This document shows positions 1 through 64,000 of a stretch of DNA of 64,000 bases, in pieces. The translations under genes and the position numbers were made by a program. The DNA lies in the IMG/VR virus record IMGVR_UViG_3300024279_000008, positions 1,772 to 65,771 of that record; one strand, written 5' to 3'. This DNA comes from a virus. Lineage: Duplodnaviria; Caudoviricetes. How positions within the stretch are numbered: the stretch's first letter is position 1; every line of letters begins with the position of its first letter. The notes below the pieces were generated by a model. The model was not told the DNA's origin. It worked only from the letters and a program-made list of their open reading frames with translations, and did not search any database.

Positions 1-576
1 TCACCGGATATAAGCCTGGGGCTGTTCATAACCAAATGGGGGATGAACATGCAAGCGTCATTTCAAACCCTTGCCCTCCAAGAAGAGATTAACCGATCCT
101 ACAAGGATGTATACCCTTCCTCCCAGGTCCAAGGAATCTTGGTGAATGTCCTAGAGAAACCGAAGAGGTACGTCCCTAAACGGAAATGTAAGGAATGCCA
201 GGATACGTACGAGTTTAACACCTGGCTGCCGACTGGGGATGGACGATACTCTTGCCCAGTGTGTGGAAATCGGCAGGAGTTGCAGGGACTGAAGGAGAAC
301 CCAGTCACCCGGCCCCCACAGTACTACCGGATTATCGTGACCAGGACCCAGGAGCAACTAACAAAGGCTACTCAAGACATAATCCAGGTTGGGGAGAGGA
401 TGATCCAGATGGAGCAGGGTGGGCTCCTGAGTGAGGAATGGAACACTGAAGCGTGTGTCCAATGGAAGAAGCCTTGTCCATTTTACAATAACCATCTCTA
501 CGGGGGCTCAACCAAGGATGATCCTGGGATGCAGGACGTTGAGGATTACCGTGGGTTAGTGGAGATTGAAGTATGA
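1..576 (+). CDS. PD-(D/E)XK (RecB/Cas4-like) exonuclease, 5'-truncated by the window edge
   Basis: Frame is open from base 1 (SPDISLGLFITKWGMNMQASFQTLAL). Has a CxxC..CxxC insert and C-terminal C-x5-CPFY; lies upstream of an AAA ATPase and an SSB. Confidence 0.55.
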   Translation, partial: SPDISLGLFITKWGMNMQASFQTLALQEEINRSYKDVYPSSQVQGILVNVLEKPKRYVPKRKCKECQDTYEFNTWLPTGDGRYSCPVCGNRQELQGLKENPVTRPPQYYRIIVTRTQEQLTKATQDIIQVGERMIQMEQGGLLSEEWNTEACVQWKKPCPFYNNHLYGGSTKDDPGMQDVEDYRGLVEIEV

Positions 577-728
577 CCTCGGATGAGATTATTAATGAGA
601 TCGAACGGAAGCTAAACGAAACCAATGTTGGTATAGAACTTTGGCTTGATGCAGGGTGCTGGAAGATTCAATCCGGGATGGGAATGACCTTCAAGGAATT
701 TTTAATCCAGATTGTGGAGAATGCTTAA
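573..728 (+). CDS. hypothetical protein (51 aa)
   Basis: ATGA overlap with the upstream stop and TAATG overlap with the next start; read manually (MTSDEIINEIERKL...). Confidence 0.55.
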   Translation: MTSDEIINEIERKLNETNVGIELWLDAGCWKIQSGMGMTFKEFLIQIVENA

Positions 729-898
729 TGCCTTTCACCGGAAAGAAACTAAGTGTACCCTTGCCTTGCCCTAAATGTGGTGGGCAAATTCAAGCTGAAG
801 AATGGTTATCTCATGATGAAGCTCATGAGGATTGGATGAGTAGATGTACTAGTCTTTCGTGTACTTATTATAAATGGTATGAAGGATTAGATTATTAA
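728..898 (+). CDS. small Zn-ribbon protein
   Basis: CPKC...CTSLSC; TAATG coupling. Confidence 0.55.
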   Translation: MPFTGKKLSVPLPCPKCGGQIQAEEWLSHDEAHEDWMSRCTSLSCTYYKWYEGLDY

Positions 899-968
899 GG
901 AAAGCTAATGAAAATTAAAATACAAAGAAATTTGCTAAAAGATTTAAGATCAAGCTAAAAGGAGCCCA

Positions 969-1850
969 ATGACAGAACAAAACATAGCACAAGTAATACC
1001 TGCTCAACCCATGCCTGTCATCCCAGGGATGAACATACAATCCTCCGGGAAGATTGTCTCAGCCAACACGAAGCTCGCGATGCTTCTGTGGGCTGCCTCG
1101 GGGATGGGAAAGACCTCCCTCGCGGGGAGCCTAGATCGGTTGACGCAGAAGTTTGATGGTCGAAGGGTCCTGTATATCCCCGTAGAGGCCTCAGAGGGTG
1201 GTGGAGCCGTCACGATCCGCAAACTAAACATCCCGATGTTCTACCCCAAGGATCTCTCGGACCTTAACAAAGCCCTCGGGTCCCTCCGGAATGACAAATC
1301 CTTCGCGGGGATTGTCCTAGATTCTGCCTCGGAGGTTGTGAAGCAGCACGTCAAGCCTGCGGCCCTGAGGTACCCCGCAAAGGACAACACCCCTACCCGC
1401 TCGGCTGGGGTCCCAACCCGAAGCGACTACCAGGTCATGGGGGAATTGACCTCCCAAATCTTCCGTCAGCTCATCGCGATGACGGTCCACGAAAAGCCTG
1501 AGTACCGGAAGCATATCATTGTGACTGCCACGGAGAAGTCCATTGAGGACCAAGACTCTGGGAGGGTAACATGGAAGGGTCCCGATCTGCCTGGAGCGAT
1601 GGCTCGCGAAGCAGTAGCGATGTTCCAGATCTGTGGGACCATCCAAGCCAAGTCTGAGGTTGTGGCTGGGAAGCGTTCGGTGGGACGGTACCTCGTGACT
1701 GGAACGGATGGGGTGGAAGCCTTGAAGGACCGGTTCGAACTCTTCCCCCAGGAAACCAAGATCTGTCGGGCTTGGGGACAGGGAGAGGGAGAGGATCTTT
1801 GCAGTCTGTGGGAGAAGTATTGGATGCCTGCAATGGCTCAGGAAGGATAG
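969..1850 (+). CDS. AAA ATPase, Sak4/AAA_24-like recombination NTPase
   Basis: Walker A AASGMGKTS, Walker B IVLDS, C-terminal ALKDR; GGAG RBS; nuclease-ATPase-SSB context. Confidence 0.75.
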   Translation: MTEQNIAQVIPAQPMPVIPGMNIQSSGKIVSANTKLAMLLWAASGMGKTSLAGSLDRLTQKFDGRRVLYIPVEASEGGGAVTIRKLNIPMFYPKDLSDLNKALGSLRNDKSFAGIVLDSASEVVKQHVKPAALRYPAKDNTPTRSAGVPTRSDYQVMGELTSQIFRQLIAMTVHEKPEYRKHIIVTATEKSIEDQDSGRVTWKGPDLPGAMAREAVAMFQICGTIQAKSEVVAGKRSVGRYLVTGTDGVEALKDRFELFPQETKICRAWGQGEGEDLCSLWEKYWMPAMAQEG

Positions 1851-1851
1851 T

Positions 1852-2112
1852 ATGAATTTATATCTATTAACCCAACATACAAACGGTGGGTACGACACAT
1901 ATGACAGTTGTGTTGTAGCCGCAACCTCCGAAGAAGAGGCACGTCAGATGCGCCCAAGTGGAGAGACCTACACAGAGTTTATTAGCTGTCCTTACAACAA
2001 AGGTCGTGAGTGGGATTGGGCTCATCCAGATGCAGTAACAGTAACATTACTTGGGATTGCGACCCCAGGTACTTCAAGTCAAGTAATTTGTGCCAGCTTC
2101 AATGCTGGCTGA
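1852..2112 (+). CDS. conserved-type phage hypothetical protein
   Basis: YDTYDSCVVAATSEEEAR and C-terminal ICASFNAG motifs. Confidence 0.6.
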   Translation: MNLYLLTQHTNGGYDTYDSCVVAATSEEEARQMRPSGETYTEFISCPYNKGREWDWAHPDAVTVTLLGIATPGTSSQVICASFNAG

Positions 2113-2195
2113 GGAGGTGATCCAAGTATCTACCGACCTACCCCGGCTTGCCCGGGGGTGCCGAGCTACGATGCTTCGGCACAAGGAGAAACATA

Positions 2196-2669
2196 TTGAC
2201 AGTCAATGACGGACTTATCGCGGCTCAAGAAGCCGCAGTGGAATTTGAACACATCAACATCATGGAGATCGACCCAACCTTCAAACCAATCAACGAAGGA
2301 TTCTACACCCTCCAGGTCAACAAACTGACCCCTAAGACTATTACCCCTTCGAAGGGTAAGAACCAAGGGAAGGCAGTTCTGGTCCTGAATGGTTCCTTCA
2401 CGGTGGTTGGGGATGATGCATTCTCGGGACGGAAGATCTGGAAGTCCTTTTGGGCCTCGAACCCAGTGGATCTGAAGGACCTCCGGCGGTTGGCCGATGC
2501 AACCGGTGTGACCCAAGATGCAGGTCAGACCCTCTCGGAGTACGCCCAGACGTTTGAGACTCTTAACCCCCCTGCGGAGTTTAAGGTGTTTCTCGCCACC
2601 CAGGCGGACTATCGGGACCCGACCCAGATGGTGAATGAGATTAAGTTCAATCAGGCCCAGCCGGTCTAG
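2196..2669 (+). CDS. single-stranded DNA-binding protein, DUF669-like
   Basis: AAGGAG RBS then TTG at 2196; PINEGFYTLQV and FSGRKIW patterns; follows the Sak4-like ATPase. Confidence 0.6.
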   Translation: MTVNDGLIAAQEAAVEFEHINIMEIDPTFKPINEGFYTLQVNKLTPKTITPSKGKNQGKAVLVLNGSFTVVGDDAFSGRKIWKSFWASNPVDLKDLRRLADATGVTQDAGQTLSEYAQTFETLNPPAEFKVFLATQADYRDPTQMVNEIKFNQAQPV

Positions 2670-2796
2670 GTCTAGGTCCATCCCTCATGGGGAGGGAGGA
2701 CCAACAGAGGGAGCGTGGCTCTCTCTGTGTGAGGAGAGTACTGAGGGAGGACGGGTGAAACGCCTGACTCCCTTTGCTCTCCAAGGAGCAATATCT

Positions 2797-2964
2797 ATGG
2801 AAGTCTCTTTTCAACAAGCCGTTAAGCTAGGATTAAGATGGCTGGAACAAGGGTGTGAAATTCCATATATAGATCCGGAGTACGGAGTAGTATTGAGACT
2901 AAACTCCTCGGTATTATCCCTCAGATTAAAAGATCGAAAGGCATGGTTTGAATGGAAACAGTAA
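2797..2964 (+). CDS. hypothetical protein
   Basis: AAGGAG RBS before ATG 2797. Confidence 0.5.
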   Translation: MEVSFQQAVKLGLRWLEQGCEIPYIDPEYGVVLRLNSSVLSLRLKDRKAWFEWKQ

Positions 2965-3164
2965 CCTTCCAAGCACAAATCGACTTAACCATCGGCCCGA
3001 ACTGGCCGGACCCATCCCCTCCCTGCACCCTAACCCCCAAGGACCTCCGATGCCTCCAGGAGTTATTCCAGGGGTTTGTCACAGTCCTAAGATGGTTTGG
3101 GTATGTTCGGAGTGATATGTACATCGACGAAAATTCCTGTGGAGGAGACGAGTTTACTAAATGA
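2952..3164 (+). CDS. hypothetical protein
   Basis: Overlap-coupled ORF in the operon. Confidence 0.45.
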   Translation: METVTFQAQIDLTIGPNWPDPSPPCTLTPKDLRCLQELFQGFVTVLRWFGYVRSDMYIDENSCGGDEFTK

Positions 3165-3358
3165 TACCTGTTCACAAAACCTGCTGGTTATGCTACGGTT
3201 CCAATGATGTCCAGAAGGAACTCCAAGATGCTGAGGGCCGATGTTATATATGTCATGGAACAGGAGTTCACACAGAATGGAGACTAGATGAAACGAGGAT
3301 GGGTGTTAGCGACGATACTAAGGAAGTTATTCCCAAAGACAATCAAAAGGATTGTTAA
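3161..3358 (+). CDS. small Zn-finger protein
   Basis: CWLC...CYICHGTG (DnaJ-like CxxCxGxG); ATGA overlap. Confidence 0.5.
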   Translation: MIPVHKTCWLCYGSNDVQKELQDAEGRCYICHGTGVHTEWRLDETRMGVSDDTKEVIPKDNQKDC

Positions 3359-3536
3359 CGATGAAGTCACTGAGGCGATACATCCAGAGTTTGGGTGGAT
3401 TTGGAACAAAGGGGAGCTTGGAGATTTGGTTTGGGAAGCCGGAAGAGATGCCGGGTGGATAGAGTGTTTAGTCCGTGTCCAAACCGACACGAAGGCTTTA
3501 ACCAAAATTGTAAAGGAGAAGTTTAGTGGTTCCTAA
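3288..3536 (+). CDS. hypothetical protein
   Basis: ORF abuts the polymerase start; overlaps the previous ORF, so start is uncertain. Confidence 0.4.
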   Translation: MKRGWVLATILRKLFPKTIKRIVNDEVTEAIHPEFGWIWNKGELGDLVWEAGRDAGWIECLVRVQTDTKALTKIVKEKFSGS

Positions 3537-6183
3537 ACCCCCAGGTTGCGCCGGCTGCCCTCTCGAAAAGATCGGTGTAGGCTTCGTCCCCTTCCAACTC
3601 CGGAAAGGCCCCATTCTCATGGTCGGGGAGCAACCCGGGGAGGACGAAGCTGCCTCAGGACAGTGCTTCACAGGAGGGTCGGGTCAGTGGCTCAGGAGCC
3701 TTTGTCGGAATGCAGGGATCGATTTCGATCAGGTCTCCCTTACCAACACGGTCCTTTGCAACACCCGACAGGACGGAGCAAACATATATCCCTTAAGTCC
3801 GGATTGGCACCTGACCTCCCGTCAGGATGCAGAACTAGCAATCAAACATTGCACGGAGACATATCTATGGCCGAATATCACACGGAGTGGGAAGGAACGG
3901 GTGTTTGCCATTGGAGCCCAAGCCTTGAAGCAACTCACTGGGAGGGATGGGATTCACACCTGGAGGGGAAGCCCTCTACCGCTCCTCGGGCGGATGGACC
4001 GCCCCAGGGTCATCCCGACGATCCACCCAGCCGCGCTTATGAGGCAGGCAAAGCTTTCCTCCGTAGTTGTCAAGGATCTCAGGAAGAGCTGCATCCTCCC
4101 TCCGGAGAACTACAATCTGTTCCCCACCTTAGAGGAACTAGAAGCTTTCAAATCCCGAAGGTTCGCGTTTGATCTGGAATGGGACGGAGGAGGGAATGTA
4201 ACCTTGTGTGGGCTCTCTGATCGGTTCTACACCGCTTTGGTTGTCCCCTTCCACGAACCCTACCTAGGAATCCTCCGGAGGATCTTCGAGAATGCGACAG
4301 ATATCATTGGACACAATATCATCCAAGCGGATTTACCATTTATTGAAAACCTCGGATGGGATGTTAGTCGCGCTGTTATCCACGATACCATGCTTAAGCA
4401 ACACCTCGTCCAGCCCGACTACCCCCACTCCCTCGCGTTTGTCGCGAGTGTGCTCACAAACAAGGTCTTTTGGAAAGGGAAATGGGAAGCCGAAGAAGAG
4501 CTAGGTGGGGAGGTCTCAGCCCAGCAATGGCGAAGTTGGGACCGACCTTGGGGGCTCCCTCGGGAACTTGGGGGGTATATGGGCTGCCATTCTGCGGTGG
4601 AGGCTTTCAATCTCTACAACGCTCGGGATACCGATGCGGAGTTCCAAATCGACACACCCCTCAGCCAACTTGTAACCCGATACCAGCTCCAGGACGTATA
4701 CAACTACGTCTCGGTACCATCCGCGTATATCTGCCGATCCCTCGGGAGCCAGGGATTGAAACTTGACACCCGCCGACTTGGGGAGGTCCGGTCGAAGCTC
4801 GACTCGGATATCCTCTCCCTTGAGGCCCAACTACCAGAAGGACTAAAACCCTATGACGAAACAGTCAGTTGTAACATCCCCGCCCCACCCGGAACTCTTA
4901 GACCTCGCAGCAAAGTGTGCAAAGGCACGGGCAAGCTACGACACGAACCCTACACAAAGGAATTTCTCCAGGTGGGAGAAGCTCTATGCGAAGTATGTGG
5001 AAGGGTTATGCGATCAGGTAAGCTCCAAGAAGCCAAAATCCTCAAAGGCACCCGCCAAGAGCGGGTCGTCCCGTACAACTCCCCCCAAAAAGTCCAAGCC
5101 TACGTCGCCTCCTTGGAGTTAAAGGAGGTTTATGACACCAAGACCAAGCGGGTCACGACCGGGAAGAAAGCCAGGAAGGTATGGGCAAAGCACCATCCGG
5201 AGTTTACCCTGCTTGGGGGGCTCAAACAGAAAAAGACCCTAAAGGATAACTTCGCGAAGGATGCTCTCCTCGAACAAGAACGAATGTTCTTTAGGCTCCT
5301 AGTTCATGGGACTGGGGAGGGAAGGTTATCATCCAAGGGCCTTCGGCAGGGGATAGATCTAAACATCCAAAACCAGCCCAAGGAGTTCCGGAAGATCTAC
5401 ATCCCCGATCATCCTGACTGGGGATTCCTCAGCCTGGATGTAGTCCAAGGCGAGAACATGCTTACGTGTTGGCTTGCGAAGGACTGGCCGAGGTGGGAGC
5501 GGCTCCAGCAACCAGACTACAATGAGCACTCAGACCTGGCATCCCGGATCTTCAACCGAAAGGTCATCAAAGGGGTCCAGGAGGACGAACCGTTCTACCT
5601 CGTTGGGAAGATATTCAATCACTCCAAGAACTACGGGGCAGGAGCCAGGAAACAACAAGAGATCCTAGCAGAGCATGGGTACGATCACTACACGACGGAG
5701 GACCTAAGGGAATTCAATGCGATCTGGGAAACAATGAATGCAGGAACTGCTCTCTGGCAAAAGCAAACCATCGAGACTATGAACAAACAGGGGTATCTAC
5801 GGAACCCCTTCGGTCGCATGAGGTGGTTTAGTTCCAGGGACTCCGCTGCGAAGGCCCTTGCGTTTATTCCTGCAAGCTCCCTCGCGGATATGGTCCTGAG
5901 GATGATGATTGCGCACTACCCTGGGACACCCCGGATTGGAGAGGCTATCCCGAAGTTGGGTCTTGAGACCTACCTCCCCATCATCCAAGACTGGATCATG
6001 TCCATCCAGGTCCATGATGAGTTGGTTTTCCAGGGACCGTGGGATGGGGTCCAGGAGCAAGCATCCCGGAGCAAGATGATAATGACCCAACCCTGGAGGG
6101 AATTGGATGGGTTTAGATTTGGAGTTGACGTGAAGGCCTCCCAGAAGAGTTGGGGGGAGTGTAAACATTTGGAGGTGGCATAA
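3526..6183 (+). CDS. polA: family A DNA polymerase with N-terminal family-4-like uracil-DNA glycosylase domain and 3'-5' exonuclease
   Basis: UDG: CxxC, GEQPG, HPAALMR. Exo I FDLEW, Exo II HNIIQADL, Exo III YNARD. Pol motifs A DVVQGE, B KIFNHSKNYG, C QVHDELV. Confidence 0.92.
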   Translation: MVPKPPGCAGCPLEKIGVGFVPFQLRKGPILMVGEQPGEDEAASGQCFTGGSGQWLRSLCRNAGIDFDQVSLTNTVLCNTRQDGANIYPLSPDWHLTSRQDAELAIKHCTETYLWPNITRSGKERVFAIGAQALKQLTGRDGIHTWRGSPLPLLGRMDRPRVIPTIHPAALMRQAKLSSVVVKDLRKSCILPPENYNLFPTLEELEAFKSRRFAFDLEWDGGGNVTLCGLSDRFYTALVVPFHEPYLGILRRIFENATDIIGHNIIQADLPFIENLGWDVSRAVIHDTMLKQHLVQPDYPHSLAFVASVLTNKVFWKGKWEAEEELGGEVSAQQWRSWDRPWGLPRELGGYMGCHSAVEAFNLYNARDTDAEFQIDTPLSQLVTRYQLQDVYNYVSVPSAYICRSLGSQGLKLDTRRLGEVRSKLDSDILSLEAQLPEGLKPYDETVSCNIPAPPGTLRPRSKVCKGTGKLRHEPYTKEFLQVGEALCEVCGRVMRSGKLQEAKILKGTRQERVVPYNSPQKVQAYVASLELKEVYDTKTKRVTTGKKARKVWAKHHPEFTLLGGLKQKKTLKDNFAKDALLEQERMFFRLLVHGTGEGRLSSKGLRQGIDLNIQNQPKEFRKIYIPDHPDWGFLSLDVVQGENMLTCWLAKDWPRWERLQQPDYNEHSDLASRIFNRKVIKGVQEDEPFYLVGKIFNHSKNYGAGARKQQEILAEHGYDHYTTEDLREFNAIWETMNAGTALWQKQTIETMNKQGYLRNPFGRMRWFSSRDSAAKALAFIPASSLADMVLRMMIAHYPGTPRIGEAIPKLGLETYLPIIQDWIMSIQVHDELVFQGPWDGVQEQASRSKMIMTQPWRELDGFRFGVDVKASQKSWGECKHLEVA

Positions 6184-6413
6184 TGCCCATACAAGAAGAC
6201 TACCTAACAAGGATTGAAGAACTAGAAGGGATGCTTTATGAGTTCTTAGGGGCGTTCCAAACCGGCCCACGAGGGGGGAACAGTACCTTCGAAGGGGGGA
6301 AGAGTATCCTAGATATCGAGGTATCTGATGAGATCGAAGAATTGATCTGCAAAGCCGAGATGCTCCTAGAGGCTTCGCTATTGGATGAGCCGTTGTTTGA
6401 GGAGGAGGATTAG
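6183..6413 (+). CDS. acidic hypothetical protein
   Basis: TAATG coupling to polA. Confidence 0.55.
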   Translation: MPIQEDYLTRIEELEGMLYEFLGAFQTGPRGGNSTFEGGKSILDIEVSDEIEELICKAEMLLEASLLDEPLFEEED

Positions 6414-6415
6414 GA

Positions 6416-7582
6416 GTGAACCTCTCAATCATCCCACCAGGCTCCTACCTCTCCGCCTGGTGTAGGATGTTATCATGCACGGAGATCCCTATCTCCTACC
6501 AGGTTGCTGGGGGGATAACCCTGATTGGAGCCTGCCTCAAACGGAAGGTCTGGGTGGATCAAAAGAACTGGAAGGTCTACCCAAACCAATCGGTAATGTT
6601 TGTCGGCCCATCAGGGATCGGCAAGGACACCATCATCAACGCAGTGACCCGGGAGATCGAACGGGTCGGGGCAGTACCGATCCTCGGGGGGAAAACCATG
6701 GAGGGGATCAACTACCGCCTCCAAGGCCTCGGCCAGGAGGCTGCATGTTATATCCCCGCAGGAGAGCTGTCCTCCTTCTTCGGTCAGAAGGACTACCAAG
6801 CAGGGATGATCCAGGAGTTCACCGATCTGCTCTCAGGTGGGGACAAGAAGGATATCTCCACCAAGGGGGATCTTTATAGCCATGATGGCAGCCCTGCCCG
6901 GCCCAAGTACATATACAACCCCACCCTCACCCTGCATGGAGGCTCGACCGAGGAATGGCTCCACAAGGCCATGCCAGATGGGACCATGGAGGGTGGGTTC
7001 TTAGGGAGGTTCCTAATTGTCGTGGAGCAATTCGGCCAGAAGCACGTAGCCCTCGTGAAGAACTCCCTCGATCGAGAGGACCTTCAAGCTATCGAGGAGG
7101 CCTCTCAGGAATGGGAGTATGGGATAAAGGAGATCATCGCTCATTATACGAAGCCTACCGAAATGAACCTCCTAGAGGACGCCCAGTTCTACTACACCAA
7201 CTGGTACCACAACCGGTTTAAGTACTTCTCCAAGGTGGTCCTACCGTATGCTAATCGCTCCCGGGATATGGTCCTAAGGCTCGCAATGCTTATGGCCATC
7301 TCCCGTCGCCATTGGAATTGGATCGATGAGGAGGATGTTAAGTTCGGGGCGGATATCCTCTGCGAGGTGGGGAAGTATATCGATAAGGTGGTCCTCCCTC
7401 CCACAAGTGAAGCCCAAGCATCCAGGATGATCCTCCAGATGCTCCCAGCCACCAGCCCCGAGATCTGGAAGGCCCTCAATCAGAAGTTCCCCCTGCGGGT
7501 CCTCCAAGCCGCCGAACAAGTCCTTGCTGGGAGCGGGCAGATATATAGGGATAAGGGAATTTGGAAAGTTAAAGGAGATTAA
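6416..7582 (+). CDS. P-loop NTPase, DUF3987-like helicase domain
   Basis: Walker A GPSGIGKD; ELSSFFG, GFLGRFLIV and LRLAMLMA patterns typical of this family. Confidence 0.7.
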   Translation: MNLSIIPPGSYLSAWCRMLSCTEIPISYQVAGGITLIGACLKRKVWVDQKNWKVYPNQSVMFVGPSGIGKDTIINAVTREIERVGAVPILGGKTMEGINYRLQGLGQEAACYIPAGELSSFFGQKDYQAGMIQEFTDLLSGGDKKDISTKGDLYSHDGSPARPKYIYNPTLTLHGGSTEEWLHKAMPDGTMEGGFLGRFLIVVEQFGQKHVALVKNSLDREDLQAIEEASQEWEYGIKEIIAHYTKPTEMNLLEDAQFYYTNWYHNRFKYFSKVVLPYANRSRDMVLRLAMLMAISRRHWNWIDEEDVKFGADILCEVGKYIDKVVLPPTSEAQASRMILQMLPATSPEIWKALNQKFPLRVLQAAEQVLAGSGQIYRDKGIWKVKGD

Positions 7583-8355
7583 TGAAAAGTAAAATCAAAC
7601 CAAGTAATGTTTTAGTTTTGCCAGACATCCATTTCAAGGCCACCAAAGGTGGAGAGGATAAACGCACCCTGGATGCGGTCCTTCAGTACGCCTCGGACCA
7701 TCCCTGGTCCCATGTCGTCCTCCTTGGGGATGTGATGGATCACAACTCAATCTCCAGCCATAACAAGGGCAACCTTAAGAACGTTGAGGGTGAAACCCTT
7801 ATGAAGGATTACACCGTCGCGAACCGGTGGTTGGATGCCTTGGAGGGAGCAACCCCTGGAGCGGAGAAATGGGTCATCGAGGGGAACCACGATTACCGTG
7901 CAACCCTAGTGGCCGAACAACAACCCCAACTGGAGGGACTAATTGAAACACAGAATGGATTACGAATACTGGGAAGAGGATGGCATTGGGTACCTTACTG
8001 GACTACCGGAGAGGTCTTGGACCTTGGTCGGGCCAGCTTCGGGCATGGTAGATACACTAATAAATATCATGCGGAAAGACATGCCACACGCTACGGTAGA
8101 AATTTCTACTATGGCCATCTCCATGACACCCAATCCTACACAGTAGAGCGGGATGGGGATGATCTGAAGTATGAGGCTGCGAGCCTTGGGTGTCTTTGTT
8201 CCTACCGCCAGTACTGGATGAAGGGTAGGCCATCCAAGTGGCAGCAGGCAATTTCTACATTTAGGTTCCAACCAAATGGGAATTTTAACAGATATACCGC
8301 CAACATTTTTTCTCACAAATTCCTCAGCCCCGAAGGTAAACTCTATGCTGGATAG
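7582..8355 (+). CDS. calcineurin-like metallophosphoesterase
   Basis: DIH, GDVMD, GNHD, GHG and GHLH motifs. Confidence 0.88.
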   Translation: MKSKIKPSNVLVLPDIHFKATKGGEDKRTLDAVLQYASDHPWSHVVLLGDVMDHNSISSHNKGNLKNVEGETLMKDYTVANRWLDALEGATPGAEKWVIEGNHDYRATLVAEQQPQLEGLIETQNGLRILGRGWHWVPYWTTGEVLDLGRASFGHGRYTNKYHAERHATRYGRNFYYGHLHDTQSYTVERDGDDLKYEAASLGCLCSYRQYWMKGRPSKWQQAISTFRFQPNGNFNRYTANIFSHKFLSPEGKLYAG

Positions 8356-8491
8356 ATGCATCCAGGAAGAAAACCGATGTAGGGATGAGATCCTCCGGGA
8401 GAACTGGCACCCTAAGGAAGCACGGTATGGCCTAAACGACTGGTTCGCAGAGGAGTGTTTGATACGATTAGGAGAGATTGGTGGAAGGTAG
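8345..8491 (+). CDS. hypothetical protein
   Basis: Short overlap-coupled ORF (MLDRCIQEENR...). Confidence 0.4.
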   Translation: MLDRCIQEENRCRDEILRENWHPKEARYGLNDWFAEECLIRLGEIGGR

Positions 8492-8963
8492 AAAAAACGA
8501 CATAGGAAAATGTAGATTAGACCTTATCCCTCCAGATGCCTTATGGGAAGTTGGCAAGGTCTACACAATGGGCGCAACCAAATACGATGACCGTAACTGG
8601 GAGAAAGGTATTCAATACGGAAGGGTGTTTGCTGCGATGCTTCGACATGCCTGGAAATGGTTCTCCGGAGAAACCTACGACACCGAAGATGGCCAACATC
8701 ATCTTGCCTCAGTAATTTGGTGTGGATTAGCCTTGCTTCATTACGACCTAAACAAGGAGAAGTACAAACAATATGACAACCGTCCAGAAGGAACTGTAAA
8801 AGTATGGCTTCCAAAACTCCACCCCGAAAAAGAGGTCGTCCAGCCAAAGTCCTCCCAGCTCCTGCTCCCCCTCCACCCAGAGGTCCAGCCGCCCTATCGC
8901 GAGGTAAATGGGTTCCACTCCTTAGGTGTAAGAAGTGTGGAATCTACACCATCGATCCGGTGA
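8478..8963 (+). CDS. dATP/dGTP diphosphohydrolase domain protein (DUF5664-like)
   Basis: GRKNDIGK.RLDLIP, GATKYDDRNWEKG, MLRH, DTEDGQHHLASV. Confidence 0.85.
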   Translation: MVEGRKNDIGKCRLDLIPPDALWEVGKVYTMGATKYDDRNWEKGIQYGRVFAAMLRHAWKWFSGETYDTEDGQHHLASVIWCGLALLHYDLNKEKYKQYDNRPEGTVKVWLPKLHPEKEVVQPKSSQLLLPLHPEVQPPYREVNGFHSLGVRSVESTPSIR

Positions 8964-8966
8964 AGT

Positions 8967-9368
8967 GTGGGAACTGTGGAACTGACCGATAGGGACCAAC
9001 GATGGCTAGGGAGGCTCCAGGTGATATGCCAGGACCTCCCCTTGGTGGGAGGAAACAGGCTGGCTGCCGCATTGGTTGAAGGCCGAACCCTCTTGGGGAT
9101 GGGCTCCAACGAACATCGGACCCATCCCCTCCAAGCAAAATACTCCCTCAACCCCGAGGCAATCTACCTTCACGCTGAGATTGCGTGCTTGGCAAATGCC
9201 CTCAGAAGGTTGAGGGAGTATCATGCCCTAGGGAGGGCTACGATGTATGTGTGTAGGGTAGGGAAAGGAGGGGAGATGAGACTAGCGAAGCCATGCCCTG
9301 GATGTGAGAGGGCCTTGGGGGAATTCGGGGTAGGGAGAGTGGTATGGAGTACTAACGAATGCAATTAA
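8967..9368 (+). CDS. Zn-dependent cytidine/dCMP deaminase-family protein
   Basis: HAE and PCPGC zinc motifs. Confidence 0.8.
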   Translation: MGTVELTDRDQRWLGRLQVICQDLPLVGGNRLAAALVEGRTLLGMGSNEHRTHPLQAKYSLNPEAIYLHAEIACLANALRRLREYHALGRATMYVCRVGKGGEMRLAKPCPGCERALGEFGVGRVVWSTNECN

Positions 9369-9640
9369 CTTATGTCTGTTGGCGGGATGCTATGCATGAA
9401 GAAGCCGAAGCAGGGGGACCTGCCCACGCTCAGTTAATAACCCTAGAGGAGGTTGGATGGCTTGCGGACGAGACCGATGAGGCAGTGACGCTGGTTATGG
9501 AACTTGAACCTGGTCCTGAGATCAATGGGGAGCCAACTTCCCAAGCAGGCCGGTGGAGGTTGCATATCCCTAAGTGCAATATTGTCGAGATGAGGGTGAT
9601 GGAATTTGGGAAAGCTTTCCCTAAGAGGAGTATACGATGA
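9359..9640 (+). CDS. conserved-type phage hypothetical protein
   Basis: V.W.DA...VGWL...IPK pattern. Confidence 0.6.
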   Translation: MQLTYVCWRDAMHEEAEAGGPAHAQLITLEEVGWLADETDEAVTLVMELEPGPEINGEPTSQAGRWRLHIPKCNIVEMRVMEFGKAFPKRSIR

Positions 9641-9936
9641 GTAAACGAAAAGAACCAGAGGTAGTGTATGTCCCAACCGATAATGGTTGGAGTGAGTTTG
9701 GAAAGACAATTGCTGGGTTAATTGGAGTCAGCATCGCAGGTGCGATTGTTTATTTGATAATCTGCACATTCTTAGCTGTGTTTGAAACCAGGGATACACT
9801 CAAAAAATTCCTAGCAAACCAATCCCCAACCCAAGTGTATTTTTACTCCGGGCAAAATAAGACTAATTGTAACTGGTTAGTCAAAGGTGCAAATACCTAT
9901 GAATGGACCTGTCCTAGGGATCAAATGGCCCCCTAA
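9637..9936 (+). CDS. predicted single-pass membrane protein
   Basis: Hydrophobic segment IAGLIGVSIAGAIVYLIICTFLAVF; last rightward gene, with stop overlapping the leftward block. Confidence 0.6.
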   Translation: MSKRKEPEVVYVPTDNGWSEFGKTIAGLIGVSIAGAIVYLIICTFLAVFETRDTLKKFLANQSPTQVYFYSGQNKTNCNWLVKGANTYEWTCPRDQMAP

Positions 9937-10622
9937 GAGGGAGATATCCCAGTAGGGTCTGGGCGGTTCCAGGGCGTCTTCTCATGCCGGATAATGTATA
10001 TCCCCCCAGGGAGTTGGGTTGGGCTTCGAAGGTCCACATCGTTGAACTGAATCCCAACCCTTGGATCGGACGATACCCGAGTGATTGACCCGGGGGGTCC
10101 ACCCTCTTGGGTCATTTCCTCGGGATCGATCTGGTAGTCAGGGAGCGCTCCCTTCCGGACCCAAGCCTCAAAGAGTTTTTTGTTTCGGAAGTGGGTCACT
10201 ACCCCGGTTCGCTCAGAGGGGTTAGCAACATGTTCCTTGAGGAGCTGGTCAAAGAGGGGGAGGACTCTCCCGGAGAATTGATTGAAGCTCTCCCCATCAG
10301 AGGTGGATTCGGGGCCTCGTCCGGGAGGGGCCAGGTCTGGTTCATGCCGGATGAGGTGGTTCATTAGGTCGATCTTCTCAGGGGTGACTTGCTGACCCTC
10401 AAGGCTACCTAGGTGCCATGGCTGCAAAGCTGGGGTAACCTGGGTGATGGGGGCACGGGTGTAGTGGGAAAGGATCTGGGCAGTGGTTCGAGTCCGCCCT
10501 AGATCGGAGGTGAGGATCCGATCCAGCCCACCCTTCCGAGCAAGTTGCTGAGCTGTGGTGTGAGCTGCCTCTAGGCCATCCTGGGTAAGGGGGATATCGC
10601 TTGAGCCTCGGAATCGTTCCAT
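9933..10622 (-). CDS. histidine phosphatase (PGM-like), circularly permuted
   Basis: GGAG RBS and TAATG-coupled ATG at 10622. RFRGSSDIPLT, TSDLGRTRTTA, GESF and VVTH motifs are in order; the IYIIRHEKTPWN catalytic strand is at the C-terminus. Confidence 0.8.
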   Translation of the reverse strand: MERFRGSSDIPLTQDGLEAAHTTAQQLARKGGLDRILTSDLGRTRTTAQILSHYTRAPITQVTPALQPWHLGSLEGQQVTPEKIDLMNHLIRHEPDLAPPGRGPESTSDGESFNQFSGRVLPLFDQLLKEHVANPSERTGVVTHFRNKKLFEAWVRKGALPDYQIDPEEMTQEGGPPGSITRVSSDPRVGIQFNDVDLRSPTQLPGGIYIIRHEKTPWNRPDPTGISPS

Positions 10623-13057
10623 TACTGAATCTCCTGGGATTGTTTTTGTTGAAGGTACCGACGATATGCTTCGGCTCCGATTGCAGCAGCTCCGATTGGT
10701 GGGGCGTAGGTGGAGAAGGGTCGGGAGGAGATTGACTGTCGGAGTTGGGGTGGGAGGTGGAGGAGGTGGACATCGTGAGTTCCTCCAATCGTATTCTTTT
10801 TCCAATTTAATGCTTGATAAAGTTCTGGACTGTTTTGCCATTGCAAAACGCCTTCAATACCCATATGTGGATTATTCCTTAGTACTGATTGAACGCTTCG
10901 TGCAGCTTGAGATAATGCACTAAAATTTGGTTGAGCCGCTAATGTATTAATCCGAGCTTCATAATGAAGGTCAGGAATACCCGCAGGTTTCTCCCATGTG
11001 GTTTCAGATGTTGTTCCAATTTGTCCCATCTCATGCCTCACCCCACCTTCCTTCCCAAGTTTCTCCGCAACCTTCGGGAGGGCTTTGTCGTAGACATCCT
11101 GGAAGCCTCGTTCACCAACGGTCATGTTTGGGGCTTGGAGGGAAGCAGTGCCGGTTTTGCGTTGAATGTAGCCATTCAAATGTTCGATTGGTTCATAGGC
11201 TTCGTTGATATAGAACTTTCCTTTAGGTGCTGATTCGACGGCTGATTGATAGGAGTTGTATATCTCTCCGCCATTATAAGGAATTGTGTCAGCATTAGCT
11301 GCGGGGTTTTCCCAAGCCCAGATTTGTTGGCCTTCGGGATTTGTCCCAGATATTAACATAGCTCGACCTTTAGAACGAGTTGAAGAGTTATCCTTCATAT
11401 AGTCATTCCAGGTCTTAGGAACTTGGGGGCCTTGGACTACTTGTGTAGTCTCCAACAACTTCCTCGCATTCTCTGCCCCAAGCTTCTCCCCAAGTTGGGA
11501 GGTAGGAACTGTGGTATTGATAACCTCCTGGCCATCCTTCAGGGCTCGAAGGTTACCCGACCCAGTATCGTAATGAACAGTATCAATTCCTTCTTCAAGT
11601 ATATTCTTATAACGCTTTGCTTGTTGATCTCCAGTTGTCCACCCAATCCCATCATACCCTTCATCCGCAGCAATCCGCATCATCCGCTTGAGGGCGAGTT
11701 CGTGGTAGTTCCTCGCGAGGGGTGCATCCGGTACGTTGGCTGCACGGGTGGCTTCCATCCCACCTCGAAGGGAGTCAGGGTTATCTACCTGCTGCTTAGT
11801 GAGCGGTGCGTGTTCCCCAATCCCCTTATCATGGAGTATCTTCGAGGCTTGGTAGTTCCAGGTGGTGGTTGGGTCAGCTTGGGCTTTGTCTGCATCCCGC
11901 AGGCGCTTTTGCCAGTCGGATTGGACCTCCTCCAGGAACAGGATCTTCTTTCCATCTGGGGTCATCCGGTCGGTGGTTCGGATATGAGCCAGGATGTTGG
12001 GGTCGGAGTAGTGACCTCCGGTAAATTGTTGAGCCTCCGGACTCCAATTGGTACTCCACCGTTGAACAGCTTGTTGAGCTTGGGGTTCAGTATAGAAACT
12101 ATCTCCAACATTTTCTCCAACTTGATTACGAATTTGAAATCTTCCATCTGGAGTTTTTACGTAGGAGTAATTTGGTTTCATAGAGGCTGGTTGGTTGGCC
12201 CACTGCAACCCAAACTCCCGGTAGTTCTCCCCGCCTGGGAGGGACAGTGAGGAAAAATCATTGCGAGCATATTCAGGTTTAACTTTAGGGTTATTAATCT
12301 CTTGGACCTGCACCTGAGCATCCCGGACAAAATCTCGAATCTCGGACTTAGTGAACTTATCCTTCGACCCGAGGAATTCCTGTAACCCGGGTGTGAACTG
12401 GAACTCCTCGGCCTTGATCCCTGGGAGTTTCGCGAGGGACTGAGCTTGGGCACGGTTCATCTTCTCGGGGACCTTTAGTTTGGGATCGTCCAGGGCTTGG
12501 AGAAGGTTGGATTGGAAGGTAGGAGTTATTGGAATTTCGTTTGATTTACCTAGCGCAGTAACTAAAGGTTGTTGTAAGTATCTCGGCCAAGCTTCAAAGT
12601 TCTCTACGTTTGTAGACTCAGGATAATACATCTCCCCAAATTTTGCTAACGAAAATTGATTTGGTCGATCCGACCATCGCCCTGACAAGGCAGAACTTTC
12701 AAGTTTTTGGAGTTGGTTAGGGTTCATTCCAGGGACTTGCTTAGTAGCCTTCATAAGATTCGCCCCTACCCCCAACACCATCGGCGCAGCCAACATCGCC
12801 GCCTGCCAAGCAAGCTCACCCTTGGATTTGGGGATCATGTTCAGGGGGTTGAAGTCCTCCCCCTGCACGAGCCCTCCAGCACCAGGCGATGCCTGTTGGA
12901 TGGGTTGGGTTATCTGCTGGTAGAGCTTCGCGGCGTGCCCAACCAGCCCTGAGAGGCCCCCTTGTTCCAGTGCTTGTTGTGGGGAGGCATAGTCCCCTGA
13001 GGGATTTACGAACCCTTCCATCCCCTGCGGGGAACCGAGTTGTTTAAGATCTGCCAT
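10622..13057 (-). CDS. large internal virion/ejection protein with an enzyme-like central domain
   Basis: 811 aa at the distal end of the ejection cluster; NILAHIRTTDR, LFLEEVQSDW and GYDGIGWTTG motifs. Confidence 0.6.
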   Translation of the reverse strand: MADLKQLGSPQGMEGFVNPSGDYASPQQALEQGGLSGLVGHAAKLYQQITQPIQQASPGAGGLVQGEDFNPLNMIPKSKGELAWQAAMLAAPMVLGVGANLMKATKQVPGMNPNQLQKLESSALSGRWSDRPNQFSLAKFGEMYYPESTNVENFEAWPRYLQQPLVTALGKSNEIPITPTFQSNLLQALDDPKLKVPEKMNRAQAQSLAKLPGIKAEEFQFTPGLQEFLGSKDKFTKSEIRDFVRDAQVQVQEINNPKVKPEYARNDFSSLSLPGGENYREFGLQWANQPASMKPNYSYVKTPDGRFQIRNQVGENVGDSFYTEPQAQQAVQRWSTNWSPEAQQFTGGHYSDPNILAHIRTTDRMTPDGKKILFLEEVQSDWQKRLRDADKAQADPTTTWNYQASKILHDKGIGEHAPLTKQQVDNPDSLRGGMEATRAANVPDAPLARNYHELALKRMMRIAADEGYDGIGWTTGDQQAKRYKNILEEGIDTVHYDTGSGNLRALKDGQEVINTTVPTSQLGEKLGAENARKLLETTQVVQGPQVPKTWNDYMKDNSSTRSKGRAMLISGTNPEGQQIWAWENPAANADTIPYNGGEIYNSYQSAVESAPKGKFYINEAYEPIEHLNGYIQRKTGTASLQAPNMTVGERGFQDVYDKALPKVAEKLGKEGGVRHEMGQIGTTSETTWEKPAGIPDLHYEARINTLAAQPNFSALSQAARSVQSVLRNNPHMGIEGVLQWQNSPELYQALNWKKNTIGGTHDVHLLHLPPQLRQSISSRPFSTYAPPIGAAAIGAEAYRRYLQQKQSQEIQ

Positions 13058-13073
13058 GGGTTAATATTCCTTC

Positions 13074-13367
13074 CTACCGTTGGTAACTTGTCTGAGGCAT
13101 CCCACCCTGCGTAGGAGCCGACTGAGGTGGCCCCTGCTGTCCATGCAACCCCAGCAACCCCGCAATCATCGGAGGGATTGGCTTCCCCTCCTTCATAAGC
13201 TGCATGATCCAGTTCATCAACGCCGAGAGCTGCTCAGGTGGGCCTCCAGGCTGCTGGGGAGGAACCCCTCCATCGTTTACTTGGGTGGGGGTCGGGGGTC
13301 CTGGCTGAAGGCCTTGGGCTGGCCCTCCTTGCATCTGTCCCATCTGGCTCATGATGTTATTTAACAT
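13074..13367 (-). CDS. Q/P/G-rich small protein
   Basis: ATG at 13367 overlaps the upstream stop; low-complexity sequence. Confidence 0.55.
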   Translation of the reverse strand: MLNNIMSQMGQMQGGPAQGLQPGPPTPTQVNDGGVPPQQPGGPPEQLSALMNWIMQLMKEGKPIPPMIAGLLGLHGQQGPPQSAPTQGGMPQTSYQR

Positions 13368-13659
13368 ATCGGCCTTGTCCTTGGGCCTGCGTTTGGGCCT
13401 GGTTTGCCTGTCTCTCAATGATCTTATCCAGCTTATCATCCTGCCGCTTTGAGGCCTCTCGGAGATCCTGGAGCTGGGCCACTACCGTCCCAAACTGCTG
13501 CTCCAGGGTATTAACCCGTTGGTCAGTGATTGTCGCTCGGGCCGAGATCTGTGCCGCCCAACTCCCACCCATCGCGAGGATAATCATCGTTGTGAGGGTG
13601 AGTAAAAACCAAACAATCGCCGAGGAGTTTATGATTTTATTCGGTGATTCAATTGCCAT
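13357..13659 (-). CDS. membrane protein with coiled coil (holin/spanin-like)
   Basis: N-terminal transmembrane segment followed by heptad repeats. Confidence 0.5.
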   Translation of the reverse strand: MAIESPNKIINSSAIVWFLLTLTTMIILAMGGSWAAQISARATITDQRVNTLEQQFGTVVAQLQDLREASKRQDDKLDKIIERQANQAQTQAQGQGRYVK

Positions 13660-13724
13660 CTAAAGGATACCTTTCAGATTGATATTGATACTTCTACTAC
13701 TCGTTACATCCCCGTTATGGGTTA

Positions 13725-15290
13725 CTACGGTTGTGATTGGCCTTGCACGGTTATTGGATGTTGTCCAGCAAAAGCTAAGCTAGGAGAGTGACCTGCAAGT
13801 TGGAAGAGGGCCTTGGCCGTGGAGGCCTCACCCATGTTCTTCAACCCAAGCCCTACTCTCATGAGGATTGCTGGGTCACGAAGGGCCTGGCGGATAACAT
13901 ACGTGGCGATAGCTGTTCCTGCAACAGGGGCCATGGTCTCTAAAGCTGGACTACCCATTGGGATTCCCAAGGTATGGAGGATGCCACCTGCCGCTCCACC
14001 CGCTACCAAGGGTAGGATCTGAGTGATCTTGGATGGGTTCTCCCGGGCAAGTTCCGAGAGAGCTTTGTGAACATGGATTGCTTGAGAGACTTGGGAGTTA
14101 AGCTCCGCAAGACCTGGGTCCCGGGATTTGATAGCGTCTCGAATCCCACCTTGCTGGAGGCGATTGAACATCGATTCACCAGGGGACCCCTCCATAGAGT
14201 TCGCCGCTGAAGCCATGGCTTTCTTATCCGGGACAATTGCATTAAACGCCCGGTTGATCTTAAGCCAAGTTTCCATATCCTGTCCAGGGTCAATCCCTAT
14301 GACCCGTTGGATATACTGCCGGGGGTCCGCGTCGGATGGAAAGGATTTAACATCCCGACTCATTCCGGTTTGGTTTTCGACATAATCCGCGAGGTGGGCC
14401 TCAAGCGGAGCGGCTTGTTTAGGACCCGGTCCCATCAGCCGATCCTGGATTGCCTTCTCTACTGGCCCGAGGGTCTCCATTGTCATCATCGGCCCGCCCT
14501 GGTAATTGCGGGCACGATCATTAACACTCCTTAGGCCTTCGTCAATCAACCCCTGGAGACGATCCAACTCAGGTCCGGCCTTCACTCCGCGCTTCCCACG
14601 GATCCCCTCCTGGAACATCCGATTCCCTACTACGTCCTGGGAGGTAGGGGAGAGGTTCTCTCGGTCCAGGGGAAGGCCTGCCTTATAGACGGACCTGCCC
14701 CCGTCCACTAGAGAGCCTTCTCGGAGTTTGCTCATCAAGTCCCCACCATGTTGCATTCCAAGCAAAGTGAGAATATCTGCAAAACCCCCGGCAGGATCTC
14801 CATGGGTTACTTCATGGGCAGCATTCATAATTGGTGGGCCAACTAAAGGAACCGCTGAGGCAGCCCCATGAACCATCCCACTTAGGAAGTTTGGATCGGC
14901 CTGAGCCTTCCTCGCTTCCTCCACCTGGGGATCCACGTACATCTGCTTAAGGGTAGAGAGACCTTGGGACTGCTGGGAGGGGTTCCGGCCATTTAGGGAT
15001 TGTAGGAGGGCTTCCCCTGTTTGGGAGGCACCCTGCCATATCCCTTTAGCATTCTCCCCAAGTTTCCCAAAAAACCGGCCTATAGCATCTACAGATTTAT
15101 CTGTTGTATCTCGATTAGCCCCTGTAGCTGCTGGGATTGTCCCCAATGGAACATACCGTTCCAATAACTCCGGAGTCCACCCAGGTTGAGAAGATAATGC
15201 ATCCCGGATTTCCTGAGGGGATTTTCCCTGGTCGAGGTATTGTTTAACATACCCCTGAGTTGTTGGGTCAAGTTGATTTTGATCTGCCAT
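13725..15290 (-). CDS. putative DNA ejection protein
   Basis: 521 aa, Gly/Ala-rich amphipathic helices; position after the tail genes. Confidence 0.55.
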   Translation of the reverse strand: MADQNQLDPTTQGYVKQYLDQGKSPQEIRDALSSQPGWTPELLERYVPLGTIPAATGANRDTTDKSVDAIGRFFGKLGENAKGIWQGASQTGEALLQSLNGRNPSQQSQGLSTLKQMYVDPQVEEARKAQADPNFLSGMVHGAASAVPLVGPPIMNAAHEVTHGDPAGGFADILTLLGMQHGGDLMSKLREGSLVDGGRSVYKAGLPLDRENLSPTSQDVVGNRMFQEGIRGKRGVKAGPELDRLQGLIDEGLRSVNDRARNYQGGPMMTMETLGPVEKAIQDRLMGPGPKQAAPLEAHLADYVENQTGMSRDVKSFPSDADPRQYIQRVIGIDPGQDMETWLKINRAFNAIVPDKKAMASAANSMEGSPGESMFNRLQQGGIRDAIKSRDPGLAELNSQVSQAIHVHKALSELARENPSKITQILPLVAGGAAGGILHTLGIPMGSPALETMAPVAGTAIATYVIRQALRDPAILMRVGLGLKNMGEASTAKALFQLAGHSPSLAFAGQHPITVQGQSQP

Positions 15291-15293
15291 AGA

Positions 15294-16940
15294 TTACCTC
15301 AGTGGAGCGGGAATAACAATTTGACTACGAGGAACTGAACCTTTAGGAGCCATCGAGGCGTACCCTTCAAGCCAATCCTGAAACACCCCCAGGGATGACT
15401 TTAGAATATTCGGGTCCATCTTCCCAGTATCCGCGAGGTTCTTCATGTACTCCATCATATATGGGCTGGAACCACCTCGGGCTCCACCATGAACCCTAGC
15501 CACAGCACTCCGGAGGAGGGAGAAGTTATCCCGGAGTTGATTAAATGCTGGATCGCCGGTTCCAGGTTTCTCGTTAAGAAACTGGTTCCACCGACTCGCC
15601 ACTACCCCAAGTTTCCCGGCCCCTTCCAACTTAGCAATCTCAGTTTTGATAGTATCAATGTGCTTGAGGGCTTGCTGAGAGAACGCCGCTGCATCTCGGG
15701 TCTGGGCATCGATTTGGTTTACATCCAACCCTTGGATAGCGAGAGCGTGGTTCACAGCGGTTTGGAGGGTTTTGTTTTTTATCAACCCATAGTTCTTTGC
15801 GTCCTGTTGGACTTGCTTGGTCCAGTATGCAATATCCTGGTCATCCGGTTTAGGACCTTCATGAAGGGCATTCGCGAAGGTCATTAGGTCCTTACGATTC
15901 TGGAGGTCTGCTGCACGCTTGGATTCTTTTGCCTCTGGAGAGTTGGTGTTCATAAAATCCAACCATTTACTCCAGGCTTGTTTCATCTCAGAGGTGTTGC
16001 CCGATTTGCGATCAGTCTCCTTGGCAGTATCAAAGAGGTTTGTCCATGCAGATTTCATTAACGGATCTGCTTTATCACCCTGAAAATACTGAGAGACCTG
16101 ATCGTGCCCACGTTTGTTTTGTTCATCAAGCGACCCGAGGATTCGTTGTTCGTCCTTGTCTTTGGCCTGTTGGGCAGCGGTTTCTCCATAGTACTTGAGA
16201 AGTCCTGAGTCCATGTAGACTAATCCATCTTTACCGGGTTTACCACCACCTTCTTCAAGAAATTTTTTAGCAATCGGATTGGCCGCAGGAACCGCAGTTT
16301 GGCCTTTATGGGTGTCCTCCGTCTCAGGGAGTTTATAGTATTTGTCCCCAATCTTAATGGCACCCTCAGGTGCAATTACACCAAGAGGATTCATAGGATC
16401 AGGAAGAGGTTTAACCTCAGTTGCCCCACGCTCCCAAGCATCGAGTTGTTGTTTTTGATTAAGTTGGAGTTGCTCCCGGACCTGGTCGGCTTTGGTTTTG
16501 GCGTCTTGCATCTCCATCCGTTGGGTTTCGATTGCTTGTTGACTTCGTAGACGAGCATCCTCAGAGGATTGTTGGAAAGCCCCTGGAGCGAGTTTGGAAG
16601 CGAACCCCTGGGCCACCGCCGTGAGGAAGTTGTTCCATCCAGGATGCCGTCCTGACCAATCCTGGCCATACGCGGCAGGGTCAGGGGCAGACCCAGAGTG
16701 GATCTGATTGAGAGCCTGAGGGGGAGGAGCTTGGGAGGCTTGGGGCTGACCCTGCCCAAAGATATGTTGGAGGATATCCCCTACCCCAGGAACTGGGGGT
16801 TGCTGAAGCTGGGCTGGTCCCTGCATTTGGGTTGGCTGGGGTTGCTGCATCCCCGGTCCTTCTGGTCCCTGCATAGACTGCCAGGGGTTGGACTGGCCAC
16901 CCTGGAGAAGCTGCCAAATAGATTGTGCGATATTACCCAT
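15294..16940 (-). CDS. putative DNA ejection protein
   Basis: 548 aa, Q-rich N-terminus and helical body; podovirus ejection-gene position. Confidence 0.55.
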   Translation of the reverse strand: MGNIAQSIWQLLQGGQSNPWQSMQGPEGPGMQQPQPTQMQGPAQLQQPPVPGVGDILQHIFGQGQPQASQAPPPQALNQIHSGSAPDPAAYGQDWSGRHPGWNNFLTAVAQGFASKLAPGAFQQSSEDARLRSQQAIETQRMEMQDAKTKADQVREQLQLNQKQQLDAWERGATEVKPLPDPMNPLGVIAPEGAIKIGDKYYKLPETEDTHKGQTAVPAANPIAKKFLEEGGGKPGKDGLVYMDSGLLKYYGETAAQQAKDKDEQRILGSLDEQNKRGHDQVSQYFQGDKADPLMKSAWTNLFDTAKETDRKSGNTSEMKQAWSKWLDFMNTNSPEAKESKRAADLQNRKDLMTFANALHEGPKPDDQDIAYWTKQVQQDAKNYGLIKNKTLQTAVNHALAIQGLDVNQIDAQTRDAAAFSQQALKHIDTIKTEIAKLEGAGKLGVVASRWNQFLNEKPGTGDPAFNQLRDNFSLLRSAVARVHGGARGGSSPYMMEYMKNLADTGKMDPNILKSSLGVFQDWLEGYASMAPKGSVPRSQIVIPAPLR

Positions 16941-16951
16941 GAGTTTGGTCC

Positions 16952-17629
16952 TTATCCGAAGATCGCTCCAAACAGGCCCGACCCTGGGGATTTGGTGATC
17001 TGCGACCCGGAGGTTTGGGAGTTGGCATTCGTCGAGGAGTTGCCGAAGTAATTCTGCCAGGCGTTGTTGAAGTTCGTAGAGGTCTGGCCATAAGGGGCTT
17101 TGAAGCCCATCCCCTGACCCAGGAGGCCTGATCCATACTGCATCTGCGCAGCATTGTTTTGGAATGGTATCTGAGCGTTGTAGTTGTTGATCGCCCCGAG
17201 TTTGTTAGTCATCAACCCGGTCTGGGCCTGGGCTGCCCTCCCTGAGTTAAGTGCCCCGCTCTTCGCAAGGATGGATTGGAGTTGTTGTTGGGCTCCTCCG
17301 TACTGGGAGTTGACTCCCTGGATATAATTCGCTTGCATCCCAGGGCTGACCACTGGTTGGGTGGCTTTGTACATCAGGTTCCGGTACTGGGCCGGTAGGG
17401 ACTGAAGGAAGGAATCATACCACCCTGGGAGGTTGGGGTTGGTGGAGGTTACTCCGTTAGAGGAAGTGTTTCCGGATTGGGAGTTACTAGAGTCAGTGTT
17501 GGACGTGGTGTTCTGGTTGGAGGTTACATTCTGGGAGGAAGGCATTGACCCAAACAACTGTCCACCAATCCCTCCAAGAGCGGAACCAATCCCTCCACCA
17601 AAAGCATTAGTCATCATCCCAGCAGACAT
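16952..17629 (-). CDS. putative DNA transfer/ejection protein (P22 gp7-like position)
   Basis: N- and C-terminal Gly-rich hydrophobic segments with S/N/Q-rich core. Confidence 0.55.
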   Translation of the reverse strand: MSAGMMTNAFGGGIGSALGGIGGQLFGSMPSSQNVTSNQNTTSNTDSSNSQSGNTSSNGVTSTNPNLPGWYDSFLQSLPAQYRNLMYKATQPVVSPGMQANYIQGVNSQYGGAQQQLQSILAKSGALNSGRAAQAQTGLMTNKLGAINNYNAQIPFQNNAAQMQYGSGLLGQGMGFKAPYGQTSTNFNNAWQNYFGNSSTNANSQTSGSQITKSPGSGLFGAIFG

Positions 17630-17633
17630 TAAC

Positions 17634-18263
17634 TTACTCCTCCTTTGTAGGTTCGGGTTCTACCTGGGGCACATCCTGTACTTCGCATTGTGGTTGGCAT
17701 TGAGTATTGTAATTTCTCCTTGTAAGACCAAATAACACCAAATTCTGTGGTGAGTTCTCGTACATGATCCCATCCTCGACGATACCTTCCATCTTAAAGC
17801 CTAACCGGCGGACCAGGGCCTTCGCAGGGGAGTTTCTCTCAGACATATACGTTGTGAGCCGGAGGAGAGATGGGATACCCTCAAACAAATCCTTCACAAC
17901 CATCCCTGCGGCTTCGTCCACCAGCCTGGCCTTCCAAGCCCTCCGAGCAGTCGCTACATGGAGGAAGCCGTTCCGGACCGCTCCATTCGGCATGAGGGAA
18001 GGTTCGAACATCCCAAACCCCACCAAGGGGGCTTCGTGTTTGATGTTCGTCAGGTGGTTCTTATCGATGACCCCCCAGCTCACACACCTCGGCAGGACCT
18101 CGGTCATTAGCTGACAATACGTATCTACATCCTTCGGGGAGTCATCACACTCTGTGATAGTCCGGTAGCAATGCAACCATCCGTACAACCGTTTAACCTC
18201 CGATAGAGGGAACGGGGTGATTAAATCAACGTCTTTACCAGTGATAATACGTAGGTTATTCAT
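17634..18263 (-). CDS. GNAT-fold acetyltransferase (T7 gp13-like position)
   Basis: RNSPAKALVRRLGFKMEG GNAT motif; lies between tail and ejection genes. Confidence 0.75.
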   Translation of the reverse strand: MNNLRIITGKDVDLITPFPLSEVKRLYGWLHCYRTITECDDSPKDVDTYCQLMTEVLPRCVSWGVIDKNHLTNIKHEAPLVGFGMFEPSLMPNGAVRNGFLHVATARRAWKARLVDEAAGMVVKDLFEGIPSLLRLTTYMSERNSPAKALVRRLGFKMEGIVEDGIMYENSPQNLVLFGLTRRNYNTQCQPQCEVQDVPQVEPEPTKEE

Positions 18264-18282
18264 ACGAGTAGAGTATTTCCTT

Positions 18283-18963
18283 TTAGGTTAGTTTTTCCAA
18301 AACCACGTCCAATGCATACTTCGGGGAGCCAGTGGATCCGGTTTTGGTAGTTAGATACTGAATGTTGTTCGATCCATCTGCTTGGATCACCAGGGTCGCG
18401 GAGGAAACTCCATTAGCTCCAGTGGTACTAAGGGAGATTGACGGACCGACCTGGGTGGTATGGGAGGCGGTCCCGTCGTTATAGACTATGCTTACTGTGA
18501 CAGTATCCGTCCCAGAGGCAGTGGTGGTCCAAAGGTAGGTAGATACCCGGTAAACTCCAGATGGTGCGACCCCACCCCCAACTGAGATTGAGGTTGTCCC
18601 AACTGATCCGGATTGGTTTGTGAGAGCCACAACCCCAACAACCGGAACCAACCCTACCCCAGCAAGAGGGATGTTATTGTAGGATCGGGTGGTGGGGAGC
18701 TTGAAGAGATTGACCCCTGCCCCCGTAGGGGCCGGAGCCCCTGTGACCCCCTGTAGGTAACTCAGGGTTACCGCGTCCTGAGGGTTGACCGGGTTGGCTA
18801 GGTTGGTCAACCGGTTTTGCTGGAAGTCCGTCACAGGTGGAGCCGAGGCGAGATAATCCGCCACCTTTTGGACAACCCCTGCCAGGACATTCCGGGTGTC
18901 TTGGAACGATCCCAAGGGAGGAATAAACACCGAGAGCTTAGCCATTCTTGGGGGTCCCTTCAA
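18283..18963 (-). CDS. putative tail accessory protein
   Basis: LTNLANPVNPQDAVTLSYL fibre-type motif plus beta-rich C-terminus. Confidence 0.5.
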   Translation of the reverse strand: MKGPPRMAKLSVFIPPLGSFQDTRNVLAGVVQKVADYLASAPPVTDFQQNRLTNLANPVNPQDAVTLSYLQGVTGAPAPTGAGVNLFKLPTTRSYNNIPLAGVGLVPVVGVVALTNQSGSVGTTSISVGGGVAPSGVYRVSTYLWTTTASGTDTVTVSIVYNDGTASHTTQVGPSISLSTTGANGVSSATLVIQADGSNNIQYLTTKTGSTGSPKYALDVVLEKLT

Positions 18964-21900
18964 GGGTCACACGAGACAGGCCTTTAACCCCGACCCGATC
19001 GATATCGATATTAGACCTCCATACATGGAAGGTATTCGTCGAGGTCATTTGTTGTTGGAAGAGATACCCTCGGCAGCCTGGAGGGAATGGGATTTGGTCA
19101 TTGTACATCCGGGCATTCCCAGCCTCCTCCCCAGCATTGGACTGGGAGAGCGTGAAGGTATTCACCGTGAACACCCCTCCATCCACAATCCAGGTGTTGG
19201 TAAACACACACCCCACCGGACCTTCCACGTCCATGGCGTAGAACCGGGCCAGGTCAAGTTGGGTCACCCCACCGAGTTTTTTGTAGGTCACCAACCAAGT
19301 GGTCTTACCGAAAGGTCGGGGCTCAAACTCCAAGGCCGACTGACCACGTTCCCAGTATTTGAAGGGGGTTGTAGAGGTGTAGGCCGCTCGGACGGTCTTC
19401 CCAACGGTGACATTTGGTAGGCCATACTCGTAGATATGGTGCTGGGACCCAGTCATGGTTTGGGTTGAAACCCCAACCCCATCGATATATAGGATGCCTG
19501 TAACCGTCCCCCCTAAGGGGTTGATCTCCGCGAGCCAGGTTTTGACATAGCTCTCTGATGGGAATGGGATGTTCGGGGATTCAAAAAACAACGCCCGGGT
19601 TGGCTCGGCGGTGACATTGAACCAGGATTTGTAGTGCTTGAAGACTCCTGTCCCGGATGCAGCGGTCAGCCGGGTATAGGCCACATTCCCATAGGTTTCC
19701 GAGGGGAGAGCGAAGTTGAAATCCAACCGTTCATTCCCAGTCATGGTATAGGTCGTGAGGGCTGTGCCATCCAACCAAACCGTCCCTAGGACTGTTTGCC
19801 CAAGAGGATTGACCTGGAACATCACATCATGCCACCATCCCTCCATGCCTTGGGGGCCACCATCGACCCGATCCGACTCGAAGATGTTCGCTCGGGAGGG
19901 TTCCTCAGAGACATTGTACCAGGTAGAGTAGTGCTTGAAGAATTGGCCTTGAGAGTTGTACTCCACCCAGGCTTCATTACCGTAGCTCTCAACAGGTAGG
20001 GCGAAGTTGTAGGACCCTCGCTTTGAGCCAGTCGCTGTGAAGGTTGTGAGAGCCACTCCGTCAAGGTACATTGTCCCAAGGACCGGTGCACCCAAAGGGT
20101 TGATGTCACAAAGCACATCATGCCACCATCCCTCGACTGAGGGACCCTTGGCAGAGAACCTATCCGACACATATCTGCTTACCCGAGGCGGCTCAGGACG
20201 GCAGAGGTTGTAGGTATCGTAGTGTTTGAAGGTTACCCCAGAGAAGGTTCCGACCGTGTAGGTCGTATAGGCGATGTTCCCATAGGTCTCCACCGGGAAT
20301 GCATACGGGATAAGCTGGGGACCAGATCCTTGGAGAGTACCAGTTGTGGTACCATATGGGAAGGGGAACGGAGTCTGGGAGATGGTAGACGGGCCGACGA
20401 AGAAATTCGTCATCACCGCGACGTTGTCAATGAACGTGACCGCAGTAACCGTCCCGGTCCCTTGGATGTCAATCTCGGTATAGTGAGTATCCCAGATCTT
20501 CTCGGCCTTGGCCTGCCCTCCTTCATCGAACTCCGTCCGGAGGTACTGGACCCTCTGAGGTTGGACAGAGGTATCCCATGACATCTGGTAGATGGCTTGG
20601 TTGGAGCCACTCCCAGATTGGGTTCCATCGAACTCGTAGACAATATTGTTTCCCACCGTTCCGAGCAGGGCTGTGGTGGACCATTGTTTGGAGGTACCGG
20701 TGTAGGTCCCAAGGGTCACTGTAGAGGTGTTATCCACGATCGCCTTTGCGACAATAACCCCTGTTCCGGGAAGGTTCTCGATCCCAAGGTTCTCTAGGAC
20801 GAGGTCTTGCTTGGTTGACCAGGCCCGGGTCCTAACCGACCAAGGAATCGCCGACCCAAGATCCTTCTGACCGACCTCGAATTGCACGACCCCTCCGGTA
20901 TCGGTCCCAGCCACGAGGCGGCCTCCGGCATAGTCCCAAAAGAGGGCTGTGACTTTATATCCCACTGGTTGGTACATCCAGACTTGTTTCTTAGGGAGGT
21001 CTAGGACAAAGATGGTATCGCCCCCTACAGTGTTGGTCCCTGTTGGAACCGCAAGGTAGATCTTCTGCTCAGCATACACCGCGCAGGACTGGGAGATCGC
21101 CCCAAGGTTCATTCCCGGGATGCGGCCCTTCTGGACCGCTGGGGAGTTGGAGGCTGTCCCCCGCCAGAGATCTCCGATCTTCTCGTAGACCCAATCAAGG
21201 GGGGTATCCACCCCATAGCCTGGGTAATAGAGTGAGATCCCATCATAGGAGAAGAGCAGGATGCCGGAAGGGGTTTTGATACAGGTTTTCGCCGCAGCAG
21301 ATCCACGCTTCGAACCGGTTCTCCGGAGGGACCAGTCTTGGTTGGGACCCTCCCAAATCGACCCATCGATTTCATAGACAGAGTTGTTGTTGACAATAAT
21401 TAACCGATCCCAAACCTGGAGAGCTTGGATCGGATCACCCTGGTTCGACACGGTAACATCTGAATCAGCCTCGATCATGGTTGGAGAGCCAGGGGCGGTC
21501 CAAAAGAGGGAGTTGCCAGTACCGAGGAATATCCGGTCTTGGAAGGGCTCGGAGACGGCTCCTACCCCACCGGTGGGCCACGTAGCCCAAAGGGACCGAG
21601 TCATAGTGGAATTGGCAATACATTCCATGTCAGGATAACCCAAATCAGTTATAATTGTTTGGCTAATTGGGAATGCATCAACCATGTAAGCATCCGATAG
21701 ATATCCACCTTGCCTATATAGTACTCGATGTGTTACACCAGTAGTACTGGTTCCTGAATAAGCCCCAGCGTTAATCGTAGCTTCACCATATTGAATAGTA
21801 GCGCCTTGATACGCAGTATTAGTACCGGCTGTACCAGTTTGTTGTGATTGAATTGAAGGAGCACTTTCAGCTACAATGACTCCATTCTCTATTCGCGCAA

Positions 21901-23221
21901 AGGTTTGAAACCAACTAATTCCATTAACTGTATCATTTAAACAAGCATTATTATTTCCATAAGTTTTGGGAATCCCAATAATCATGGATGTTTGATCGGT
22001 GGTTTGTACACTAATCCTTACAGCTTTAATACTTTCCCATCCCGTTAGTCCCGCTCCCAAAGTTCCAATTAATTGATAAGAGGTTCGCGGGATAGCCCAA
22101 GCATTTATTCCTCCAGGGATATCTGTCACAACACTTGCTGGGCGTTGGTTCCCACCATGAGGATCTCCAACAAAGTCCACTTTACCTCGGATTCGTTGTT
22201 GGAGAAGTTGTTGGATTTCCCCAAAGGATTTATTTCCTTGTGATGCGAGTAACTGGGCAGTAGCATCTGGTGATGCCGAGACTAATTCAGCAATAGTCGT
22301 TTGAGTATGCCAGTAGTTAAAGAAGCCGGTGTCGAAAATAGAATAATCTACATTAATACTAACCACTGCATCAGGGTTGGAGAACCCAATTGTTAAATAA
22401 TCTACTCCATAATTTCCAATAGACTGGGTTAATGTTGCCGTTCCAGTAGGATGAAATAGGGTTGTACCATGTAAAACTCCTGATAGCTCTAATATACTTT
22501 GATTGAAGTCGGTGTTTTGTATTGTTGCAGTACTAGTACCACCTGTTCCATATGTATATACTTGTGAACCAACAACTGTTGCAATTGCAACAATACCATT
22601 GGTTAAAGAAGCCCCAGTTCCGTTGGTTAAAGTACTTAAAACTGGAGAACCCCCAGCTGATACAAATGTTCCTTGGGTTGTTGAAGTTACAGTCCAAGTA
22701 CCATTAAAACCTCCTGTCCCAGATCCAATAGAAAATGGGTTGTTAACTCCGGCTACACTCGTTGGTTGAACGTAAATTTGAGCTGGTTGGTCAAGAACCC
22801 AATTCCAAGCATTCGTTCCATTATCCCGGATCGCCACCGACCCATTCGCAAGGTACTGGTAGTTCTCGTAGGCTACCCCTTGTGGGAGGGTCGAAGCTGA
22901 GGCGTCCCCCGCTGAGATCTGGGTCCATGTCACAGTCCCAGTTCCTCGGTAGAACCCTGAGGTCCCACTTCCTACTGCATACCAATTGGAACTATCTAGG
23001 GACCCTTGCGTGCCATTATAGTTCCGAGTCACGAGTTGGATCGGTGCTGCTCCTGCACTCCCAAGCAACACTGTTCCTCTCCGACAAACCAACCCACCCC
23101 ACTCCAGAGAAAAATCCACATTCGTCGCAAGCTGGACCTCTCCCTCCGCCAGCAGATGTGGCGCAGCTTGGGCATTCAGCCCTTGGCCGAAGGTGATTTG
23201 TTCGAGTGTTTTCTGAGACAT
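18938..23221 (-). CDS. tail nozzle/stabilisation protein (P22 gp10/T7 gp12-like) with inserted and tandem domains
   Basis: N-terminal GLNA..PHLL..GE..LATNVDF..GGLVCRRG; propeller-like middle (FQDRIFL, LFWTAPG); C-terminal approx. 97-aa repeats. Confidence 0.7.
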   Translation of the reverse strand: MSQKTLEQITFGQGLNAQAAPHLLAEGEVQLATNVDFSLEWGGLVCRRGTVLLGSAGAAPIQLVTRNYNGTQGSLDSSNWYAVGSGTSGFYRGTGTVTWTQISAGDASASTLPQGVAYENYQYLANGSVAIRDNGTNAWNWVLDQPAQIYVQPTSVAGVNNPFSIGSGTGGFNGTWTVTSTTQGTFVSAGGSPVLSTLTNGTGASLTNGIVAIATVVGSQVYTYGTGGTSTATIQNTDFNQSILELSGVLHGTTLFHPTGTATLTQSIGNYGVDYLTIGFSNPDAVVSINVDYSIFDTGFFNYWHTQTTIAELVSASPDATAQLLASQGNKSFGEIQQLLQQRIRGKVDFVGDPHGGNQRPASVVTDIPGGINAWAIPRTSYQLIGTLGAGLTGWESIKAVRISVQTTDQTSMIIGIPKTYGNNNACLNDTVNGISWFQTFARIENGVIVAESAPSIQSQQTGTAGTNTAYQGATIQYGEATINAGAYSGTSTTGVTHRVLYRQGGYLSDAYMVDAFPISQTIITDLGYPDMECIANSTMTRSLWATWPTGGVGAVSEPFQDRIFLGTGNSLFWTAPGSPTMIEADSDVTVSNQGDPIQALQVWDRLIIVNNNSVYEIDGSIWEGPNQDWSLRRTGSKRGSAAAKTCIKTPSGILLFSYDGISLYYPGYGVDTPLDWVYEKIGDLWRGTASNSPAVQKGRIPGMNLGAISQSCAVYAEQKIYLAVPTGTNTVGGDTIFVLDLPKKQVWMYQPVGYKVTALFWDYAGGRLVAGTDTGGVVQFEVGQKDLGSAIPWSVRTRAWSTKQDLVLENLGIENLPGTGVIVAKAIVDNTSTVTLGTYTGTSKQWSTTALLGTVGNNIVYEFDGTQSGSGSNQAIYQMSWDTSVQPQRVQYLRTEFDEGGQAKAEKIWDTHYTEIDIQGTGTVTAVTFIDNVAVMTNFFVGPSTISQTPFPFPYGTTTGTLQGSGPQLIPYAFPVETYGNIAYTTYTVGTFSGVTFKHYDTYNLCRPEPPRVSRYVSDRFSAKGPSVEGWWHDVLCDINPLGAPVLGTMYLDGVALTTFTATGSKRGSYNFALPVESYGNEAWVEYNSQGQFFKHYSTWYNVSEEPSRANIFESDRVDGGPQGMEGWWHDVMFQVNPLGQTVLGTVWLDGTALTTYTMTGNERLDFNFALPSETYGNVAYTRLTAASGTGVFKHYKSWFNVTAEPTRALFFESPNIPFPSESYVKTWLAEINPLGGTVTGILYIDGVGVSTQTMTGSQHHIYEYGLPNVTVGKTVRAAYTSTTPFKYWERGQSALEFEPRPFGKTTWLVTYKKLGGVTQLDLARFYAMDVEGPVGCVFTNTWIVDGGVFTVNTFTLSQSNAGEEAGNARMYNDQIPFPPGCRGYLFQQQMTSTNTFHVWRSNIDIDRVGVKGLSRVTLEGTPKNG

Positions 23222-23224
23222 AAC

Positions 23225-23959
23225 CTATGACTCCAATGGATAATACGTTGGGAGAGCAACAATTGATCCGCCTTGCTGAAGGTCAAATCTCCCTGCGTTA
23301 TTCGGGGTGAAGAGATTACCCCCCGAGATCGAAACAGTCCCAGGGCGCAACCTGCGGATGTTATGGGATTGCTGGTTCCTCAACCGAACCTTGAAGTTCT
23401 GGATTTGATCCTGAGCAGTTTTCATGTAGATATCCGCCAAGTCTGGGCGGGTCGCCTCGAAGAGAATCGACGCTGCCATGTTTTGGATCGCAAGGACATA
23501 CTGCGGGGGGCCAGCGATGAAGGTAGTGGTATCTAGGATCTCTGTTGGATAACCTACTCCCCAGAGGTTATACGTGTATGCCTTGTCTGGTCGGGGGAAC
23601 AACCGTAGAGTGAACGCATCCCAGATGACAAAATACTTCGGGGCGTCCAACCCAGACGACCGCCAGGTTCGGATATTGTGCTCCAACTCCCGATGGGTGG
23701 TAGGGAATCCCCGCGTGGTACTCACCTCTCCACCGGTCAATGGAACGACCGTTTCAATCCACCCAGGAATCAATACATCCCCTGGGAGGGCAAACAGATC
23801 CGTCCCAGTCACCAACTGGAGTTGCCAGCTTTTACGTTGCCACTTTGTCTGGGCAAACGCCCATAGCTGGGCTTGGTTAATTGCATCGAGGACAAACTCC
23901 ATTGGCCAAAAGACCCCGGTGTCATTCAGCAATACCTGGACTTGAGAGACAATACTCAT
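23225..23959 (-). CDS. head-tail adaptor/ring protein
   Basis: VQVLLNDTG..W....LDAINQAQ helical N-terminus; LRLFPRPD motif. Confidence 0.6.
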   Translation of the reverse strand: MSIVSQVQVLLNDTGVFWPMEFVLDAINQAQLWAFAQTKWQRKSWQLQLVTGTDLFALPGDVLIPGWIETVVPLTGGEVSTTRGFPTTHRELEHNIRTWRSSGLDAPKYFVIWDAFTLRLFPRPDKAYTYNLWGVGYPTEILDTTTFIAGPPQYVLAIQNMAASILFEATRPDLADIYMKTAQDQIQNFKVRLRNQQSHNIRRLRPGTVSISGGNLFTPNNAGRFDLQQGGSIVALPTYYPLES

Positions 23960-23967
23960 AGGTAGGG

Positions 23968-25668
23968 TTACCTCAACCAGATTTTTGTTCCATCAAACCA
24001 GAACGGTGTGAGGGCGTTTGCTCCAGTGGTTACAGTGGTTCCAATAGTCGCACCGGCAGTAAAGGTAATAGCACTAGCAGTTTGGATAAACCCTGACTGA
24101 CCTTTGTAAAGCCCTGCAACCGCTGTGACCGCCGTTCCACTCCCCGTCACCTCAACCGTTCCACCCTGGATCATCCGAGGGAAAGTAACCGTAGCTGCAT
24201 CAGCCACAGTGGGGATCGAGTCACTCAACCCTCCAATCCACCCAGAGTAGATCGTAGGATTTAAGCCCAAGTCAGAGATCGCTGAGACTGCCCCGTTAAA
24301 ATCGGTATTAGCAATCTCAATCCCAGTATGGGCCGCAGCGTTGATTGACAATCCAATCTTTGGTTTCCCAAGAACGGCATCCCCAAACTTGGAATTGCTG
24401 ACTCTCAATCCAGTAACAACCCCCGGTCCAACAACCAACCCCGCATCCGACGCACCTGCATTCCCTCCACCATACGCGCTAAAGTTATCCAAGGAAACAT
24501 CACTCGCACCATCAACTGTGACTCCTGCGACATTACCGTTTTTTGTTCCGCTCACATTGGAGAATTTAACAGTGCTAATCCCCGCCCCAATATAGAGTTG
24601 CTCCCCACCTACGGCTGGTTCCAAAAGGAGGTTAGTAAAACTATACAACGTTCCGCTTCCCGAGCTTGGAAGCAAAGTCACACTTCGGCCTGTGGCACTA
24701 TCACACCCCAACCCAGTAAATACCAACTCGTTAATCACCCCACCATTTGGATCAACATACAAATTATACACTCCACCCTGAAGGGCGATGTTGGAAGCAA
24801 CCCACCCGGCAAAACTACCCGAGGCTACTGCCTGGACTAGCATCGCGGTGTTGGCGGTGCTTAAAACATTGATGTTTACATTTGCAATCTCCGCCCCTGC
24901 CACTACCCCAGCAGAGACTAAAAGTTCAATCCCCCGGAAGGTTTGGCTCTGTGATCGAAGTCCATCACACAGGGTACTAATAAAATCCACAAAGGTAAAC
25001 GCAATCCTCCCACCCAAAACGTATAGGTCCTGGACATTACCAAACCGGAATGCCTTCAGATGGAACTCACTTCCTGATGTGCGGGTTACCCCCGGGACAA
25101 TACCGATCCCTTTGCAGGTTCGTATCCAGTCATTCCCGGCCCCAGCTTCCATGTAGATCGCATCCCCTGAAGCAAACTGCGGGGATATTTGACTGCAATC
25201 CGACCCCATCCCTACCAAGGAAACTTTGATTGTCGATCCACTAGTGATGGTTGCGTAAGTCGGCCAGGTGTAGGGGGCTGAGGTATTTGGGGGGATTACC
25301 ACAGTGTTTGTAGCAGTACTTGACCAGATGGCTTCTTGGATACCTGAAGTTGCTGAGGCAATTTTGTAGCTACCTGTAGCATATGTCCCTGTAATTGACG
25401 TGAAGGTCAATGTCCCCGAGGCAGCCCCGGCTACTGCACTCCCACCGTTAATTAAAACTACCTCTTGAAATGTACCGGAGTTATTGAAGATGGCGAGGTA
25501 GTGGTTGGTATTCGTTGCATTGATTCCTGGGGGGACTGGAGCGAGGGTTATGGTCCTAAGGGATGGGGATAAATTCTCTGGGCAAGCCTGGGACGGAAAG
25601 ATAAATGCCGCGGAGTATGTAACGGGTTTGTTACGAAGTTGGGTGCTAAAATTAACTTGAGTAGGCAT
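23968..25668 (-). CDS. tailspike-like beta-helix protein
   Basis: Pectin-lyase-like beta-helix periodicity; C-terminal WFDGTKIWLR. Confidence 0.65.
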   Translation of the reverse strand: MPTQVNFSTQLRNKPVTYSAAFIFPSQACPENLSPSLRTITLAPVPPGINATNTNHYLAIFNNSGTFQEVVLINGGSAVAGAASGTLTFTSITGTYATGSYKIASATSGIQEAIWSSTATNTVVIPPNTSAPYTWPTYATITSGSTIKVSLVGMGSDCSQISPQFASGDAIYMEAGAGNDWIRTCKGIGIVPGVTRTSGSEFHLKAFRFGNVQDLYVLGGRIAFTFVDFISTLCDGLRSQSQTFRGIELLVSAGVVAGAEIANVNINVLSTANTAMLVQAVASGSFAGWVASNIALQGGVYNLYVDPNGGVINELVFTGLGCDSATGRSVTLLPSSGSGTLYSFTNLLLEPAVGGEQLYIGAGISTVKFSNVSGTKNGNVAGVTVDGASDVSLDNFSAYGGGNAGASDAGLVVGPGVVTGLRVSNSKFGDAVLGKPKIGLSINAAAHTGIEIANTDFNGAVSAISDLGLNPTIYSGWIGGLSDSIPTVADAATVTFPRMIQGGTVEVTGSGTAVTAVAGLYKGQSGFIQTASAITFTAGATIGTTVTTGANALTPFWFDGTKIWLR

Positions 25669-25669
25669 G

Positions 25670-25915
25670 TTATTGGTTAAAGATCCAAGAGTTTAAAATA
25701 TCCCCAGATTGAGGAATCGAGGTTCCTGCAAAACTAATTGTAGCCGTTCCAACCCCAGTGGTTGTGGCGGTAGAGAGGGTATAATCCACACCAGGATTTT
25801 GGAGCACCCCGTTTACATAAACCTCCAGGGTTGTTGGAAGGAAGGTCCCTAGGGTAAATACCATATTGACTCCATTTACTGATCCGGTCGGAGTCGTACC
25901 AACAAACGTAGACAT
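25670..25915 (-). CDS. small beta-sandwich virion protein
   Basis: TPTGSVNGVNMVFTL..LEVYVNGVLQ motif, homologous to the C-terminus of the upstream gene. Confidence 0.65.
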   Translation of the reverse strand: MSTFVGTTPTGSVNGVNMVFTLGTFLPTTLEVYVNGVLQNPGVDYTLSTATTTGVGTATISFAGTSIPQSGDILNSWIFNQ

Positions 25916-25917
25916 AG

Positions 25918-26862
25918 TTAACTTCCTTGTGTAAAAGTCCAAACAACCAGGGTATCTCCGGGTTGAGGCGGGGTTGCGAAGGTAATCACCGAACCAGAGA
26001 TGGTGATATCAGTTGTGGGGGTTTGGAGTAGACCATTCAAAAACACCTTCATGGCCGAGGGGATGATTGGGAGGTTAAATATTAGATTCACCCCATCCAC
26101 CGACCCAGTCGGGATAAAACTCTTAAACACATCTGGGATGGATATCGACCCACCAGGGCCAGGACCCATCGCAGGAGGAGGGAAGAGAATATCCCACTCG
26201 TAGTGGGAGGCTGGTTTGAGTTTACGGTATCTCTCTGGGAGCCAATTGTCCCACAGGGATTTGATCCGGAGCTTCTCCCTCTCATACTGAGCCCGATACC
26301 GAAGGGCGCGTTTGGTATCATTAACCGGACCCATCCGGAGGTAAGCCCGAGAGGCCACGTAGGGCTTGACCGACCACTGGGTCCAAGGAGGGAGGGAGAT
26401 CAGAGAGTCATCCCCATTAAACGAAAGCTGCTGGGGGTACTCGAAGATGAATGTCCCCAGGTTCGCGAGGGGTGGCCAGATGATTATCTGGGTGGAGTCA
26501 TATTGGATTATCTCCCGAGGGGTATCTGGGAGGGCATTCCGCCATTCCACGTTCCCCACCTCTAGGTCTTGGAGAAGGCGGCCTGCAAGACGGTACCCCC
26601 TTCCTCCATCTGTACCGATATAATACACTGCATCAAGGCGGCCCAGGGCAGGGGTGAGAGACCCAAGAGTCAAGGTGCTAAGCGCAGTAGTGACTGTGGC
26701 AGTCCCCCAGACAAACTCGTAGTCCTGTTGGAGTTCGTTTTGCCAATCGGTTATGAACTGGTTTAGCTCCGTGTCTGACCACCATTTCCCGGTGGTATCC
26801 ATCAACTCTCTCCGGATGACTGTCCGGGCAGTAGCAAGACTCCATTGAGAGTAGGCACTCAT
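25918..26862 (-). CDS. head-tail adaptor/ring protein with C-terminal beta-sandwich
   Basis: RRELMDTTGKWWSDTELNQFITDWQ; IIIWPP; C-terminal PTGSVDGVNLIF domain. Confidence 0.65.
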   Translation of the reverse strand: MSAYSQWSLATARTVIRRELMDTTGKWWSDTELNQFITDWQNELQQDYEFVWGTATVTTALSTLTLGSLTPALGRLDAVYYIGTDGGRGYRLAGRLLQDLEVGNVEWRNALPDTPREIIQYDSTQIIIWPPLANLGTFIFEYPQQLSFNGDDSLISLPPWTQWSVKPYVASRAYLRMGPVNDTKRALRYRAQYEREKLRIKSLWDNWLPERYRKLKPASHYEWDILFPPPAMGPGPGGSISIPDVFKSFIPTGSVDGVNLIFNLPIIPSAMKVFLNGLLQTPTTDITISGSVITFATPPQPGDTLVVWTFTQGS

Positions 26863-26865
26863 AGA

Positions 26866-28368
26866 TTAAATAACCTTTAGGTAGTGTTTTTGGTAGATCT
26901 CTTCCAACCGCTCCAGGACTAACTGAGGGAGGATTGCCACCGAACAAATCGGGGCCTGCCCGATTTCCTCTCCAGTCTCGGTGTCTTCAACTGTCCCTAC
27001 TGGGCAGGAGGCCTTGGAGTAGTGGAGCATGTGGCATGGGTAGCAGGGAGCTAGGGATTGATCCGGTTCAAGGGAGTAATCATTCTCCCAATACTTCGTG
27101 AGGTTTTCCTTCGAGGAGTGGGAGAGAAGGACGATCTTGGGGGTTGGGAAGCACCCTGAGGCGTTGGTGACCATGGTTTCAGGGCCAACTACCACCGAGG
27201 CGTATTTGGTGGAGATCAGGGACTCCCGGATGGACCATTTCCCAGACCTCTCTAGGACCTGAGGGTGGGGGAACTCCAAGAGCCGGGCAAGGTCATCACC
27301 AACTGTAACTGCTACTGCCTGAAGGTGGGTATCGAGAAACTTCCTCAAGACCGCTTCCATCAAGGGATAGACCTTGTGATGGGAGGAACCATTGAGCGCC
27401 CAGACAATAACGAACTTTCCCTTGAGCGGATCAAAGAACTCCCTTGCGCGACGCTCCTCAAAGTCGGTGAAGTAGAGTTCTCCATTCCTACCAGTGACCT
27501 CTGGGAACCCTCCCCGAGCCATGGTGTAGTCGTAGTAATTCCGGTTACACCTGGCATGACGCCAGGATTTGGTTGTGAAGAATTCCTTCCGGCCTTCCAC
27601 GATCAGCAGATCCCCTTCTAGGCTCTCAGAAAGGTTGATATACCGGTCGTAGTCTTGCTTCCATAGGTCCCAATACTGACCGAGCTCCTGGTTGGGGATT
27701 GCATCCCGTTCCTGAAGAAGAACGTTGTTGATGTAGGGGTTGCCTTGGAGGGCAGGCCAGCAATACGGAGTCCCTACAAAGGTCACATCCCACCCATTGG
27801 AGAAGTACTCCCGGAGGAGTGGGGAGAGAATGATGGCGTCTCCAAGGGCTCCAAACCGGCAGACTGCAACCCTAGGACGATCCGAACGAGGCTTCTGAGG
27901 GAGAATCCCAGTCGTACCCTTGATACGCTTGTAGATCTGGAGGGACACTCCATCATGCTCGTAAGAGTCCTTCTCCTGCCACCGTCCGACCTTCCCAACC
28001 ATCTCACGGACCTGTCTGGGGATCAACGGGAAGGTCCCTGGTTCTTGGGAGTATCGGATGTTGGTATGGACCACAAGGTGCTTGCCAAGCTTCAGCTTGC
28101 GCGCGGCGGTCCGAAGAAACTTCTCTTGATCCTCCACAACCTCTAAACGTGGCCCAATATAAACATGATCCAGGGACTCATCTGCAAACACCCCTAGGTC
28201 CTTGTCCATCACGGAGGTCCGACCATTCTGGATGACATCCACCACTACCGAATAGACCGAGGGGTTGGTTTCTTGGGCAGGGAGGATTGGGCTCCCAAAG
28301 GAAATCCCCCTCCCTCCAAGGTAACTAACCGACCGGTAGAGGGGCCAGTTCTTTGGGATCGCTCCCAT
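26866..28368 (-). CDS. glycosyltransferase family 9 (heptosyltransferase-like) with N-terminal SAM-methyltransferase-like domain
   Basis: RFGALGDAIILSPLL, VGPETMVTNASGCFPTPKIVLLS and CYPC..C..C. N-terminal FADESLDHVY...LRTAARKLKLGKHLVV. Confidence 0.85.
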   Translation of the reverse strand: MGAIPKNWPLYRSVSYLGGRGISFGSPILPAQETNPSVYSVVVDVIQNGRTSVMDKDLGVFADESLDHVYIGPRLEVVEDQEKFLRTAARKLKLGKHLVVHTNIRYSQEPGTFPLIPRQVREMVGKVGRWQEKDSYEHDGVSLQIYKRIKGTTGILPQKPRSDRPRVAVCRFGALGDAIILSPLLREYFSNGWDVTFVGTPYCWPALQGNPYINNVLLQERDAIPNQELGQYWDLWKQDYDRYINLSESLEGDLLIVEGRKEFFTTKSWRHARCNRNYYDYTMARGGFPEVTGRNGELYFTDFEERRAREFFDPLKGKFVIVWALNGSSHHKVYPLMEAVLRKFLDTHLQAVAVTVGDDLARLLEFPHPQVLERSGKWSIRESLISTKYASVVVGPETMVTNASGCFPTPKIVLLSHSSKENLTKYWENDYSLEPDQSLAPCYPCHMLHYSKASCPVGTVEDTETGEEIGQAPICSVAILPQLVLERLEEIYQKHYLKVI

Positions 28369-28847
28369 TACTCAAACACCTCGTCTTGGAACTCCTCCCC
28401 CTCAGGCTGGTTATACCCAAGACTCATACATAGGGACTGAGGGTATTGATTCACCCTGTTCGCCCCAGGATGGGGTTGGAGATGATACATCATCGCTCGG
28501 GGGGTCATGTCCACATCCGTCCGGCAATGGGGGCAATATAGATGCTGGATCTCCACTCCTCCTTCCTGCAACTCCCGCCAGATTGGGTTCTTACCCTTCG
28601 CATCGGTCACTCGCAGGCGGACAAAAAACCACCCACCCCCATGGTTCGGGTCCATGTGACGTTTGATGCTCTCTGAGGTCACAAGGATGTTGGAGTGACA
28701 ACTCATATCCGCAGGGTGCTGTCCTAGATACCCATTACAGGTAACCCGGGTAGGGACCAGCCCCGCCTTATCAAACACTCCCCAATTTGTAACAGTCTTT
28801 CGTTCACTCGAAGCAGGCGCGGTAGCATCTGTTTTTGAAACGGCCAT
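28368..28847 (-). CDS. hypothetical protein with Zn-binding motifs
   Basis: C..H..C.H and CPHC...H; TAATG coupled. Confidence 0.6.
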   Translation of the reverse strand: MAVSKTDATAPASSERKTVTNWGVFDKAGLVPTRVTCNGYLGQHPADMSCHSNILVTSESIKRHMDPNHGGGWFFVRLRVTDAKGKNPIWRELQEGGVEIQHLYCPHCRTDVDMTPRAMMYHLQPHPGANRVNQYPQSLCMSLGYNQPEGEEFQDEVFE

Positions 28848-28908
28848 GATTTATTTCCTTTGGTTGTGGAAGAGGGGAGGGTTAGTCCCCTCGTTCCGGG
28901 GTTAAGGG

Positions 28909-29385
28909 TTAGCTCACAAACAAGTTCTGCCAGAGGAAGTCAATTGCGTAACTCCCGAGGGAATCAGCCGAGGCTGTCCCTGTACAGGTGTTAATCATAA
29001 CTGGCTCACCATTGGTTGAGGTGAAGAACACCGCACCGGTTTGGGCTCCATTACTCGCGACGGTCGGGGCCACAAGGGTCGCGTCATACGCACCCACTGT
29101 CCCAACCGCCGTGGCGCTGCCAATCAATGCAGTTCCATTATAGAACCCCATCGTGACATTAGCAGCAGTTGCAGCAGCGACGGTACAGTAGATTTTAATC
29201 CCTGTAATCCTCACTGGCTGCTTAAACACAGGGAGTCGGTAGGTACCATTGACCTTAGTCCCCGCAGTACCCGTGAAGGTCTGTGTGGCTGAGGCGGTGA
29301 TGGTACCAATTGAAACTCCGCTAGAGGGTGATCCAACTACAGAGTCTTGGATCGTGACGTTAAAACCTGGATCACTATATGCCAT
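28909..29385 (-). CDS. putative capsid decoration/cement protein
   Basis: 158 aa, T/A/G-rich and beta-rich, directly after the capsid gene. Confidence 0.6.
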   Translation of the reverse strand: MAYSDPGFNVTIQDSVVGSPSSGVSIGTITASATQTFTGTAGTKVNGTYRLPVFKQPVRITGIKIYCTVAAATAANVTMGFYNGTALIGSATAVGTVGAYDATLVAPTVASNGAQTGAVFFTSTNGEPVMINTCTGTASADSLGSYAIDFLWQNLFVS

Positions 29386-29397
29386 GGTTTTGTCTCC

Positions 29398-30129
29398 TTA
29401 TGCTGAGGTAACATACACAATATGCTGCTCCGCAGGCGTGCCTGTGTAGCTCCATACTGTCTTCCATCCACCAAGGAAGTACCACGCTAGGCCCTGATCG
29501 CGGCCATAGTCAATGGAGACCTTCACTCGGAGTTCCTCGGGAACTGCGACGGCCTCGTAGACCGCATCAGCCCCAAAGAACACAGCAGCTCCATGGGTGG
29601 AGCCATTCCCGATGGTGTTGGATAGATATCCAGTTTCCTCTACGAAGCGGGTGTTGTAGTACTTCCCAATCTCCCCGTTGAAGATATTCTTCGCGAAGTC
29701 CACCGTGTACTTCGAGACATCCACCCAACCACCAGCAGCGGTATCTCCAAACATCCCAGAGAGAGCCGCAGTGGAAGCAATGCAGATGTAGGACTGACCA
29801 TCGAATTTCGGGATCAGTTTCTTCTTCATGAAGTCCACAACCGACCGGACATTCGCTCCGGTTAGATCGGCAGTAGCCACAGCAGTGGCAGTGCCATTGG
29901 TTGTGATGACGGTGTTGTTGGTGGCGGACATCACCGCGATGAACTCGGTATTAACATACTGAGCCCCCGCAGCAGATTCCAGGGCCTTGACCATATCATC
30001 TCGTAGGGATTGCTCCACTGCCGGTTCGATCATGATCTGACCTAGGGCTTCGAGCTTCCCGGTATAGGGGACCGAGTTGCCGTATTCTACGATCACGCCA
30101 GTACCCTGGCCGACCGTAAAGTTCGTTTG
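29398..30129 (-). CDS. major capsid protein (N4 gp56-like), exon 2
   Basis: QTNFTVGQGTGVIVEYGNSVPYTGKLE...GEIGKYYNTRFVE...DYGRDQGLAWY; joins in frame to exon 1 to give 317 aa. Confidence 0.9.
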   Translation of the reverse strand, partial: QTNFTVGQGTGVIVEYGNSVPYTGKLEALGQIMIEPAVEQSLRDDMVKALESAAGAQYVNTEFIAVMSATNNTVITTNGTATAVATADLTGANVRSVVDFMKKKLIPKFDGQSYICIASTAALSGMFGDTAAGGWVDVSKYTVDFAKNIFNGEIGKYYNTRFVEETGYLSNTIGNGSTHGAAVFFGADAVYEAVAVPEELRVKVSIDYGRDQGLAWYFLGGWKTVWSYTGTPAEQHIVYVTSA

Positions 30130-30870
30130 TATTTATGTTAACTTACTATCACTAGTAAGATCGGACTTTCTCATCATTCAGATGTCTGAAGGGAGGCGTA
30201 AAGTCTCTGAGGACTCACCAAAAGGTTTGTTTGCTTCACGAGAAAAATTAAGAATCGATGGATAATTATGAACCTCATCCCTAATTTTTTCGACTAGTTC
30301 CTTTATTCTTGGTTCTCCTTGAAGAGATACTCCATGAAATTTACAGGACTTATCCTGCCCAGCAGCAACTGCTAGACTCTCACGGTAGTCAACCAATTCT
30401 ATTGCTAATTCCGATCTTCGTCGTTTAGCAAATAAATATGGAATGACTTGCTCAAGAAGTTTCTTGACTCTTTGTTTCCCACCAATTGTAATGCAAACTC
30501 CAGGTTTTGACTTCTTTGGACTTTGAGGGGAGGAGATATAAAATCCAACTTCCAGCCTACAAAGAATTTCTGTTGTTCGCCTAATAATTAGTGGATGAGT
30601 ATTATAGATTGTAACTCTTACAGTTAAGTTATTGCATTCTTTCTGGTTTCTAAATCCAGCATAAATACATCCCTCACCATCTATAATAGCTCCAAGCCAA
30701 GCCAAATCGGTGTCTTTCCTGCGGGTTGACTCAGCTTCAGGATTATTACCAACCTGGGTACCTGAAAGACTCTTGAGTGATTCCTGCATATGGTCTCCTT
30801 TTACATGCCCCAAACGGGGAAATTAGTTTACTATCTGACTGTAGAATAGCACGCTATTTCCCAAATGTCC
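30130..30870 (-). mobile_element. group I intron (741 nt) in the major capsid gene
   Basis: IGS CGUUUG-GGGCAUG (30816-30804) pairs with the spliced junction CAUGCCU|CAAACG. P7 GAGACUU/AAGUCC; P9 CUUACUA-GUGA-UAGUAAG. Confidence 0.9.
30178..30789 (-). CDS. intron-encoded LAGLIDADG homing endonuclease
   Basis: LAWLGAIIDGEGCI motif; AAGGAG RBS before ATG 30789. Confidence 0.9.
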   Translation of the reverse strand: MQESLKSLSGTQVGNNPEAESTRRKDTDLAWLGAIIDGEGCIYAGFRNQKECNNLTVRVTIYNTHPLIIRRTTEILCRLEVGFYISSPQSPKKSKPGVCITIGGKQRVKKLLEQVIPYLFAKRRRSELAIELVDYRESLAVAAGQDKSCKFHGVSLQGEPRIKELVEKIRDEVHNYPSILNFSREANKPFGESSETLRLPSDI

Positions 30871-31092
30871 AGGCATGGTGTTCGTCTCAGCCAGGACTGT
30901 ACCTTGCGTGGAGACGTTACCTCGTTTATCGAATAGCCAAGTATCACCACGGTTCTTACCGACATTTTCCTTGACATCCACGAACTGTCTAAAGCGAAAC
31001 TGTGGTTGTGCCTGTGCACGTAACCGTTGGGTTAGATAAGGCTGTGAAAGGTAACCACCTAGGCTACCTGTTGAGTATTGCTGTCCTGGCAT
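30871..31092 (-). CDS. major capsid protein, exon 1
   Basis: AAGGAGG RBS; GGYLSQPYL...FRFRQFVD...GDT...LAETNTMP ends in U at the 5' splice site. Confidence 0.9.
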
Positions 31093-31143
31093 GGTGCCTG
31101 GACCTCCTTTATCATTCTAATTGAACAAACATTCCACCCATCC

Positions 31144-31950
31144 TTATACCTGTAGGTTCCTCAACCTCGCCGCTGATGCGTTACGCCGGGCGAAGTAGTC
31201 ATCTGCTGACTCTCCCTGCGGTTGAGTTGGTTGCGACTGGGAATGGTCCCCTACCTGTTGGGGAGGTGGAGTGAAAGCATTCCGAACTTCCTGCGTTCGG
31301 GTGATTGCTTCTTGTTTGCCATCAGCACGATACTGGAGGCCTAGGTTTCGTAGTTCTGTTACTTCTTTGTCTACAGATTCCTTGTAGATACGAACGAAGT
31401 CTTCGGACGAGTGGATTCGTCCAGCGGCACGTTCTGCCTCGACTCGCGCATTCACAGGGGCTTGTAGGTACCGTTCAAAACGAGCTAGATCGGGATTTTC
31501 CATCCTGACCTTGGTTATATGACGGTCAATCTCTAATTGGACCTGGGTTGCAGCTAGGGCGTCCGCGTAGGCTTTCTGGGTTACTTCCCCTTCAATGCCT
31601 TTCCGGACAGATTCTGTTAGGGCTTTTTCTGCTCCCTCAAAGTCCCCCTGACGGATCTTCTCGACCCAACCCACAACCGGAGCTACTGGAAGGGCCGATG
31701 CTTGGAGGGTCTGGGACCGCGTGGAGAGTGCCTCAATCTTGGCGTTCAATGCCGAGAGAGTATCGGTGAGTTCCTGGGGGATCACCATGGGAGCTGGAGC
31801 TGGGGGCTGCTGAGGAGTGGGGGGTTGGGGTGGGCCGTTCTGAACCGGGCCACTATACAACCTCGCATATTTTTGTTCGGGGGTCTCCAGGTCTACAGGC
31901 TGCTGGCCCTGAGGTTGACCCTGAGAGGGATCGGTAACTGTTGTTGCCAT
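31144..31950 (-). CDS. capsid scaffolding protein
   Basis: P/Q-rich ends and helical core, directly upstream of the capsid gene. Confidence 0.75.
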   Translation of the reverse strand: MATTVTDPSQGQPQGQQPVDLETPEQKYARLYSGPVQNGPPQPPTPQQPPAPAPMVIPQELTDTLSALNAKIEALSTRSQTLQASALPVAPVVGWVEKIRQGDFEGAEKALTESVRKGIEGEVTQKAYADALAATQVQLEIDRHITKVRMENPDLARFERYLQAPVNARVEAERAAGRIHSSEDFVRIYKESVDKEVTELRNLGLQYRADGKQEAITRTQEVRNAFTPPPQQVGDHSQSQPTQPQGESADDYFARRNASAARLRNLQV

Positions 31951-31969
31951 GGGTTAAAATCTTTCCTTT

Positions 31970-32269
31970 TTATAGTGATACACCTTTGTGGTTGAGTTCT
32001 TCGAGGGCTTTCTCCCCCCGAGTTAGGACAGTTTCCATCACCTGGATGATGTAGTCAATCCCGTATGCACGAGCCGCACATTGGTCCCGAGTCACTCCTG
32101 GGGGAAGTTCACCCCCTAGGATGTTGTTAACCAGGGCCTTGGTGTATTGGTCACGGGTTTTTTGGAGCTTCGGCAGTATCACGTCTGTCCAAGCAATGTG
32201 ATGGAGGAGATCGAAAGTATCCTCGGCTTGGGCGACTGCCACGAGAGTAGAATGGGTATCAGTGGGCAT
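31970..32269 (-). CDS. small helical head-module protein
   Basis: 99 aa between the portal region and the scaffold gene. Confidence 0.6.
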   Translation of the reverse strand: MPTDTHSTLVAVAQAEDTFDLLHHIAWTDVILPKLQKTRDQYTKALVNNILGGELPPGVTRDQCAARAYGIDYIIQVMETVLTRGEKALEELNHKGVSL

Positions 32270-32280
32270 AGGTGGAAGGG

Positions 32281-34512
32281 CTACTGACTCAAATCAAGCC
32301 ATTGGGTGCCATCATATCGAAGATTGATAATACCACCAGAAACGTAGGCCGTACCAATGTTATTGGCTGGGTTACGAGCGCTCTTAATGGCCAGGGCAGA
32401 TCCGCTAGCATAGGCTAAGGTGTTCGATCCAGCCTGTAAGGAATGGGCTAGTTTGATACTCAACCCTAGACCTTTAATGAGTGGTAGGCCAATCTGGGTC
32501 GCCACCAAGGCATTATTGGCTCCAGTGGATTCATCAGCGGTGTAGTAGACTCCATAGTCATTCCCAGAGGAAGCATCAGCAATGGGGATGGTAATAGAGC
32601 CCGGGATCATGGAATTGGAATGAACCGTGTTTTGGTTGCTGGTAGCATCGAAGTTCATCCCAGTGGTGGCCGTACCACCAAAGCTGTTGCTATTGAATTC
32701 ATTGAGAATGCAGGTGTTGGTAACGGATAACAGAACGGTAGCAGTTGGGTCACCAATCATCACGTTGTTGTTGAAAGTGTTGCCTGCACAAGAGCCGGAA
32801 AAATGCGCGCCGGTCTTTCCCCCTGGTACCCGGAACACGTTGTTGTTATAGGAGCTATATGCAGCTCCTCCAGACCCATCAAGTAGCAGGCCATTCCCAT
32901 ATAGGAACTGGACGTTGCTAACCACTACACCCCGAGAATTGGTATTGTGGATACCGTTGTTACCAGTGGTCGGAGCCACATACCCGCCAGTGATTTCAAT
33001 ACTCCCTGGGTATCCCGTGTTGCCATTAAGGAAAATACAATCCACCTGGCAGCCATCATGGATACTGTTAACAAAGTGCATATCGATAGCAATTGTACTA
33101 TCGATATAGAATCCATAATCGAGGGTAGCAGACTCAAAATGATCAGTTTTGATATCTGAGGTATGGGTACCATGGACGTATAACCCACGTGTATTACTAC
33201 CAGTCCCTACCGCTAAGCAATGTAGAAGGTAGGTGGTGAAGCTTCCTGCGGTGGTCGTGTCAATTTCCCAACCCGACCGTACCGACGCACTAGTTGTCGT
33301 CCAGTTGCTTATAAGAGTATCCCAAGTCCCTGAACGTGCTGAGTTTAGTTTGAAGTTAACAAACGAATCCTTCGCAGAGACATGATCGATAAGTATCCAA
33401 CATGCGTCCGTTGTATTAATCCCAACCGATCCTGCAACCCCAACAGGTGTACGTTGGATTTGGAGATTCCGTACCACGGGGTTGTTAATACTCGTTGCCC
33501 CAGCACAATCAGTGGTTGTTCCTACAATAGAGATAATATCCCCACTTGTCGAGGTATCGTTGATTATCGTGGGAGACGAAGCACCTCCAACACCTAATGG
33601 AGCAACACCTTGGATGGTTACACCACTCTTTTCAATGATTGCTCCTGTGGTTTTATACGTCCCAGCCTGGAGTTGAACAATCCCACCCCCACCCGTGGAG
33701 CGGGCGGCAATTACTGTATTTATTGCTGCAAGATCATCATGGGAATTGTCTCGCAATGCTCCAAGCCACTCGGGGTAGAGGCTAGGGGTAGCAGGGCCAA
33801 ACACAACAGTGCCTGTACCAGTGAGACCGATTTGCTGGACCAATGCCCCATAGAAGGTGCCATTTAGGGTTAGGGTGAAGGTGTTTTTAACGAGGAGTGC
33901 CCCACCGGCGGGTGGGGATAGACTATACACCGGACAAGTCAAGGTTAGATTCGTTCCAACCGCATACGCCTTATTTGGAGTGAGTTGGAACCCTCCAGGG
34001 TACGCAGTACAGGCATTGGTTAAGGCCGTAGAATCATCGGTGGTTCCATCTGCATTAGGAGATTGGGTAGCAATCGATGGCAGTTGCTTCTGGACAAAAG
34101 CATCCGTCCCGAACTTTGTGGAGCTATCTCCATCAGCCTGGGTGGTAGCAGTAGTTGGAGTAGCAGGACCGGTGATTGTAATCCCTCCAACCCCATCATC
34201 GGTGATAGTGATGTTAGTACCGTTTTTGAGGTTAAGGACCGTTTGGGATCCATTGGTGGTTCCATTGGTCTTCAACGTAACCGTTGTTCCTCCACCCTCC
34301 GAAGTGAATGATCCGTTCACACACCGATAGGCGGTGGAGTTACCAGTGTTGTAGAAGAACGCTGGTGAGGAGCAGCTCCCTGGGGTTGTAGCTCCGGCAT
34401 CATAATAAACCCCATTATAAAACGTCATTTGGGAAGGTTGGGAATGGGCAACCTGTCCCAGGGCTAGAAAGGTTGCCAGGAATGTAGCAACCTGAAGAAT
34501 TCTCTTAAACAT
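32281..34512 (-). CDS. beta-helix (pectate-lyase-like) protein with N-terminal signal peptide
   Basis: MFKRILQVATFLATFLALGQVAHS|Q signal; DDLAAIN..GGGIVQLQAGTY; C-terminal YDGTQW. Confidence 0.75.
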   Translation of the reverse strand: MFKRILQVATFLATFLALGQVAHSQPSQMTFYNGVYYDAGATTPGSCSSPAFFYNTGNSTAYRCVNGSFTSEGGGTTVTLKTNGTTNGSQTVLNLKNGTNITITDDGVGGITITGPATPTTATTQADGDSSTKFGTDAFVQKQLPSIATQSPNADGTTDDSTALTNACTAYPGGFQLTPNKAYAVGTNLTLTCPVYSLSPPAGGALLVKNTFTLTLNGTFYGALVQQIGLTGTGTVVFGPATPSLYPEWLGALRDNSHDDLAAINTVIAARSTGGGGIVQLQAGTYKTTGAIIEKSGVTIQGVAPLGVGGASSPTIINDTSTSGDIISIVGTTTDCAGATSINNPVVRNLQIQRTPVGVAGSVGINTTDACWILIDHVSAKDSFVNFKLNSARSGTWDTLISNWTTTSASVRSGWEIDTTTAGSFTTYLLHCLAVGTGSNTRGLYVHGTHTSDIKTDHFESATLDYGFYIDSTIAIDMHFVNSIHDGCQVDCIFLNGNTGYPGSIEITGGYVAPTTGNNGIHNTNSRGVVVSNVQFLYGNGLLLDGSGGAAYSSYNNNVFRVPGGKTGAHFSGSCAGNTFNNNVMIGDPTATVLLSVTNTCILNEFNSNSFGGTATTGMNFDATSNQNTVHSNSMIPGSITIPIADASSGNDYGVYYTADESTGANNALVATQIGLPLIKGLGLSIKLAHSLQAGSNTLAYASGSALAIKSARNPANNIGTAYVSGGIINLRYDGTQWLDLSQ

Positions 34513-34515
34513 AAC

Positions 34516-36804
34516 TTATCGTCCTCCTCCACCAGCCGGGGATTGTTGAGCCTGCTGCTGGAGTTGCTGTTGTTGAAGTTGTTGGGCTCCCATTTCCTGG
34601 GTATGTTGGAGTGCCATTTGGGCTAGTTGGGTTGCTTGTTCCTGCTTAGCAGAGTCTTGTTCATGGGTTAGACGTTGGAGATCCAGGGATTGCTGGTGTT
34701 GTTGCTGGCCTTGGAGTTGTTGGTGTTGGAGGAGTTGGGGGATAAGGCCGATAAGATCCGAGGTGGATGCTTGGTTCTGCATCTCGATCTTTTTGGCTTC
34801 CTGAGTAGCAGGATCAGCGATGATGTCCTCGATCTCGTGGATGTGGGGACGGAAGCACTCAAGGACCCTCCGGAGGAGGACATCCTGGTTCACGTAGGGA
34901 AGCCACGCTTCGGGGTTCTGACCGATGAGGTTCATGAGCTGAACCAGGTTTTGGAGAGTCTCGGCTTTCATGAGCTGGCCGGTGATACCCACAGATTTGA
35001 CCTTGTAGTCCCCCTGGATTAGTTCCATGATCTCCTCACGGGGCATTCCATTGAGGACATCTGCGCCGACCCCAAGGATGGAGGCGACCCGCTGGTCATT
35101 GGAGGTATCGATGAATTGGAAAATCAGATCCATCGCCATTGTGACGAGGGGCTCGATAGCTTCCTTCTCGATGTCTGCTGCCATCCCTCCCATGAAGGAT
35201 TCGGATTGTTGTTGGAGGAGTTGGGACTCGGTAGCGGTTTGTTGGCCTTTCCATCGGGGAAGGCCCTCGGCAATATCTGAGATCAGGGCTCCTTCCTGGT
35301 GGGCTCGGTCAAGCATCGCTGCAACCTGGGTAGTCCCACCAGAGATATCCTGGAACTCCACGGGTTTGATTCCTTGAATCCCCGCATTCCCCAGGTTCTT
35401 CCTAAGCATCTTTCCAGGGACAAGGCCTGTCTCTAGATCCTCGGGGTTCTCGAATGCCTCGACTGCTACCTCAAACAACGGCAGAAGCCTGAACATCAAG
35501 GTATCTACTGAGAGATTCGCGATTTGTGACAGTGCTTTATCAATAAACCGTACATTTTCAATAAGACCCACACCCTCCGTGCGAAAGGGAAGTGAGAGAG
35601 GCGAGAAGCCAATGTAGGGAGCTTTGCGATGTAGGAACGGGTTGTCTTGGTATACGAGAACCGTCGAGTCGTTCCCAAGGATGACATGGGCAAACTCCTT
35701 TACGATCTTTCCGTCAAAGACTATGGGGCCGTAGTACTCGGTGAGTTTGCAGACCGCAGTGTCGGCATTGGGGCCGTTCTGGGTCATAACGGTTTCACCA
35801 AACCGGAGGTTGGACATCTTGTAACGTTCGTCAATCCGCATGGATTGGAGATGGTCGATTTTCTCTCGGGGGAAGATCCCTGCATCAGCCATTTTGATAA
35901 GCTCCCACCGGGGGATTTCGATATCCTCGATGGTTCCTACCCACCGGTTAAGCTTCGAACCGGGAAGCCAATAGAAGTTGTAGGGGTCAACCGCCCGGAG
36001 GTATAGACGACCCTCCATGATTTCTTCCTGGACGAGCTTCTTTTGGGGGATCATTAAGTAGGAAGGAGGGGCGGACCCGCCCGGGCCTTGTCCCCATCCC
36101 TCGGGTGCGAGCATCTCCCCACCAAGTTGCTGGGGGTAGGAGGCTTGGTTTTGTTGCATGTACCCGAACCGGGGTTGCCCAAAGGGCGGGGGGATCTGCC
36201 GAGGGGTAGGCTCAGACTGGAGAAGGTCTTGTTGGGTGTCGAGGGGGCCAGCTTCACCTGGGGAGCCTTGAGGGATAGGAATGTATGAGGTCTTAACCCG
36301 GGTTTGTTTCCGAGGATACAATCCCCACCAGAGCTTCCAAACCCCAAGCCCAAGCATAAACCCGCACTCCAGCCCCTCAGTGAATTCCTTCAGGAAGTAG
36401 GCTTTGTCTAGGAAATGCCGGGTAAGGTAGGTGAGTTGCTCGGCACGGAGAGATTCTAGGATATCATCTGGGTTGGAGGCTTCGATATCCCAGGGTTTCT
36501 TCGAGGCAGTCAAGAGCCGCTTGATGGTGTTGGTAGCCATCTTGACCGAGGTCCAGGATTTTGGGAGGACAATCTTCGATTGCCAGTCATCCTTCACAGA
36601 CCAATCATCCAATCCTCGATAGAGCTTCCAGCAATCATCCCAGATGTTCCGGCGTTGGATAAATACCGATCGGCACTGCTGCCGCCATGTGGTGATGTAT
36701 GCCGCGATTTTTGCTTCCTCTGAGGAGGGTTGATTCGTCGAGGTGGCTTCATTACCCGAGGAAAAGTCAATCGGGTATGCATGTTCTAATTGGACAATGG
36801 CCAT
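34516..36804 (-). CDS. portal protein (P22-like)
   Basis: 762 aa; VDPYNFYWLPG, TATE..LLQQ and Q-rich C-terminal barrel; follows the terminase nuclease gene. Confidence 0.88.
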   Translation of the reverse strand: MAIVQLEHAYPIDFSSGNEATSTNQPSSEEAKIAAYITTWRQQCRSVFIQRRNIWDDCWKLYRGLDDWSVKDDWQSKIVLPKSWTSVKMATNTIKRLLTASKKPWDIEASNPDDILESLRAEQLTYLTRHFLDKAYFLKEFTEGLECGFMLGLGVWKLWWGLYPRKQTRVKTSYIPIPQGSPGEAGPLDTQQDLLQSEPTPRQIPPPFGQPRFGYMQQNQASYPQQLGGEMLAPEGWGQGPGGSAPPSYLMIPQKKLVQEEIMEGRLYLRAVDPYNFYWLPGSKLNRWVGTIEDIEIPRWELIKMADAGIFPREKIDHLQSMRIDERYKMSNLRFGETVMTQNGPNADTAVCKLTEYYGPIVFDGKIVKEFAHVILGNDSTVLVYQDNPFLHRKAPYIGFSPLSLPFRTEGVGLIENVRFIDKALSQIANLSVDTLMFRLLPLFEVAVEAFENPEDLETGLVPGKMLRKNLGNAGIQGIKPVEFQDISGGTTQVAAMLDRAHQEGALISDIAEGLPRWKGQQTATESQLLQQQSESFMGGMAADIEKEAIEPLVTMAMDLIFQFIDTSNDQRVASILGVGADVLNGMPREEIMELIQGDYKVKSVGITGQLMKAETLQNLVQLMNLIGQNPEAWLPYVNQDVLLRRVLECFRPHIHEIEDIIADPATQEAKKIEMQNQASTSDLIGLIPQLLQHQQLQGQQQHQQSLDLQRLTHEQDSAKQEQATQLAQMALQHTQEMGAQQLQQQQLQQQAQQSPAGGGGR

Positions 36805-36808
36805 AGGG

Positions 36809-37726
36809 TTACCGTAAGAACGTCCATTCTTTATCTTGGGTCATTCGCTGACGAGGAGCGGTAGAAGCAGGGCCAAAGCCGAACTTAGCGGCGAGGTTGG
36901 GCAAGGAGATCTTTCGAGACCGTAGGGATGGAGCGGAGTTCATGAAGTACTTACAGTCATCCAAGGCGTGGTTTTGTTTATCGATGAGCTGCTCCCGGTA
37001 GTTTTGGGTTTCAAGTTGCCGTTCGGTCATTGAAACATACGTAGCGTTCTCGAATTCCTCAATCATCTTCGGGCAGGATGACATGATTTTGAAGGTTACC
37101 TCATCCCCACACCAGTGTTTTTGCATGGTTGAAAGCCAGGCCTGCTCATCGGTGTTGCCTTGGAGGAGCTTGGAGATCCCCATCTCGATGAATTGCCGCC
37201 CAATCGTGGACATCATTCCGGTTCGCATGTCCCGTTGGGAGTAGTTGTTGAGGGATGGGTCATGGGCGATGTACCGGATTTGGTCCCAATACGGGCAGGC
37301 CTTCAAGGCCGAGGAGAATGCTTGGATGTCCTTACAGGGTTCGTATAGCTCCCAGATGGCATAGAGGATTCCATCCACTGCTGTGTAGACATGGAAGCTG
37401 GAGGGGTTGCGGGAGCCGTAATCAAACCCCGCCCACATAGGGAGGGACCGAGGCCAGTCGTTGAATTGGAACGGGCCGTCATGGAGGATGATCTCAGATT
37501 GACGGGATTTAATCTCCGGGAAGGCCTTCTCCCCGAGCATGGCATCGTAGGAGATGTCGAATTCCTGTTCGAACTTTGCCTGGGACATACCCTTAGCGGC
37601 TTCCTTTCGCCAAGCAGCAGATCGCTTCCGAGGGTCAGCAGTGTGATGGAGGGTTGCCACGACGAAGCCGTTCTGACCATTCTGGACGATCTTCAAGCCT
37701 TGCTGGGTATGGAGGAGTTTAGCCAA
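36809..37726 (-). CDS. terL: terminase large subunit, C-terminal (lid + nuclease) polypeptide
   Basis: GGAG RBS + TTG; LHHTADP, FEQEFDI, AGFDYGSRNP, DKQNHALDDCKY. Confidence 0.85.
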   Translation of the reverse strand: MAKLLHTQQGLKIVQNGQNGFVVATLHHTADPRKRSAAWRKEAAKGMSQAKFEQEFDISYDAMLGEKAFPEIKSRQSEIILHDGPFQFNDWPRSLPMWAGFDYGSRNPSSFHVYTAVDGILYAIWELYEPCKDIQAFSSALKACPYWDQIRYIAHDPSLNNYSQRDMRTGMMSTIGRQFIEMGISKLLQGNTDEQAWLSTMQKHWCGDEVTFKIMSSCPKMIEEFENATYVSMTERQLETQNYREQLIDKQNHALDDCKYFMNSAPSLRSRKISLPNLAAKFGFGPASTAPRQRMTQDKEWTFLR

Positions 37727-38459
37727 GGACCGCTCCTACTGGAGGGACTGCAAGGAGCATTTTGGAGACGGTCAGCCCGAAGGGGTTGGGGGCATGGTTG
37801 AAGTTCTGGGTGTTGTACATAGGGAAGAAGAACTTCGTTACATCGTACCCCAACCTCCCAAGAATCTCAGGGAGCTGCTCCAGACCTTGTTGCATAACTG
37901 TATCGAACTCCATAAACAGCGGGCATCGGGTCCTCTGAAGGGTCTCAAGGGCACCAACCAGGAAGGCAGGTTCCATTCCCTCGATGTCGGCTTTGATGAA
38001 GGCAGGGGTCAGGCCGAAGGAGTCCAAAGTTCGGATCTCTACAGCCACGTCCCCTTTGGAATCCATCATGGTACCTCCTGCTCCCTCGATTGGAGGAACC
38101 GAGGAGTAATACATCGTCATGGGTTTGTCCCCCAACCCAAATGGCAGAACCTCCACGTTGGAGATGTGGTTGGTAGCTAGGTTCCATTCTAGTACCTCTC
38201 GGACCTCAACCTGGGGCTCGAAGGCATAGATCTTTCGACAGACCTTTGAGAGGGGGAGGGTTAGATCCCCAATGTAGGCTCCGGCCTCGACAATATCCAC
38301 CGGTCCAGAGTGGAGGGAGAGCAACCCAAGAAAGACCTTTAGGTAAGTTAGCTCTGAATCGGAGTATTCCCCTAGCTCCCGAAGACTCCTTGACACCCAA
38401 GGGTCCTCATTGAAGATCTTCATTGGGCCATACCGGGTTGGGACAATGGAAGTTGTCAA
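37719..38459 (-). CDS. FkbM-family SAM-dependent methyltransferase
   Basis: VEAGAYIG, AFEPQ, IKADIEGME. Confidence 0.88.
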   Translation of the reverse strand: MTTSIVPTRYGPMKIFNEDPWVSRSLRELGEYSDSELTYLKVFLGLLSLHSGPVDIVEAGAYIGDLTLPLSKVCRKIYAFEPQVEVREVLEWNLATNHISNVEVLPFGLGDKPMTMYYSSVPPIEGAGGTMMDSKGDVAVEIRTLDSFGLTPAFIKADIEGMEPAFLVGALETLQRTRCPLFMEFDTVMQQGLEQLPEILGRLGYDVTKFFFPMYNTQNFNHAPNPFGLTVSKMLLAVPPVGAVLG

Positions 38460-38462
38460 GGG

Positions 38463-38819
38463 TTATTTACCAACGGATTTCAAAAACACCGATGCAGCCA
38501 CAAGGATATCTGAGGCTAGGGCCTCAGTAGCTAGGGGACCATCAATCACTGTTGCTGGTCCCTTCAAAACCCCTTTGGCATTCAATGCCGTCACAGTAGA
38601 TTGGACTCCATTGGTTAGGTCCGCGCCGGTCTGCGGGGTACCTAGCAACGCCCCCACTGCACTCAACCCACCCTGGATAGCAGCAGAGATCTCAGTGGCT
38701 GCGGGGAGTTTCTGCGCTCCAGACTTGGGTGGGAAGAGTTTCTCTACGAGTTTGGCTACCAGGTCATTGATGACTGGGATTGCAATTGGGGCTACCATCC
38801 CAATAACTGCACCTGCCAT
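38463..38819 (-). CDS. putative holin-like membrane protein
   Basis: Hydrophobic N-terminus and GAQKL motif; TAATG coupling. Confidence 0.4.
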   Translation of the reverse strand: MAGAVIGMVAPIAIPVINDLVAKLVEKLFPPKSGAQKLPAATEISAAIQGGLSAVGALLGTPQTGADLTNGVQSTVTALNAKGVLKGPATVIDGPLATEALASDILVAASVFLKSVGK

Positions 38820-39172
38820 TACTGGACCTCCACAGGGGTGGAGACATCCCACTTGGCAAAAGTGAGGGCCTCAGTGAGAGGCACGCCAGGCATTCCCCAA
38901 TATGTAGCGAGCTGCCCGGCGTTCCGACGGGTTCCATCCGGGAACTCAAGCCATGGAACAGCTCGGTTAAAACCAAACGGCGAACCGGGGGCTTGAGGGA
39001 TAGGTGGGGCAAAGACTACTTTGGGTTTATCAGGAAACAACCCCGCCAACACCAAAGCACTCGAAGGCATCAAACAGTAAAGTTGGTTGATAGGTTGAAC
39101 GATCTTCGGGGAGGTTGTGTGGTATTCCAAGACCCCAGAGTCATATTGTGGAACAAAATCTTCAGGTTTCAT
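38819..39172 (-). CDS. hypothetical protein
   Basis: 117-aa ORF directly after the terminase ATPase gene. Confidence 0.65.
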   Translation of the reverse strand: MKPEDFVPQYDSGVLEYHTTSPKIVQPINQLYCLMPSSALVLAGLFPDKPKVVFAPPIPQAPGSPFGFNRAVPWLEFPDGTRRNAGQLATYWGMPGVPLTEALTFAKWDVSTPVEVQ

Positions 39173-39174
39173 AA

Positions 39175-40044
39175 TTAGTTGTCGCTTGTGTCTCGACAGA
39201 TTTTTTCGAACCAGCTCCTATTTGCTGAGGAGATTGCTGTGAACTTTCCCCCCATAAGGATAGCTGGTTTGATTGCTGCATAGGCTGCCTCAGCCTCGAC
39301 CTGGAAGGCTGCCTCGTCAAGAAATATCCCGGAGGGATGGAACTGTCGAATTTGATCCGGACCTTGAGCAAATCCGAGAATCTCAGATTCTTGTTTTGTA
39401 ACAAACATTTCTCCTGAGCGGTGGTCGCCTTTGCCGAATACCACCGGTCCTACCACATCCCGAAGGAACTTGGGTTGTTGACGAGCGATGAAATGGGCAC
39501 GTTGGACAAGCTCCAGGGTCTTAGGAGCAGTTTGGGATTGGAACAAATGCTGCCGTCCCTTGTGGAAGAGGGTATCCCACGTGTGGAGAGCTACTACCAG
39601 CCAAGTCGCCATCATATCCCGGGATTTCTCCACCACGAAATACTGGTCCTTTACCCACTCCTCAATGAGTGGGAGCATATAGGCTTTTAGGAGGAAATCC
39701 GGGAACGGTCGAATGGCCGGTAGTTCATGAAACTCGGCCTCGATCTCCCTGAGCTTGGTAAGGATCTTACCATGGGTAAGCTCCAAATGAGTCCCTCTAG
39801 ACTGCGGTAGTACCTCCATTTGGCAAGAGCGGCACTCGAAGAGTAGATGGGGGTCCTTCGTATAGACATAAGGGATGCCCTCGGGGAATTGCTCGGTCTT
39901 GGGGTGCTGGGAGGCATCGAACCAATAGATCGCATCATCCTGACAGCGGGTGTATTCTCGTTCCCCAATGGCTTGGAAAATCCTCCGCTGGTCCTTAGGG
40001 GCCATTCCGGAGATTTGCTTGAAGACCTTTGGGGTTAGTTCCAT
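39175..40044 (-). CDS. terL: terminase large subunit, N-terminal ATPase polypeptide
   Basis: Walker A-like VEKSRDMMATW, Walker B IFLDEAAF, coupling motif ISSAN, then a stop. Confidence 0.85.
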   Translation of the reverse strand: MELTPKVFKQISGMAPKDQRRIFQAIGEREYTRCQDDAIYWFDASQHPKTEQFPEGIPYVYTKDPHLLFECRSCQMEVLPQSRGTHLELTHGKILTKLREIEAEFHELPAIRPFPDFLLKAYMLPLIEEWVKDQYFVVEKSRDMMATWLVVALHTWDTLFHKGRQHLFQSQTAPKTLELVQRAHFIARQQPKFLRDVVGPVVFGKGDHRSGEMFVTKQESEILGFAQGPDQIRQFHPSGIFLDEAAFQVEAEAAYAAIKPAILMGGKFTAISSANRSWFEKICRDTSDN

Positions 40045-40165
40045 GGGTTATCGACGGCCTGACATTGCTTCGAAAGCAGACACAACCTGAGAATCGAAGG
40101 ATTGGATCTTGCGAAGCTCTGAGGTGAGGTACCAGCCCCACACAAGGATCCCTAGGACTAGGAGT

Positions 40166-40999
40166 CTACCAAACGTAATTTTTACTGTCACGTATTTCCT
40201 CCACGGTTACGGTTGAGGTGTAGGGCTTGCCTACCACTACTGCTGCGGCCATATTTGCAAAGTCGATATTCCCGATGAGGTTGTTTCGGTCCTCTAACCA
40301 AGCCTTCACGAAGGCTGCAAGGACTGTGTCACCTGCTCCATTCACGGAGACAACCTCCTTAGCGAGGGATGGTCGGGTGATGATTCCTCGACCGTACTCT
40401 AGCCAAGCTAGGCCTTCCGGGCCACGTTTCAGGAGGACCTTTGGGAACCAGTCATAGGAGGATCGGTACCGCATGTACTCGGAGGTGTTTGGGAAGAGTG
40501 TTACGTAGTCGCCGCCTTGGAACCAGGGGAGTGGGTCGGATTTGGTATCCACAAAAAGGGGAAGTTCTAGAGCTAGAAGGAACTCCTCAATGTCCTCAGT
40601 GATTGAACCCTTTCGGTAATCTGAAACAACTACTGCCTCCAACCCCGGAAGATATGGGATGATGTCTTTGACCCGAATAGGGGAACAATAATCCCTTTCA
40701 TCCCACCGAGCAAGTTGGAGGTTGGATTCAGTCACGAGGCGGTTTTTAATCGGGATATTCCCTGGCCCTGCCAATGGAGCTACTGCCTTGACTTTGAGGG
40801 CCTTCAGATTATCCTGAACATTCCACGCGCCACCTGGGAATTCTTTGGTGTCGATCACATCCACAATTGGGACGGGGGCCTCAGCGGACATCCCTCGGAT
40901 GGTCCCAATGAAGTACTGGTCAACAAAAGCATCACCAAGAACGAGGATGGTATGGAGGCCTCCTACTGCTTCTTCGGGGTTTCGCATAGCTTTGCCCAT
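40166..40999 (-). CDS. PfkB-family kinase, HldE/RfaE domain I (heptose-7-phosphate kinase)-like
   Basis: ILVLGDAFVDQYFIG...SAEAPVPIV, GGAWNV..NL, VVSDYRKGSI, VDTK, VNGAGDTVLAAF. Confidence 0.85.
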   Translation of the reverse strand: MGKAMRNPEEAVGGLHTILVLGDAFVDQYFIGTIRGMSAEAPVPIVDVIDTKEFPGGAWNVQDNLKALKVKAVAPLAGPGNIPIKNRLVTESNLQLARWDERDYCSPIRVKDIIPYLPGLEAVVVSDYRKGSITEDIEEFLLALELPLFVDTKSDPLPWFQGGDYVTLFPNTSEYMRYRSSYDWFPKVLLKRGPEGLAWLEYGRGIITRPSLAKEVVSVNGAGDTVLAAFVKAWLEDRNNLIGNIDFANMAAAVVVGKPYTSTVTVEEIRDSKNYVW

Positions 41000-41238
41000 T
41001 CCGCCCTCTCCTGACCTTTGGTCCAGGTCAATGTTCGTTGGCCTTCATACCGGATTTGGAGGGGTTCGGCATCCTCCCACTCATCTGAGGTGACATTCAG
41101 TGCCACGACCCGGGAAAGGGATGGGTGGACTAGGACTTCCCGGACCTCACCATTCAACGGAACGACTCCATCGGTGTAGTGAACCAGGAGGCTGTAAAGA
41201 TTGGCAGGTTCGAATACTAGAGTTTTTTGTCCAGGCAT
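40963..41238 (-). CDS. hypothetical protein
   Basis: ORF in the leftward operon. Confidence 0.55.
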   Translation of the reverse strand: MPGQKTLVFEPANLYSLLVHYTDGVVPLNGEVREVLVHPSLSRVVALNVTSDEWEDAEPLQIRYEGQRTLTWTKGQERAEWAKLCETPKKQ

Positions 41239-41424
41239 CTAATTCACCAAGTAGGTCCGTTGAAGGTCAAACCGGATCTCCTCAAGGGGTTGGGGACCAG
41301 GGTAGCTTTCTGCTTCGATGAGAATAGCCATCTTTCGTTCCTGGGGGTTGAACATCAGCTTCACTGCGTAGGCATCATCTGGGACGGCGATGAGACCTGC
41401 GTAGTCCTTGAAAAGTTCGAGCAC
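41239..41424 (-). CDS. hypothetical protein
   Basis: Abuts the next gene; start codon uncertain. Confidence 0.45.
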   Translation of the reverse strand: MLELFKDYAGLIAVPDDAYAVKLMFNPQERKMAILIEAESYPGPQPLEEIRFDLQRTYLVN

Positions 41425-41626
41425 GCTGTCAATCGGGATAATTACTAATTTGGTTTTAATTTCGCTACCTCGCGGTTGGTCCGTCTGTAGGGCTACGTCC
41501 CTTCTCCGGTTTCATCTGGGATTGATGGGGACAAAAGAACTTCCGAGCCAGTCCACTATCCGGCCTTCCGAGTCCTTTAAGGAATATCCATGTCCTCCGG
41601 CAATCCTTGCACATAGGGGCTACCGG

Positions 41627-41863
41627 TTAGTAGCCACCGTCACTACCCATGGTCTGACCCTTACCAGTGTCATCCCGAGCCTCATCACCGGGGTTACCGG
41701 ATCCAAAGTTATGGGGGTTCTGATGGGCCTTGAAGGGGTGCTCCTGCTTGGGGAGAGACCGGTAATGAAGGGCATTACGGGTATCGCCAATGAGGGCCAT
41801 GTCTTCAGCTACCGGATGCTCAATTCCGCGAGTGCTGCCTTTTACTCCTCGACCTGCTGCCAT
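41627..41863 (-). CDS. small G/D-rich protein
   Basis: AAAGGAG RBS before ATG 41863. Confidence 0.6.
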   Translation of the reverse strand: MAAGRGVKGSTRGIEHPVAEDMALIGDTRNALHYRSLPKQEHPFKAHQNPHNFGSGNPGDEARDDTGKGQTMGSDGGY

Positions 41864-42135
41864 TTGGTTATTGCTCCTTTCTAAGTTTGGGAGGGCTGAA
41901 GGTTGCAAGCCTTCGATGGATCACCGATCCACATTCCCGGTGCGCCCTGCCTTACACCGCCTGGAATTGAACCAGGGAGGGTGCCGGTCCCTACTATCCT
42001 CTCGGCTCGGTATGTCTACCTTCGGGACCATAACTGGGGTGCCGCATCTCCCCCGATCCTGGGGCTCATTATGACAAGGGATTGGAGCGGTATGTGGCTC
42101 CCGGGTCTTGTCCAGCACATAAAAGGGAACCTGGG

Positions 42136-42444
42136 TTAGGTCCCCCGAATCGGTTGGCCGTTCTTGGTGACGGCGGGGTTCTCACCCTTACTGTACTTGT
42201 TCGCATCCTCTCCAACCCCTTCCTCCCATCCAGGCTGGTTCCACTCATCATTCGAGGGGGACTCTCGCCGGTAACAGGAGGCCTTCGTGGGGATGGAGAA
42301 TGGGCGTCGTTGGACCTGATCGGCGAAGTGACGGGTCCCAAGCTGGCCAGTTCGTAGGGCATCGTCAGGGTTAGTGGGGCCATCCCCTGGTTGGGTGGGT
42401 CCGACCCGAGGGGCTGCTGAATCTGTATTTGCTCGCATTGCCAT
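42136..42444 (-). CDS. small G/P/D-rich protein
   Basis: ATG one base after the upstream stop. Confidence 0.55.
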   Translation of the reverse strand: MAMRANTDSAAPRVGPTQPGDGPTNPDDALRTGQLGTRHFADQVQRRPFSIPTKASCYRRESPSNDEWNQPGWEEGVGEDANKYSKGENPAVTKNGQPIRGT

Positions 42445-42445
42445 A

Positions 42446-42589
42446 TTACTTCGACGCCTTTCCTTTGGTGGGCTTCCACCCATGGTTGATGGCCGAGGCC
42501 ACCTTCTCGAACGAATCCCGAGCTGCCTCAGACCGGAATTTCCGAACCTCCCCAGTAGCCATCCTGAGTTTGTCCTTCCCTACCTTCAT
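42446..42589 (-). CDS. small basic protein (47 aa)
   Basis: Read manually: MKVGKDKLRMATGEVRKFRSEAARDSFEKVASAINHGWKPTKGKASK. Confidence 0.55.
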   Translation of the reverse strand: MKVGKDKLRMATGEVRKFRSEAARDSFEKVASAINHGWKPTKGKASK

Positions 42590-42592
42590 GGG

Positions 42593-42817
42593 TTAACCTA
42601 CTGGAGGGGCTGGAGGCGTTGGGAAGGTAATCCCCTTAACCGCTGCATCCATCGCAGCAAGACCTGAGTCAATTGTCTCAACTGAGGCCTGCTGGGCTGA
42701 GGATAGGGTTCCGGCTGCAAGCTCCGCTAGGGCAGTTTGGACGTTAGTCACAAACACCCCAAAGTCCGCCTGGAAGGCTGCAAAGTCAGTTGCTAGTTTC
42801 TCAATCGTTGTTGCCAT
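42593..42817 (-). CDS. Ala-rich helical protein
   Basis: AAAGGA RBS before ATG 42817. Confidence 0.6.
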   Translation of the reverse strand: MATTIEKLATDFAAFQADFGVFVTNVQTALAELAAGTLSSAQQASVETIDSGLAAMDAAVKGITFPTPPAPPVG

Positions 42818-42882
42818 ATGATATTGTGTCCTTTGTAGTTTTATCAATAACCTAAGTATCGCGAGGGTTGCACGCATGGTGG

Positions 42883-43062
42883 TTATTCGTTAAAAACCGG
42901 GATAACCTCAAGAATCCCATCAAAGAACTCCTCCCGGGTTGCAAATCGTTTATGAACATCCAAGGTGACTTGGCCCTTTTCGATCATGATCGCATCGAAA
43001 GAGTAGGGCTTGGGGCCTTCGTCGATGAAACTGTAGGCTATGGATTTAATCACACTTGGCAT
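42883..43062 (-). CDS. hypothetical protein (59 aa)
   Basis: Read manually (MPSVIKSIAYSFIDEG...); starts 3 nt after the upstream stop. Confidence 0.5.
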   Translation of the reverse strand: MPSVIKSIAYSFIDEGPKPYSFDAIMIEKGQVTLDVHKRFATREEFFDGILEVIPVFNE

Positions 43063-43065
43063 AAA

Positions 43066-43446
43066 TTACACTTTTTCGGGTGTTGCCCGTTCCTCAAACA
43101 TCTTCGCCCCATCCTGCGCTTCAACCCAATGAGTCCGTTCCAGCTCAATATCTAGAGTCTCTCCCTGGATTTGTGCCCCTTGGCACCGGGGTTGGATCCC
43201 CGAAGCCGGAGGAATGTGATCCGACCGGAGACTAACCCTCGTGACGGGTTCGTTGCAATGTGGGCAATTTTCCTTCTTCACTGCAATAACCGAGGTTTTG
43301 CACCCGGGGCAAGGAGCTGTTGCGACGGTTGCTGGCCACCGATGGCCCTGGAGGCACTGGTTCCAAGTACAAAGCCGGATTTGGGGGGAGGAGGGGAAAA
43401 TTCCCTGAGGAGACGTATCGACGGTATTGGAGGTGACTTGTGACAT
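43066..43446 (-). CDS. Zn-finger protein, first gene of the leftward operon
   Basis: C..GH, CPGC, CPHC. Confidence 0.65.
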   Translation of the reverse strand: MSQVTSNTVDTSPQGIFPSSPQIRLCTWNQCLQGHRWPATVATAPCPGCKTSVIAVKKENCPHCNEPVTRVSLRSDHIPPASGIQPRCQGAQIQGETLDIELERTHWVEAQDGAKMFEERATPEKV

Positions 43447-43622
43447 TTAGGTAATTAATCCGGGAAAAATCCCCTTCCTCTGATCTTAGAATACCACGGG
43501 TATTAACCTTTGTCAAGGAAGGGGTAACCCCTAGGAGAATCAACACGATATCCGCAAGGACCAATTGGACCGATTTGGGGGTTTCGATCCTGGGATAGGG
43601 GAATTATTTTTGTTTTAATTAA

Positions 43623-43631
43623 ATTTTATCA
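43623..43631 (-). promoter_or_regulatory. candidate extended -10 promoter (TGaTAAAAT) for the virion operon
   Basis: Sits in the most AT-rich tract of the divergent intergenic region; no clear -35. Confidence 0.35.
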
Positions 43632-44094
43632 TTTATTCCTAAGTTCTTTAGATCCTTGCATATACAGACTATAGCCCCCATTCCAACGCGCGCGCACCCA
43701 GCTTCGGTTTAGTCCTCCCCCCGGGGCTATCCCCCTGCCCCTCAGCAAGATACGAGCCACGGAGCCTGCCTAGGGACTACTACGAGCCACGTAGTACTGG
43801 GTTGGGCAGGGGTAGGGCGGACGGGCAATGTGGTGGTTTTCAGCCACCCGTGGTGGTGGATATGCACCACCCATCCGGTGAATCCCTTATCGGTAACCGA
43901 GTGGTTGAGAACCACCACCTTACCACCACCAGGGGTAAACCCAACGAACCAAAGGCCGAACAGGCCCCACTCCGCACCGGTGTCAGGGGAATACCTGGCT
44001 GAAATGCACCACCCAAAACACCCTAGGGGGAATCCCAACCCCATGAAAACAAAGGGAAATCGACTTTGGCCACCCACTTGCTCTACAAACCACC

Positions 44095-44415
44095 GTGACA
44101 CGACCGACCCAAACCACCACGGCATACCGAAGAGCGCTCGACGCAACGGTACAGCCTACACCGTGCCCCACGGTAACACGGTACGGCCCCAACGGGCAAC
44201 AACGTGGGGCGGTAGGGACGGCAACGGCCCCCGCAATGGTCAACCCCACGGTTACCCCGGTAGATCGGGTTAAGGCGTGGATCACTGCCGGACGGTTAAC
44301 CCCCAATCAAGGCTATGCGCTGATTATGGTTTGCCTCCGGTGTGACAAGGACGGTGGGTTGGATGGTAATCCGGAGCAATTCGCGGAGTGTCTAGTGGAG
44401 TTAATGCAGGGCTAG
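44095..44415 (+). CDS. hypothetical protein
   Basis: First credible rightward ORF; start uncertain. Confidence 0.4.
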   Translation: MTRPTQTTTAYRRALDATVQPTPCPTVTRYGPNGQQRGAVGTATAPAMVNPTVTPVDRVKAWITAGRLTPNQGYALIMVCLRCDKDGGLDGNPEQFAECLVELMQG

Positions 44416-44436
44416 CCCCTGCTAAGGAGCAAGACA

Positions 44437-44910
44437 ATGGGAAGCATCGTGAGCAGCGTCAGACCCGTAACGGGGACTCCGGCAACGGAACAACCCCAAA
44501 CCACCAACAGCCTGGAAGCACTCGTTGCTCAAGGCAAAGCCCGCGTGACCCTGGTGAAGCCCAAAGTCGCGGTTGGAGCGGCGGCATTCCGCCAGTCCAT
44601 CGCTTCGGGCGAAACCGAAGAAGGGGCGAAACCTACGGTGAATGTGGCCCTTGCGGTGGATGCCGATGGGGCCGCCCATGTGATCCTCCCCGCTGCGATT
44701 CTGTACGGCATGACGCGGGATACCACCAGCAAGCTGGGCAGGGGGATCTACGCTGTGAGCAAGGACTCGGTTACGGTGATGATGGTTCTACCCGAAGAGA
44801 CCATCGACGGAGTGGAGTATCCGGAGCAACAGGTCCCCATGACGCTCACCCTAACGGGGGCGAACTTGCGGTTGAATCCAGGCAAGGTCACCAATCCGGA
44901 CGCGGAGTAA
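44437..44910 (+). CDS. hypothetical protein
   Basis: AAGGAG RBS; protein-like composition. Confidence 0.7.
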   Translation: MGSIVSSVRPVTGTPATEQPQTTNSLEALVAQGKARVTLVKPKVAVGAAAFRQSIASGETEEGAKPTVNVALAVDADGAAHVILPAAILYGMTRDTTSKLGRGIYAVSKDSVTVMMVLPEETIDGVEYPEQQVPMTLTLTGANLRLNPGKVTNPDAE

Positions 44911-45104
44911 CCAAGGAACCAAGGGCGAAATACGGGGGGATAGGTATCCCCGTATCCACGGTTGAGGACCGTGCTGATGATGCCCCCAAACGAGATAACA
45001 CCGGAGATCTACGATATGCTCTGTGAGCTTGTGAGGTTGGAGCAAGAGCAGGTAGATATCGACCGGGAATACCAAGAGCTACTCAGGGAATACGGGGAGG
45101 ATGT

Positions 45105-45680
45105 ATGTGGCAAGAGGTAACCCACGCAACGGAGTCCCACCGTCCCCCACGCGAAGGGGCGGCCACAAACCTGTCGTGGTTCCGGGGACTCAAAGCAGGG
45201 AAACGCCCCACAACGTCCGCCCAGTACCGTGGGCAACTCATGCAACCCAAAGTCTCGCGGGATGGGTTTGTTACTCCGTCCCTGCCCCTAACCAAGGCAT
45301 ACGCACGGCCAGGGTATGAGGATTGCGCCCCACGGCTAGTGAAGGCACGCGAAGTAGGGGCGACGGGCAAAACCGAGGTACTCACCGTTCACCGTACCAA
45401 GCTTGCGGTGGAGTACTTTGGACTGTCCAAGACCGTTACCCTCGTGAAGGATGTGCCTATCCCGGACATGCCGGACTTTGGGGCAGCTACCGACCGCCAG
45501 GAACGGAACCTAGAGGCGTATCGGCAGATGTCTCCGGAGGAACGGGCGGAGTGGCTATATAGCCGCGAGAATGCTCCGTATGAACCCCCTATGCGACGGG
45601 AGGATGCGGCAAGGTTCTATAGGCTCAAGGCAGGGGCAAGGCCGGATGCTGGCCCCAAGGGGTGGGTGCCGGTATGGTAA
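45105..45680 (+). CDS. hypothetical protein
   Basis: GGAGG RBS; 191 aa. Confidence 0.6.
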   Translation: MWQEVTHATESHRPPREGAATNLSWFRGLKAGKRPTTSAQYRGQLMQPKVSRDGFVTPSLPLTKAYARPGYEDCAPRLVKAREVGATGKTEVLTVHRTKLAVEYFGLSKTVTLVKDVPIPDMPDFGAATDRQERNLEAYRQMSPEERAEWLYSRENAPYEPPMRREDAARFYRLKAGARPDAGPKGWVPVW

Positions 45681-45859
45681 CGAGGATGGTGTGCTTTGTA
45701 TGCGGGGTGGGTATCCCCGTGGGGGAAGCTGCGGTGGAGTACAGCCACGAATCCGGTATGTGCCGGAAGTGCATGGATGACTACCGAGCGTGGTCATTGG
45801 CTGAAGGGGTAGATCCGGACACAGGCGAGGCGTTCGTAAAGGGGGTATTGGAAGGGTAG
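45674..45859 (+). CDS. small Zn-finger protein
   Basis: CFVC...CRKC. Confidence 0.55.
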   Translation: MVTRMVCFVCGVGIPVGEAAVEYSHESGMCRKCMDDYRAWSLAEGVDPDTGEAFVKGVLEG

Positions 45860-45939
45860 GGGCAGGTCCCTTCAACCCAACCTACGGCCTCCTAGACCCC
45901 AAGAAACATAGCTGTCGATAATCCCTGGCATCCAGGATC

Positions 45940-46152
45940 ATGGAGGATTCAATGGAACGATCCCTAGCCCTACGGGAGCTTGAGAGGCTCACAACAGGGA
46001 CCGGAGCAATTAAGCGGGCCCAGGAAGGGTACGAGTCCCTAGACGGGTCCCCTCTCAAACCCTGGCAGGTAGCCGAGCACCGAAATCGGATTGCTCGGTT
46101 AGTCCTGGAGGTCACCCGAGAAGCGACTCGTGCCCACGCCTCTGGACGGTAA
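45940..46152 (+). CDS. hypothetical helical protein
   Basis: GGAGG near the start. Confidence 0.55.
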   Translation: MEDSMERSLALRELERLTTGTGAIKRAQEGYESLDGSPLKPWQVAEHRNRIARLVLEVTREATRAHASGR

Positions 46153-46369
46153 GAGCCCAAATCAAGGGCTGTAGGAACCAAGGGATAAAGTCTCTCTGAA
46201 GATGCCCTAGGTGTGTTTCTATAGCCCTTGACCTGCGTTCTTGCAGGACGGGGTAAGGAGCCCCAAAACCACGAGGCATCCTGGCTAAGGGTTGAGCCGT
46301 TAATGCGGTTAATGGTTTGGCTAAGGGTTGGGGTGCCTCGTGATAAACCCACTAAGGAGGATTAAGACG

Positions 46370-46585
46370 ATGAATCCCACAGTCGATTTTGCCGATGCCC
46401 CCATTGGAGGAATAAGCTTGGATTTCACCACCCCACGCAAAACCAAGACTTACACCCGGTGGTTTAACTTCTATCGGGATGGATCAGTGAGCGGAGGGTA
46501 CAACACCGAGGGCGATGCTCAACACGGAGTACTAGTTCGGTCGCGAGCAGCGTGCTACCCCATTACCTTCACGGTGGAGGAGTAG
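46370..46585 (+). CDS. small paralog family member 1
   Basis: AAGGAGG RBS; TRWFNFYRDG...PITFTVEE. Confidence 0.7.
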   Translation: MNPTVDFADAPIGGISLDFTTPRKTKTYTRWFNFYRDGSVSGGYNTEGDAQHGVLVRSRAACYPITFTVEE

Positions 46586-46590
46586 CTTCG

Positions 46591-46815
46591 ATGCCCTGGA
46601 AATTCCTCAACCACCGCTGTTCATGCTGTGGCCAACCCGGGGACTATCACACCTGGGATTGGGTGTGGTTTTGTTCCAGATGTGTCCGGGGATTGAGCCT
46701 CGGGAGGGTGGCACTCTATGGCAGGAAACGCGAAGAATTGCAGGGTCTACCCGCATGGATGCTCCCACGCCCAGCAAGACGAGATCCACGGGAAGGGGCA
46801 GAGGGTTTGGGTTAA
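46591..46815 (+). CDS. small Cys-rich protein
   Basis: CSCC...CSRC; GGAGG RBS. Confidence 0.5.
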   Translation: MPWKFLNHRCSCCGQPGDYHTWDWVWFCSRCVRGLSLGRVALYGRKREELQGLPAWMLPRPARRDPREGAEGLG

Positions 46816-46911
46816 GGCCCCTGGCCAGGGAGGGAAGAACCCTCGTAGGTGGCGGTGCACGGTTTGTGATGCAACGGTGGAGTTGCCGGAGTAGGGAGGG
46901 AGGGAAACGGG

Positions 46912-47214
46912 ATGATAAACTACCACACGAAAGGTCAACGGCTCAAGGGTAAGGCCCTTCAGGCCCAAACACGGGAGATCCATGAGAGGATCACCAAGAC
47001 CGGGGAGGCCCTCCCGAGTGGGGGACGGAACCTGGAGATTCATCGGCTCCTAGTTTACTCTGGCCTCCCCCTCCAGAATGCTCCTGAGGAGCATCGGCTC
47101 GTGGCGAGGAATGGGATGAAGGTCCGAGGGGTGGAGGATCTTCAGGCGCTGGCGCTCATTGCAGGAATGGGGATGGCGGAGTTTACCCAGGAATACGCAC
47201 GTAGGGTGGTGTAG
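46912..47214 (+). CDS. hypothetical protein
   Basis: GGAGG RBS; basic helical protein. Confidence 0.6.
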   Translation: MINYHTKGQRLKGKALQAQTREIHERITKTGEALPSGGRNLEIHRLLVYSGLPLQNAPEEHRLVARNGMKVRGVEDLQALALIAGMGMAEFTQEYARRVV

Positions 47215-47384
47215 TCTGACATCTGGGGGTGGTGCTCATAGCACTACCCTCTAGTGAGGTGACTATGGCCAGACGAGATAACACTGAGCAACGCTTGACG
47301 CAGTTATGGCTCGATCCCATAACCAAAAAGATCGCAGCTAAGAAAGGTGCGAAGGGCGCAATTCCGATTAAGGAGTAGGTGACT

Positions 47385-47576
47385 ATGGAACGAACAATCA
47401 TTGACTTGACGAAGAAAAAGAAAACCCGGGAAGTAACAACGTATTTGAATGTGTACTCGGACGGGCAAAGTTATGGGTATTCGTCGGAGGCGGACGCGGC
47501 GGCGGTGGCGAGGCGGATGCATCAGCGGGCAGCAGTGATCAGTATCCCAATCACCATCATCTACGAAGAGGACTAG
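47385..47576 (+). CDS. small paralog family member 2
   Basis: TTYLNVYSDG...PITIIYEED. Confidence 0.75.
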   Translation: MERTIIDLTKKKKTREVTTYLNVYSDGQSYGYSSEADAAAVARRMHQRAAVISIPITIIYEED

Positions 47577-47596
47577 CCATCCTATCAGCGGGCCAG

Positions 47597-47732
47597 GGAG
47601 CAGGGGTGATATGCCTTTGCTTGGTGTATGAGCCTGGGGAGCTGGGAGGAGGTAACCCAGCGCCACCCACGGGGCAGGCAGTACCGTGTAGGTTGTAATC
47701 ACGGAAGGGTTCAAGCCCCTCCTGCTCCACCA
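47597..47732 (+). ncRNA. 136-nt tRNA-like RNA (acceptor stem + T arm + CCA, non-tRNA core)
   Basis: GGAGCAG/CTGCTCC 7-bp stem, A73-CCA, GGG-TTCAAGC-CCC T arm; no canonical D or anticodon arms. Confidence 0.7.
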
Positions 47733-47769
47733 AACCGAGCCAGCCACCAACAGAATCTGGTCTGGAGAA

Positions 47770-48245
47770 ATCCAGAATCCCCTTGGTGGCGAGCTCGGGA
47801 GAGTTTGCTGATTGATATCCCAACGGGGATCTTCGGACCTGGGTTCAATTCCCAGCACCTCCACCAAGCCATCGGAGCCAATGTAGCTTCTGGCATAAGG
47901 TTTAAGAAAAGTTCATCGTGACTTGGGATAGCTTCCCAGCGCCTGACCAGGATAAAAGGCGGTTTCGGTGGCTCGGTGGGGGTGTAACGGTTTCGACGGG
48001 GACCCACCGGTAAGGTAGAGTACCAGGGGCTAGCGAAAGCCGTCTCTGCGAAGCAGCAACAGGTAGCCGACTACCTGAGAGGAGCCCACGATGCGTGGGA
48101 GCCTCGACAATAGCGGAAAACCAACAACTGCCAATTCCATTGTCAGTAAAGTAACTCGCATTTGGGAACGGATCGTCGAAGCGATCAGCCCTGCGGGTTA
48201 TAGCCCTGCGTTCGCGTAGGGACGATGGGGGCGAAAAGCCCCCTC
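47770..48245 (+). ncRNA. ssrA: circularly permuted two-piece tmRNA (acceptor piece ends 47866; coding piece starts 47978)
   Basis: 3' TLD GGAC-CTGGG-TTCAATT-CCCAG-CACCTCC-ACCA lies upstream of 5' GGGGGTGTAACGGTTTCGACGGGG; G3:U70; tag ORF 48130-48219. Outer ends approximate. Confidence 0.9.
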
Positions 48246-48298
48246 AAGTTTCGAAGGGTATGGTCGCAGCAAAGATTTTGCTCCCTCCTTCACCGGAT

Positions 48299-48400
48299 GA
48301 TACCCCCTGGCAGAGTGGTTAAATGCAGCAGACCCGTTAGGATCTGTGACCCTACTCTATCTGGGTGGGGTCCAAGGGTTCGAATCCCTTGGGGGTATCG
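48299..48400 (+). tRNA. atypical class II tRNA-like RNA with 10-nt anticodon loop; identity unassignable
   Basis: TGGCAGAGTGGTTAAATGC D arm, AAGGG-TTCGAAT-CCCTT T arm, 10-bp variable arm, 7-9 bp acceptor stem, no encoded CCA. Confidence 0.7.
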
Positions 48401-48426
48401 CAGTTTCGAAAGGAGGGCTCCAATCC

Positions 48427-48609
48427 ATGGAACCTATTTTGGTGGATCTAACGAAGAAGGAAAAAGTCCGGGAAGTGACGAAGTATTTGAATGTGTACCA
48501 ATCGGGGATGGTTTGTGTGCATAATACAGCGCAAAGCGCTGCGGGGGTGAAGCCGACGCGGGACTTGGTGGCGGCGGGTCTCCCAATCACCTTCCGATTC
48601 CCGGAGTAA
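48427..48609 (+). CDS. small paralog family member 3
   Basis: AAGGAGG RBS; TKYLNVYQSG...PITFRFPE. Confidence 0.75.
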   Translation: MEPILVDLTKKEKVREVTKYLNVYQSGMVCVHNTAQSAAGVKPTRDLVAAGLPITFRFPE

Positions 48610-48614
48610 CCCCA

Positions 48615-48896
48615 ATGCTCTACATAACCACAAACAACCAAGGCTTCCATGGTGGGCAAGAATGGCATGTAGGAGAGCCATGGCCCACCATTCGAGGCTC
48701 GGTTGTGACCTTCCAGGCTGATGGGCATGAACTCCAAGTCATGGAGGATGCAATGCGGATGTTTCTCGCATTGCCTCTCCAGATGATAGGGGGACGATAT
48801 CTCCCCAAGGGTAGGGTAGTTGTTGCCCCTGATATTCCTGGATGTCATTGCGGAGCGTTGGATATCGAAAACTGTTGTTGCCAACCAGGATGCTAA
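48615..48896 (+). CDS. hypothetical protein with Cys-rich C-terminus
   Basis: GGAG RBS; CHC..CCC..C. Confidence 0.55.
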   Translation: MLYITTNNQGFHGGQEWHVGEPWPTIRGSVVTFQADGHELQVMEDAMRMFLALPLQMIGGRYLPKGRVVVAPDIPGCHCGALDIENCCCQPGC

Positions 48897-49064
48897 AAAG
48901 GAGTCCAAAACTATGTACAACCACTCCGAGAAACACACCGAAGCAAACTGGGAAGGCGAGGGTGGGCACTGCCCCACCCAAGCATACCAAGATCCGACTG
49001 AGACCTACCCCTCCCACCTGATGTGGTGCAGGGATGAATACCCTGGAGAGGGGGAGGAGTAGTC

Positions 49065-49271
49065 ATGCAGGAAGAGACGGTTATTAAGGTTGGGGGGAAA
49101 TCTCCCAGGTCCTCTACGAAGTATTTGAATGTTTACAGGAGCGGGGTTATGTACATACACGACTCGGCAAAGGAGGCGGCGGCAGTGGCGTCCCAAGCCA
49201 CCCGTGCCGCCAGTGGATACCAGGTACCAGTCCTCATTGCCCACCCAATCACTGTAACCTGGGAGGAATAA
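49065..49271 (+). CDS. small paralog family member 4
   Basis: GGAGG RBS; TKYLNVYRSG...PITVTWEE. Confidence 0.75.
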   Translation: MQEETVIKVGGKSPRSSTKYLNVYRSGVMYIHDSAKEAAAVASQATRAASGYQVPVLIAHPITVTWEE

Positions 49272-49395
49272 TCATGATCCTCCTGGAAATCATCGCAATT
49301 GGATTTGCCCAGCATTACTTGGGCTGGGGAGAGTGGCTTTGGTGGGTGTGGGTGGTTGGGGTGGCTTGCCGACTGCTCGATTGGATAACTAACTA

Positions 49396-49623
49396 ATGCC
49401 TGAGATCTCGGAGATCACCGAACTGACTGGGTGGGTCGTGTCCCACCCTGAGGGATGGAGGGATTGGACCCCCACCGAGGCTCGAAAGAGGGTTATCGGG
49501 AAGGCCTCGGAGGTATTCCCTCTCCACACCCCCCGAGAGTACGAGCAATTGGTGGTTCAAGTCCTGGACCGGGTAGGGCAGACTCTGGCCCACTACGAAG
49601 GTAATGAAAGGTGGTTGGAATGA
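49396..49623 (+). CDS. hypothetical protein
   Basis: Protein-like ORF coupled to the next gene. Confidence 0.55.
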   Translation: MPEISEITELTGWVVSHPEGWRDWTPTEARKRVIGKASEVFPLHTPREYEQLVVQVLDRVGQTLAHYEGNERWLE

Positions 49624-49919
49624 GAAAGTTTGTTGATCCTCAGGTTGATCTCTATACCCCTGAAGGGGTATATCTGGTATCGGTGGTTCGTAGCGCCGAC
49701 GGGAAATACCGGTATGTCCAAATGTATATCGATCCTCTTGGACGTATCCAACCAGGTACCATATCGATGCTTACACCGGATTACCATAACAACAACCATA
49801 TGAACCTGAAGGTCTGTCCACATTGCAAGGGACGGTCCTCCACATGTGAGGATTGCTGTGGGTGTGGATGGGGTCCTAACCGGGGAGTGGGAGGGGGAAA
49901 TGAACGAGCAAGCAGTTAA
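49620..49919 (+). CDS. hypothetical protein with CxxC-x-G Zn motif
   Basis: CPHCKG...CEDCCGCG. Confidence 0.5.
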   Translation: MRKFVDPQVDLYTPEGVYLVSVVRSADGKYRYVQMYIDPLGRIQPGTISMLTPDYHNNNHMNLKVCPHCKGRSSTCEDCCGCGWGPNRGVGGGNERASS

Positions 49920-50076
49920 GATAGCCCAAACCTCCCACCCGGGGATTAACTGGTATGATACCTTCCAGCACCCAACCACCGGAGTTGTGATTGTCTATGG
50001 GGTGCCACCGGATAGTGGAAAATTGATTTACCTCATCCTGGTAGGTGGGGAGGAGAAGGCGTTTTGGGAGGGGTGA
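49900..50076 (+). CDS. hypothetical protein
   Basis: GGAGG RBS before ATG 49900. Confidence 0.5.
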   Translation: MNEQAVKIAQTSHPGINWYDTFQHPTTGVVIVYGVPPDSGKLIYLILVGGEEKAFWEG

Positions 50077-50142
50077 TGGTACTTTGGTACTATAAAATCC
50101 CCCTAACCTGTTGAAAAAGACCCATTGGAAGATTTTGGCAAG

Positions 50143-50255
50143 TGTCTCACAAAACCGGCAACTCTCGTTGAATCAACGAGTTACAAATTTTCCCGTGAGA
50201 CAGTTGTTGATTCTAAAGGGTGAAAGTGTCTCAAAACTGTCTCACAGGTGTCTCA
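50143..50255. repeat. iteron-like TGTCTCA repeats (4 direct, 1 inverted) plus palindrome
   Basis: Copies at 50143, 50227, 50238, 50249 and inverted at 50196; CTCGTTG-AAT-CAACGAG at 50164-50180. Confidence 0.75.
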
Positions 50256-50399
50256 CACAGGAGAAAAAACCGTGAAATCTCATGAAAAACCCCCATCCGG
50301 ACCCAGGTTCGTCTGGTCCCTGTTCCTTGCATTTCTCGGACGAGAGCTAACCCGCCCATCGACCATGGAAGGGGAAGCGGAGTTTTGGTTGGGGGTCGA

Positions 50400-51086
50400 A
50401 TGGTAACCAAAGATACAACAGCGACCCGAAAAATGATCCGGGAACGCTTAGAAGCTGGGCGGGTCGAATCGGGTCGGCATAACTGCCACCACATCGGTCT
50501 TCACTCGGTGGTAGTTGAGACCCGAGGGGATAGGTCGCTCCTGAGGATATTCTACACTACCCCAAACCACGGGATGAGGTGGTTGTTTCAGCCTGGGGAT
50601 GAGGCCTACCCTGGGTTGCATTTTGTGTTTGGAGCCCACAATCACAACAAGGCACTGGATTTCACCCTGCTTTATGGGAACGTGTATAATGTCGAGGTAG
50701 CCCTGAAGAACTACCCCTCCGGCCATCAATGGCATGGGTGGATATATCCGTTCTACCAATCGGCACTGCTGGAGGGTGGGTTTAAGCTCGGGGACCCCGA
50801 ACCAGTCGGGGGGAGTATGGTTTGGGCAGGAATAAATGGAAAACACCTGGAAACCTCTGATATTCACACCGTTGTTGTACCCTGGGCCACTCCTGGTGGG
50901 GGCTGGGTGGTAGATGAAGGGCCTCCGGAGGATGTACCGAAGGTGATATTGTCTGGAAGGCCGGACCTTAGGTTGGACCCAACTGGGATGTACCAGGAGA
51001 TGACCCCGGAGGAGTTAACCGAGGCTTGTGAAGCAATCCTGGCTGGGATGCGTGGGGAGGGGTGGAATGACACGAATCACACCTAG
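50400..51086 (+). CDS. hypothetical protein, possible cupin-like fold
   Basis: His-rich motifs NCHH.GLHS, AHNHN and DIHTV. Confidence 0.6.
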   Translation: MVTKDTTATRKMIRERLEAGRVESGRHNCHHIGLHSVVVETRGDRSLLRIFYTTPNHGMRWLFQPGDEAYPGLHFVFGAHNHNKALDFTLLYGNVYNVEVALKNYPSGHQWHGWIYPFYQSALLEGGFKLGDPEPVGGSMVWAGINGKHLETSDIHTVVVPWATPGGGWVVDEGPPEDVPKVILSGRPDLRLDPTGMYQEMTPEELTEACEAILAGMRGEGWNDTNHT

Positions 51087-51246
51087 GATGGTTTGGGTAG
51101 TAATAGCTATGGGGCTGTTGGCTTGGTTGGATTGGCGGATTATAATTACCGGGGTGATAGCAGGGTATGTAATGTTAACATTGCTTCATAACTCTTGGAC
51201 CCCATGGAAACCCACCCCTGGGGAATGGGAGGATCCACGGTTATGA
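51067..51246 (+). CDS. small membrane protein
   Basis: Two hydrophobic segments. Confidence 0.5.
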   Translation: MTRITPRMVWVVIAMGLLAWLDWRIIITGVIAGYVMLTLLHNSWTPWKPTPGEWEDPRL

Positions 51247-51494
51247 ACCGCCAAACCCAAGGGTCCACTCGGTGGAAGAACAGTCGTAGGCGACGAGCCC
51301 TCAGGGAGAGGCTCCTTCGCAGGGATGGGGCGAATTGCTGGATCTGCAATCTCCCAATGGATACCGACCCATCCCATCGGGATTGGTGGGAGGCGGACAC
51401 AATCGAGCATGTCCAGAGAGTAGCGGATGGGGGGACATGCTCGGTGGAGAACCTCCGGTTGAGTCACCGGAGATGTAATCAATTGAGGGGGTAG
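51243..51494 (+). CDS. HNH endonuclease
   Basis: CWIC...TIEHV..VADGG...NLRLSHRRCN. Confidence 0.85.
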   Translation: MNRQTQGSTRWKNSRRRRALRERLLRRDGANCWICNLPMDTDPSHRDWWEADTIEHVQRVADGGTCSVENLRLSHRRCNQLRG

Positions 51495-51755
51495 AGGGAC
51501 ATGGGGGACAAAGTGGATATTCGGGTTTTGGTCCAAGACGGGCTATGGCGGGAAGGGGACGCAGTGTTGTTCGACCCAACCCTTCCTGGGGATGATGGGG
51601 TGTGTGATGAGGGATAAAATCCTTGTGATCCTAGCGTTCTTTGGGGTTCTCGGGTTGGCAATCTGGGTTGCCCCTGCGATGTTTGGGTGGATCGCAGGTG
51701 CGTTATGTTCTGAGCTTGCACATATGGCTCGGAAGAGCACCGAAGGAGAAGGGGA

Positions 51756-52046
51756 ATGAAAGAGACCATACCCGATAAGTTTGGAAGGCAGGTTTGTGTT
51801 GGAAACCCTGGGAGATTCCCAGCAGAGCACCCCAAGGCAGTGGTGGTTTATGATCGGCCTTGGGATTTTAACTGCCCTCCCGGGCAGATCTGCCTTGGGG
51901 AGTATCGGTTGCGTTGTCCGGTTTGCGGGGCAGGGTATGTTTGTGATACCGAGGAACTCAAGAGGCATTTCAACGGGGTGAATATGGCGGCTAAGGCCCA
52001 AGAGGTGGAGAAGTATCTCCAGGGGTTGACAAAGGAGTTGAAATGA
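51756..52046 (+). CDS. hypothetical Zn-binding protein
   Basis: RCPVCG; purine-rich RBS. Confidence 0.55.
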   Translation: MKETIPDKFGRQVCVGNPGRFPAEHPKAVVVYDRPWDFNCPPGQICLGEYRLRCPVCGAGYVCDTEELKRHFNGVNMAAKAQEVEKYLQGLTKELK

Positions 52047-52702
52047 AATACGGATTTGAACGAGAGTATTGGATGGTTGGACCCGATGGACCGGTGATTC
52101 TACCTAAGGATCTGGCATCGGTTCTTACCTACGATGAATGTGGGTATCTCCTAGAGGCCCGAGGTGATCCACATTCCAACCCGATCAAAGCGGCGTGCTT
52201 CTTACTTGCTGAGGAAACGGAGCTATTCCTGAAGGCTCGAAAGAAGGGGATTATCCCTTCAACCAACCCTTCCACATACAAGCTAACTCCTGCTTTCCGA
52301 AAGGATGCTTGGAAGTTATACGGGAAAAATCCATATAATTCCCTCCAAGGAAACATCTACGGGAAGGAGTACAAACCCTCTAATCCGTGGTTCGGGGCAG
52401 GACTTCATGTGCATTTCTCCAACTCCACCGACCAAACCATATCGGTGGAAGGTCAACCTTGTAAGGAATGTGGGCATCGGCACAAGGAAACAAGGAACTA
52501 TTCATACCCTGGAACCTTGGACTTGGCAAAGATTGTCCAGATGCTGGATACAAGATTCAAACAAGAGATCACCGAAGCTAAACGCCTCCCGGGACTCTAC
52601 GAACTAAAGTCCTACGGGTTTGAGTACCGATCCCTGCCTGCATCGGTTGAACCTTTGGCTGTAGCAGAGTGGCTGAGAGAAAACCAGGAGAAGTTTGTAT
52701 GA
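52043..52702 (+). CDS. short COOH-NH2 ligase (glutamine synthetase/GCS fold) family protein
   Basis: YGFEREY, LEARG, GLHVHFS, GFEYRSLP. Confidence 0.65.
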   Translation: MKYGFEREYWMVGPDGPVILPKDLASVLTYDECGYLLEARGDPHSNPIKAACFLLAEETELFLKARKKGIIPSTNPSTYKLTPAFRKDAWKLYGKNPYNSLQGNIYGKEYKPSNPWFGAGLHVHFSNSTDQTISVEGQPCKECGHRHKETRNYSYPGTLDLAKIVQMLDTRFKQEITEAKRLPGLYELKSYGFEYRSLPASVEPLAVAEWLRENQEKFV

Positions 52703-52893
52703 CCAAACACTGGGAAGACATGACCCCCAGGGAGTTCCTCCTGGAGGTCCAACGGGCCAACCCATCCCATCTTGGGATTCGGTTGGTCCCAAACCCTTGG
52801 GATGAACTACGAGAGTTGTTAGGGTTGGATTTCAAAGCCACACCTCAGGAGATTATTGAGGTTGTAGGGGAGCTACCCGATGGTGGATACTAA
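52699..52893 (+). CDS. hypothetical protein
   Basis: ATGA coupling. Confidence 0.5.
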   Translation: MTKHWEDMTPREFLLEVQRANPSHLGIRLVPNPWDELRELLGLDFKATPQEIIEVVGELPDGGY

Positions 52894-53019
52894 ACGCCTT
52901 GATGTTCTTGCGACCCCTAACCTGTCCTGTCCGTCCTGCCAAACCGGGAAGGTCCATCCGCCTGGGGAGTACCGGCACTTTCACCCCCTTGGAGGGCATG
53001 GGCGGACCAGGGAGATTGA

Positions 53020-53304
53020 TTGGACACACCCAGATTTGAAAAAGGAGAGATAACGATGATTGATTGGGACGATATTTGGGAAGGATCTATAATCCTTCTC
53101 GTGACATGCACGATAAGCCTCGGGTTGTATGCGGTGGCTCAACCCCATAACGTGGATTACTACTATCTGAGTCAGGCCTCTGAAGGGCGGGTTTGCACCT
53201 ATGCCCATTGGACTTGGCATTTAGACGAGAAGGCGGGGTGTTTTAACACCCCTCAAGAAGCCACCGACTTTGTAGCGAAAGCAAATCAGGCGATTAAGCA
53301 CTAG
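53020..53304 (+). CDS. membrane-anchored hypothetical protein
   Basis: Hydrophobic segment followed by a disulfide-like C..C domain; likely start at 53056. Confidence 0.55.
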   Translation: MDTPRFEKGEITMIDWDDIWEGSIILLVTCTISLGLYAVAQPHNVDYYYLSQASEGRVCTYAHWTWHLDEKAGCFNTPQEATDFVAKANQAIKH

Positions 53305-53309
53305 GGACT

Positions 53310-53350
53310 GCTCGATACTCCCTTCGGGGAGTGACGAGTTTCCAAGGAGG
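53310..53350 (+). promoter_or_regulatory. conserved leader hairpin, copy 1
   Basis: GCTCGATAC-stem(UUCG)-GTGACGAGTTT followed by AAGGAGG. Confidence 0.6.
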
Positions 53351-53355
53351 TAGGG

Positions 53356-53493
53356 ATGGGATGGATAGTCTACGGAGGGCTGGTGGGGCTACTGGTTTGG
53401 TTTTGGACCGGCACCCCAGGGGCGTGGGAGACGCTCAAGGAGAGTATTCAAAGAGAGTGGGATTTGTTTAAACAAGAAGGGAGGATTAAATGA
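53356..53493 (+). CDS. small membrane protein (45 aa)
   Basis: Read manually: MGWIVYGGLVGLLVWFWTG...; AAGGAGG RBS. Confidence 0.55.
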   Translation: MGWIVYGGLVGLLVWFWTGTPGAWETLKESIQREWDLFKQEGRIK

Positions 53494-53903
53494 CCTACCA
53501 TGTAGCAGTTTATGGTTCCCTTCTCTCCGGCCTACATAACCACGACCGATGGATGGAAGGGGCAGAGCTGGTTGGGACAGGGATTGCTCCTGGGAAGATG
53601 TTCTCCCTTGGGCAGTTCCCTGGAGCGGTCTACCCGGACGATCCCTACTCTGAAGGAGCCCCTTGGATGAAAGTCGAGGTGTATGAGGTCCCGGAGAGAA
53701 CCTTCCAGGGGTTGGATCGGTTGGAGGGGCATCCACAGTTCTACAGGAGGCAGCAGGTCCTCGTGAATATGGACGACACCGATGGGGATGTAGAGTGTTG
53801 GGTGTACTATCTTCCCTCGGAGGATGGGTTGGTACAGAGGATGGGGCAGGAAGTCCCTGACGGGGATTGGAGGAAGTTCCTCCAGGGCAGGGGGCCGGAA
53901 TGA
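53490..53903 (+). CDS. gamma-glutamylcyclotransferase (GGCT/AIG2-like)
   Basis: VAVYGSL..G.HNH, VEVYEV, LDRLEGHP.FYRR. Confidence 0.9.
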   Translation: MTYHVAVYGSLLSGLHNHDRWMEGAELVGTGIAPGKMFSLGQFPGAVYPDDPYSEGAPWMKVEVYEVPERTFQGLDRLEGHPQFYRRQQVLVNMDDTDGDVECWVYYLPSEDGLVQRMGQEVPDGDWRKFLQGRGPE

Positions 53904-54118
53904 CCCGAAGGTTGCTGCTGAGGATGGCTCCGTTTTTCCTCGTGCCCCAAAAACCCGCTGACCTCCAAGCGGAGTTTAACACGCTGGCCAACGACTTCAT
54001 CGCGGACTGGAATACCCTGATGGGGATGGAAGCCCGAGGGAAGTGGGACCGGAAGCTCGCGAGGATGGTGGAGAAGGATTTTGAACGACTCACCGCCCAT
54101 GTTGGGTGGGTGAGGTAG
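53900..54118 (+). CDS. small secreted-type protein
   Basis: MTRRLLL N-terminus; ATGA coupling. Confidence 0.5.
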   Translation: MTRRLLLRMAPFFLVPQKPADLQAEFNTLANDFIADWNTLMGMEARGKWDRKLARMVEKDFERLTAHVGWVR

Positions 54119-54160
54119 GCTCGATACCCTCCAGGGGTGGAGGGTGACGAGTTTAAGGAG
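54119..54160 (+). promoter_or_regulatory. conserved leader hairpin, copy 2
   Basis: GCTCGATAC-stem-GTGACGAGTTT followed by AAGGAG. Confidence 0.6.
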
Positions 54161-54167
54161 CAAACCA

Positions 54168-54677
54168 ATGAAAATCATTGAAGGCATGAAGGAAATTAAA
54201 CGGTTGAATGTCAAACTAGCAGATCTCCAAGCCAAGGTCGGATTGTACTGTGCCGACCATGACTTTGAGCAACCCACCTACCCGGACCAGCAAGGGCAGA
54301 TCAAGGAATGGATTCAGTCCTCGGAGGATACTACCAAACGGATTCTGGCCCTCCGGATCGCAATCCAAACAACCAATCTCCAAACCCCGGTGACGATTGA
54401 GATTGCCGGACGTCAGATCACTAAGTCCATCGCAGAGTGGGTCCACCGTCGAAGAGATCTTGCGAAGATGAACCAGGCTCTCTGGCAGGCTCTCACGAAT
54501 CGAGGGTTGAAGGACGGGGTCCAAAAGACCTCCACTGGGGAGTTAAAGGATGTGAAGGTCCGGTTGTACTTCGACCCCCGAATGCGAGATCAAATGACTG
54601 CGATGTATCGGGACGAGCCCTCCATCATTGATGGGACCTTGGAGGTTGTAAATGCAGTCACCGATCTTGTGATCTAA
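54168..54677 (+). CDS. coiled-coil protein (DIP1984-like N-terminal pattern)
   Basis: MKIIEGMKEIKRL..KLADLQ..., LRIAIQTTNL, SIAEWVHRRRDL. Confidence 0.7.
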   Translation: MKIIEGMKEIKRLNVKLADLQAKVGLYCADHDFEQPTYPDQQGQIKEWIQSSEDTTKRILALRIAIQTTNLQTPVTIEIAGRQITKSIAEWVHRRRDLAKMNQALWQALTNRGLKDGVQKTSTGELKDVKVRLYFDPRMRDQMTAMYRDEPSIIDGTLEVVNAVTDLVI

Positions 54678-54680
54678 CAT

Positions 54681-54972
54681 CTTCGTTGCCGACATAGAGA
54701 GATAAAAACTGGTAAAACCCGACGCTCCCCTAGCGATATAGTGTGGCCCGCTCTGGAATATGAGCAACCAACTGATAATTGGATAAGCTTTGAACCTTAA
54801 GGTTTAAGGATCAAGACTCCAAGGATGCACAGGTTAAAATTTCGTAAGGATGGACGACCCAAGTTTGAAGGATCTAGCAGGGTTAGGTTCCCTGGAATAT
54901 CCTCCAACAGGTTAATGTTTTCGTGTTTATTCCCAGGACCCTTGGAGGCTTCCTCTATGGGCGGCGACGAGT
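54681..54972 (+). ncRNA. candidate approx. 290-nt ncRNA with AAGG/AGG motif array
   Basis: No credible ORF; basal stems TCGTTGCC/GGCGACGA and CATAGAG/CTCTATG close the element. Confidence 0.65.
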
Positions 54973-54989
54973 CAAAGGCAGGAACCTAA

Positions 54990-55262
54990 ATGACCCTCGA
55001 AGAAATCGAACAATCCCTCAAGGCCTCAGCGATGGGACCGGATGGGGAGTTTTATGAGTATCTCCATACACGGTTTGGACCAGGATACATAGAGTTTCCC
55101 ACCCTGCTGCTGATCGATACCTGGGGGGAGGTCTACCGGACCATCCGGTTAATCCAGATGGGGATCGAGGACCCAAAGGATCATCCCTCGGCGGCCTTTT
55201 TGTTGATGCTTTTTGAAGAGATGTATTATCATGGGTATACCCCAAAGGAGAAAAACCGATGA
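54990..55262 (+). CDS. hypothetical protein
   Basis: AGGA RBS; coupled to the next gene. Confidence 0.55.
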   Translation: MTLEEIEQSLKASAMGPDGEFYEYLHTRFGPGYIEFPTLLLIDTWGEVYRTIRLIQMGIEDPKDHPSAAFLLMLFEEMYYHGYTPKEKNR

Positions 55263-55576
55263 AAACCCTAACCCACAACGGTACAACCTACCGGATTGTG
55301 TTCTTTTACCCCCACAAGCACTCAAAGAAGCGTGCAGTGGTGGGATGTCGAGTAACCACCCGGACCTGCTCCCCAGACTCTGGGGAGTTGGTGGCGGGTC
55401 CAGACTACGTAGGGACCGCATCCTGTAACCGGGACTCGGGGGATGAGTTCCAAAAGGAGCTAGGACGGGTCCTGGCCCTGGAACGTGCGGTGGCAGATCT
55501 CCCGCATGATTTGCGCCCCAAAATCCGGGCACTCTATCACCATCGGACCCTCGGGACAGGAGGCGGGAATGTCTAA
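55259..55576 (+). CDS. conserved-type phage protein
   Basis: GTASC...DEF.KELGR.LALERA motif. Confidence 0.65.
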   Translation: MKTLTHNGTTYRIVFFYPHKHSKKRAVVGCRVTTRTCSPDSGELVAGPDYVGTASCNRDSGDEFQKELGRVLALERAVADLPHDLRPKIRALYHHRTLGTGGGNV

Positions 55577-55838
55577 AAAACAACTCCATCTAGAGCAGTT
55601 GATGGCTCAGAGGGATTTTGTCCTCTCGTTGAATGCATTGTCCCCGATCCTCCAGAAGGCCTTAGAGACAGACCTCAACTCCGCGATTGCCTGGGCTGAG
55701 ACCTACTGGCCGGAGACGGAGGAACGGGTTCCTGCACAGGAAAATATCAGCCGAACAACTAACCCGCCTCTTTGGTTTCCTCCGGACGTGGATGAAATCG
55801 TTTGGGAGATGACCGGGGCGATGGCTTGGGGAGGATAA
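55569..55838 (+). CDS. hypothetical protein
   Basis: GGAGG RBS before ATG 55569. Confidence 0.55.
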   Translation: MSKKQLHLEQLMAQRDFVLSLNALSPILQKALETDLNSAIAWAETYWPETEERVPAQENISRTTNPPLWFPPDVDEIVWEMTGAMAWGG

Positions 55839-55842
55839 ACGG

Positions 55843-57129
55843 ATGAACGAGAAGATTTGGATTAGCACAGATAAGGTGGTGGATAAGTATGCCTATAGCA
55901 TCCCCAAGGATACCCCAGTGGTTTTCAAAGGGGACCTACCGGTTGGGGTGCTGGATCGGGGGATTAAACTCTACTCCCCCCCAAGGGATGGGATGGCTTC
56001 TTTCCGGGAAGCAACCCCCGAGGAACTCCAGACTATCCAGGCAGCTCTGGATGCTAAGGCTTTTACCGACCGGGTAAATATTATGGATACCTCCCAATAC
56101 ACAATTGGGTCCGACCCGGAGTTATTCGCGGTCAACAAGGACGGGGTGGTGATTCCTGCATGGAAGTTTCTCGGGTCCAAAACCAGTAGCAGTATTTACT
56201 GGGATGGGTTCCAAGGAGAGTTTACCACCACCGCTCATGGATGCATCGCGTATTGGGTGGATAATTTCCACTACCAACTCAAGCGGTTCAATAGCTACCT
56301 CCACGCATACGACCCTCTCGCCCGGCTCGTGGGGGATTGTGTCCTCCCGATCCCCCCGGAGATGATGGCTGAGACCACCCCAGAGCAGCATCAGCTTGGG
56401 TGTATGCCCTCAATGAATGCGTATGGGGCGGCTGGGGAGGGTGTGGAGCATGGGAAGGCATTGCCAATCCGGTTTGCAGGGTGTCACATTCACATTGGGA
56501 CCCAAGCCTTATCCCCTGAGGAGTTTGTCCGAGCAGTCAAATTCGCTGATGCCCTCGCAGGGGTAATTTCCGTGAGTGTCCTGCAAGGGCTTGAAGACCC
56601 GATGCGAAGGAGGTTCTACGGGTTGGCGGGGGAATATCGGCTCCCTTCGCATGGGTTGGAATACCGGGTCCTATCGAGTGCTATCACTTGGCACCCGGCG
56701 TTGGTACATTTCTTCTCGAACCTTGTAAGGATTGCAGTAGGGGCTGCCAGGGCTGGGGCTGAGGGCCTCTGGAAAGTCTCCGAGGAAGAGGTTCAACACA
56801 CGGTTAATACCTTGGATATCCACCAGGCCCAGGAGATCATCCTCCGGAACCGAGGGGTGTTGGAGGATATTCTTGGGAAGTTGTATGGGACCAACCAACC
56901 GACCCTGGGAGGTAGTGAGTACATCCCCTGGGGAGTCCCTTCGCCTCAGCGGATCGTGGATGAATTCATCCTTCAAGGGGTGAAGAAGTATATCCCCCTG
57001 GACATCGAGCAAAACTGGCTTCTCAAAGGCGGGTGGGTGGCCCACTCCGAAGGCCCTCAAGTGATGATGTGGCGGGCACTCAAGACCTGGTTAGATGGGT
57101 GGGAGTATGTCCCGCCTGGGAGTAGATAA
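55843..57129 (+). CDS. phiEco32-like COOH-NH2 ligase
   Basis: IGSDPELF, DGFQGEF, LGCMPS, GCHIHIG, YGLAGEYR, GLEYRVLS. Confidence 0.88.
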   Translation: MNEKIWISTDKVVDKYAYSIPKDTPVVFKGDLPVGVLDRGIKLYSPPRDGMASFREATPEELQTIQAALDAKAFTDRVNIMDTSQYTIGSDPELFAVNKDGVVIPAWKFLGSKTSSSIYWDGFQGEFTTTAHGCIAYWVDNFHYQLKRFNSYLHAYDPLARLVGDCVLPIPPEMMAETTPEQHQLGCMPSMNAYGAAGEGVEHGKALPIRFAGCHIHIGTQALSPEEFVRAVKFADALAGVISVSVLQGLEDPMRRRFYGLAGEYRLPSHGLEYRVLSSAITWHPALVHFFSNLVRIAVGAARAGAEGLWKVSEEEVQHTVNTLDIHQAQEIILRNRGVLEDILGKLYGTNQPTLGGSEYIPWGVPSPQRIVDEFILQGVKKYIPLDIEQNWLLKGGWVAHSEGPQVMMWRALKTWLDGWEYVPPGSR

Positions 57130-57132
57130 ACT

Positions 57133-57927
57133 ATGACACAAATTGAATTCGAGGAAGGGCTCCTTCGAGCAGAGCCCCGAAAAAATCCCGAAACCGGTGG
57201 GATGGAGGTGTTCATCTCCGGGATGAAGTTTGTTCCTACCCAAGGGACGAATTGGTTTCATCTCCAGATTGGGGTCATGGCGGGGGATCCCTGCCCTGGG
57301 TGTGGGGGGAAGTACCTGAGGGAGCCTTCGGGGATCTTTTGCCTAGAATGCCTTGCCGGGATCGTCCTGAAAACCAACCCAATCACCGGACGGGAGGAAT
57401 GCTTCAGCCGGAAGATGGCAAATAGGGTCAATGTTCAAACTCCTCCTTTGCTCCGAAGCGGGTTTGTCTGGGAGAATGGGGTATTGGGATTTAAAATCGG
57501 AGAGTACATCTCCCCATTTTGGGTGGCTCTTGCGAAGTCCTTCCCGGATGATCCATTGTCGGTGGGAATCATCCAGTATTGGCAGGATGAGGAGTGGGAG
57601 AATAACCCAGATTTTCTTGTGGTGGGGGATTGGATGTTTTTTAAGGCTCGCCCTATTAGGGTAGGGGCTATTGGTCTTGCCTCGGCTATAACATCGCTTA
57701 GGAAATTCGCCCCCAACGGGTGGGTTACTTATATCGATCATCTAACAACTATCTACCTGCGTGGAGCAGACCATATCTGGTACTCAAACCGACTCAAAAC
57801 CGAGTTTGACCGTCTCAACCCCTTCCTCCCCAAAAAACCCTCCCGAAGCTGGGAGAAGGATCTCCAAGAGGTTTGTACCGGGTGGCCAGGGATTCAACCC
57901 TGGCTTACCAAACGAGGAGTGTTATGA
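57133..57927 (+). CDS. hypothetical protein
   Basis: 264-aa ORF with CPGC/CLEC motifs inside the ligase cluster. Confidence 0.65.
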   Translation: MTQIEFEEGLLRAEPRKNPETGGMEVFISGMKFVPTQGTNWFHLQIGVMAGDPCPGCGGKYLREPSGIFCLECLAGIVLKTNPITGREECFSRKMANRVNVQTPPLLRSGFVWENGVLGFKIGEYISPFWVALAKSFPDDPLSVGIIQYWQDEEWENNPDFLVVGDWMFFKARPIRVGAIGLASAITSLRKFAPNGWVTYIDHLTTIYLRGADHIWYSNRLKTEFDRLNPFLPKKPSRSWEKDLQEVCTGWPGIQPWLTKRGVL

Positions 57928-59120
57928 AACAAAACCCAACCCCCACCCCAGGCCGGGTTAATTGCCGGAATTGCGGGGGACTGAATGTTCGAGGGTGCCC
58001 TGAGTGCAAGCGATGCATCGACCGATGCGGATGTCGTTGTCGGACTTGCGAGGCCTGCTCCGCGAAGAGTGGACCCTCCAAGGAGGTCCGCCATTCCACC
58101 TCGGCCAGATGCAAGAACTGTGGGAAATGCCGTCGGGGAATGTTCCAAGCCACCAATTCCTGGGGGCTCATGGAGGACTTCTGTGCCTGCCGAAAGATGC
58201 CTAAGTGGATGTTTATTCGGGACCCAAAAGCCACGGAACGGTCGATCAATCGGTTGAGTCGACCCCTAGGGCTAGAGATCGAACTCTGCAATATCGGGAC
58301 ATTTGGGCAGGGGGATTGGAAAAACCGCCCTCCCTACCTCGCGATTAACTTCGAGCATGATGGGTCGGTTCGAGGGGCTGCAACAGAGGCAGTCCTCAAT
58401 CCGTTGATCGGGGATCAATTCCTTGAGGGGATTGTGTGGCTAACGAAGTACCTGGTTGGGTGCGGGGCAGAGGTCGATACCTCTTGTGGGCTGCATGTCC
58501 ATGTAGGGGCGAGTGATTTTGGCCCGTACGAACTCCGAAGGTTGTTTGGGATTTACCAATCCATCCAGCACGACATCTACGGGAAGATGATCCCAGCCTA
58601 CCGCCAAGAACCCTCCCCAGTCAATGGGAAGTACTACTGTATGCCGTATGATATGGACCGGAAATGGTGGGCGGGGCTGTGGGAGGTTAAGGACCCATCT
58701 GCGCTGAGGGAGTATATCTGTTCGTGGGTCTTCCGGCATTGCAAGATGGACGGGTATGTGGTTACTCGGGATGGGAAGGAAGTCCGGAAGCCTTTTGTTG
58801 GGGTCCCTAACCTCCGGAGGGGGAAGTACCAAATCCCCTCTCGGTATTATGGCCTCAACATCCATTCTTGGTTTGTCCGGGGGACAATCGAATGGCGGCA
58901 CTACCCAGGGACCCTAGCGTTGGATGAAATCCTCTATTGGCCCTTGCTTTGTGGGTGGATAACCCAGCTTGCATCGGCCCTTACCGATCAGGAGGTCCAG
59001 AAGCTTGGGGGGATGGAAGACCTAGTCACCCGCCACTGGCAGCATAGGTATCTGGCAATCAGAATCCCAGCACCTGTTCGGGATTGGACCTTAGGACAAC
59101 TCAAAAAGGAGAGAAATTAA
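57924..59120 (+). CDS. putative amidoligase with Cys-rich N-terminal domain
   Basis: LGLEIE, HDGSV, CGLHVHVG, RYYGLN, TIEWRHYPGTL. Confidence 0.88.
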   Translation: MKQNPTPTPGRVNCRNCGGLNVRGCPECKRCIDRCGCRCRTCEACSAKSGPSKEVRHSTSARCKNCGKCRRGMFQATNSWGLMEDFCACRKMPKWMFIRDPKATERSINRLSRPLGLEIELCNIGTFGQGDWKNRPPYLAINFEHDGSVRGAATEAVLNPLIGDQFLEGIVWLTKYLVGCGAEVDTSCGLHVHVGASDFGPYELRRLFGIYQSIQHDIYGKMIPAYRQEPSPVNGKYYCMPYDMDRKWWAGLWEVKDPSALREYICSWVFRHCKMDGYVVTRDGKEVRKPFVGVPNLRRGKYQIPSRYYGLNIHSWFVRGTIEWRHYPGTLALDEILYWPLLCGWITQLASALTDQEVQKLGGMEDLVTRHWQHRYLAIRIPAPVRDWTLGQLKKERN

Positions 59121-59121
59121 A

Positions 59122-60201
59122 ATGTGTGGAATCATGGCGTTTTCCCGACTTACCCCTGCAACTCGAAAGATGGCCCCGATCCTTGCCTGGGAGCTTGCCT
59201 CCCGAGGACAGGATTCTTGGGGGATGACAAATGGCGAGGAGGTTATCCGTAGGGCGGGGCCTCAGATATTGAACTACGAAGAACCCCCCGAGGAGTGGGA
59301 TGGTGGGCCGGTGGTATGGCATAACCGAGGGGCCTCGTTCCGGGAGAACGCTGCCGACCCAGAGTGTGCTCATCCATACACATTCTCGAAGGAGGACGGG
59401 TCCTCGGTGATTGGGGTCCACAACGGGGTTATCCGAAACCACACCGAATTGAACACCAAGTACAAGCGGGACTTCAAGGTAGACTCCATGCATATCTGGG
59501 CGCACTATGCCGAAGGCCGGTCATGGAAAGAGTTGGAGGGGTGGGGGAATTTGGTTTGGTTCGAGACCTACCTCGGGGAGCGAACCATGAACTTTGCTCG
59601 GATAAACGACCAAGCCCTCCATGCGTTTACCTTGGAGGATGGGGAGATGGTGTTGTGTTCGGTGGCTCTCCCAGTCCGATGGGCAGCGGCAATGTATGGG
59701 AATCCCATCCGGCATTCATGGGATATCAAGGAATATCGGCAGTACGTAACGACCTACGAAGCCAACGGGAAGGATATCCCGTATGAAGTCAAAGGCCCGG
59801 GGGTGCAGTTTGCGTATATGGGGGGGAATTTTCGGGCTTCGTCCTGGCAGCCCACTGGGCCTAATCTCGCCTCCGGTCCAGTCACGCGCCCTACCATCCC
59901 CACTGGACCAAAGCCTGGTGGGAATGGTGAACAGTTTCTCTGTAGGATTTGCTTCAAAAACAAGCTCCAGTCCTACGCCAATGGCATCCTCTGCCAGGGA
60001 TGCTTCACCGATCAAGTTGAGAGATGGTTGGATAAGCAGGATGGGAAGATGGATTTGCAGAATGAACGGCGGTTAATCGAGAAAGTCCTGAAGATCGCAG
60101 CAGCCCCTGAGCCACCCAAGGTCAATACTATGTCCGTGGCGGAGCAAAAAGTCCTCGCGGAGTTCTACGAGGAAGGAGCACTCAGTCCATGGGTGAGTTA
60201 G
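59122..60201 (+). CDS. class II (Ntn) glutamine amidotransferase
   Basis: N-terminal MCGI, RGQDSWG, HNRGAS, HPY, HNGVI.N, VDS. Confidence 0.9.
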   Translation: MCGIMAFSRLTPATRKMAPILAWELASRGQDSWGMTNGEEVIRRAGPQILNYEEPPEEWDGGPVVWHNRGASFRENAADPECAHPYTFSKEDGSSVIGVHNGVIRNHTELNTKYKRDFKVDSMHIWAHYAEGRSWKELEGWGNLVWFETYLGERTMNFARINDQALHAFTLEDGEMVLCSVALPVRWAAAMYGNPIRHSWDIKEYRQYVTTYEANGKDIPYEVKGPGVQFAYMGGNFRASSWQPTGPNLASGPVTRPTIPTGPKPGGNGEQFLCRICFKNKLQSYANGILCQGCFTDQVERWLDKQDGKMDLQNERRLIEKVLKIAAAPEPPKVNTMSVAEQKVLAEFYEEGALSPWVS

Positions 60202-60545
60202 AAGCGAAACGAGGGAGGCCACCAGGGACTACGGAGTCTATCGAGAGCCTCGCTAGGAAGGATGCCCAGCAGTCGTTGAAGCTCGCGGAGCGAATCCGAA
60301 AGGTGGTAGAGGTTCAACTTGGGAGGGTGGAGGCTAGGCTCCAGGCGTTGGACCCTACCAACCCAGCCAGCATGAAGGAGATTGTAGAGTTGACACAGTT
60401 TTTGATGGATGGGCACGAGTCGGTGATGAAGACAGTCGCGAGCACCGCGCGGATTGCCTCCCAGGACCCAGCGAAGGCTGGGGAAGGTGAGGATGGAGCA
60501 GCAGCGAAGGAGTTTATTGCTCAGATCAGGGGGGATGGGGTATGA
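60189..60545 (+). CDS. helical protein with N-terminal GRP motif (terminase small subunit-like?)
   Basis: KRGRPPG followed by two long helices; AAGGAG RBS. Confidence 0.5.
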   Translation: MGELEAKRGRPPGTTESIESLARKDAQQSLKLAERIRKVVEVQLGRVEARLQALDPTNPASMKEIVELTQFLMDGHESVMKTVASTARIASQDPAKAGEGEDGAAAKEFIAQIRGDGV

Positions 60546-60736
60546 CAGTTTCGTTGATTCTCGAAGATGACTGTCCTTCATGTAATGGGTTTGGAGCAAC
60601 TTGGAAACATTTCTCCGGAGCAAAAAAATCTATCCAATCTATTTGCGAAACTTGTCAAGGTAAAGGGCGGGTTCCATCAGAGGACGGATTAACTTTGTTA
60701 TATTTTCTCAAGAGATTTAAGGAATATCCAGTATGA
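60542..60736 (+). CDS. DnaJ-type Zn-finger protein
   Basis: CPSCNGFG...CETCQGKG. Confidence 0.6.
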   Translation: MTVSLILEDDCPSCNGFGATWKHFSGAKKSIQSICETCQGKGRVPSEDGLTLLYFLKRFKEYPV

Positions 60737-60930
60737 AAACAAGTTCACGTAACAGCGGTCACACAGCAAAGCATTTCGGACCGGGGGTGCTGGTAAGTTA
60801 CTGCCCCCATTGCCCGGTGAAGTTCCCGGCGCAACCTCAGGAAAATCCCCGGATCAAAGGGGCCAAGCCTGGGAGGGTGGGAAGGTGTCCTGTGGACCCA
60901 ACCCACACATGGAGGATGGTTAATGGCTAG
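60733..60930 (+). CDS. small Zn-binding protein
   Basis: CPHC...CP...H; ATGA coupling. Confidence 0.5.
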   Translation: MKTSSRNSGHTAKHFGPGVLVSYCPHCPVKFPAQPQENPRIKGAKPGRVGRCPVDPTHTWRMVNG

Positions 60931-61285
60931 TGCAGGGGCGAGTGTTTTTATGAATGGCGAGTACCATATCAAACTGAAGATGACAGGGAATAAATCCAAG
61001 ATATCCCTGTTCAACACCATCCTCGCGGATGCAGATAGGGATTATCCCTACCGCCCGGATAGGGTTGGGGGGCCACTGACATGTGGGAAATGCTCTGGGG
61101 CGATCTACCGAGCCCCCAGGTATAAACCAGTTCATCTCCTGGGGTTGGCAGAGCAGGTGAATATGACGGATCTCCTTCCGGGGCGGTTCAAACTCAAGAT
61201 CAAACGGTTCTGCACCCTCGCGACATGTGATAGGGTTGCTAAGGAACGAACCGAGAAAGCCCGCAAGGAGGGGTTATGCGTGTAG
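60923..61285 (+). CDS. Zn-binding hypothetical protein
   Basis: CGKC...C..ATC. Confidence 0.55.
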   Translation: MASAGASVFMNGEYHIKLKMTGNKSKISLFNTILADADRDYPYRPDRVGGPLTCGKCSGAIYRAPRYKPVHLLGLAEQVNMTDLLPGRFKLKIKRFCTLATCDRVAKERTEKARKEGLCV

Positions 61286-61944
61286 TTGGACCGGAAGGGT
61301 GGGAGTCTACAGCGAGACTCCAGGAAGCGGTGAAGGATCTCCCGGGGGAGAAGGTTCTGTACTACGGCACCAAGGACCGGGTGGATGGGTTGGAGCAGCT
61401 CCGGAGGTTCCAGGGGGCAGGGCTGGGAGTTCCGGTATTTACCGAGTCAGTCCTGGATGCCACGGAACTAGAGATGAATGGTGTCTCTATGTGGGGCCGT
61501 CGGAGGGTACATTCCCATGGAGTGGATATCCAGGGGTTTGGGACCCGCCCATCAGGACTCCCTCGACGAAGGTGGGCTTTGTCGGAGTTCTGGGTTCAAG
61601 CAATCCCTGCTCGGAGGGAATTCCGCCAGCATGTATTCAACGGGCGGTGTATCCGGGTTGGGGAGAAAGTCCAGACTAGACCCCAGGTCCGGAAACTCCC
61701 AGTCCGGTCGCGAGGGAATGGGTGGACACTACAATACCCGCCTAACCCTCCTGCCCCTCCAGGCATCCGAGACGTAGCGAAGCAAGCCCTTGCAGCGGTG
61801 GGGTATTTATTCGGGGCAGTGGATATCCTGGAAGGCCAGGATGGAAGGTTGTATGTCTTGGAGGTTAACTCCGCACCGTCCTTAAGGGACAATCAAACCC
61901 TAGCAGTGTATGTAAAGGAGATAAAACGATGGAACTCACAGTAG
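61276..61944 (+). CDS. ATP-grasp amide ligase (RimK/phiEco32-like)
   Basis: EFRQHVFNG, FGAVDIL, YVLEVNSAPSL. Confidence 0.88.
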   Translation: MRVVGPEGWESTARLQEAVKDLPGEKVLYYGTKDRVDGLEQLRRFQGAGLGVPVFTESVLDATELEMNGVSMWGRRRVHSHGVDIQGFGTRPSGLPRRRWALSEFWVQAIPARREFRQHVFNGRCIRVGEKVQTRPQVRKLPVRSRGNGWTLQYPPNPPAPPGIRDVAKQALAAVGYLFGAVDILEGQDGRLYVLEVNSAPSLRDNQTLAVYVKEIKRWNSQ

Positions 61945-62405
61945 CCGATTTGAAAGAGATGGTTTATAAGGAGTTTGGGTGTAATACTCCTAAGGGAGTG
62001 AAATTGTATCGAGGTGGGGAGATTATTGAGGATAGATCCCTAGTCACTCATGGGGATTTCACCATCCGAAACACCTCCGGGCTCCGTCAGGCTTACTTCA
62101 ACCTCCAGCAACTCCCAGGGTGCTGCGGGGTAATGTTGTTTAATGGGCTTGGATACACCTATGCCTTCCCCAACCCCAAGGTTTTTCTGGAATTTGCCGA
62201 GGCCTTCGCAGAAGCCGAGGGGTACACAATCCTCATGGCGACAGACATTTTAGGGGGGAGTATCCAGAAAAACCTCACAGAGGGCTGGAAGGAAACATTT
62301 AATTTTGTTAACGACAGAACTGGCAACGAAGTTGGGGTATACGTTAAGGAACTCAGCCCTTCTGGAAATCATGGCGACGAGGATGGGGATGGGGATGATT
62401 ATTAA
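61929..62405 (+). CDS. hypothetical protein, possible GNAT-like fold
   Basis: LPGCCG, EAFAEAEGYTILMAT, GW...F.NDRTGN.V..Y.K. Confidence 0.5.
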   Translation: MELTVADLKEMVYKEFGCNTPKGVKLYRGGEIIEDRSLVTHGDFTIRNTSGLRQAYFNLQQLPGCCGVMLFNGLGYTYAFPNPKVFLEFAEAFAEAEGYTILMATDILGGSIQKNLTEGWKETFNFVNDRTGNEVGVYVKELSPSGNHGDEDGDGDDY

Positions 62406-62474
62406 CCCGCTTTTAATCAACAAGTTAGTTGCCTCACCCCTCCACCAATGCTATCCTAATCTCAGGGAGATAAC

Positions 62475-62702
62475 ATGAAAGACCGGCATTGGGGATCGCT
62501 TAAACGAATCCACCTAGATGTAGGGCAGATTACACAACCTTGGGCAGTTCCAGATCGAGGTGGGGAAGGAGACCACCAAGGAGGCGGGGATGAGGGAGGG
62601 ACAGTCAATCCAAGGTATTGGAAGATGGCTCAGGATGCAGAGGATAAATTGATCGAAATGATTGATGCAGGGGAAGAGATGAAGGGGCATTTTATACCAT
62701 GA
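62475..62702 (+). CDS. hypothetical protein
   Basis: GGGAG RBS. Confidence 0.5.
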   Translation: MKDRHWGSLKRIHLDVGQITQPWAVPDRGGEGDHQGGGDEGGTVNPRYWKMAQDAEDKLIEMIDAGEEMKGHFIP

Positions 62703-62962
62703 CTCGAACCTGCCCGAAGCATGAAACGCCTTTGGAAGTTACTCTAGTCTTGACTGGTGGATGCGAGGGGCATTGGGGAGAGGATGATAGGTGTTATTGT
62801 GATTCTAAGGATGCTCATATAGAACTCCAATGTCGGTATGCCAAGGAAACTATCCGTAAGAATCATACCACTTGGTCTAACTTTTGTACCTATCGAGAAA
62901 CCGTAGTCCCCGGGCTAACCGATGAAGCCTCAATTGCCCGATGGATTCAGGAGCGACTTTGA
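62699..62962 (+). CDS. Cys-rich hypothetical protein
   Basis: CPKH, C...CYC, C...C; ATGA coupling. Confidence 0.55.
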   Translation: MTRTCPKHETPLEVTLVLTGGCEGHWGEDDRCYCDSKDAHIELQCRYAKETIRKNHTTWSNFCTYRETVVPGLTDEASIARWIQERL

Positions 62963-63159
62963 TGGCCCGCCCAACCAAGTTTATGGATGGATGGGTTAAG
63001 ACCTGTCCGAGGTGTGGAGGGGAATTCTGGGGGGAAACCCCCGAGGACCTGGAGGAGTTCTTTGGGAGCAATGCTCAGAGGGCAGGAGGCCTCCAGGTTT
63101 GGTGTAGGATGTGTAGAAAAAGGAGACGAGACGATGACAACGAAAAAGACGGCAGTTAG
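62941..63159 (+). CDS. small Zn-finger protein
   Basis: CPRCG...WCRMC; likely start at 62962. Confidence 0.55.
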   Translation: MDSGATLMARPTKFMDGWVKTCPRCGGEFWGETPEDLEEFFGSNAQRAGGLQVWCRMCRKRRRDDDNEKDGS

Positions 63160-63346
63160 CAAAGTTAAGTATGTCCAAGAGATCTTCATGCGCCCGGAGG
63201 ATTGTGAAGATACCAAGGATACAACGTCTAATCTTCAAGGGAGTTATATCCCCGAAGCCTACGACTTAGACGAAGGTGAGGAGGTTGCAGTGTACCAGTT
63301 TGTAGGAATCAAGCATCTCCACAAAGAACGCCTCACAGCCTTGTAA
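63134..63346 (+). CDS. hypothetical protein
   Basis: AAGGAG RBS before ATG 63134. Confidence 0.6.
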   Translation: MTTKKTAVSKVKYVQEIFMRPEDCEDTKDTTSNLQGSYIPEAYDLDEGEEVAVYQFVGIKHLHKERLTAL

Positions 63347-63356
63347 TCTTCATGGC

Positions 63357-63565
63357 GCACACAAGGTACTCAGTGTGCTTAATACCTAGATAACTCTCCC
63401 AAACCATCCCAACCAGGATGCCTCGGGGCGAGAATGCCAAGGCCATGAATCCCACCCAGGGATGGGTGGAGACCTACCCCAACCGGCCCTCAACCGGTAG
63501 GTGAAACGCCTAGGGGTAGGGACAAGTAGGAGCCCTAGATGGAACGTACCCATCCCTCCTACTTG
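63357..63565 (+). ncRNA. candidate structured ncRNA (five stems)
   Basis: GCACAC/GTGTGC, CATCC/GGATG, CCACCCA-GGGA-TGGGTGG, CCTACCCC/GGGGTAGG and CAAGTAGGAG/CTCCTACTTG. Confidence 0.55.
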
Positions 63566-63580
63566 CAAATGAGCTAGCAA

Positions 63581-63651
63581 TGGCTCGTTTAATGGCCTCA
63601 ACGGTTGGATCCGTAATGTATACTAAGATGGTTCGAATCCATCTGGGGCCA
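63581..63651 (+). pseudogene. degenerate tRNA-like sequence (possibly Gln-UUG derived)
   Basis: GATGG-TTCGAAT-CCATC T arm; TGGCTC/GGGCCA stem; TAATGG D loop; 6-nt TTGGAT anticodon loop. Confidence 0.4.
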
Positions 63652-63695
63652 GTAAGCCGAAGCAGAAATGTTTCGGTTTATAATATGATAGGTAC

Positions 63696-63875
63696 GACCA
63701 CCTAGTCAATGAACCAGATCCAACGAACTCTGGACCGACGGAGCCGGGTAGGATAGTAGTAATCCGGGCTAGGGCAGGTTATCCGATAGAGCCGACATGG
63801 GGGCGACTCCGTGGGTTCGGTACTGGGGTGATGACCTGGGGGTTTTGAGGGGTGACCTTGGAAAATATCCCTCAA
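63696..63875 (+). ncRNA. candidate structured ncRNA
   Basis: CCAGA/TCTGG, GGAT/ATCC inside AGCC/GGCT, CATGGGG-GCGA-CTCCGTG, TTGAGGG/CCCTCAA; TATAAT at 63679. Confidence 0.45.
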
Positions 63876-64000
63876 GGAATCTAACCGATGACACCACAAG
63901 ATGAGATACGAATGATTGGGTGGATGGTGGAGTATGAGGAGATGGTGCAGGAAGGGTTGCTAGCAACGAACCCACAAACCATCCTCCAGATCACCCAAGC

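Follow-up and report, generated by a model that had tools for sequence, protein, structure and literature searches.

A candidate heptose glycosylation system among the virion genes of an uncultured phage

We propose that an uncultured phage, with a complete genome of 65.8 kb and terminal repeats, carries a heptose glycosylation system, expressed late, that would modify the phage's own particle, with the host finishing the synthesis of ADP-heptose; taken as a whole, we consider this proposal about evenly poised between right and wrong. The analysis shows what the genes encode, how their products fold, which motifs are conserved, and how the genes are arranged and co-occur. Heptosylation of virion proteins is the best reading of these observations; what donates the heptose, what accepts it, what is methylated and how far the host contributes are inferred. 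An initial annotation of a 64,000-nucleotide stretch of this genome (hereafter, the window) had assembled such a system from a kinase, an FkbM methyltransferase, a GT9 heptosyltransferase-like gene and a histidine phosphatase. The kinase class, the GT9 fold and motifs, the co-occurrence of the genes and the finding of a GmhA in the genome sustain that interpretation; the membership of the histidine phosphatase is not supported.

Results

All four open reading frames are present on the minus strand (Table 1). At least 959 relatives of the kinase and at least 352 of the 500-aa transferase (26866-28368) were found at E<=1e-10, and both are hence real genes rather than chance open reading frames.

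Table 1. Genes and domains of the proposed system and its surroundings. Positions are those of the window unless marked otherwise.
Feature	Position	Strand	Remarks
HldA-type kinase (predicted), 277 aa	40166..40999	-	First gene of the terminase/virion operon
Large terminase, N-terminal (ATPase) half	39175..40044	-	Terminase large subunit phrogs, 3.3e-9
FkbM-family SAM methyltransferase	37719..38459	-	PF05050, TIGR01444
Large terminase, C-terminal (nuclease) half	36809..37726	-	Terminase phrogs, 2.2e-6
Capsid gene	29398..30096		Match to major head protein phrog
158-aa Ser/Thr-rich beta-sandwich protein	28909..29385	-	Adjoins capsid gene
159-aa Cys/His-rich small protein	28368..28847	-	Directly upstream of transferase
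SAM-methyltransferase-fold domain of fusion, residues 1-151	27916..28368	-	VIA-align
GT9 heptosyltransferase-fold domain of fusion, residues 161-500	26869..27888	-	AF2 model, hhalign
Putative four-cysteine metal-finger insertion, Cys442/445/455/475	26944..27045	-	C-lobe; alignment
SU10-type adaptor gene	25918..26862
Histidine phosphatase	9933..10622	-	PF00300; end of virion operon
GmhA-like gene	15-584 (genome)		Outside the window, 1.2 kb away; TIGR00441

The kinase gene had been annotated as HldE/RfaE-type. Its product is a PfkB-type kinase (Pfam PfkB, 7.7e-12) in which the motifs quoted in support, SAEAPVPIV and GAGDTV, occupy residues 38-46 and 221-226, and HMM, sequence and fold searches agree in placing it with HldA/HldE rather than with the ribokinases. 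The best NCBIfam match is rfaE_dom_I (4.1e-39; next non-HldE family, 2.4e-7). By sequence against the PDB, HldA (4e84) is matched at 4.2e-20 and ribokinase at 0.037, and the AF2 model (pLDDT 94) compares with HldA at Z 27.9, an rmsd of 2.6 A and 32% identity, as against Z <=24.8 and 16-17% identity for ribokinases. The protein is ~30 aa shorter than HldA, with a gap between residues 69 and 116, and scores 134.5 bits against an NCBI equivalog cut-off of 345 for TIGR02198. We predict from these three lines of comparison a short, HldA/HldE-like D-glycero-D-manno-heptose-7-phosphate kinase of HldA type. It matches phrog_8133 at 2.3e-39, and only 35 of 50,697 deposited phage records contain a match to it.

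The initial annotation left GmhA and the adenylyltransferase to be supplied by the host or by the rest of the genome. For GmhA, the rest of the genome suffices: just outside the window lies a gene for a SIS-fold protein whose best family is TIGR00441 (7.3e-23, with DiaA, the next non-GmhA family, at 1.4e-8), at 81 bits against an equivalog cut-off of 209. As predicted from sequence, the phage encodes enzymes for the two opening steps of ADP-heptose synthesis, GmhA and the kinase. Adenylyltransferase, GmhB and epimerase genes were not found in its genome, and the pathway is therefore incomplete without a host contribution. The genes of the system lie 12-40 kb apart.

Among relatives, the subset of pathway genes differs. 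GmhA is found in our phage and in G001. Transferase-bearing phages acquired their linkage to the pathway in no fewer than three separate layouts: a short kinase gene located upstream of the terminase, to which G002-G007 add an HldC-like gene at a distance of 1.5-2 kb; GmhA and HldC beside SSB in G008; and a bacterial-type GmhA-HldE-GmhB cassette, with two models over NCBI cut-offs, in G013. The anticipated co-occurrence of kinase and transferase is seen in 7/7 closer relatives sampled; no pathway gene was detected in 4 of 12 near-complete transferase-bearing relatives.

The transferase had been read simply as a GT9 gene. Its GT9 fold and motifs stand, but the whole open reading frame is a methyltransferase-GT9 fusion, the protein model having two domains (Table 1). 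The GT9 domain (AF2 model, pLDDT 91.9; Foldseek E 2.6e-13) gives Z scores of 24.8 to 3tov (GT9), 23.3 to WaaF, 20.4-20.6 to TibC and 20.2 to WaaC, with the best non-GT9 GT-B fold at 13.9, ~10 units lower. Aligned by hhalign, the 500-aa protein matches Escherichia coli WaaF at E 1.5e-4 over 203 columns and shares with it the motifs GD, YDR..L..S, G.P..TG.RGE and acidic residue-[ST]; its identity to WaaC/WaaF and other GT9 proteins is ~12-15%. The protein itself has no match to Pfam GT9 (PF01075) at E<=0.01 or E<=1, nor to any NCBIfam family at E<=1. In 11 of 20 related genomes the homologue does match Pfam GT9, that of G006 alone exceeding the cut-off (30.3 bits). It is the fold, the alignment to WaaF and the matches of the homologues that place the transferase in GT9.

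Three residues, Asp177 (GD), Lys332 and Glu397 (GPET), are kept in all 16 phage sequences aligned. Asp177 stands at the column of WaaC Asp13 ('MGD') and TibC Asp110; Lys332 at that of TibC Lys230 and of the WaaC DDK lysine, which we take to be Lys192; and Glu397 at that of the D(T/S)G aspartate of WaaC/WaaF. Where those enzymes have D-[ST]-G, the phage proteins have an invariant G-P-E-T followed by Met, Gly, Ala or Ser (E-T-M in our phage). Equally invariant, both in the alignment and in homologues of 30-35% identity, are Cys442, 445, 455 and 475, which both hhalign and MAFFT align with TibC Cys339/342/358/370, the residues that coordinate iron in that enzyme (PMC4358343); the four-cysteine finger is not present in WaaC or WaaF.

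The N-terminal domain of the fusion gives VIA-align Z scores of 13-16 to many SAM methyltransferases and a weak Pfam match to Methyltransf_11 (0.0038). The transferase of L034 has no such domain, and a separate 186-aa Methyltransf_23 gene (2.3e-15) precedes it. A tblastn search of 50,697 phage records with the transferase returned no match, and hence no cultured relative.

The location of the transferase between capsid and adaptor genes is as described in the initial annotation, and it recurs across the clade: 31 of 32 loci found via the transferase have the gene on the same strand as the capsid gene and 1.5-3.6 kb downstream of it, a layout also seen in 20 of the 22 loci that were located independently via the capsid protein. 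Its start is overlapped by one base by the stop of the gene for the 159-aa protein, which is kept directly upstream in closer relatives, bears the motifs C...CH...CxxC...H...PH and has no family match. The 158-aa protein has an S+T content of 24% and an Atlas model with a beta-sandwich fold; its structural neighbours are viral hypothetical proteins, and a 'phage cement' cluster nearby is a weak lead (0.76). Purely as a lead, we regard it as a candidate decoration protein and candidate acceptor. Ser/Thr-rich proteins are present in the virion set, a composition common in fibre and decoration proteins.

The FkbM methyltransferase was correctly named, with both PF05050 (1.3e-9; 38.9 bits against 22.7) and TIGR01444 (5.5e-18; 65.8 bits against 37.7) over cut-off, and it lies inside a split large-terminase gene. 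The N-terminal half of the terminase is homologous to separate N-half open reading frames in G001, G004 and G005, and the C-terminal half is 42-46% identical to separate C-half frames in G004 and G005. Between the halves, G005 too has an FkbM gene, G004 has both a Methyltransf_11/23 gene and one for an HldC-like nucleotidyltransferase, and G001 has a gene for a TylF-type sugar O-methyltransferase; the terminase gap is filled, in other words, by a predicted sugar methyltransferase of varying, non-orthologous family (FkbM, Methyltransf_11/23, TylF).

The gene at the far end of the operon does encode a histidine phosphatase (PF00300, 7.5e-22), but it probably does not belong to the heptose system. 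Five of the 20 related genomes encode it, and so do 3 of the 9 that bear the kinase. It always adjoins an ejection-type gene: G001 and G004 have it after the large gene of this type, and in G014 it is embedded at ~residues 281-413 of a 1387-aa ejection-type open reading frame. An Ais/PmrG-type role is not supported, on the same grounds, namely no association with the heptose genes and synteny with, or fusion to, an ejection-type protein.

Discussion

We posit that, in the infected cell, the phage GmhA would convert sedoheptulose-7-P to D-glycero-D-manno-heptose-7-P and the HldA-type kinase would phosphorylate the latter to heptose-1,7-bisphosphate, with the host supplying the GmhB and HldC steps that complete ADP-heptose. 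The GT9 domain would then transfer the heptose, Asp177 acting as general base, Lys332 binding phosphate and Glu397 the sugar, most likely onto Ser/Thr residues of a virion protein. The TibC-like four-cysteine finger would probably serve in oligomerisation or in recognition of the protein substrate, and the N-terminal methyltransferase domain, together with the separate FkbM enzyme, may O-methylate the sugar. Late expression is implied by the position of the kinase as first gene of the terminase operon.

The bacterial autotransporter heptosyltransferases (BAHT), which are protein O-heptosyltransferases, form a dodecamer of back-to-back dimers and modify a protein Ser acceptor. The phage enzyme resembles these proteins (TibC, AAH; PDB 4rap/4rb4; PMC4358343) in its GT9-type GT-B catalytic domain, in having the catalytic Asp and Lys of TibC at the same alignment columns, and in a CxxC...C...C finger inserted in the C-lobe; it would also be expected to use ADP-heptose as donor, the co-occurring heptose-pathway genes being the context for this. 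Unlike them, it has a Rossmann-type methyltransferase domain in place of the N-terminal flattened beta-barrel, a Glu at the position of the TibC stereoselectivity residue Pro300, and a gene that is phage-encoded in a head module without an autotransporter substrate. No NCBIfam BAHT model matches the 500-aa protein at E<=1, and against one TibC sequence hhalign returns E 0.2.

WaaC, WaaF and other GT9 proteins (PDB 1psw, 2h1h, 3tov; PF01075), which differ from the phage protein in having no fused methyltransferase, include the best structural matches (Z 20-25), and it may be asked whether the enzyme instead decorates a glycan of the host envelope, the LPS core or another, with (methyl-)heptose, perhaps as a block to superinfection or a way of keeping progeny off debris. 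We judge such host-surface remodelling unlikely. It would fit the two structures that match best, namely 3tov, a GT9 protein with no function assigned to it, and the LPS heptosyltransferase WaaF; it would fit the acidic sugar-binding residue, which is like that of WaaC/WaaF and unlike TibC; and some of the relatives carry a provirus flag or come from MAG contigs of 112-204 kb. However, our phage has terminal repeats and no integrase was noticed in it, the gene is fixed clade-wide in the head-assembly module, among virion assembly genes rather than those of LPS core synthesis, the kinase is placed for late expression, and the extra finger is common to the protein-modifying TibC and is not found in WaaC/WaaF.

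The same host-surface reading draws support from cyanomyophages. P-SSM2, S-CAM1, S-CAM3 and S-SSM7 encode a short HldA-like kinase of phrog_8133, with 30-36% identity to ours over >90% of its length, in a cassette with a nucleotidyltransferase and a phosphoheptose isomerase; the pairing with GmhA is common to our phage, and in the cyanophages GmhA and HldC-type genes adjoin the kinase. The P-SSM2 copy sits among tail-fibre genes, with one on either side. The cassette has been read as one of 'LPS genes' (PMC1079782), and for those of P-SSM2 an action at the host surface has been proposed. Those cyanophages are T4-like myoviruses, unlike our phage, and a search at 1e-5 gave no counterpart of the fusion transferase in them.

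It is distinctly improbable, in our estimation, that the GT9-like gene has no functional connection with the genes of the heptose pathway, the kinase and GmhA being general auxiliary metabolic genes and the transferase using another donor. The four near-complete relatives with a transferase and no detected pathway gene, the patchiness of the subsets and the distances between the genes would all be expected on that account. Against it, transferase-bearing phages acquired the pathway genes in three or more layouts, and yet these genes are rare in phages overall, to judge by the 35 phage records noted above, and the characterised GT9 enzymes are, to our knowledge, almost all heptosyltransferases. 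More improbable still is that the 500-aa protein is mainly a head/neck structural or assembly protein whose enzyme-like folds are without catalysis, as its fixed place among structural genes and its poor detection by sequence models of active families might suggest, since pseudoenzymes usually lose catalytic and binding residues, whereas Asp177, Lys332 and Glu397 are invariant down to 30% identity and donor-pathway and methyltransferase genes co-occur with it.

Heptosylation of the phage's own particle has a positional parallel in mycobacteriophages, in which, according to the account in PMC12801897 of Freeman et al. (2023, Cell Host Microbe 31:1216), transferase genes beside capsid genes glycosylate virions. 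As that account has it, glycosyltransferase genes lie directly behind the capsid gene and the particle is the proposed or shown target. Our enzyme differs in being GT9/BAHT-like, in being accompanied by heptose-pathway genes and methyltransferases, and in belonging to a podovirus-like clade. The mycobacteriophage transferases are reportedly non-GT9 enzymes that use hexose donors, in phages of Actinobacteria.

We would extend the proposal, more tentatively and at somewhat less than an even chance, to a large uncultured clade of ~55-75-kb podovirus-like phages, which may O-heptosylate and then O-methylate their own capsid-decoration or fibre proteins by means of a BAHT-like metal-finger GT9-methyltransferase fusion. 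If true, protein heptosylation would be seen for the first time beyond the bacterial autotransporters, and we know of no earlier virion glycosylation system in phages for which all host leads are Gram-negative; the donor pathway would be topped up by a variable, phage-borne set of ADP-heptose genes.

Proposed donor pathway genes

An HldE-type kinase, an FkbM methyltransferase, a GT9 glycosyltransferase and a histidine phosphatase had been proposed to form one heptose-glycosylation system, and all four genes were found at the coordinates tabulated below, with the quoted motifs. HMM, PDB sequence and fold comparison all favour HldA/HldE over ribokinase for the kinase, as the initial annotation had it. 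Its top NCBIfam family is HldE domain I (4.1e-39; next non-HldE family, 2.4e-7), with a score under the NCBI equivalog cut-off. Among solved structures, sequence comparison finds Burkholderia HldA at 4.2e-20 and ribokinase at 0.037, and the closest structural match to the kinase model, which has pLDDT 94, is again HldA (Z 27.9, rmsd 2.6 Å, 252 residues, 32% identity), with ribokinases and pseudouridine kinases ranking below (Z ≤24.8, 16-17% identity). The protein is about 30 residues shorter than HldA. At least 959 proteins make up its phage lineage (phrog_8133), many being encoded on 64-71-kb contigs, and cyanomyophages, too, have this short kinase, beside a phosphoheptose isomerase and a small nucleotidyltransferase.

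GmhA had been thought missing from the window but possibly present elsewhere in the genome, and a GmhA-like SIS protein (best family TIGR00441, 7.3e-23) is indeed encoded 1.2 kb to its left. The genome carries no adenylyltransferase, other nucleotidyltransferase, GmhB-type phosphatase or epimerase, and no match to PF01467, PF00483, PF12804 or PF01370. A frameshifted adenylyltransferase spread over two small ORFs in the gap of the split terminase was considered and rejected, no similarity being found in any frame.

Among twenty related phage genomes, all seven closer relatives (G001-G007) carry the short kinase, so that the anticipated co-occurrence of kinase and transferase is observed. G002-G007 encode an HldC-like nucleotidyltransferase besides the kinase and have no SIS gene; the two HldC-like genes tested, those of G004 and G005, match rfaE_dom_II at 4e-23 and 1e-19. 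In these two genomes, both without a SIS-type GmhA, a mannose-6-P-isomerase-like cupin adjoins the kinase and may stand in for the isomerase or act as an epimerase of nucleotide sugars. G008 has GmhA and HldC beside SSB, and G013 encodes a bacterial-type GmhA, a bifunctional HldE (4e-144) and a GmhB (above cut-off), all mutually adjacent; no pathway gene was detected in G009-G012.

The histidine phosphatase, in turn, does not appear to belong with these genes. It is present in just 5 of the 20 relatives and in only 3 of 9 kinase-bearing genomes, and it travels with, or is fused to, an ejection-type protein: it comes after a large ejection-type gene here, in G001 and in G004, and the domain embedded in a G014 virion-block ORF suggests an ejected enzyme. 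We assign it to an ejected-protein module rather than to the heptose system, although it may have a GmhB-like role.

Coordinates of features in the window, the whole viral record and related loci
Feature	Sequence	Coordinates	Observation
GmhA-like SIS gene	whole record	15-584	
Histidine phosphatase	window	9933-10622	
Transferase	window	26866-28368	minus strand, 500 aa
Protein upstream of transferase	window	28368-28847	159 aa, small, Cys/His-rich, zinc-finger-like; translationally coupled to the transferase gene
Capsid gene	window	29398-31092	split by an insert; uninterrupted ORF of 315-334 aa in relatives
Insert in capsid gene	window	30178-30813	encodes a LAGLIDADG/HNH-type endonuclease
Large terminase	window	36809-40044	separate ATPase-half and nuclease-half genes
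FkbM methyltransferase	window	37719-38459	
Two small ORFs	window	38463-39172	
HldE-like kinase	window	40166-40999	
tmRNA	window	47774-48310	permuted, 29-residue tag (ARAGORN)
Cupin	L084 (G004)	4616-5206	mannose-6-P-isomerase-like
Cupin	L088 (G005)	5767-6135	mannose-6-P-isomerase-like
Homing endonuclease gene	L072	9394-10074	GIY-YIG/NUMOD3, immediately upstream of a GT9-only transferase version
Virion-block ORF of G014	L091	2315-6478	1387 aa; histidine phosphatase domain at about residues 281-413
FkbM domain of G018	G018 contig	26809-27327	inside a 998-aa open frame; second FkbM gene 2 kb away

A methyltransferase-GT9 fusion in the head module

Pfam, NCBIfam, PHROGs and PDB sequence searches gave no useful match to the transferase, tblastn against deposited phages and phmmer against the PDB gave none, and a PDB profile search was swamped by spurious alphaRep repeat matches, with the GT9 structure 3tov reaching only 0.0034. 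The transferase belongs to a large family, with at least 352 clusters and 142 IMG/VR loci, and the model (pLDDT 91.9, from an alignment of 34 sequences) shows a class I SAM-methyltransferase fold at residues 1-151 (Z 13-16) and a GT9 fold at residues 161-500, with Z scores of 24.8 to 3tov, 23.3 to WaaF, 20.4-20.6 to TibC and 20.2 to WaaC, against only 13.9 for the best non-GT9 GT-B fold. A profile alignment to WaaF of E. coli (E 1.5e-4) spans both lobes, and the two have GT9 motifs in common; the Pfam GT9 model matches the homologue in 11 of the 20 related genomes, above cut-off once. Fold, profile match and conserved motifs together support the earlier assignment to GT9.

When 16 phage members (identity down to 30%) were aligned with TibC, WaaF and WaaC, Asp177 (GD), Lys332 and Glu397 (G-P-E-T) proved conserved in all 16 phage sequences, in the columns of the catalytic base, phosphate-binding lysine and sugar-binding acid of the known enzymes. 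Cys442, 445, 455 and 475 are likewise invariant and align, by both hhalign and MAFFT, with TibC Cys339/342/358/370, which bind iron and which TibC needs in order to form dimers and dodecamers and to contact its protein substrate (PMC4358343). WaaC and WaaF lack these four cysteines. We therefore regard the transferase as having a GT9 fold and sharing one hallmark with the protein-modifying branch of bacterial autotransporter heptosyltransferases (BAHT). Where TibC has a beta-barrel, it carries the methyltransferase domain.

Of the 32 loci that the transferase search yielded with a length of at least 17 kb, 31 have the transferase gene 1.5-3.6 kb downstream of the capsid gene and on its strand; in the closer relatives the next gene encodes an adaptor. 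Independent sampling via the capsid protein gave 22 loci that extend at least 1.4 kb beyond the capsid gene on its downstream side, and 20 of them contain the transferase. The head module has the transferase as a constant component. The 159-aa protein encoded upstream, to which an Atlas structure search assigned no family, was rejected as an acceptor, being Cys/His-rich rather than Ser/Thr-rich and conserved in the closer clade only. ORFs upstream of GT9-only genes were considered as detached methyltransferase domains: in L034 the methyltransferase is indeed a separate gene, not fused to GT9, while the ORF in L072 is a GIY-YIG endonuclease (Pfam).

Between the terminase halves lie three genes, encoding proteins of 117 aa and 129 aa (the latter hydrophobic) and FkbM. 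The terminase is also split into two genes in G004 and G005, and variable sugar-gene cargo recurs; G001 has a separate N-half ORF followed by a methyltransferase gene, with no C-half within the 9 kb examined. The methyltransferase slot holds FkbM here and in G005, Methyltransf_11/23 with the HldC-like gene in G004 and a TylF-type enzyme in G001. Slot methyltransferases of varying family, together with the fused methyltransferase domain, point to an O-methylated sugar.

The phage and its possible hosts

The IMG/VR record, of which the window covers bases 1772-65771, is complete (65,771 bp; CheckV completeness 100%) and has direct terminal repeats of 127 bp. From about 9.9 to 41 kb the genes run leftward, in one terminase-portal-scaffold-capsid-adaptor-tail-ejection block. 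The closest cultured relatives of the portal protein, Pelagibacter and Roseobacter podophages, share only about 23% identity with it, so the lineage is uncultured; a megablast of 26000-41500 against deposited phages found no match. Transferase homologues in metagenome-assembled genomes (MAGs) are scattered across numerous phyla, mostly on phage contigs that were binned wrongly, and, like the portal relatives, they are at most a weak guide to the host. Long MAG contigs of Geobacteraceae and Desulfuromonadaceae (L101 and L102, 204 and 113 kb) that carry distant homologues are a possible host lead. Two relatives bear an IMG/VR provirus flag, and these flags and the MAG contigs hint at temperate members in the clade.

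Discussion

We suggest late, particle-directed (methyl-)heptosylation as the best-supported reading. GmhA and the kinase, both phage-encoded, would channel sedoheptulose-7-P into the heptose pathway, the host would complete ADP-heptose synthesis, and a virion protein would be the substrate of the fusion enzyme. Possible acceptors include a 158-aa Ser/Thr-rich beta-sandwich protein, whose gene adjoins the capsid gene, and several proteins containing 19-28% Ser+Thr. The virion proteins considered as candidates are the capsid protein, this 158-aa protein, Ser/Thr-rich proteins of 743, 566 and 1427 aa and an S/N-rich one of 225 aa.

The chief alternative is that the system remodels LPS or the envelope, as cyanophage heptose genes have traditionally been read (PMC1079782); in the cyanomyophage P-SSM2 the kinase/isomerase/nucleotidyltransferase cassette sits between two tail-fibre genes, and in the present clade the transferase sits in the head module with TibC-type cysteines. 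A non-catalytic transferase with a structural role would agree with its fixed position, and has to be weighed against its conserved catalytic columns. That the heptose-pathway genes and the transferase are unrelated is countered by our main argument for a nucleotide-heptose donor, namely that phages sharing the transferase have gained heptose genes in three or more layouts, yet the kinase finds matches in just 35 of 50,697 deposited phage records.

Phage heptose cassettes (by annotation only), BAHT protein heptosylation and mycobacteriophage virion glycosylation are each known singly. To our knowledge, phage heptose genes have been labelled 'LPS genes' since 2005 without a test, virion glycosylation has been demonstrated for mycobacteriophages only, and protein O-heptosylation is known solely from autotransporter adhesins. 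Searches of the literature turned up no description of a heptosyltransferase that is encoded by a phage and acts on virions, nor of the combination of a head-module methyltransferase-GT9 bearing a metal finger with variable donor and methylation genes.

This clade links a heptose donor pathway, sugar methyltransferases and a TibC-like transferase to the head-assembly module, and hence offers a testable alternative to LPS for the purpose of phage heptose genes. The methyltransferase-GT9 fusion with its metal finger would give glyco-engineering a new enzyme architecture, and a glycan coat on the particle would matter for how stable the phage is, how it adsorbs and how hosts or grazers recognise it.

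Follow-up and report, generated by a model that had tools for sequence, protein, structure and literature searches.

Can a group I intron whose last nucleotide is A, and not the usual terminal guanosine (omega-G), still be removed from an essential phage gene? The question is raised by the window, as we call the whole stretch of 64,000 nucleotides of viral DNA analysed here, which is taken from a record that is a complete viral genome and has terminal repeats. Its major capsid gene, of the N4-gp56 type, occupies positions 29398-31092 of the minus strand and is split into two exons by a group I intron. Omega-G is regarded as universally required for the second group I splicing step, and annotation pipelines delimit introns by it. 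The parts of the gene are as follows:

31092-30871, minus strand: capsid exon 1, 74 codons with the ATG at 31092, aligning with residues 1-74 of the 317-aa intronless homologs.
30870-30130, minus strand: group I intron of 741 nt, delimited by helices, covariation and exon alignment.
30129-29401, with the stop codon to 29398, minus strand: capsid exon 2, 243 codons plus stop, placed by homolog alignment.

Exon 1 ends in ...ACC AUG CCU and exon 2 begins with CAA ACG AAC UUU, the predicted ligated junction reading, over 18 nt, ACCATGCCT|CAAACGAAC. Joined, the exons give 74 + 243 = 317 aa, the same length as dozens of intronless homologs, and the insertion point falls between the codons for Pro74 and Gln75. 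Exon 2 as a query matched over 1400 relatives, and many of these are uninterrupted, 317 aa long, 80-93% identical and named N4-gp56 family major capsid protein; in the protein alignment the intronless homologs read ETNT[IMV]P|QTNF, gap-free, at the exon 1/exon 2 boundary, which bears out the junction (TMP|QTNF) and the restored 317-aa frame that an earlier note on this DNA had proposed. Exon 2 alone had no Pfam match; the 74.2 bits obtained with TIGR04387 (NCBIfam; cut-off 60) belong to P0003, an intronless homolog with 93% identity to exon 2, and not to the window's joined exons. An in-frame UAA lies 3 nt upstream of exon 2. Among the seven introns found at this site (described below) the first two exon 2 codons show synonymous variation only (CAA/CAG; ACG/ACA/ACU/ACC), and those codons are therefore exon. 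No second capsid gene was found in the window, where the capsid gene is single. Every one of the database entries for these capsid genes is called as fragments; intron or gene callers demanding a terminal G would mis-annotate such genes.

The N4-gp56-type capsid gene is also a hot spot of LAGLIDADG group I introns, as seen in relatives L002-L004 (e.g. L004:1310-1917), L405-L407, L094 and L220. At least three further insertion sites occur in these relatives: FVDV|KEA near residue 40, ..VP|xDYGR near residue 279, and the site in L094, which lies 19 nt upstream of the Pro|Gln site in a gene that apparently has a second intron too. All introns at other capsid sites that could be delimited end in G.

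The structure of the intron was drawn by hand and then tested on an alignment of the window's copy with six further introns inserted at the same Pro|Gln site in other samples (L001, L125, L126, L127, L128 and L306), which were found through relatives of the endonuclease and through pattern scans; the seven share 63-75% nucleotide identity. Over 51 pairs, 95.8% of the cells were paired and 22 pairs had both sides changed, with 0 of 500 shuffles as good, and pairing fell to 34-44% in a control in which the partner strands were slid. Helices 3-8 (P3-P7 and P9, including the P3/P7 pseudoknot) were 88-100% paired, with double changes in 19 pairs. By its predicted fold and covariation the element is a group I intron, with these parts:

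30870-30817, minus strand: P1-loop insertion of ~54 nt, placed after the 5' splice site and before the guide, a hairpin (GGGAAAU...AUUUCCC) whose counterpart in every relative varies in sequence.
30816-30804, minus strand: internal guide CGUUUG-GGGCAUG, of which CGUUUG (30816-30811) pairs with exon 2 to form P10 and GGGCAUG (30810-30804) with exon 1 to form P1; covaries with the exons.
30798-30793, minus strand: P3 5' strand GGAGAC, with three pairs changed on both sides.
30788-30720, minus strand: P4-P5 domain; P4 is UGCAGG (30788-30783) with CCCGCA (30725-30720), P5 is UUUCAGG (30767-30761) with CCUGAAG (30741-30735).
30712-30707 with 30221-30216, minus strand: P6, 5' strand CACCGA and partner UUGGUG, 97.6% paired with one double change (L127).
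30207-30201 with 30168-30163, minus strand: P7, G[A]GACUU with AAGUCC, 100% paired with covariation; the 5' strand lies inside the conserved element UCAGAGACU.
30197-30192, minus strand: P3 3' strand GCCUCC, covarying with the P3 5' strand.
30190-30177, minus strand: P8 hairpin (UUCAG, loop ACAU, CUGAA), seen by eye in all seven introns; sequence and length differ among relatives.
30176-30163, minus strand: J8/7 (UGAUGAGA) and the P7 3' strand AAGUCC (30168-30163), from alignment and covariation.
30162-30160, minus strand: J7/9, GAU, with A30161 and U30160 as the P9.0 5' strand.
30159-30142, minus strand: P9, a 7-bp stem (CUUACUA/UAGUAAG) with a GNRA loop (GUGA), 100% paired with five double-changed pairs.
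30141-30130, minus strand: intron 3' tail UUAACAUAAAUA, with A30132 and U30131 as the P9.0 3' strand and A30130 as omega.

All seven pairs of P5 have changed on both sides across the same-site introns. In P7 the guanosine-binding pair, G30205-C30164, sits next to the bulged A30206 and is G-C in 7/7 same-site introns (columns 686-737); both the helix and its normal binding pair had been described in the earlier note, and the covariation supports them. The structure model has no P2. Two A.C mismatches, one in P3 (columns 97-695) and one in P4 (columns 106-168), occur in the window and in none of the relatives. J8/7 is alike in introns ending in A and in G, save for one G peculiar to the window among them; we considered this G, in GAUGAGAAAG, as a possible defect and rejected it, as L309 and L294, also of this family, have a G there too, and it is thus family variation. 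The intron is poorer in G+C than the window (39.1% vs 52.6%). The reading frame of exon 1 continues into the P1-loop insertion and stops at UAA (30825-30823).

With Rfam RF00028 (Intron_gpI) there was no match at the gathering score of 50; a weak one of 24.1 bits (E=1e-3) aligned well in the P8-P9 part only and ended at the P9 hairpin (G30142). In the middle of the intron Rfam misaligns, missing the real 5' strand of P7, and its alignment was left out of the structure. This poor fit is explained by the overlap with the open reading frame and by the missing P2. That reading frame is:

30789-30178, minus strand: homing endonuclease gene, 203 aa, single-motif LAGLIDADG like I-CreI, I-MsoI and I-CvuI, with its body in the P6 loop.

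The endonuclease contains the LAGLIDADG motif LAWLGAIIDGEG, and its profile matched I-MsoI (2e-11), I-CvuI (4e-9) and I-CreI (~5e-5) in PDB, while Pfam LAGLIDADG_3 gave 18 bits, below the cut-off of 22.5. The frame is intact in all seven same-site introns and may drive homing into intronless alleles. Gene and ribozyme share sequence at both ends (minus strand, 30707-30800 and 30177-30221): the start codon and first ~27 codons encode the 5' strands of P4-P6, the P4-P5 domain being encoded within the first 23 codons, and the last ~15 codons encode P6', P7, P3' and half of P8, in whose 3' strand the stop UGA (30180-30178) sits. The conserved C-terminal peptide FGESSETLRLP is in this way a protein reading of the ribozyme's catalytic core. 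The Shine-Dalgarno sequence AAGGAG (30800-30795) overlaps the 5' strand of P3, and pairing of it within P3 could limit translation of the endonuclease.

The 5' splice site and the exon junction are tied together by the guide. The 5' strand of P1 is CAUGCCU (30877-30871), the last 7 nt of exon 1, with U30871 as the splice-site U opposite G30810, and the 3' strand of P10 is CAAACG (30129-30124), the first 6 nt of exon 2, paired 6/6 in the window. The 13-nt complementarity of the guide to CAUGCCU|CAAACG, with the U:G wobble at the 5' site, was the starting observation of the earlier note and holds; a match of this length has a chance expectation of ~1e-5 in 741 nt. Across the seven introns the 7 pairs of P1 are 100% paired, two of them with compensatory double changes, and the pair at the splice site is U.G in 7/7. 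P10 is 85.7% paired, with four standard pair types at its sixth pair, and in 7/7 introns it abuts the U.G pair, the first base of exon 2 pairing with the adjoining guide base. The guide covaries with both exons in six independent relatives, and the window's lineage has its own unique compensatory double changes, two in P1 and one in P10. The guide-exon pairing is far beyond chance.

Base 30130 is T on the plus strand and hence A in the RNA, the intron ending in ...GUUAACAUAAAUA, and the family consensus tail is ...AAUG vs ...AAUA in the window. A further constraint on the position of omega comes from P9.0, a helix of two pairs for which the family shows covariation with every one of the four Watson-Crick combinations: N, the central base of J7/9 (G-N-U), has as its partner the nucleotide immediately preceding omega (A-U, C-G, G-C, U-A). 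This rule holds at junctions that have separate support from protein alignment, namely L405 and L406 (GGU, ..ACG|), L407 (GCU, ..AGG|), L128 (GUU, ..AAG|) and L001 (GAU, ..AUG|). In 23 other family members, N=A goes with an AUG tail in 15/19 and N=C with an AGG tail in 3/4; an automatic search for guide, P1 and P10 gave too much noise in A+T-rich sequence to settle omega in the wider family, and these introns served solely for the tail consensus and the P9.0 tally. With N=A, as in the window, the rule assigns A30132 and U30131 to the P9.0 pairing set and makes A30130 omega; where N=C and the tail is ..AGA|, as in L125 and L127, the G is part of P9.0 and omega is once more A. Three independent constraints, namely coding, P1/P10 and P9.0, agree on a predicted omega directly before exon 2, and the terminal A reported earlier at 30130 stands on all three.

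The state of omega at the Pro|Gln site is not the same in all seven introns:

Window: tail UAAAUA, omega A.
L126: tail UAAAUA, omega A; another sample, 66% overall intron identity, identical 13-nt tail GUUAACAUAAAUA.
L125: tail UAAAGA, omega A.
L127: tail UAGAGA, omega A.
L128: tail UAAAG, omega G.
L001: tail CACAUG, omega G.
L306: tail UAUUG, omega G.

A search for homologous introns with the same A, which had been suggested as a check, thus returned three among the six same-site relatives. The intron tree joins the window (A) to L001 (G) with a support of 0.996, and L127 (A) to L128 (G) with 0.958. The same interleaving of A and G is seen in a tree of the endonucleases that has omega-G introns from another capsid site as its root, and it takes no fewer than three changes between G and A, or recombination events, to account for it. 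Omega-A and omega-G introns are alike in the P7 strands, in the G-C binding pair and in the R element (UCAGAGACU). As judged from these sequences, omega-A is a recurrent natural state of this intron lineage, in which omega is either G or A. P10 runs from the junction for five or more uninterrupted pairs in each of the four omega-A introns; of the omega-G introns, L306 forms only 2/6 pairs and L128 5/6, its junction pair being a C.A mismatch. For an association of omega-A with an intact junction-proximal P10 this sample (n=7) is too small to lean on.

Further same-site introns were sought in several ways. An endonuclease query of viral contigs matched none, and a profile query gave, among the matches listed, only distant relatives (at most 39% identity), the patterns being too generic. 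Scans with the 3' pattern and the 5' junction pattern added only L306, other matches being due to chance, and an endonuclease profile search yielded no additional relatives above 51% identity. Relatives P0123, P0124 and P0010, available as protein without DNA, stand outside the same-site set.

The terminal A could be only apparent if the junction lay elsewhere, so that the intron ended in G: at G30142 after P9, at G30124 after CAAACG, or through a 5' cleavage one base off. We regard this as highly improbable. The Rfam alignment does stop at G30142, but a junction there would leave stop codons in all three frames ahead of the capsid frame, and one at G30124 would need Gly-His for the invariant Gln-Thr, and a G is missing from that position in L001, L125 and L126. 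In L125 and L127 the mRNA would be unchanged, and omega would be G, if the cut fell after CC with G|A CAR; however, the G of both is already used in P9.0, and the one-base shift would produce an omega-U in the window and in L126, convert the invariant U.G into C-G and break the first P10 pair. A sequencing or assembly error at 30130, one of the options named in the earlier note, would concern one base in a metagenomic assembly, but it is very unlikely and effectively excluded, given that L126, an independent contig from a different sample, has the same tail at 66% overall intron identity, and that L125 and L127 also end in A.

The earlier note had left a choice between splicing with omega-A, such an error and an inactivating change, and the best reading is the first: the window probably holds a natural, splicing-competent omega-A mobile group I intron with an I-CreI-type LAGLIDADG endonuclease, in the phage's only capsid gene. 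We infer splicing of the omega-A RNA, possibly slower or protein-aided, because the capsid gene is single, the endonuclease gene is intact and the compensatory changes are lineage-specific; this reading draws on just seven same-site introns, all metagenomic, and assumes the viability of each phage. In the Tetrahymena work of Michel et al. in 1989 and of Been and Perrotta in 1991, an omega-G to A change reportedly impairs exon ligation strongly unless the G-binding pair is changed too, a rule that counts against a functional omega-A here because the G-C pair is unchanged. The window's intron could instead be a splicing-defective or decaying copy, in which omega went from G to A and A.C mismatches arose in P3 and P4, within a non-viable or helper-dependent variant genome. 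We consider this rather unlikely. It agrees with the near universality of omega-G, with the G of the closest relative, L001, and with the restriction of both mismatches to the window, where they may mark early decay; but an A.C mismatch between G-C pairs is a mild defect, the window's lineage has compensatory changes of its own in P1 and P10, the genome is complete, has one capsid gene and was abundant enough to be assembled, and three other deeply diverged same-site omega-A introns have perfect core helices and intact endonuclease genes. An inactivating change is possible for the window's copy and unlikely in general, there being four deeply diverged omega-A introns (63-75% nt identity) with intact endonucleases and compensated helices. 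Tolerance of omega-A might also depend entirely on a protein that keeps the 3' splice site in position, either a host factor or the LAGLIDADG product of the intron itself in the role of a maturase, the RNA alone failing in the second step. Judged separately, this seems doubtful, and it overlaps with the preferred reading, since the intron is spliced in both. LAGLIDADG maturases are known, one of them in a bacterial intron (review PMC3984707), the omega-A intron ND5-717 is regarded as host-factor dependent (PMC3679873), and the endonuclease frame is intact in 7/7 introns, but the endonuclease sequences of omega-A and omega-G introns show no distinguishing feature.

If the omega-A intron is indeed splicing-competent, the canonical P7 pocket would bind free guanosine, which would attack after U30871 in the U.G pair of P1. 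The 3' splice site would then be placed by the contiguous 6-bp P10 and the 2-bp P9.0, and not by base-specific docking of omega, and the 3'-OH of U30871 would attack the A30130-C30129 bond to give ...AUG CCU|CAA ACG... (TMP|QTNF). More tentatively, the second step in this lineage may proceed altogether without any dependence on the identity of the terminal base, P10 and P9.0 setting the 3' site by themselves beside a canonical pocket while omega drifts between G and A, an idea that we hold possible and do not favour.

A small family of mobile phage introns with matched omega-A and omega-G members and the same canonical G-binding site would offer natural swap controls. Such a matched set bears on exon ligation without omega-G and on P10 plus P9.0 as a substitute for omega docking, and also on help from the LAGLIDADG protein and on whether omega-A limits side reactions. 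If the second step is truly omega-independent, the family would be a natural, self-contained and experimentally tractable model of exon ligation that does not depend on omega; ND5-717, the sole natural exception that we found documented, is an organellar intron and hard to study.

The intron belongs to a wider family, marked by the 17-nt core motif TCCTCAGAGACTWYACG, which is present in at least 119 IMG/VR stretches (L006-L124), often several times per contig; the family is very common in environmental phages, yet it lies below the Rfam threshold. A motif scan found no second intron of this family in the window. In one 98.8-kb viral contig (L111, IMGVR_UViG_3300014204_000008; reverse strand, ~2460-3290 of the reversed locus) a single structural-looking gene contains two mini-introns of the same family that lack an endonuclease and are separated by 489 nt, with the same P4, Q, R, S and P9-GUUAACA elements and with P6 reduced to a small hairpin. 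They were considered as further cases of an intron not ending in G, having no AUG tail, but a frame-compatible G is available and they were not counted. Elsewhere in the window, positions 47830-48002 of the plus strand match the permuted (two-piece) tmRNA RF04321 with 59.8 bits vs a gathering score of 47.

Among known systems, the engineered Tetrahymena omega G->A mutants share the 3'-terminal adenosine with the window's intron; ligation with A is said to have needed a change of the binding pair from G-C to A-U, whereas the window-site introns keep G-C in 7/7. For natural introns, a review of bacterial group I introns gives omega-G as the rule (PMC3984707), and a phage or bacterial intron with omega-A did not come up in our limited full-text literature search. 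The literature check for omega-A introns suggested in the earlier note did yield one precedent, the mitochondrial ND5-717 group I intron of hexacorals (sea anemone, mushroom coral), which ends in A and for which RNA-seq showed perfect exon ligation in vivo; a role of omega-A suggested by the authors is to prevent hydrolysis at the 3' site and circularization (PMC8146996, PMC6545197). The premise that the second step uses a 3'-terminal G consequently survives as a near-universal rule and not as a universal one (PMC8146996, PMC6545197). ND5-717 is, like the window's intron, a natural group I intron with A as its last nucleotide in an essential protein-coding gene. Unlike it, ND5-717 is obligatory, vertically inherited and organellar, lacks a homing endonuclease, contains whole genes in P8 and is considered host-factor dependent; the window's intron is compact and mobile, has a LAGLIDADG gene and shows either A or G as omega among close relatives, its splicing being deduced here and observed in ND5-717.

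Phage capsid-gene group I introns are known and spliced, one of them with an I-CreI-like LAGLIDADG gene (PMC3706429). This is the intron of mycobacteriophage LittleE (Cluster J), which resembles the window's in its capsid-gene location and its I-CreI-related LAGLIDADG gene and is spliced in late expression, but in LittleE the endonuclease is on the opposite strand, and the capsid family and the host are others; the related intron in a tail gene of BAKA has the usual U and G ends (PMC3706429). With the introns of T4 td/nrdB, Twort and SPO1 (RF00028) the window's intron shares a P1 with U.G, a guide with P10, the P3-P9 core, P9.0 and a GNRA-capped P9, as well as UCAGAGACU and GAUA(A/U)AGUCC, a bulged A beside the G-C binding pair and a reading frame in the P6 loop. 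It differs from them in its terminal A, in having no P2 and no P7.1/P7.2, in the ~54-nt hairpin of the P1 loop, in an endonuclease whose start overlaps P3-P6 and whose end overlaps P6'-P8, and in its score of 24 bits vs the gathering score of 50. Omega-A itself and capsid-gene group I introns were thus already known; what is new here is the set of matched omega-A and omega-G relatives with an unchanged guanosine pocket.

What the first reader, a model, noticed from the sequence alone, without database searches (positions are those of the whole stretch)
36809..40044. Large terminase split into two genes separated by three unrelated genes
Seen: the ATPase half (39175-40044; KSRDMMATW, LDEAAF, ISSAN) stops right after the coupling motif. 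The lid and nuclease half (36809-37726; LHHTADP, FEQEFDI, FDYGSRNP, HALDD) has its own GGAG-TTG start overlapping the FkbM stop. A 117-aa ORF, a holin-like ORF and an FkbM methyltransferase sit between them, all tightly coupled, with no intron motifs. Known: TerL is normally one polypeptide whose ATPase-nuclease linkage coordinates packaging. Inference: a heterodimeric TerL, split inside the ATPase lid region.
Basis: partly seen in the sequence, partly recalled or inferred. Interest (0 to 1): 0.75.

Follow-up and report, generated by a model that had tools for sequence, protein, structure and literature searches.

The report
Two-gene phage terminase enclosing accessory genes
This phage, its whole lineage and many unrelated phages encode the DNA-packaging enzyme (large terminase) as two separate proteins cut at one flexible seam, which here holds three extra genes, so a motor assumed to need one chain apparently also works as two.

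Summary
On the minus strand, a 289-aa ORF (39175-40044) is a T4 gp17-type terminase ATPase core. A 305-aa ORF (36809-37726) is the rest of the enzyme: lid/"transmission" subdomain, hinge and RNase H-type nuclease. Three tightly coupled genes lie between them (orf117, a one-TM 118-aa ORF, an FkbM methyltransferase).

The two ORFs tile fused homologues and T4 gp17 (67-305; ~331-561) without overlap. Catalytic residues are invariant, and both halves are under purifying selection. The complete 65.8-kb DTR genome holds no other terminase. No intron, intein or spare non-coding space exists.

The split is not peculiar to this phage:
- All ~120 closest nuclease-half clusters are split.
- Across the wider family, split (90) and fused (45) forms interleave on the tree, with at least 14 switches.
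- The break always falls in one variable linker.
- Relatives show every intermediate: fused, abutting (TAATG/ATGA overlaps), HNH endonuclease or small-terminase inserts, and 0.8-3.8-kb accessory-gene islands in this clade.

Most likely this is a genuine two-chain TerL whose ATP cleft forms between chains. Physical association was not tested, because the complex-prediction server was unreachable. I found no published description. This scan has noted two-piece terminases before on other, unrelated DNA.

The parts
39175..40044 (-). TerL-N: large-terminase ATPase core (equivalent to T4 gp17 NsubI), 289 aa. Deviant Walker A K140/R142, Walker B D243/E244, C-motif S272.
   Evidence: PHROG terminase hits. 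AF2 pLDDT 95.3. VIA Z 21.4 to gp17, model 3-289 = gp17 67-305. hhalign to T4 gp17 E 2.4e-17, gp17 101-299. Invariant residues. pN 0.16-0.34 against pS 0.74-0.95.
39772..39834 (-). Clade-specific C2H2-like zinc-finger insertion within TerL-N (C71, C74, H86, H91).
   Evidence: The C-x2-C...H-x3-4-H motif is conserved in all window-clade ATPase halves and absent from other clades. AF2 gives strand-strand-helix at residues 61-91. Metal binding was not tested.
38819..39172 (-). orf117: unassigned 117-aa island gene. It starts 2 nt after the TerL-N stop.
   Evidence: ORF list. Junction sequence. No Pfam, PHROG or Atlas assignment. Not found in the fetched relatives.
38463..38819 (-). orf118: island gene with one N-terminal transmembrane segment, possibly holin-like. 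The likely ATG at 38819 overlaps the orf117 stop (TAATG). The longest ORF runs from a GTG at 38852.
   Evidence: Junction sequence with GGAGG upstream. Hydropathy maximum 1.95 over residues 4-22. Atlas structural TM 0.49 to a Holin_LLH cluster, weak. No Pfam hit.
37719..38459 (-). FkbM-family methyltransferase, 246 aa, the last island gene.
   Evidence: PF05050 1.3e-9 and phrog_8156 3.6e-20. Homologues lie in the same position in L003-L008, L011, L013, L019 and L020.
36809..37726 (-). TerL-C, 305 aa: lid/transmission subdomain (residues ~1-63), hinge, and RNase H-type nuclease (residues ~64-268; D102, D156, D256). TTG start with GGAG 7 nt upstream.
   Evidence: PHROG terminase hits. AF2 pLDDT 82.5. 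VIA: D6E TerL Z 20.3; gp17 361-561 Z 14.2. hhalign residues 35-87 = gp17 331-393, weak but collinear. Invariant residues. Start context.
34516..36804 (-). Portal protein, directly downstream of TerL-C (context).
   Evidence: phrog_1216 5e-22. Conserved downstream of the nuclease half in all relatives.
40166..40999 (-). pfkB-family sugar kinase-like gene upstream of TerL-N (context). It is conserved in this position in relatives.
   Evidence: PF00294 7.7e-12 and phrog_8133 2.3e-39. Synteny.

Best explanation
The phage makes its large terminase as two polypeptides from one late operon.
- TerL-N (289 aa) is the Rossmann-type ATPase 'engine', with Walker A, Walker B and the C-motif.
- TerL-C (305 aa) carries the lid/'transmission' subdomain (equivalent to T4 gp17 ~306-353), the hinge and the RNase H-type nuclease.

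Shown:
- The two ORFs tile a complete gp17-type TerL.
- The break lies in a variable surface linker between the last core helix and the first lid strand.
- Both genes are conserved, selected and independently startable.
- The arrangement is ancient in this lineage and recurs across the family.

Inferred:
- The first ~63 residues of TerL-C dock non-covalently on TerL-N to close the ATP-binding cleft. In gp17 that cleft lies between NsubI and NsubII.
- This rebuilds a TerL protomer, and five such pairs would assemble on the portal to package and cut DNA.
- The seam, once open, tolerates insertions. It holds nothing in some relatives, homing endonucleases or the small-terminase gene in others, and in this clade a fast-changing island of accessory genes co-transcribed with the packaging genes.
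For: 1. Tiling.
- Fused homologues are covered contiguously.
- TerL-N = gp17 67-305 (Z 21.4; hhalign E 2.4e-17).
- TerL-C residues 64-268 = gp17 361-561, and residues 35-87 = gp17 331-393.
- PMC3074133 defines NsubII as residues 1-58 plus 314-353 and the hinge as 354-364. PMC9958956 places ATP in the NsubI/NsubII cleft.

2. Function retained.
- K140, R142, D243 and E244 are invariant and S272 nearly so over 69 ATPase halves.
- D102 and D156 are invariant and D256 nearly so; lid residues G10, N16, K34 and E55 are also invariant.
- pN is 0.16-0.37 while pS is saturated at 0.73-0.95.

3. Only terminase. HMMs of both halves (filters off) and 47 fused homologues find nothing else in the 65,771-bp DTR genome. 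No ORF of 330 aa or more that was tested hits a terminase family.

4. Independent translation.
- In relatives the nuclease-half ORF starts with ATG, GTG or TTG at or within ~40 codons of the point where homology begins. In the window the start follows a GGAG.
- Relatives have abutting halves with TAATG/ATGA-type overlaps in a different frame, which leaves no room for an intron.

5. Breadth.
- All 120 listed nuclease-half clusters (46-100% identity, many on 62-73-kb contigs) are 232-314 aa.
- Of 138 ATPase cores, 90 are split and 45 fused, interleaved on the tree, with at least 14 changes forced by well-supported branches.
- The break always lies in the same variable linker.

6. No intron signal. 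Rfam sensitive mode finds nothing across 34000-42000. The same mode does detect the group I intron in this genome's capsid gene.
Against: - No direct evidence that the two proteins associate. The complex prediction never ran (12 attempts), and no transcript or protein data exist for this uncultivated phage.
- The alignment of TerL-C residues 1-63 to gp17 NsubII rests on position and one weak profile hit (E 0.019). VIA aligned only residues 64 onward.
- 'Split' status for most database representatives is inferred from protein length and C-terminal position. It was confirmed in genomic context for only about 35 loci.
- The host is unknown.
Confidence: 0.8

Rival explanations
1. The two halves are both functional but do not form a stable heterodimer. 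TerL-N alone forms the translocating ring on the portal. TerL-C acts as a separately recruited nuclease at initiation and termination, so ATPase and nuclease are truly uncoupled.
For: - The AF2 model of TerL-N alone is compact and confident (pLDDT 95).
- phi29-type motors package with an ATPase that lacks a nuclease (established knowledge; phi29 and phi28 ATPases appear among the fold hits).
- Islands of up to 3.8 kb between the genes would weaken translational coupling of stoichiometry.
Against: - TerL-C carries not only the nuclease but also the strongly conserved segment that in gp17 forms one wall of the ATP cleft and the transmission element (PMC3074133, PMC9958956). A free-standing nuclease would not need it.
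- In fused relatives the same segment is part of the ATPase domain.
Confidence: 0.1
2. The 1.45-kb insert is removed at the RNA or protein level (group I/II intron, translational bypass, or split-intein trans-splicing), so a single-chain TerL is still made.
For: - This genome does carry a group I intron in its capsid gene (RF00028, E 0.0018).
- Intron-split terL genes are documented in other phages (Jug phages, PMC12880540).
Against: - The three island ORFs fill the whole gap with 2-3-nt spacers or overlaps, so there is no room for a ribozyme core.
- Rfam sensitive mode finds no intron here.
- No reverse transcriptase or homing endonuclease is present in the window's insert.
- TerL-N ends in a conserved stop, and TerL-C begins at a start codon with an SD.
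- Both ends are flush with fused homologues, which leaves no intein fragments.
- Relatives with abutting halves in different frames cannot be spliced.
Confidence: 0.05
3. The ORFs are decaying remnants of a disrupted terL or an assembly artefact, and packaging depends on another terminase.
For: None beyond the unusual layout.
Against: - Complete DTR genome with no other terminase.
- Catalytic residues invariant.
- Purifying selection through saturation of synonymous sites.
- The same layout in dozens of independent assemblies from ENA, JGI, Logan and NCBI.
Confidence: 0.02

Closest known systems
Canonical single-chain large terminase, T4 gp17 type (PDB 2o0j, 3cpe)
   Same: Same ATPase fold and motifs, same RNase H-type nuclease with an acidic triad, same position next to the portal gene. 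The two ORFs together cover gp17 67-561.
   Different: The chain is broken at about gp17 305/306, between NsubI (engine) and the second segment of NsubII (transmission). The ATP cleft would therefore be formed by two polypeptides. Three unrelated genes lie between the halves.
'Genes-in-pieces' ribonucleotide reductase of Aeromonas phage Aeh1 (nrdA split by the homing endonuclease gene mobE; Friedrich et al. 2007, PMC1851037, cited in PMC5418858 and PMC8351571; I did not read it here)
   Same: An essential phage enzyme is encoded as two ORFs with foreign gene(s) between them, and is believed to reassemble non-covalently. In sister clades the TerL seam does hold HNH endonuclease genes (L035, L040).
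   Different: - In this window and its clade the inserts are accessory enzymes, not homing endonucleases.
- The split is ancient, family-wide and recurrent, not a single recent insertion.
- Many relatives are split with no insert at all.
Intron-interrupted terL genes (Jug phages, PMC12880540; Bastillevirinae, PMC11878797; Twort-like phages)
   Same: Gene callers report terL as two or three fragments with intervening ORFs.
   Different: Those are restored by RNA splicing, with RNA evidence in PMC12880540. Here there is no ribozyme, no free non-coding DNA, and each half has its own stop or start.
N4-like phage RNAP1/RNAP2 genes separated by zero to eight spacer genes (PMC5418858)
   Same: Two parts of one enzyme with a variable number of unrelated genes, including HNH endonucleases, between them in different relatives.
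   Different: A different enzyme. For TerL a covalent ATPase-nuclease link is generally assumed to matter for coupling.
Herpesvirus terminase gene UL15 (two exons with other genes in the intron; from my own knowledge, not checked here)
   Same: A terminase ATPase/nuclease gene in two collinear pieces with unrelated genes between them.
   Different: In herpesviruses the pieces are joined by spliceosomal splicing into one protein.
Two-piece terminases noted earlier by this scan (Ca. Enterousia T7-type clusters enclosing dnaB; an archaeal-virus lineage, e1-3286506)
   Same: ATPase and nuclease halves as separate, conserved genes with foreign DNA between them.
   Different: Different TerL lineages and different inserts. 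No sequence look-alike of this nuclease half was found in other windows. Their claims were not tested here.

Membership tests
Large terminase (TerL), T4 gp17 type | ASCE/Rossmann ATPase with Walker A, Walker B plus catalytic Glu, and C-motif | tested here: met
   K140/R142, D243/E244 and S272 conserved. Fold Z 21.4 to gp17. hhalign E 2.4e-17 with the motifs in register.
Large terminase (TerL), T4 gp17 type | C-terminal RNase H-fold nuclease with an acidic metal-binding triad | tested here: met
   D102, D156 and D256 conserved. Fold Z 20.3 to D6E TerL, 18.0 to the P22 nuclease, 14.2 to gp17 361-561.
Large terminase (TerL), T4 gp17 type | ATPase and nuclease on one polypeptide | tested here: not met
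   Two ORFs separated by 1449 nt holding three genes, each half with its own stop or start. Conserved in relatives.
Large terminase (TerL), T4 gp17 type | Encoded in the packaging/head module next to the portal gene, and the only terminase of the genome | tested here: met
   The portal starts 5 nt after TerL-C. No other terminase-like sequence is in the genome.
Large terminase (TerL), T4 gp17 type | ATP-driven DNA packaging and concatemer cutting | not testable with these tools
   Needs biochemistry or genetics. The phage is uncultivated.
Intron-split gene (group I or II) | Ribozyme core in the intervening DNA | tested here: not met
   No Rfam intron hit at E up to 1 across 34000-42000, although the same mode detects RF00028 in the capsid gene. 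The gap is fully occupied by three coupled ORFs.
Intron-split gene (group I or II) | Exons that join in frame, with no need for their own stop/start and RBS | tested here: not met
   Conserved stop after TerL-N and conserved start codon (plus GGAG in the window) at the first homologous residue of TerL-C. Abutting halves lie in different frames in relatives.
Split-intein ('fractured gene') arrangement | N- and C-intein fragments at the broken ends | tested here: not met
   Both ends are flush with fused homologues, and the break lies in a 10-25-aa linker with no extra domains. No intein Pfam hit.
Genes-in-pieces created by homing-endonuclease insertion | A homing endonuclease gene between the two pieces | tested here: not met
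   Window insert: FkbM plus two unassigned ORFs, with no HNH, GIY-YIG or LAGLIDADG domain. Met only in the distant relatives L035 (HNH) and L040 (NUMOD3+HNH).
Genes-in-pieces created by homing-endonuclease insertion | Both pieces retained under selection, with function kept | tested here: inconclusive
   Purifying selection and invariant catalytic residues are shown. Enzymatic function of the pair is not testable here.

The most novel reading that the evidence does not exclude
The linker between the Rossmann core and the transmission subdomain of gp17-type terminases is a general 'open seam'.
- In a large part of the uncultivated phage world the packaging motor is natively a two-chain enzyme whose ATP site is built across chains.
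- The seam is a privileged landing pad where homing endonucleases, the small-terminase gene or whole accessory-gene islands settle.
- The two-chain state is itself adaptive, not neutral. It might, for example, allow separate dosage or timing of the nuclease, or blunt host immune sensors that recognise intact TerL.
Probability: 0.2. Interest if true: 0.8.

Novelty: new variant of a known kind. Interest (0 to 1): 0.62.

Why it matters
Current models of terminase motors treat TerL as one chain. In the T4 electrostatic model and the P74-26 lid-lever model, ATP hydrolysis in the Rossmann core is relayed through the lid/transmission subdomain and a hinge to the DNA-gripping and DNA-cutting domain.

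A natural, widespread, selected enzyme cut exactly between the engine and the transmission element is a ready-made test of those models. Force and regulatory signals would have to cross a non-covalent interface, and the ATP cleft would be a composite site.

There are practical consequences too:
- Marker-based phage detection, TerL phylogenies and completeness tools that expect a ~500-aa TerL will mis-annotate these phages. Both halves are currently labelled 'hypothetical' in the source databases.
- The seam is also a clear example of how an essential gene can become a stable docking site for accessory genes.

Tried and rejected
- **Complex prediction:** TerL-N with TerL-C residues 1-96, 12 attempts (and one more in between). 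The server did not complete, so there is no verdict either way.
- **tblastn of both window halves against 50,697 deposited phage genomes:** no match at E 1e-3. More central family members hit only fused, often unannotated, TerLs in isolates (Pseudomonas phage Rollin, Pelagibacter phage EXVC031P, Microcystis phage Mwe-JY08). I therefore found no cultured phage with the two-gene form.
- **The genome search with phrog_2 on the own genome:** found nothing, not even the known ATPase ORF. It was too insensitive and was replaced by my own HMM search.
- **Profile-based locus scans with the diverse alignments A1 and A2:** Replaced by single-protein scans and the clade alignment A3.
- **Context of short database representatives P0022, P0043 and P0058:** contigs mostly too short. 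Only L023 was informative.
- **Host identification:** the 335-kb JGI contig carrying a relative is not held. The species-genome scan returned only a phage-sized contig binned as 'Thaumarchaeota archaeon REEA14', which I regard as a binning artefact.
- **Mobile-cassette signatures:** no meaningful direct or inverted repeats at the island borders. Promoter-like and terminator-like sites are no more frequent than in shuffles.
- **Literature:** eight searches found only intron-mediated terL splits and analogous splits of other enzymes. None described a two-polypeptide TerL. The library is limited to open-access papers and bioRxiv preprints, so this is not proof of absence.
- **Rejected readings:** stop-codon reassignment or read-through (the halves are in different frames in abutting relatives), programmed bypass (inserts of 0.8-3.8 kb full of genes), and pseudogene remnants.
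Full report
**1. What is there**

The window is bases 1772-65771 of a 65,771-bp IMG/VR virus record with direct terminal repeats (127 bp by my check) and a CheckV completeness of 100%. On the minus strand lies an uninterrupted gene string:

| Gene | Coordinates | Size |
|---|---|---|
| pfkB-like kinase | 40166-40999 | 277 aa |
| TerL-N | 39175-40044 | 289 aa |
| orf117 | 38819-39172 | 117 aa |
| hydrophobic-N-terminus ORF | 38463-38852, more likely from the ATG at 38819 | 118 aa |
| FkbM methyltransferase | 37719-38459 | 246 aa |
| TerL-C | 36809-37726 | 305 aa |
| portal | 34516-36804 | 762 aa |

Pfam and PHROGs confirm FkbM, pfkB and the portal. They assign both flanking ORFs to large-terminase families, each over only part of the profile.

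The genes are tightly coupled:
- TerL-N stop, 2 nt, then the orf117 ATG.
- The orf117 stop overlaps the next ATG (TAATG, with GGAGG upstream).
- Stop, 3 nt, then the FkbM TTG.
- The TerL-C TTG lies 7 nt after a GGAG and overlaps the FkbM stop by 8 nt.

**2. The two ORFs make one complete terminase**

- Fused homologues of 524 and 526 aa are covered contiguously and without overlap. TerL-N covers 53-229 and 60-240; TerL-C covers 260-509 and 249 onward.
- TerL-N folds with pLDDT 95.3. It superposes on the T4 gp17 ATPase domain with Z 21.4, model 3-289 on gp17 67-305, and on P74-26 TerL up to residue ~205-209.
- A profile of 69 ATPase halves aligns to gp17 101-299 at E 2.4e-17, with Walker A, Walker B, the C-motif and the following helix in register.
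- TerL-C (pLDDT 82.5) superposes from residue 64 on terminase nucleases: D6E TerL 233-417, Z 20.3; gp17 361-561, Z 14.2.
- The only profile alignment of TerL-C to gp17 is weak (E 0.019) but collinear. It puts residues 35-87 on gp17 331-393.
- In gp17, NsubII is residues 1-58 plus 314-353 and the hinge is 354-364 (PMC3074133). ATP binds in the cleft between NsubI and NsubII, and NsubII is the 'transmission' element (PMC9958956).
- The natural cut at about gp17 305/306 therefore separates the engine (ORF 1) from the transmission subdomain, hinge and nuclease (ORF 2).

**3. Both halves are functional genes, and the only terminase**

- K140, R142, D243 and E244 are invariant and S272 nearly so across 69 ATPase halves.
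- D102 and D156 are invariant and D256 nearly so across 23 nuclease halves. The lid residues G10, N16, K34 and E55 are also invariant.
- Against relatives, non-synonymous differences are 0.16-0.37 per site while synonymous sites are saturated at 0.73-0.95.
- HMMs of both halves run without filters, and 47 fused homologues used as queries, find nothing else in the six-frame translation of the whole genome.
- Ten of the 13 ORFs long enough to be a TerL were scanned against PHROGs, and none hit a terminase family.

**4. Not an intron, intein or artefact**

- Rfam in sensitive mode finds no intron across 34000-42000. The same mode does pick up a group I intron in this genome's capsid gene at 30142-30381 (E 0.0018), so the negative carries some weight.
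- More decisive: the gap has no free non-coding DNA.
- In relatives TerL-N ends in a stop within a few residues of the same point. TerL-C opens with ATG, GTG or TTG at or close to where homology begins.
- Both ends are flush with fused homologues, which leaves no intein fragments.
- Many relatives have the two halves abutting in different frames with 1-14-nt overlaps (TAATG, ATGA), where nothing could be spliced out.
- Independent assemblies from ENA, JGI, Logan and NCBI share the layout.

**5. The split is lineage-wide and family-wide**

- All 17 IMG/VR loci of the window's clade that reach both halves (43-76% identity) are split at the same point.
- All 120 listed nuclease-half clusters (46-100% identity) are 232-314 aa, and many sit on 62-73-kb contigs.
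- An exhaustive search with TerL-N found 809 relatives. Of 138 usable cores among the best 150, 90 end at the same point and 45 are fused.
- On a maximum-likelihood tree the two states interleave. Well-supported branches force at least 14-15 changes, and the window sits in a 13-member all-split clade.
- A junction alignment explains this. Fused forms have a 10-25-residue, poorly conserved polar linker between the last core helix and the first, highly conserved lid strand. Every split lies inside that linker. A stop plus a start, or a single indel, is enough to switch state.

**6. The seam as a landing pad**

Profiling about 45 loci with HMMs of both halves gives a graded series:

| State | Loci | Evidence |
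|---|---|---|
| Fused, 508-523 aa | L031-33, L042 | |
| Abutting halves | L023, L025, L026, L029, L030, L036-38, L043-46 | |
| 179-nt spacer | L024 | |
| HNH endonuclease gene | L035 | |
| NUMOD3+HNH gene | L040 | |
| Small-terminase gene | L039 | |

In the window's clade the seam holds islands of 0.76-3.8 kb with one to about eight same-strand genes. These include FkbM, TylF-like and class I methyltransferases, cytidylyltransferase-like proteins, a ClpB-like AAA ATPase, an M15 peptidase and unknowns.

The window's orf117 and orf118 are not found in the fetched relatives. No homing endonuclease, flanking repeat or excess of promoter or terminator sites marks the window's island.

With the conserved pfkB kinase upstream of TerL-N, the island content looks like sugar-nucleotide and methylation accessory metabolism. 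I did not pursue its function.

**7. Mechanism proposed**

Shown: two selected genes that together encode every element of a gp17-type TerL, cut in a surface linker.

Inferred:
- The N-terminal ~63 residues of TerL-C dock on TerL-N to complete the ATP cleft and relay hydrolysis to the hinge and nuclease.
- The pair is the protomer of the pentameric motor.

The main alternative is that TerL-N forms the motor alone and TerL-C acts as a separately recruited nuclease. It fits poorly with the strong conservation of the lid segment on TerL-C. The complex prediction that would bear on this could not be run.

**8. Novelty**

- Intron-split terL genes are documented (PMC12880540, PMC11878797).
- Enzymes split by homing endonucleases are documented (Friedrich et al. 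2007).
- N4-like RNAP genes with zero to eight spacer genes are documented (PMC5418858).
- I found no description of a TerL made as two polypeptides. The sources label these proteins 'hypothetical'.
- This scan has reported two-piece terminases before, on unrelated DNA: Ca. Enterousia clusters around dnaB, and an archaeal-virus lineage. No look-alike of this nuclease half exists in other windows.

I therefore rate it a new variant of a known kind. It is of real interest to the packaging-motor field, and relevant to annotation and TerL-based phylogenies.

Noticed in passing
window 39772-39834 (-), residues 71-91 of TerL-N: A clade-specific C-x2-C...H-x3-4-H insertion that AF2 folds as strand-strand-helix, like a classical C2H2 zinc finger. 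It is conserved in all ATPase halves of the window's clade and absent from other split clades. It may be a DNA-binding or partner-binding element of the terminase.
   Followed up: partly
window 30142-30381 (-): Group I intron signal (RF00028, 24.1 bits, E 0.0018, below the gathering score) inside the capsid-gene region flagged by another first-reader note. Relatives L053 and L054 carry a LAGLIDADG_3 ORF between two ORFs in the corresponding position downstream of the portal.
   Followed up: partly
window 47830-48002 (+): Permuted (two-piece) tmRNA, RF04321, 59.8 bits, above the gathering score. It argues for a bacterial host.
   Followed up: partly
L054 / L055 (NCBI JAGWFS010000009.1, 63,580 bp): A full-length relative of this phage (nuclease half 60% identical, same split layout) is deposited as a contig of a 'Thaumarchaeota archaeon REEA14' MAG. 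Peptidoglycan peptidases (M15) in relatives' islands, SD-type RBSs and the tmRNA suggest a bacterial host, so this is probably a binning artefact.
   Followed up: partly
L039:1752-2426: In one distant split relative the gene between the ATPase and (divergent) nuclease halves is a small-terminase homologue (Terminase_2, 3.8e-6).
   Followed up: no
L011:2834-4156: A ClpB/AAA_2-type ATPase (4.6e-31, with the ClpB D2-small domain) sits in the inter-half island of one clade member, next to FkbM.
   Followed up: no
window ~40048-40191 (-): A 47-aa ORF with a hydrophobic segment fills most of the 121-nt gap between the pfkB-like gene and TerL-N. It ends 3 nt before the TerL-N ATG. It may be a small membrane protein or a chance ORF.
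   Followed up: no
window 40166-40999 and islands of L012, L015, L018, L020, L050-L052: A pfkB-type kinase upstream of TerL-N plus cytidylyltransferase-like, cupin and methyltransferase genes inside the island in relatives resemble a split RfaE/HldE-type sugar-nucleotide pathway interleaved with the terminase genes. This fits another first-reader note about a heptose-glycosylation system.
   Followed up: no
L050-L052 (locus positions 1-850): Relatives carry a serine recombinase (Resolvase) about 9 kb upstream of the terminase module, and one lies in a 335-kb contig. This could be an integrated or mis-joined copy, and it could reveal the host.
   Followed up: partly

Follow-up and report, generated by a model that had tools for sequence, protein, structure and literature searches.

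Does the tmRNA-like locus of this phage encode a working ribosome-rescue RNA, and is the long reading frame inside it used as a tag? The window analysed here, a stretch of 64,000 nucleotides, covers bases 1772-65771 of a 65,771-bp IMG/VR record that has direct terminal repeats and is rated 100% complete. Among its genes are those of a family A DNA polymerase, a primase and a portal protein, and the source record is a real phage of 65.8 kb. Searches against cultured phages gave no nucleotide match by blastn and only remote protein matches by tblastn, for the portal protein and the polymerase, at about 21-30% identity. Neither an SmpB gene nor a tyrosine integrase is present in the complete phage genome, which suggests that the tmRNA gene is whole and not an attachment-site fragment, and that its RNA must depend on host factors.

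A circularly permuted tmRNA gene in the phage genome

ARAGORN reported one permuted tmRNA gene in the window, at 47774-48310, with the same 29-aa tag that the initial annotation had read; all features of the locus given below are on the + strand. The positions in that annotation were all correct against the sequence. It had also proposed a check with permuted covariance models, and the general permuted-tmRNA model of Rfam (RF04321), which aligned here over the tRNA-like domain only, reached 59.8 bits where its gathering score is 47 (E 4.5e-9).

The 3' half of the tRNA-like domain, which belongs to the acceptor piece, was placed at 47830..47866 by the RF04321 alignment, ARAGORN and the sequence. 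It comprises the P2a 3' strand (47830-35) and, as read from the sequence, the T arm CTGGG-TTCAATT-CCCAG (47839-47855), the acceptor 3' strand CACCTCC (47856-47862), the discriminator A73 (47863) and an encoded CCA (47864-66). The 5' half, with which the coding piece starts, was placed at 47978..48002 by the RF04321 alignment and as the 5' tRNA domain of ARAGORN. It includes the acceptor 5' strand GGGGGTG (47978-47984), which pairs with 47856-62, the D-loop analogue UAACGGUUUCGAC and the P2a 5' strand CGGGGA. As had been annotated, the 3' half lies upstream of the 5' half with a 111-nt gap between the CCA end at 47866 and G1 at 47978, and the G3:U70 alanine determinant is present, with G47980 opposite U47860. 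In the RF04321 alignment the T arm and UAACGGUUUCGAC reached the maximal posterior probability; a conserved T loop and a D-loop analogue GGNUUCGAC without a D stem are marks of tmRNA. The GGUUUCGAC motif, the T loop, A73 and the encoded CCA could be read directly in the sequence; all conserved tRNA-domain features were aligned by RF04321, and the tRNA-like domain was without defect. Judged by sequence, the locus is a genuine circularly permuted two-piece tmRNA gene in a phage.

The message part fits no model of the known two-piece lineages

Of the permuted models, the general RF04321 detected the gene, but the alphaproteobacterial, betaproteobacterial and cyanobacterial models all stayed below threshold. 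The alpha model RF01849 gave 34.6 bits (threshold 50), the beta model RF01850 gave 41.6 bits (threshold 84) and the cyanobacterial model RF01851 gave 38.8 bits (threshold 70), and these three models aligned the tRNA-like domain only. The RF04321 alignment covered positions 27-111 of 213, with positions 1-26 and 112-135 dropped, and the coding piece alone had no Rfam match. In a calibration with 15 other viral permuted tmRNAs from an IMG/VR sample, RF04321 aligned at full length (1-213) with 84-151 bits, and 13 of the 15 passed the alpha or the beta model. A cyanobacterial origin, suggested by the ANSIV tag start, was not supported, as the cyanobacterial model scored below the beta model.

The locus shares with the alpha, beta and cyanobacterial lineages the permuted order, the tRNA-like domain with G3:U70, the P2a helix between the pieces, a tag starting with AN and an A-rich context before a GCN resume codon. 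It differs from them in the intervening segment, which is about 25 nt in their models and 111 nt here. As far as the models can tell, the message part is outside every known two-piece lineage model, and the gene is an orphan copy.

Searches for relatives gave the same picture. In IMG/VR, no relative was found with the exact 25-mer of the 5' tRNA domain, with a pattern joining the tRNA domain to the resume context, or with a pattern for the flanking tRNA-like element. A pattern for the permuted tRNA domain matched seven IMG/VR loci, none a relative and all of the ordinary AND..LAA type except L199, which has a 30-aa tag. The pattern for the tag ends gave one chance match only, and that for the tag helix gave five matches, all in ordinary protein-coding frames with no tmRNA nearby. 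Metagenome contigs gave 0 matches for each of two patterns. In GTDB genome contigs, a 24-mer of the 5' tRNA domain occurred only in unrelated bacteria, and the nine matches that ARAGORN could call were all one-piece tmRNAs, from Oscillospiraceae, Clostridia, Syntrophaceae/Smithellaceae and Magnetococcales; this stretch is therefore convergent and says nothing on the host. That these searches gave no homologue counts against a working tmRNA.

The intervening segment and pairing between the pieces

The intervening segment (47867..47977), presumed to be removed in processing, folded with an MFE of -37.8 kcal/mol (z -1.9). The 13-bp stem that had been proposed to close it (47867-79/47961-73) was present in the MFE fold, but it was only modestly better than chance, with z -1.9 and as good a fold in 9 of 200 shuffles. 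A T-arm-like hairpin (TTGGG-ATAGCTT-CCCAG) lies inside this segment at 47920-47944; it shares 76% identity with 47836-60, which covers the real T arm and the beginning of the acceptor strand. The hairpin may be left over from the duplication behind the permuted gene, and a likeness of 76% is borderline by chance on a rough estimate.

The two pieces had also been thought to pair a second time, between 48020-29 and 47779-88. This pairing exists, but as 9 bp with one bulge rather than as 10 bp, and a second helix between the pieces did not hold up, as its strength was at chance level (z -0.06, 220 of 500 shuffled partners). The pairing competes with a perfect 8-bp local hairpin, 47743-50/47783-90. 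The 5' leader (47733..47829), which runs from the upstream tRNA-like element to the tRNA-like half of the acceptor piece, folded on itself with z -2.99 (1 of 200 shuffles) into hairpins at 47737-47796 and 47797-47821, and it stayed self-paired in a constrained two-piece fold. The P2b/P2c pairing of the consensus, in which the coding piece meets the 5' part of the acceptor piece, was thus not found here, the leader-coding duplex being the chance-level one above.

The coding piece appears to close on itself

The message domain (48003-48300) folded with -129.6 kcal/mol, z -6.6 against shuffles. It is bounded by a long, irregular closing helix, whose 5' strand (48003..48054) pairs with 48248-48299 and whose 3' strand (48248..48300) abuts the downstream tRNA-like element and is the proposed 3' end of the coding piece. 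This helix has about 37 bp with a duplex energy of -42.5 kcal/mol (z -3.8, 3 of 500 shuffles), and was seen in both the free and the constrained MFE folds. From these folds we infer that the coding piece closes on itself through its two ends. In the RF04321 consensus, P2b and P2c are formed with the 5' part of the acceptor piece, whereas here this region appears to find its partner strand in the 3' tail of the coding piece. Such an arrangement would place the permutation break between P2a and P2b, as modelled from one sequence.

Two stable hairpins occupy the usual place of PK1 (48060..48105) in the MFE fold, CAGGUAG-CCGA-CUACCUG and GAGG-AG-CCCACG-AUG-CGUGGG-AG-CCUC. No compact H-type pseudoknot (PK1) was found upstream of the resume codon by stem enumeration. 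The resume codon is 152 nt from G1, compared with roughly 84 nt (estimated) in L049, a typical viral tmRNA. Two further MFE hairpins lie at and after the stop codon (48204..48243). One of them, CCCUGCG-UUCG-CGUAGGG, has 7 bp and a UUCG loop and carries the stop codon in its 3' strand, like tmRNA helix 5; the other, past the stop, is GGGGGC-GAAAA-GCCCCC.

The predicted tag frame and its peptide

The tag frame predicted by ARAGORN (48130..48219) consists of a GCC resume codon, 29 codons in all, and a TAG stop (48217). It is preceded by the A-rich leader GACAAUAGCGGAAAACCAACAACU at 48106..48129, which was recognised through the ARAGORN resume consensus; the leader GAAAACCAACAACU followed by GCC AAU resembles the RF04321 consensus, in which CAAAaccaUAAaU is followed by GCa AAC. 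GGA at 48115, after AAUAGC, we take to be a second in-frame resume candidate by its resemblance to the E. coli context. In a shuffle control, the tRNA-like domain was kept intact while the body was dinucleotide-shuffled, and 300 trials were passed through ARAGORN. A tag was still given in 110 of the 300 controls (37%) and a tag of at least 25 aa in 20, showing that tag calls for orphan tmRNAs need independent support. An AN start appeared in 1/300 and an A-hydrophobic-A end in 0/300 of these controls, and neither of the other two frames of the coding piece yielded a tag-like peptide. On the sequence evidence, the 29-codon frame is the best tag candidate.

The description of the tag as amphipathic was borne out. 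Its Eisenberg moment over residues 2-19 was 0.73-0.90, a level that 0-2 of 5000 permutations of these residues attained, and the helical moment was about twice that of any other long viral tag sampled. For the 42-aa ORF in which the tag lies, AlphaFold2 gave a helix with a block-mean pLDDT of 82-90 over the core. Such helical periodicity argues for selection on the tag peptide and hence for a probable translation of the frame. The tag frame also contains a direct repeat of 9 nt, in frame, at 48187 and 48202; it encodes SPAGY and then SPAFA and suggests growth of the tag by duplication.

The predicted tag ends in AFA, a non-polar C-terminus. ClpX recognises a C-terminal LAA together with its free carboxylate, and by this rule the AFA end should make a poorer ClpX signal. 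The initial annotation had supposed that the tag may redirect or block degradation by ClpXP, and it is plausible, by analogy, that it shifts the protease or the location of truncated proteins. A precedent for a protease-switching tag sequence is found in the ssrA tags of Mollicutes, such as mf-ssrA of Mesoplasma florum, which ends in NYAFA and is read by Lon and not by ClpXP (PMC9382460). Like the phage tag, the Mollicutes tags are long and have an aromatic-x-AFA end rather than LAA. They differ in belonging to one-piece tmRNAs of wall-less bacteria without ClpXP, and the likeness stops at the last three residues, an amphipathic helix being unreported for Mollicutes.

A ribosome-binding motif and an in-frame ATG

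The tag frame is open from 48079 and contains an in-frame ATG at 48091, with AGGAG (48080-84) 6 nt before it and no stop between. This combination of AGGAG and in-frame ATG arose in 12 of 5000 shuffles. It had been overlooked in the initial annotation, which also missed that the coding piece appears to close on itself and that the three clade models fail. The resulting 42-codon ORF is called as a gene in a public protein collection, where it is a singleton, and its look-alikes in the ESM Atlas, all below 0.9, carried no information. The three bases of ATG 48091 make up the triloop of a GC-rich hairpin of 6 bp, whose internal loop and lower stem contain AGGAG, with GAGG paired to CCUC. As both are masked by this hairpin, ordinary initiation should be poor and would need the hairpin to open. 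The AGGAG-ATG pair suggests that the tag frame could be read by ordinary initiation instead.

tRNA-like elements on both sides

Upstream of the leader lies a tRNA-like element of 136 nt (47597..47732), with a 7-bp acceptor stem, a T arm and A-CCA (fold z -2.2). Over its last 30 nt, which cover the T loop, the acceptor 3' strand, ACCA and the trailer, it matches the 3' end of the acceptor piece at 77% identity, but it has A3:U70 instead of G3:U70. The likeness suggests common descent of this element and the acceptor piece or shared processing signals, and the element is a candidate for the 5' punctuation of the tmRNA precursor. Downstream, at 48301..48399, lies a tRNA-like element of class II whose anticodon loop has 10 nt (cloverleaf MFE z -4.67). 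ARAGORN calls it when introns are allowed and not otherwise, as tRNA-Leu(tag) carrying a 3-nt insert, and its first base, 48301, is one base past the end of the tmRNA closing helix. As a candidate site for RNase P, 48301-48399 would fix where the coding piece ends on its 3' side.

The gene sits in a region that differs between related phages

Forty-one related phage loci were retrieved through the portal protein. DNA similarity to the related phages ends near 41.8 kb, which puts the tmRNA gene in a lineage-specific accessory block. No permuted tmRNA was found in 21 records of portal-related phages (42-82% identity), and ARAGORN gave no tmRNA in the parts fetched. The 42000-56000 block had no DNA similarity to any of the 41 loci and contains many structured RNAs and, on the + strand, many short ORFs. 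Between 44 and 48 kb the GC content is elevated, with a peak of 0.59 at 44-46 kb. By these sequence properties, the block at 42-56 kb looks like a lineage-specific accessory region. An alternative genetic code for the ORF-poor 41-56 kb was considered and rejected, as reading each stop as sense lengthened the longest frames about equally.

Proposed function and alternative explanations

At a probability of roughly 0.58, our preferred reading is that the locus encodes a working phage two-piece tmRNA which appends a helical tag ending in AFA. The + strand would be transcribed inside a small cluster of tRNA-like RNAs, and tRNA-processing enzymes acting on the flanking elements would set the outer ends of the tmRNA pieces. 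RNase P would cut at G47978 and 3' trimming would proceed to the encoded CCA at 47866, releasing the 111-nt segment; the 3' end of the coding piece would probably be set by RNase P at the adjoining tRNA-like element. The pieces would be joined by the acceptor stem and P2a, as the covariance-model alignment indicates. The RNA would be charged with alanine through G3:U70 and A73 and then enter stalled ribosomes, using the SmpB, alanyl-tRNA synthetase and EF-Tu of the host. Translation would resume at GCC 48130, and the 29-residue tag predicted by ARAGORN would be appended, with an 18-residue amphipathic helix followed by the non-polar AFA end. The benefit, which is speculative, may be that ribosomes are kept available in infection while truncated proteins get a non-standard mark. 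This mark would fit the ClpX LAA rule poorly and may be read by Lon, FtsH or a membrane-associated route.

The alternative that deserves the most weight, although we hold it to be rather doubtful, is that the tRNA-like domain is active while the frame is not a trans-translation tag, the RNA being either a tag-less rescue RNA or SmpB decoy, or the host of a 42-codon small gene. In the latter version, the frame would start at ATG 48091 from a hairpin-masked ribosome-binding site used under some condition and would give a free amphipathic peptide. The AGGAG motif before the in-frame ATG, the public gene call of the 42-aa ORF, the failure of stem enumeration to find PK1 and the long distance from G1 to the resume codon all favour such a reading, and tag-less permuted tmRNAs have precedents, with 72 permuted tmRNAs in the tmRNA database having no coding sequence (PMC11915505). 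A decoy has one as well: an RNA like that of mycobacteriophage DS6A, consisting of the tRNA domain only, inhibits tmRNA (PMC11915505, PMC4131195). The present locus resembles DS6A in being a phage RNA with a tmRNA tRNA-like domain that may interfere with host trans-translation; however, DS6A has no message domain, whereas here there is a 300-nt structured domain with a credible tag frame (PMC4131195, PMC11915505). A start codon in a GC-rich hairpin triloop, with AGGAG mostly in the same hairpin, speaks against the small gene, and three typical tag features that are rare by chance, an AN start, an AFA end and an upstream context like the consensus, speak against a tag-less RNA. The tag reading and the small-ORF reading are mutually compatible.

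A more far-reaching reading, which we regard as unlikely, would make the gene a fourth, phage-borne two-piece lineage with a permutation of its own at the P2a/P2b break, an acceptor piece of about 37 nt and a self-closing coding piece. It would also include outer ends cut by tRNA-processing enzymes at the flanking elements and an amphipathic-helix tag that leads to a fate other than ClpXP degradation, and it adds that the same frame might be translated from the masked ribosome-binding site. More improbable still is a decaying passenger from the host or another phage, whose message has drifted and whose long frame is an accident of in-frame duplication. The location in the 42-56 kb accessory region without DNA similarity to related phages, the 21 related records without a permuted tmRNA, the raised GC content at 44-48 kb, the 9-nt repeat in the tag and the alignment of RF04321 at positions 27-111 only would all fit such a history. 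However, the tRNA-like domain is without defect, the message domain folds much better than expected by chance (z -6.6), drift would not be expected to produce the helical periodicity of the peptide (0/5000 permutations), and the patterns tried found no donor-like tmRNA in bacterial genomes or metagenomes. Also considered was an attachment site or integration module carrying part of a tmRNA to rebuild the host gene, as temperate elements often do, since tmRNA genes are frequent integration targets (PMC4383910, PMC11915505). This reading was rejected given that the phage has neither SmpB nor an integrase; the direct terminal repeats of the record, and the presence of both tRNA-like halves and a message domain rather than a 3' fragment, point the same way and leave it a very slim chance.

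If the RNA works as predicted, the phage would supply a ribosome-rescue RNA with a tag unlike any host tag. The locus would then be a natural experiment on tmRNA tags, setting a folded amphipathic helix against a short unstructured degron, and a possible source of an orthogonal degradation or targeting tag, as the Mesoplasma tag and Lon are already used. The self-closing coding piece and the three failed lineage models bear on how often tmRNA circular permutation has occurred.

Comparison with known phage tmRNAs and long viral tags

Databases already contain many two-piece tmRNAs of phages and many long viral tags, and neither is surprising by itself. The initial annotation had named bacterial lineages for two-piece tmRNAs; in cultured phages, the class is already documented by 53 cases (PMC9004378). 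Of 18,146 phage genomes screened by Buchholz et al., 402 had tmRNA genes, with 133 distinct tmRNAs, of which 53 were two-piece by ARAGORN, 50 of these 53 coming from marine or aquatic phages (PMC9004378). According to Table S1 of that study, the entries of which include hosts such as Caulobacter, Pelagibacter, Synechococcus and Roseobacter, examples are the OM43 phage Melnitz, the Pelagibacter phages HTVC008M and Mosig, the Caulobacter phiCbK-like phages and the Synechococcus myophages S-CRM01 and S-SSM7 (PMC9004378, Table S1). A tmRNA database of 2025 lists 79 phage tmRNAs and 11,946 permuted sequences (PMC11915505).

The locus shares with the known phage two-piece tmRNAs a complete permuted ssrA in a phage without SmpB, the order of 3' tRNA-like half, spacer, 5' half and then message domain, and the status of an accessory gene present in some members of a phage group only. 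Among the entries consulted, known carriers are mostly about 88-320 kb, with Pseudomonas phage Phi-S1 at 40 kb, compared with 65.8 kb here (PMC9004378). The tag here is longer than those of the known phage two-piece tmRNAs, helical and AFA-ended.

The tag had also been called unusually long, a view that a survey of IMG/VR did not support. One scan with a pattern matching the 3' tRNA-like half and a later one with the permuted pattern yielded 126 loci, and ARAGORN, run on these, gave 52 permuted and 37 standard tmRNA calls. Credible tags of 23-30 aa were found in 5 of 38 unique permuted viral tags (about 13%), and 15 of 31 unique standard viral tags were 20-31 aa, two of them doubtful and without a tag-like ending. 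The 29-aa tag is thus in the upper tail among viral tmRNAs and is not an outlier. Tags of 24-31 aa were predicted at nine IMG/VR loci (L031, L077, L086, L113, L199, L053, L062, L085 and L110). One 30-aa permuted tag was identical in L086 and L113, and a 24-aa tag starting with GEEKSSFTWEDAM and ending in GADYAVAA occurred in three variants across contigs. These sequences suggest that long tags are genuine in phage tmRNAs and have been described too little. On another IMG/VR contig (L029:5575-5791), a manA RNA motif was found (63.4 bits) at a distance of about 1.4 kb from a permuted tmRNA, which recalls the riboswitch-like RNA reported beside the Melnitz tmRNA.
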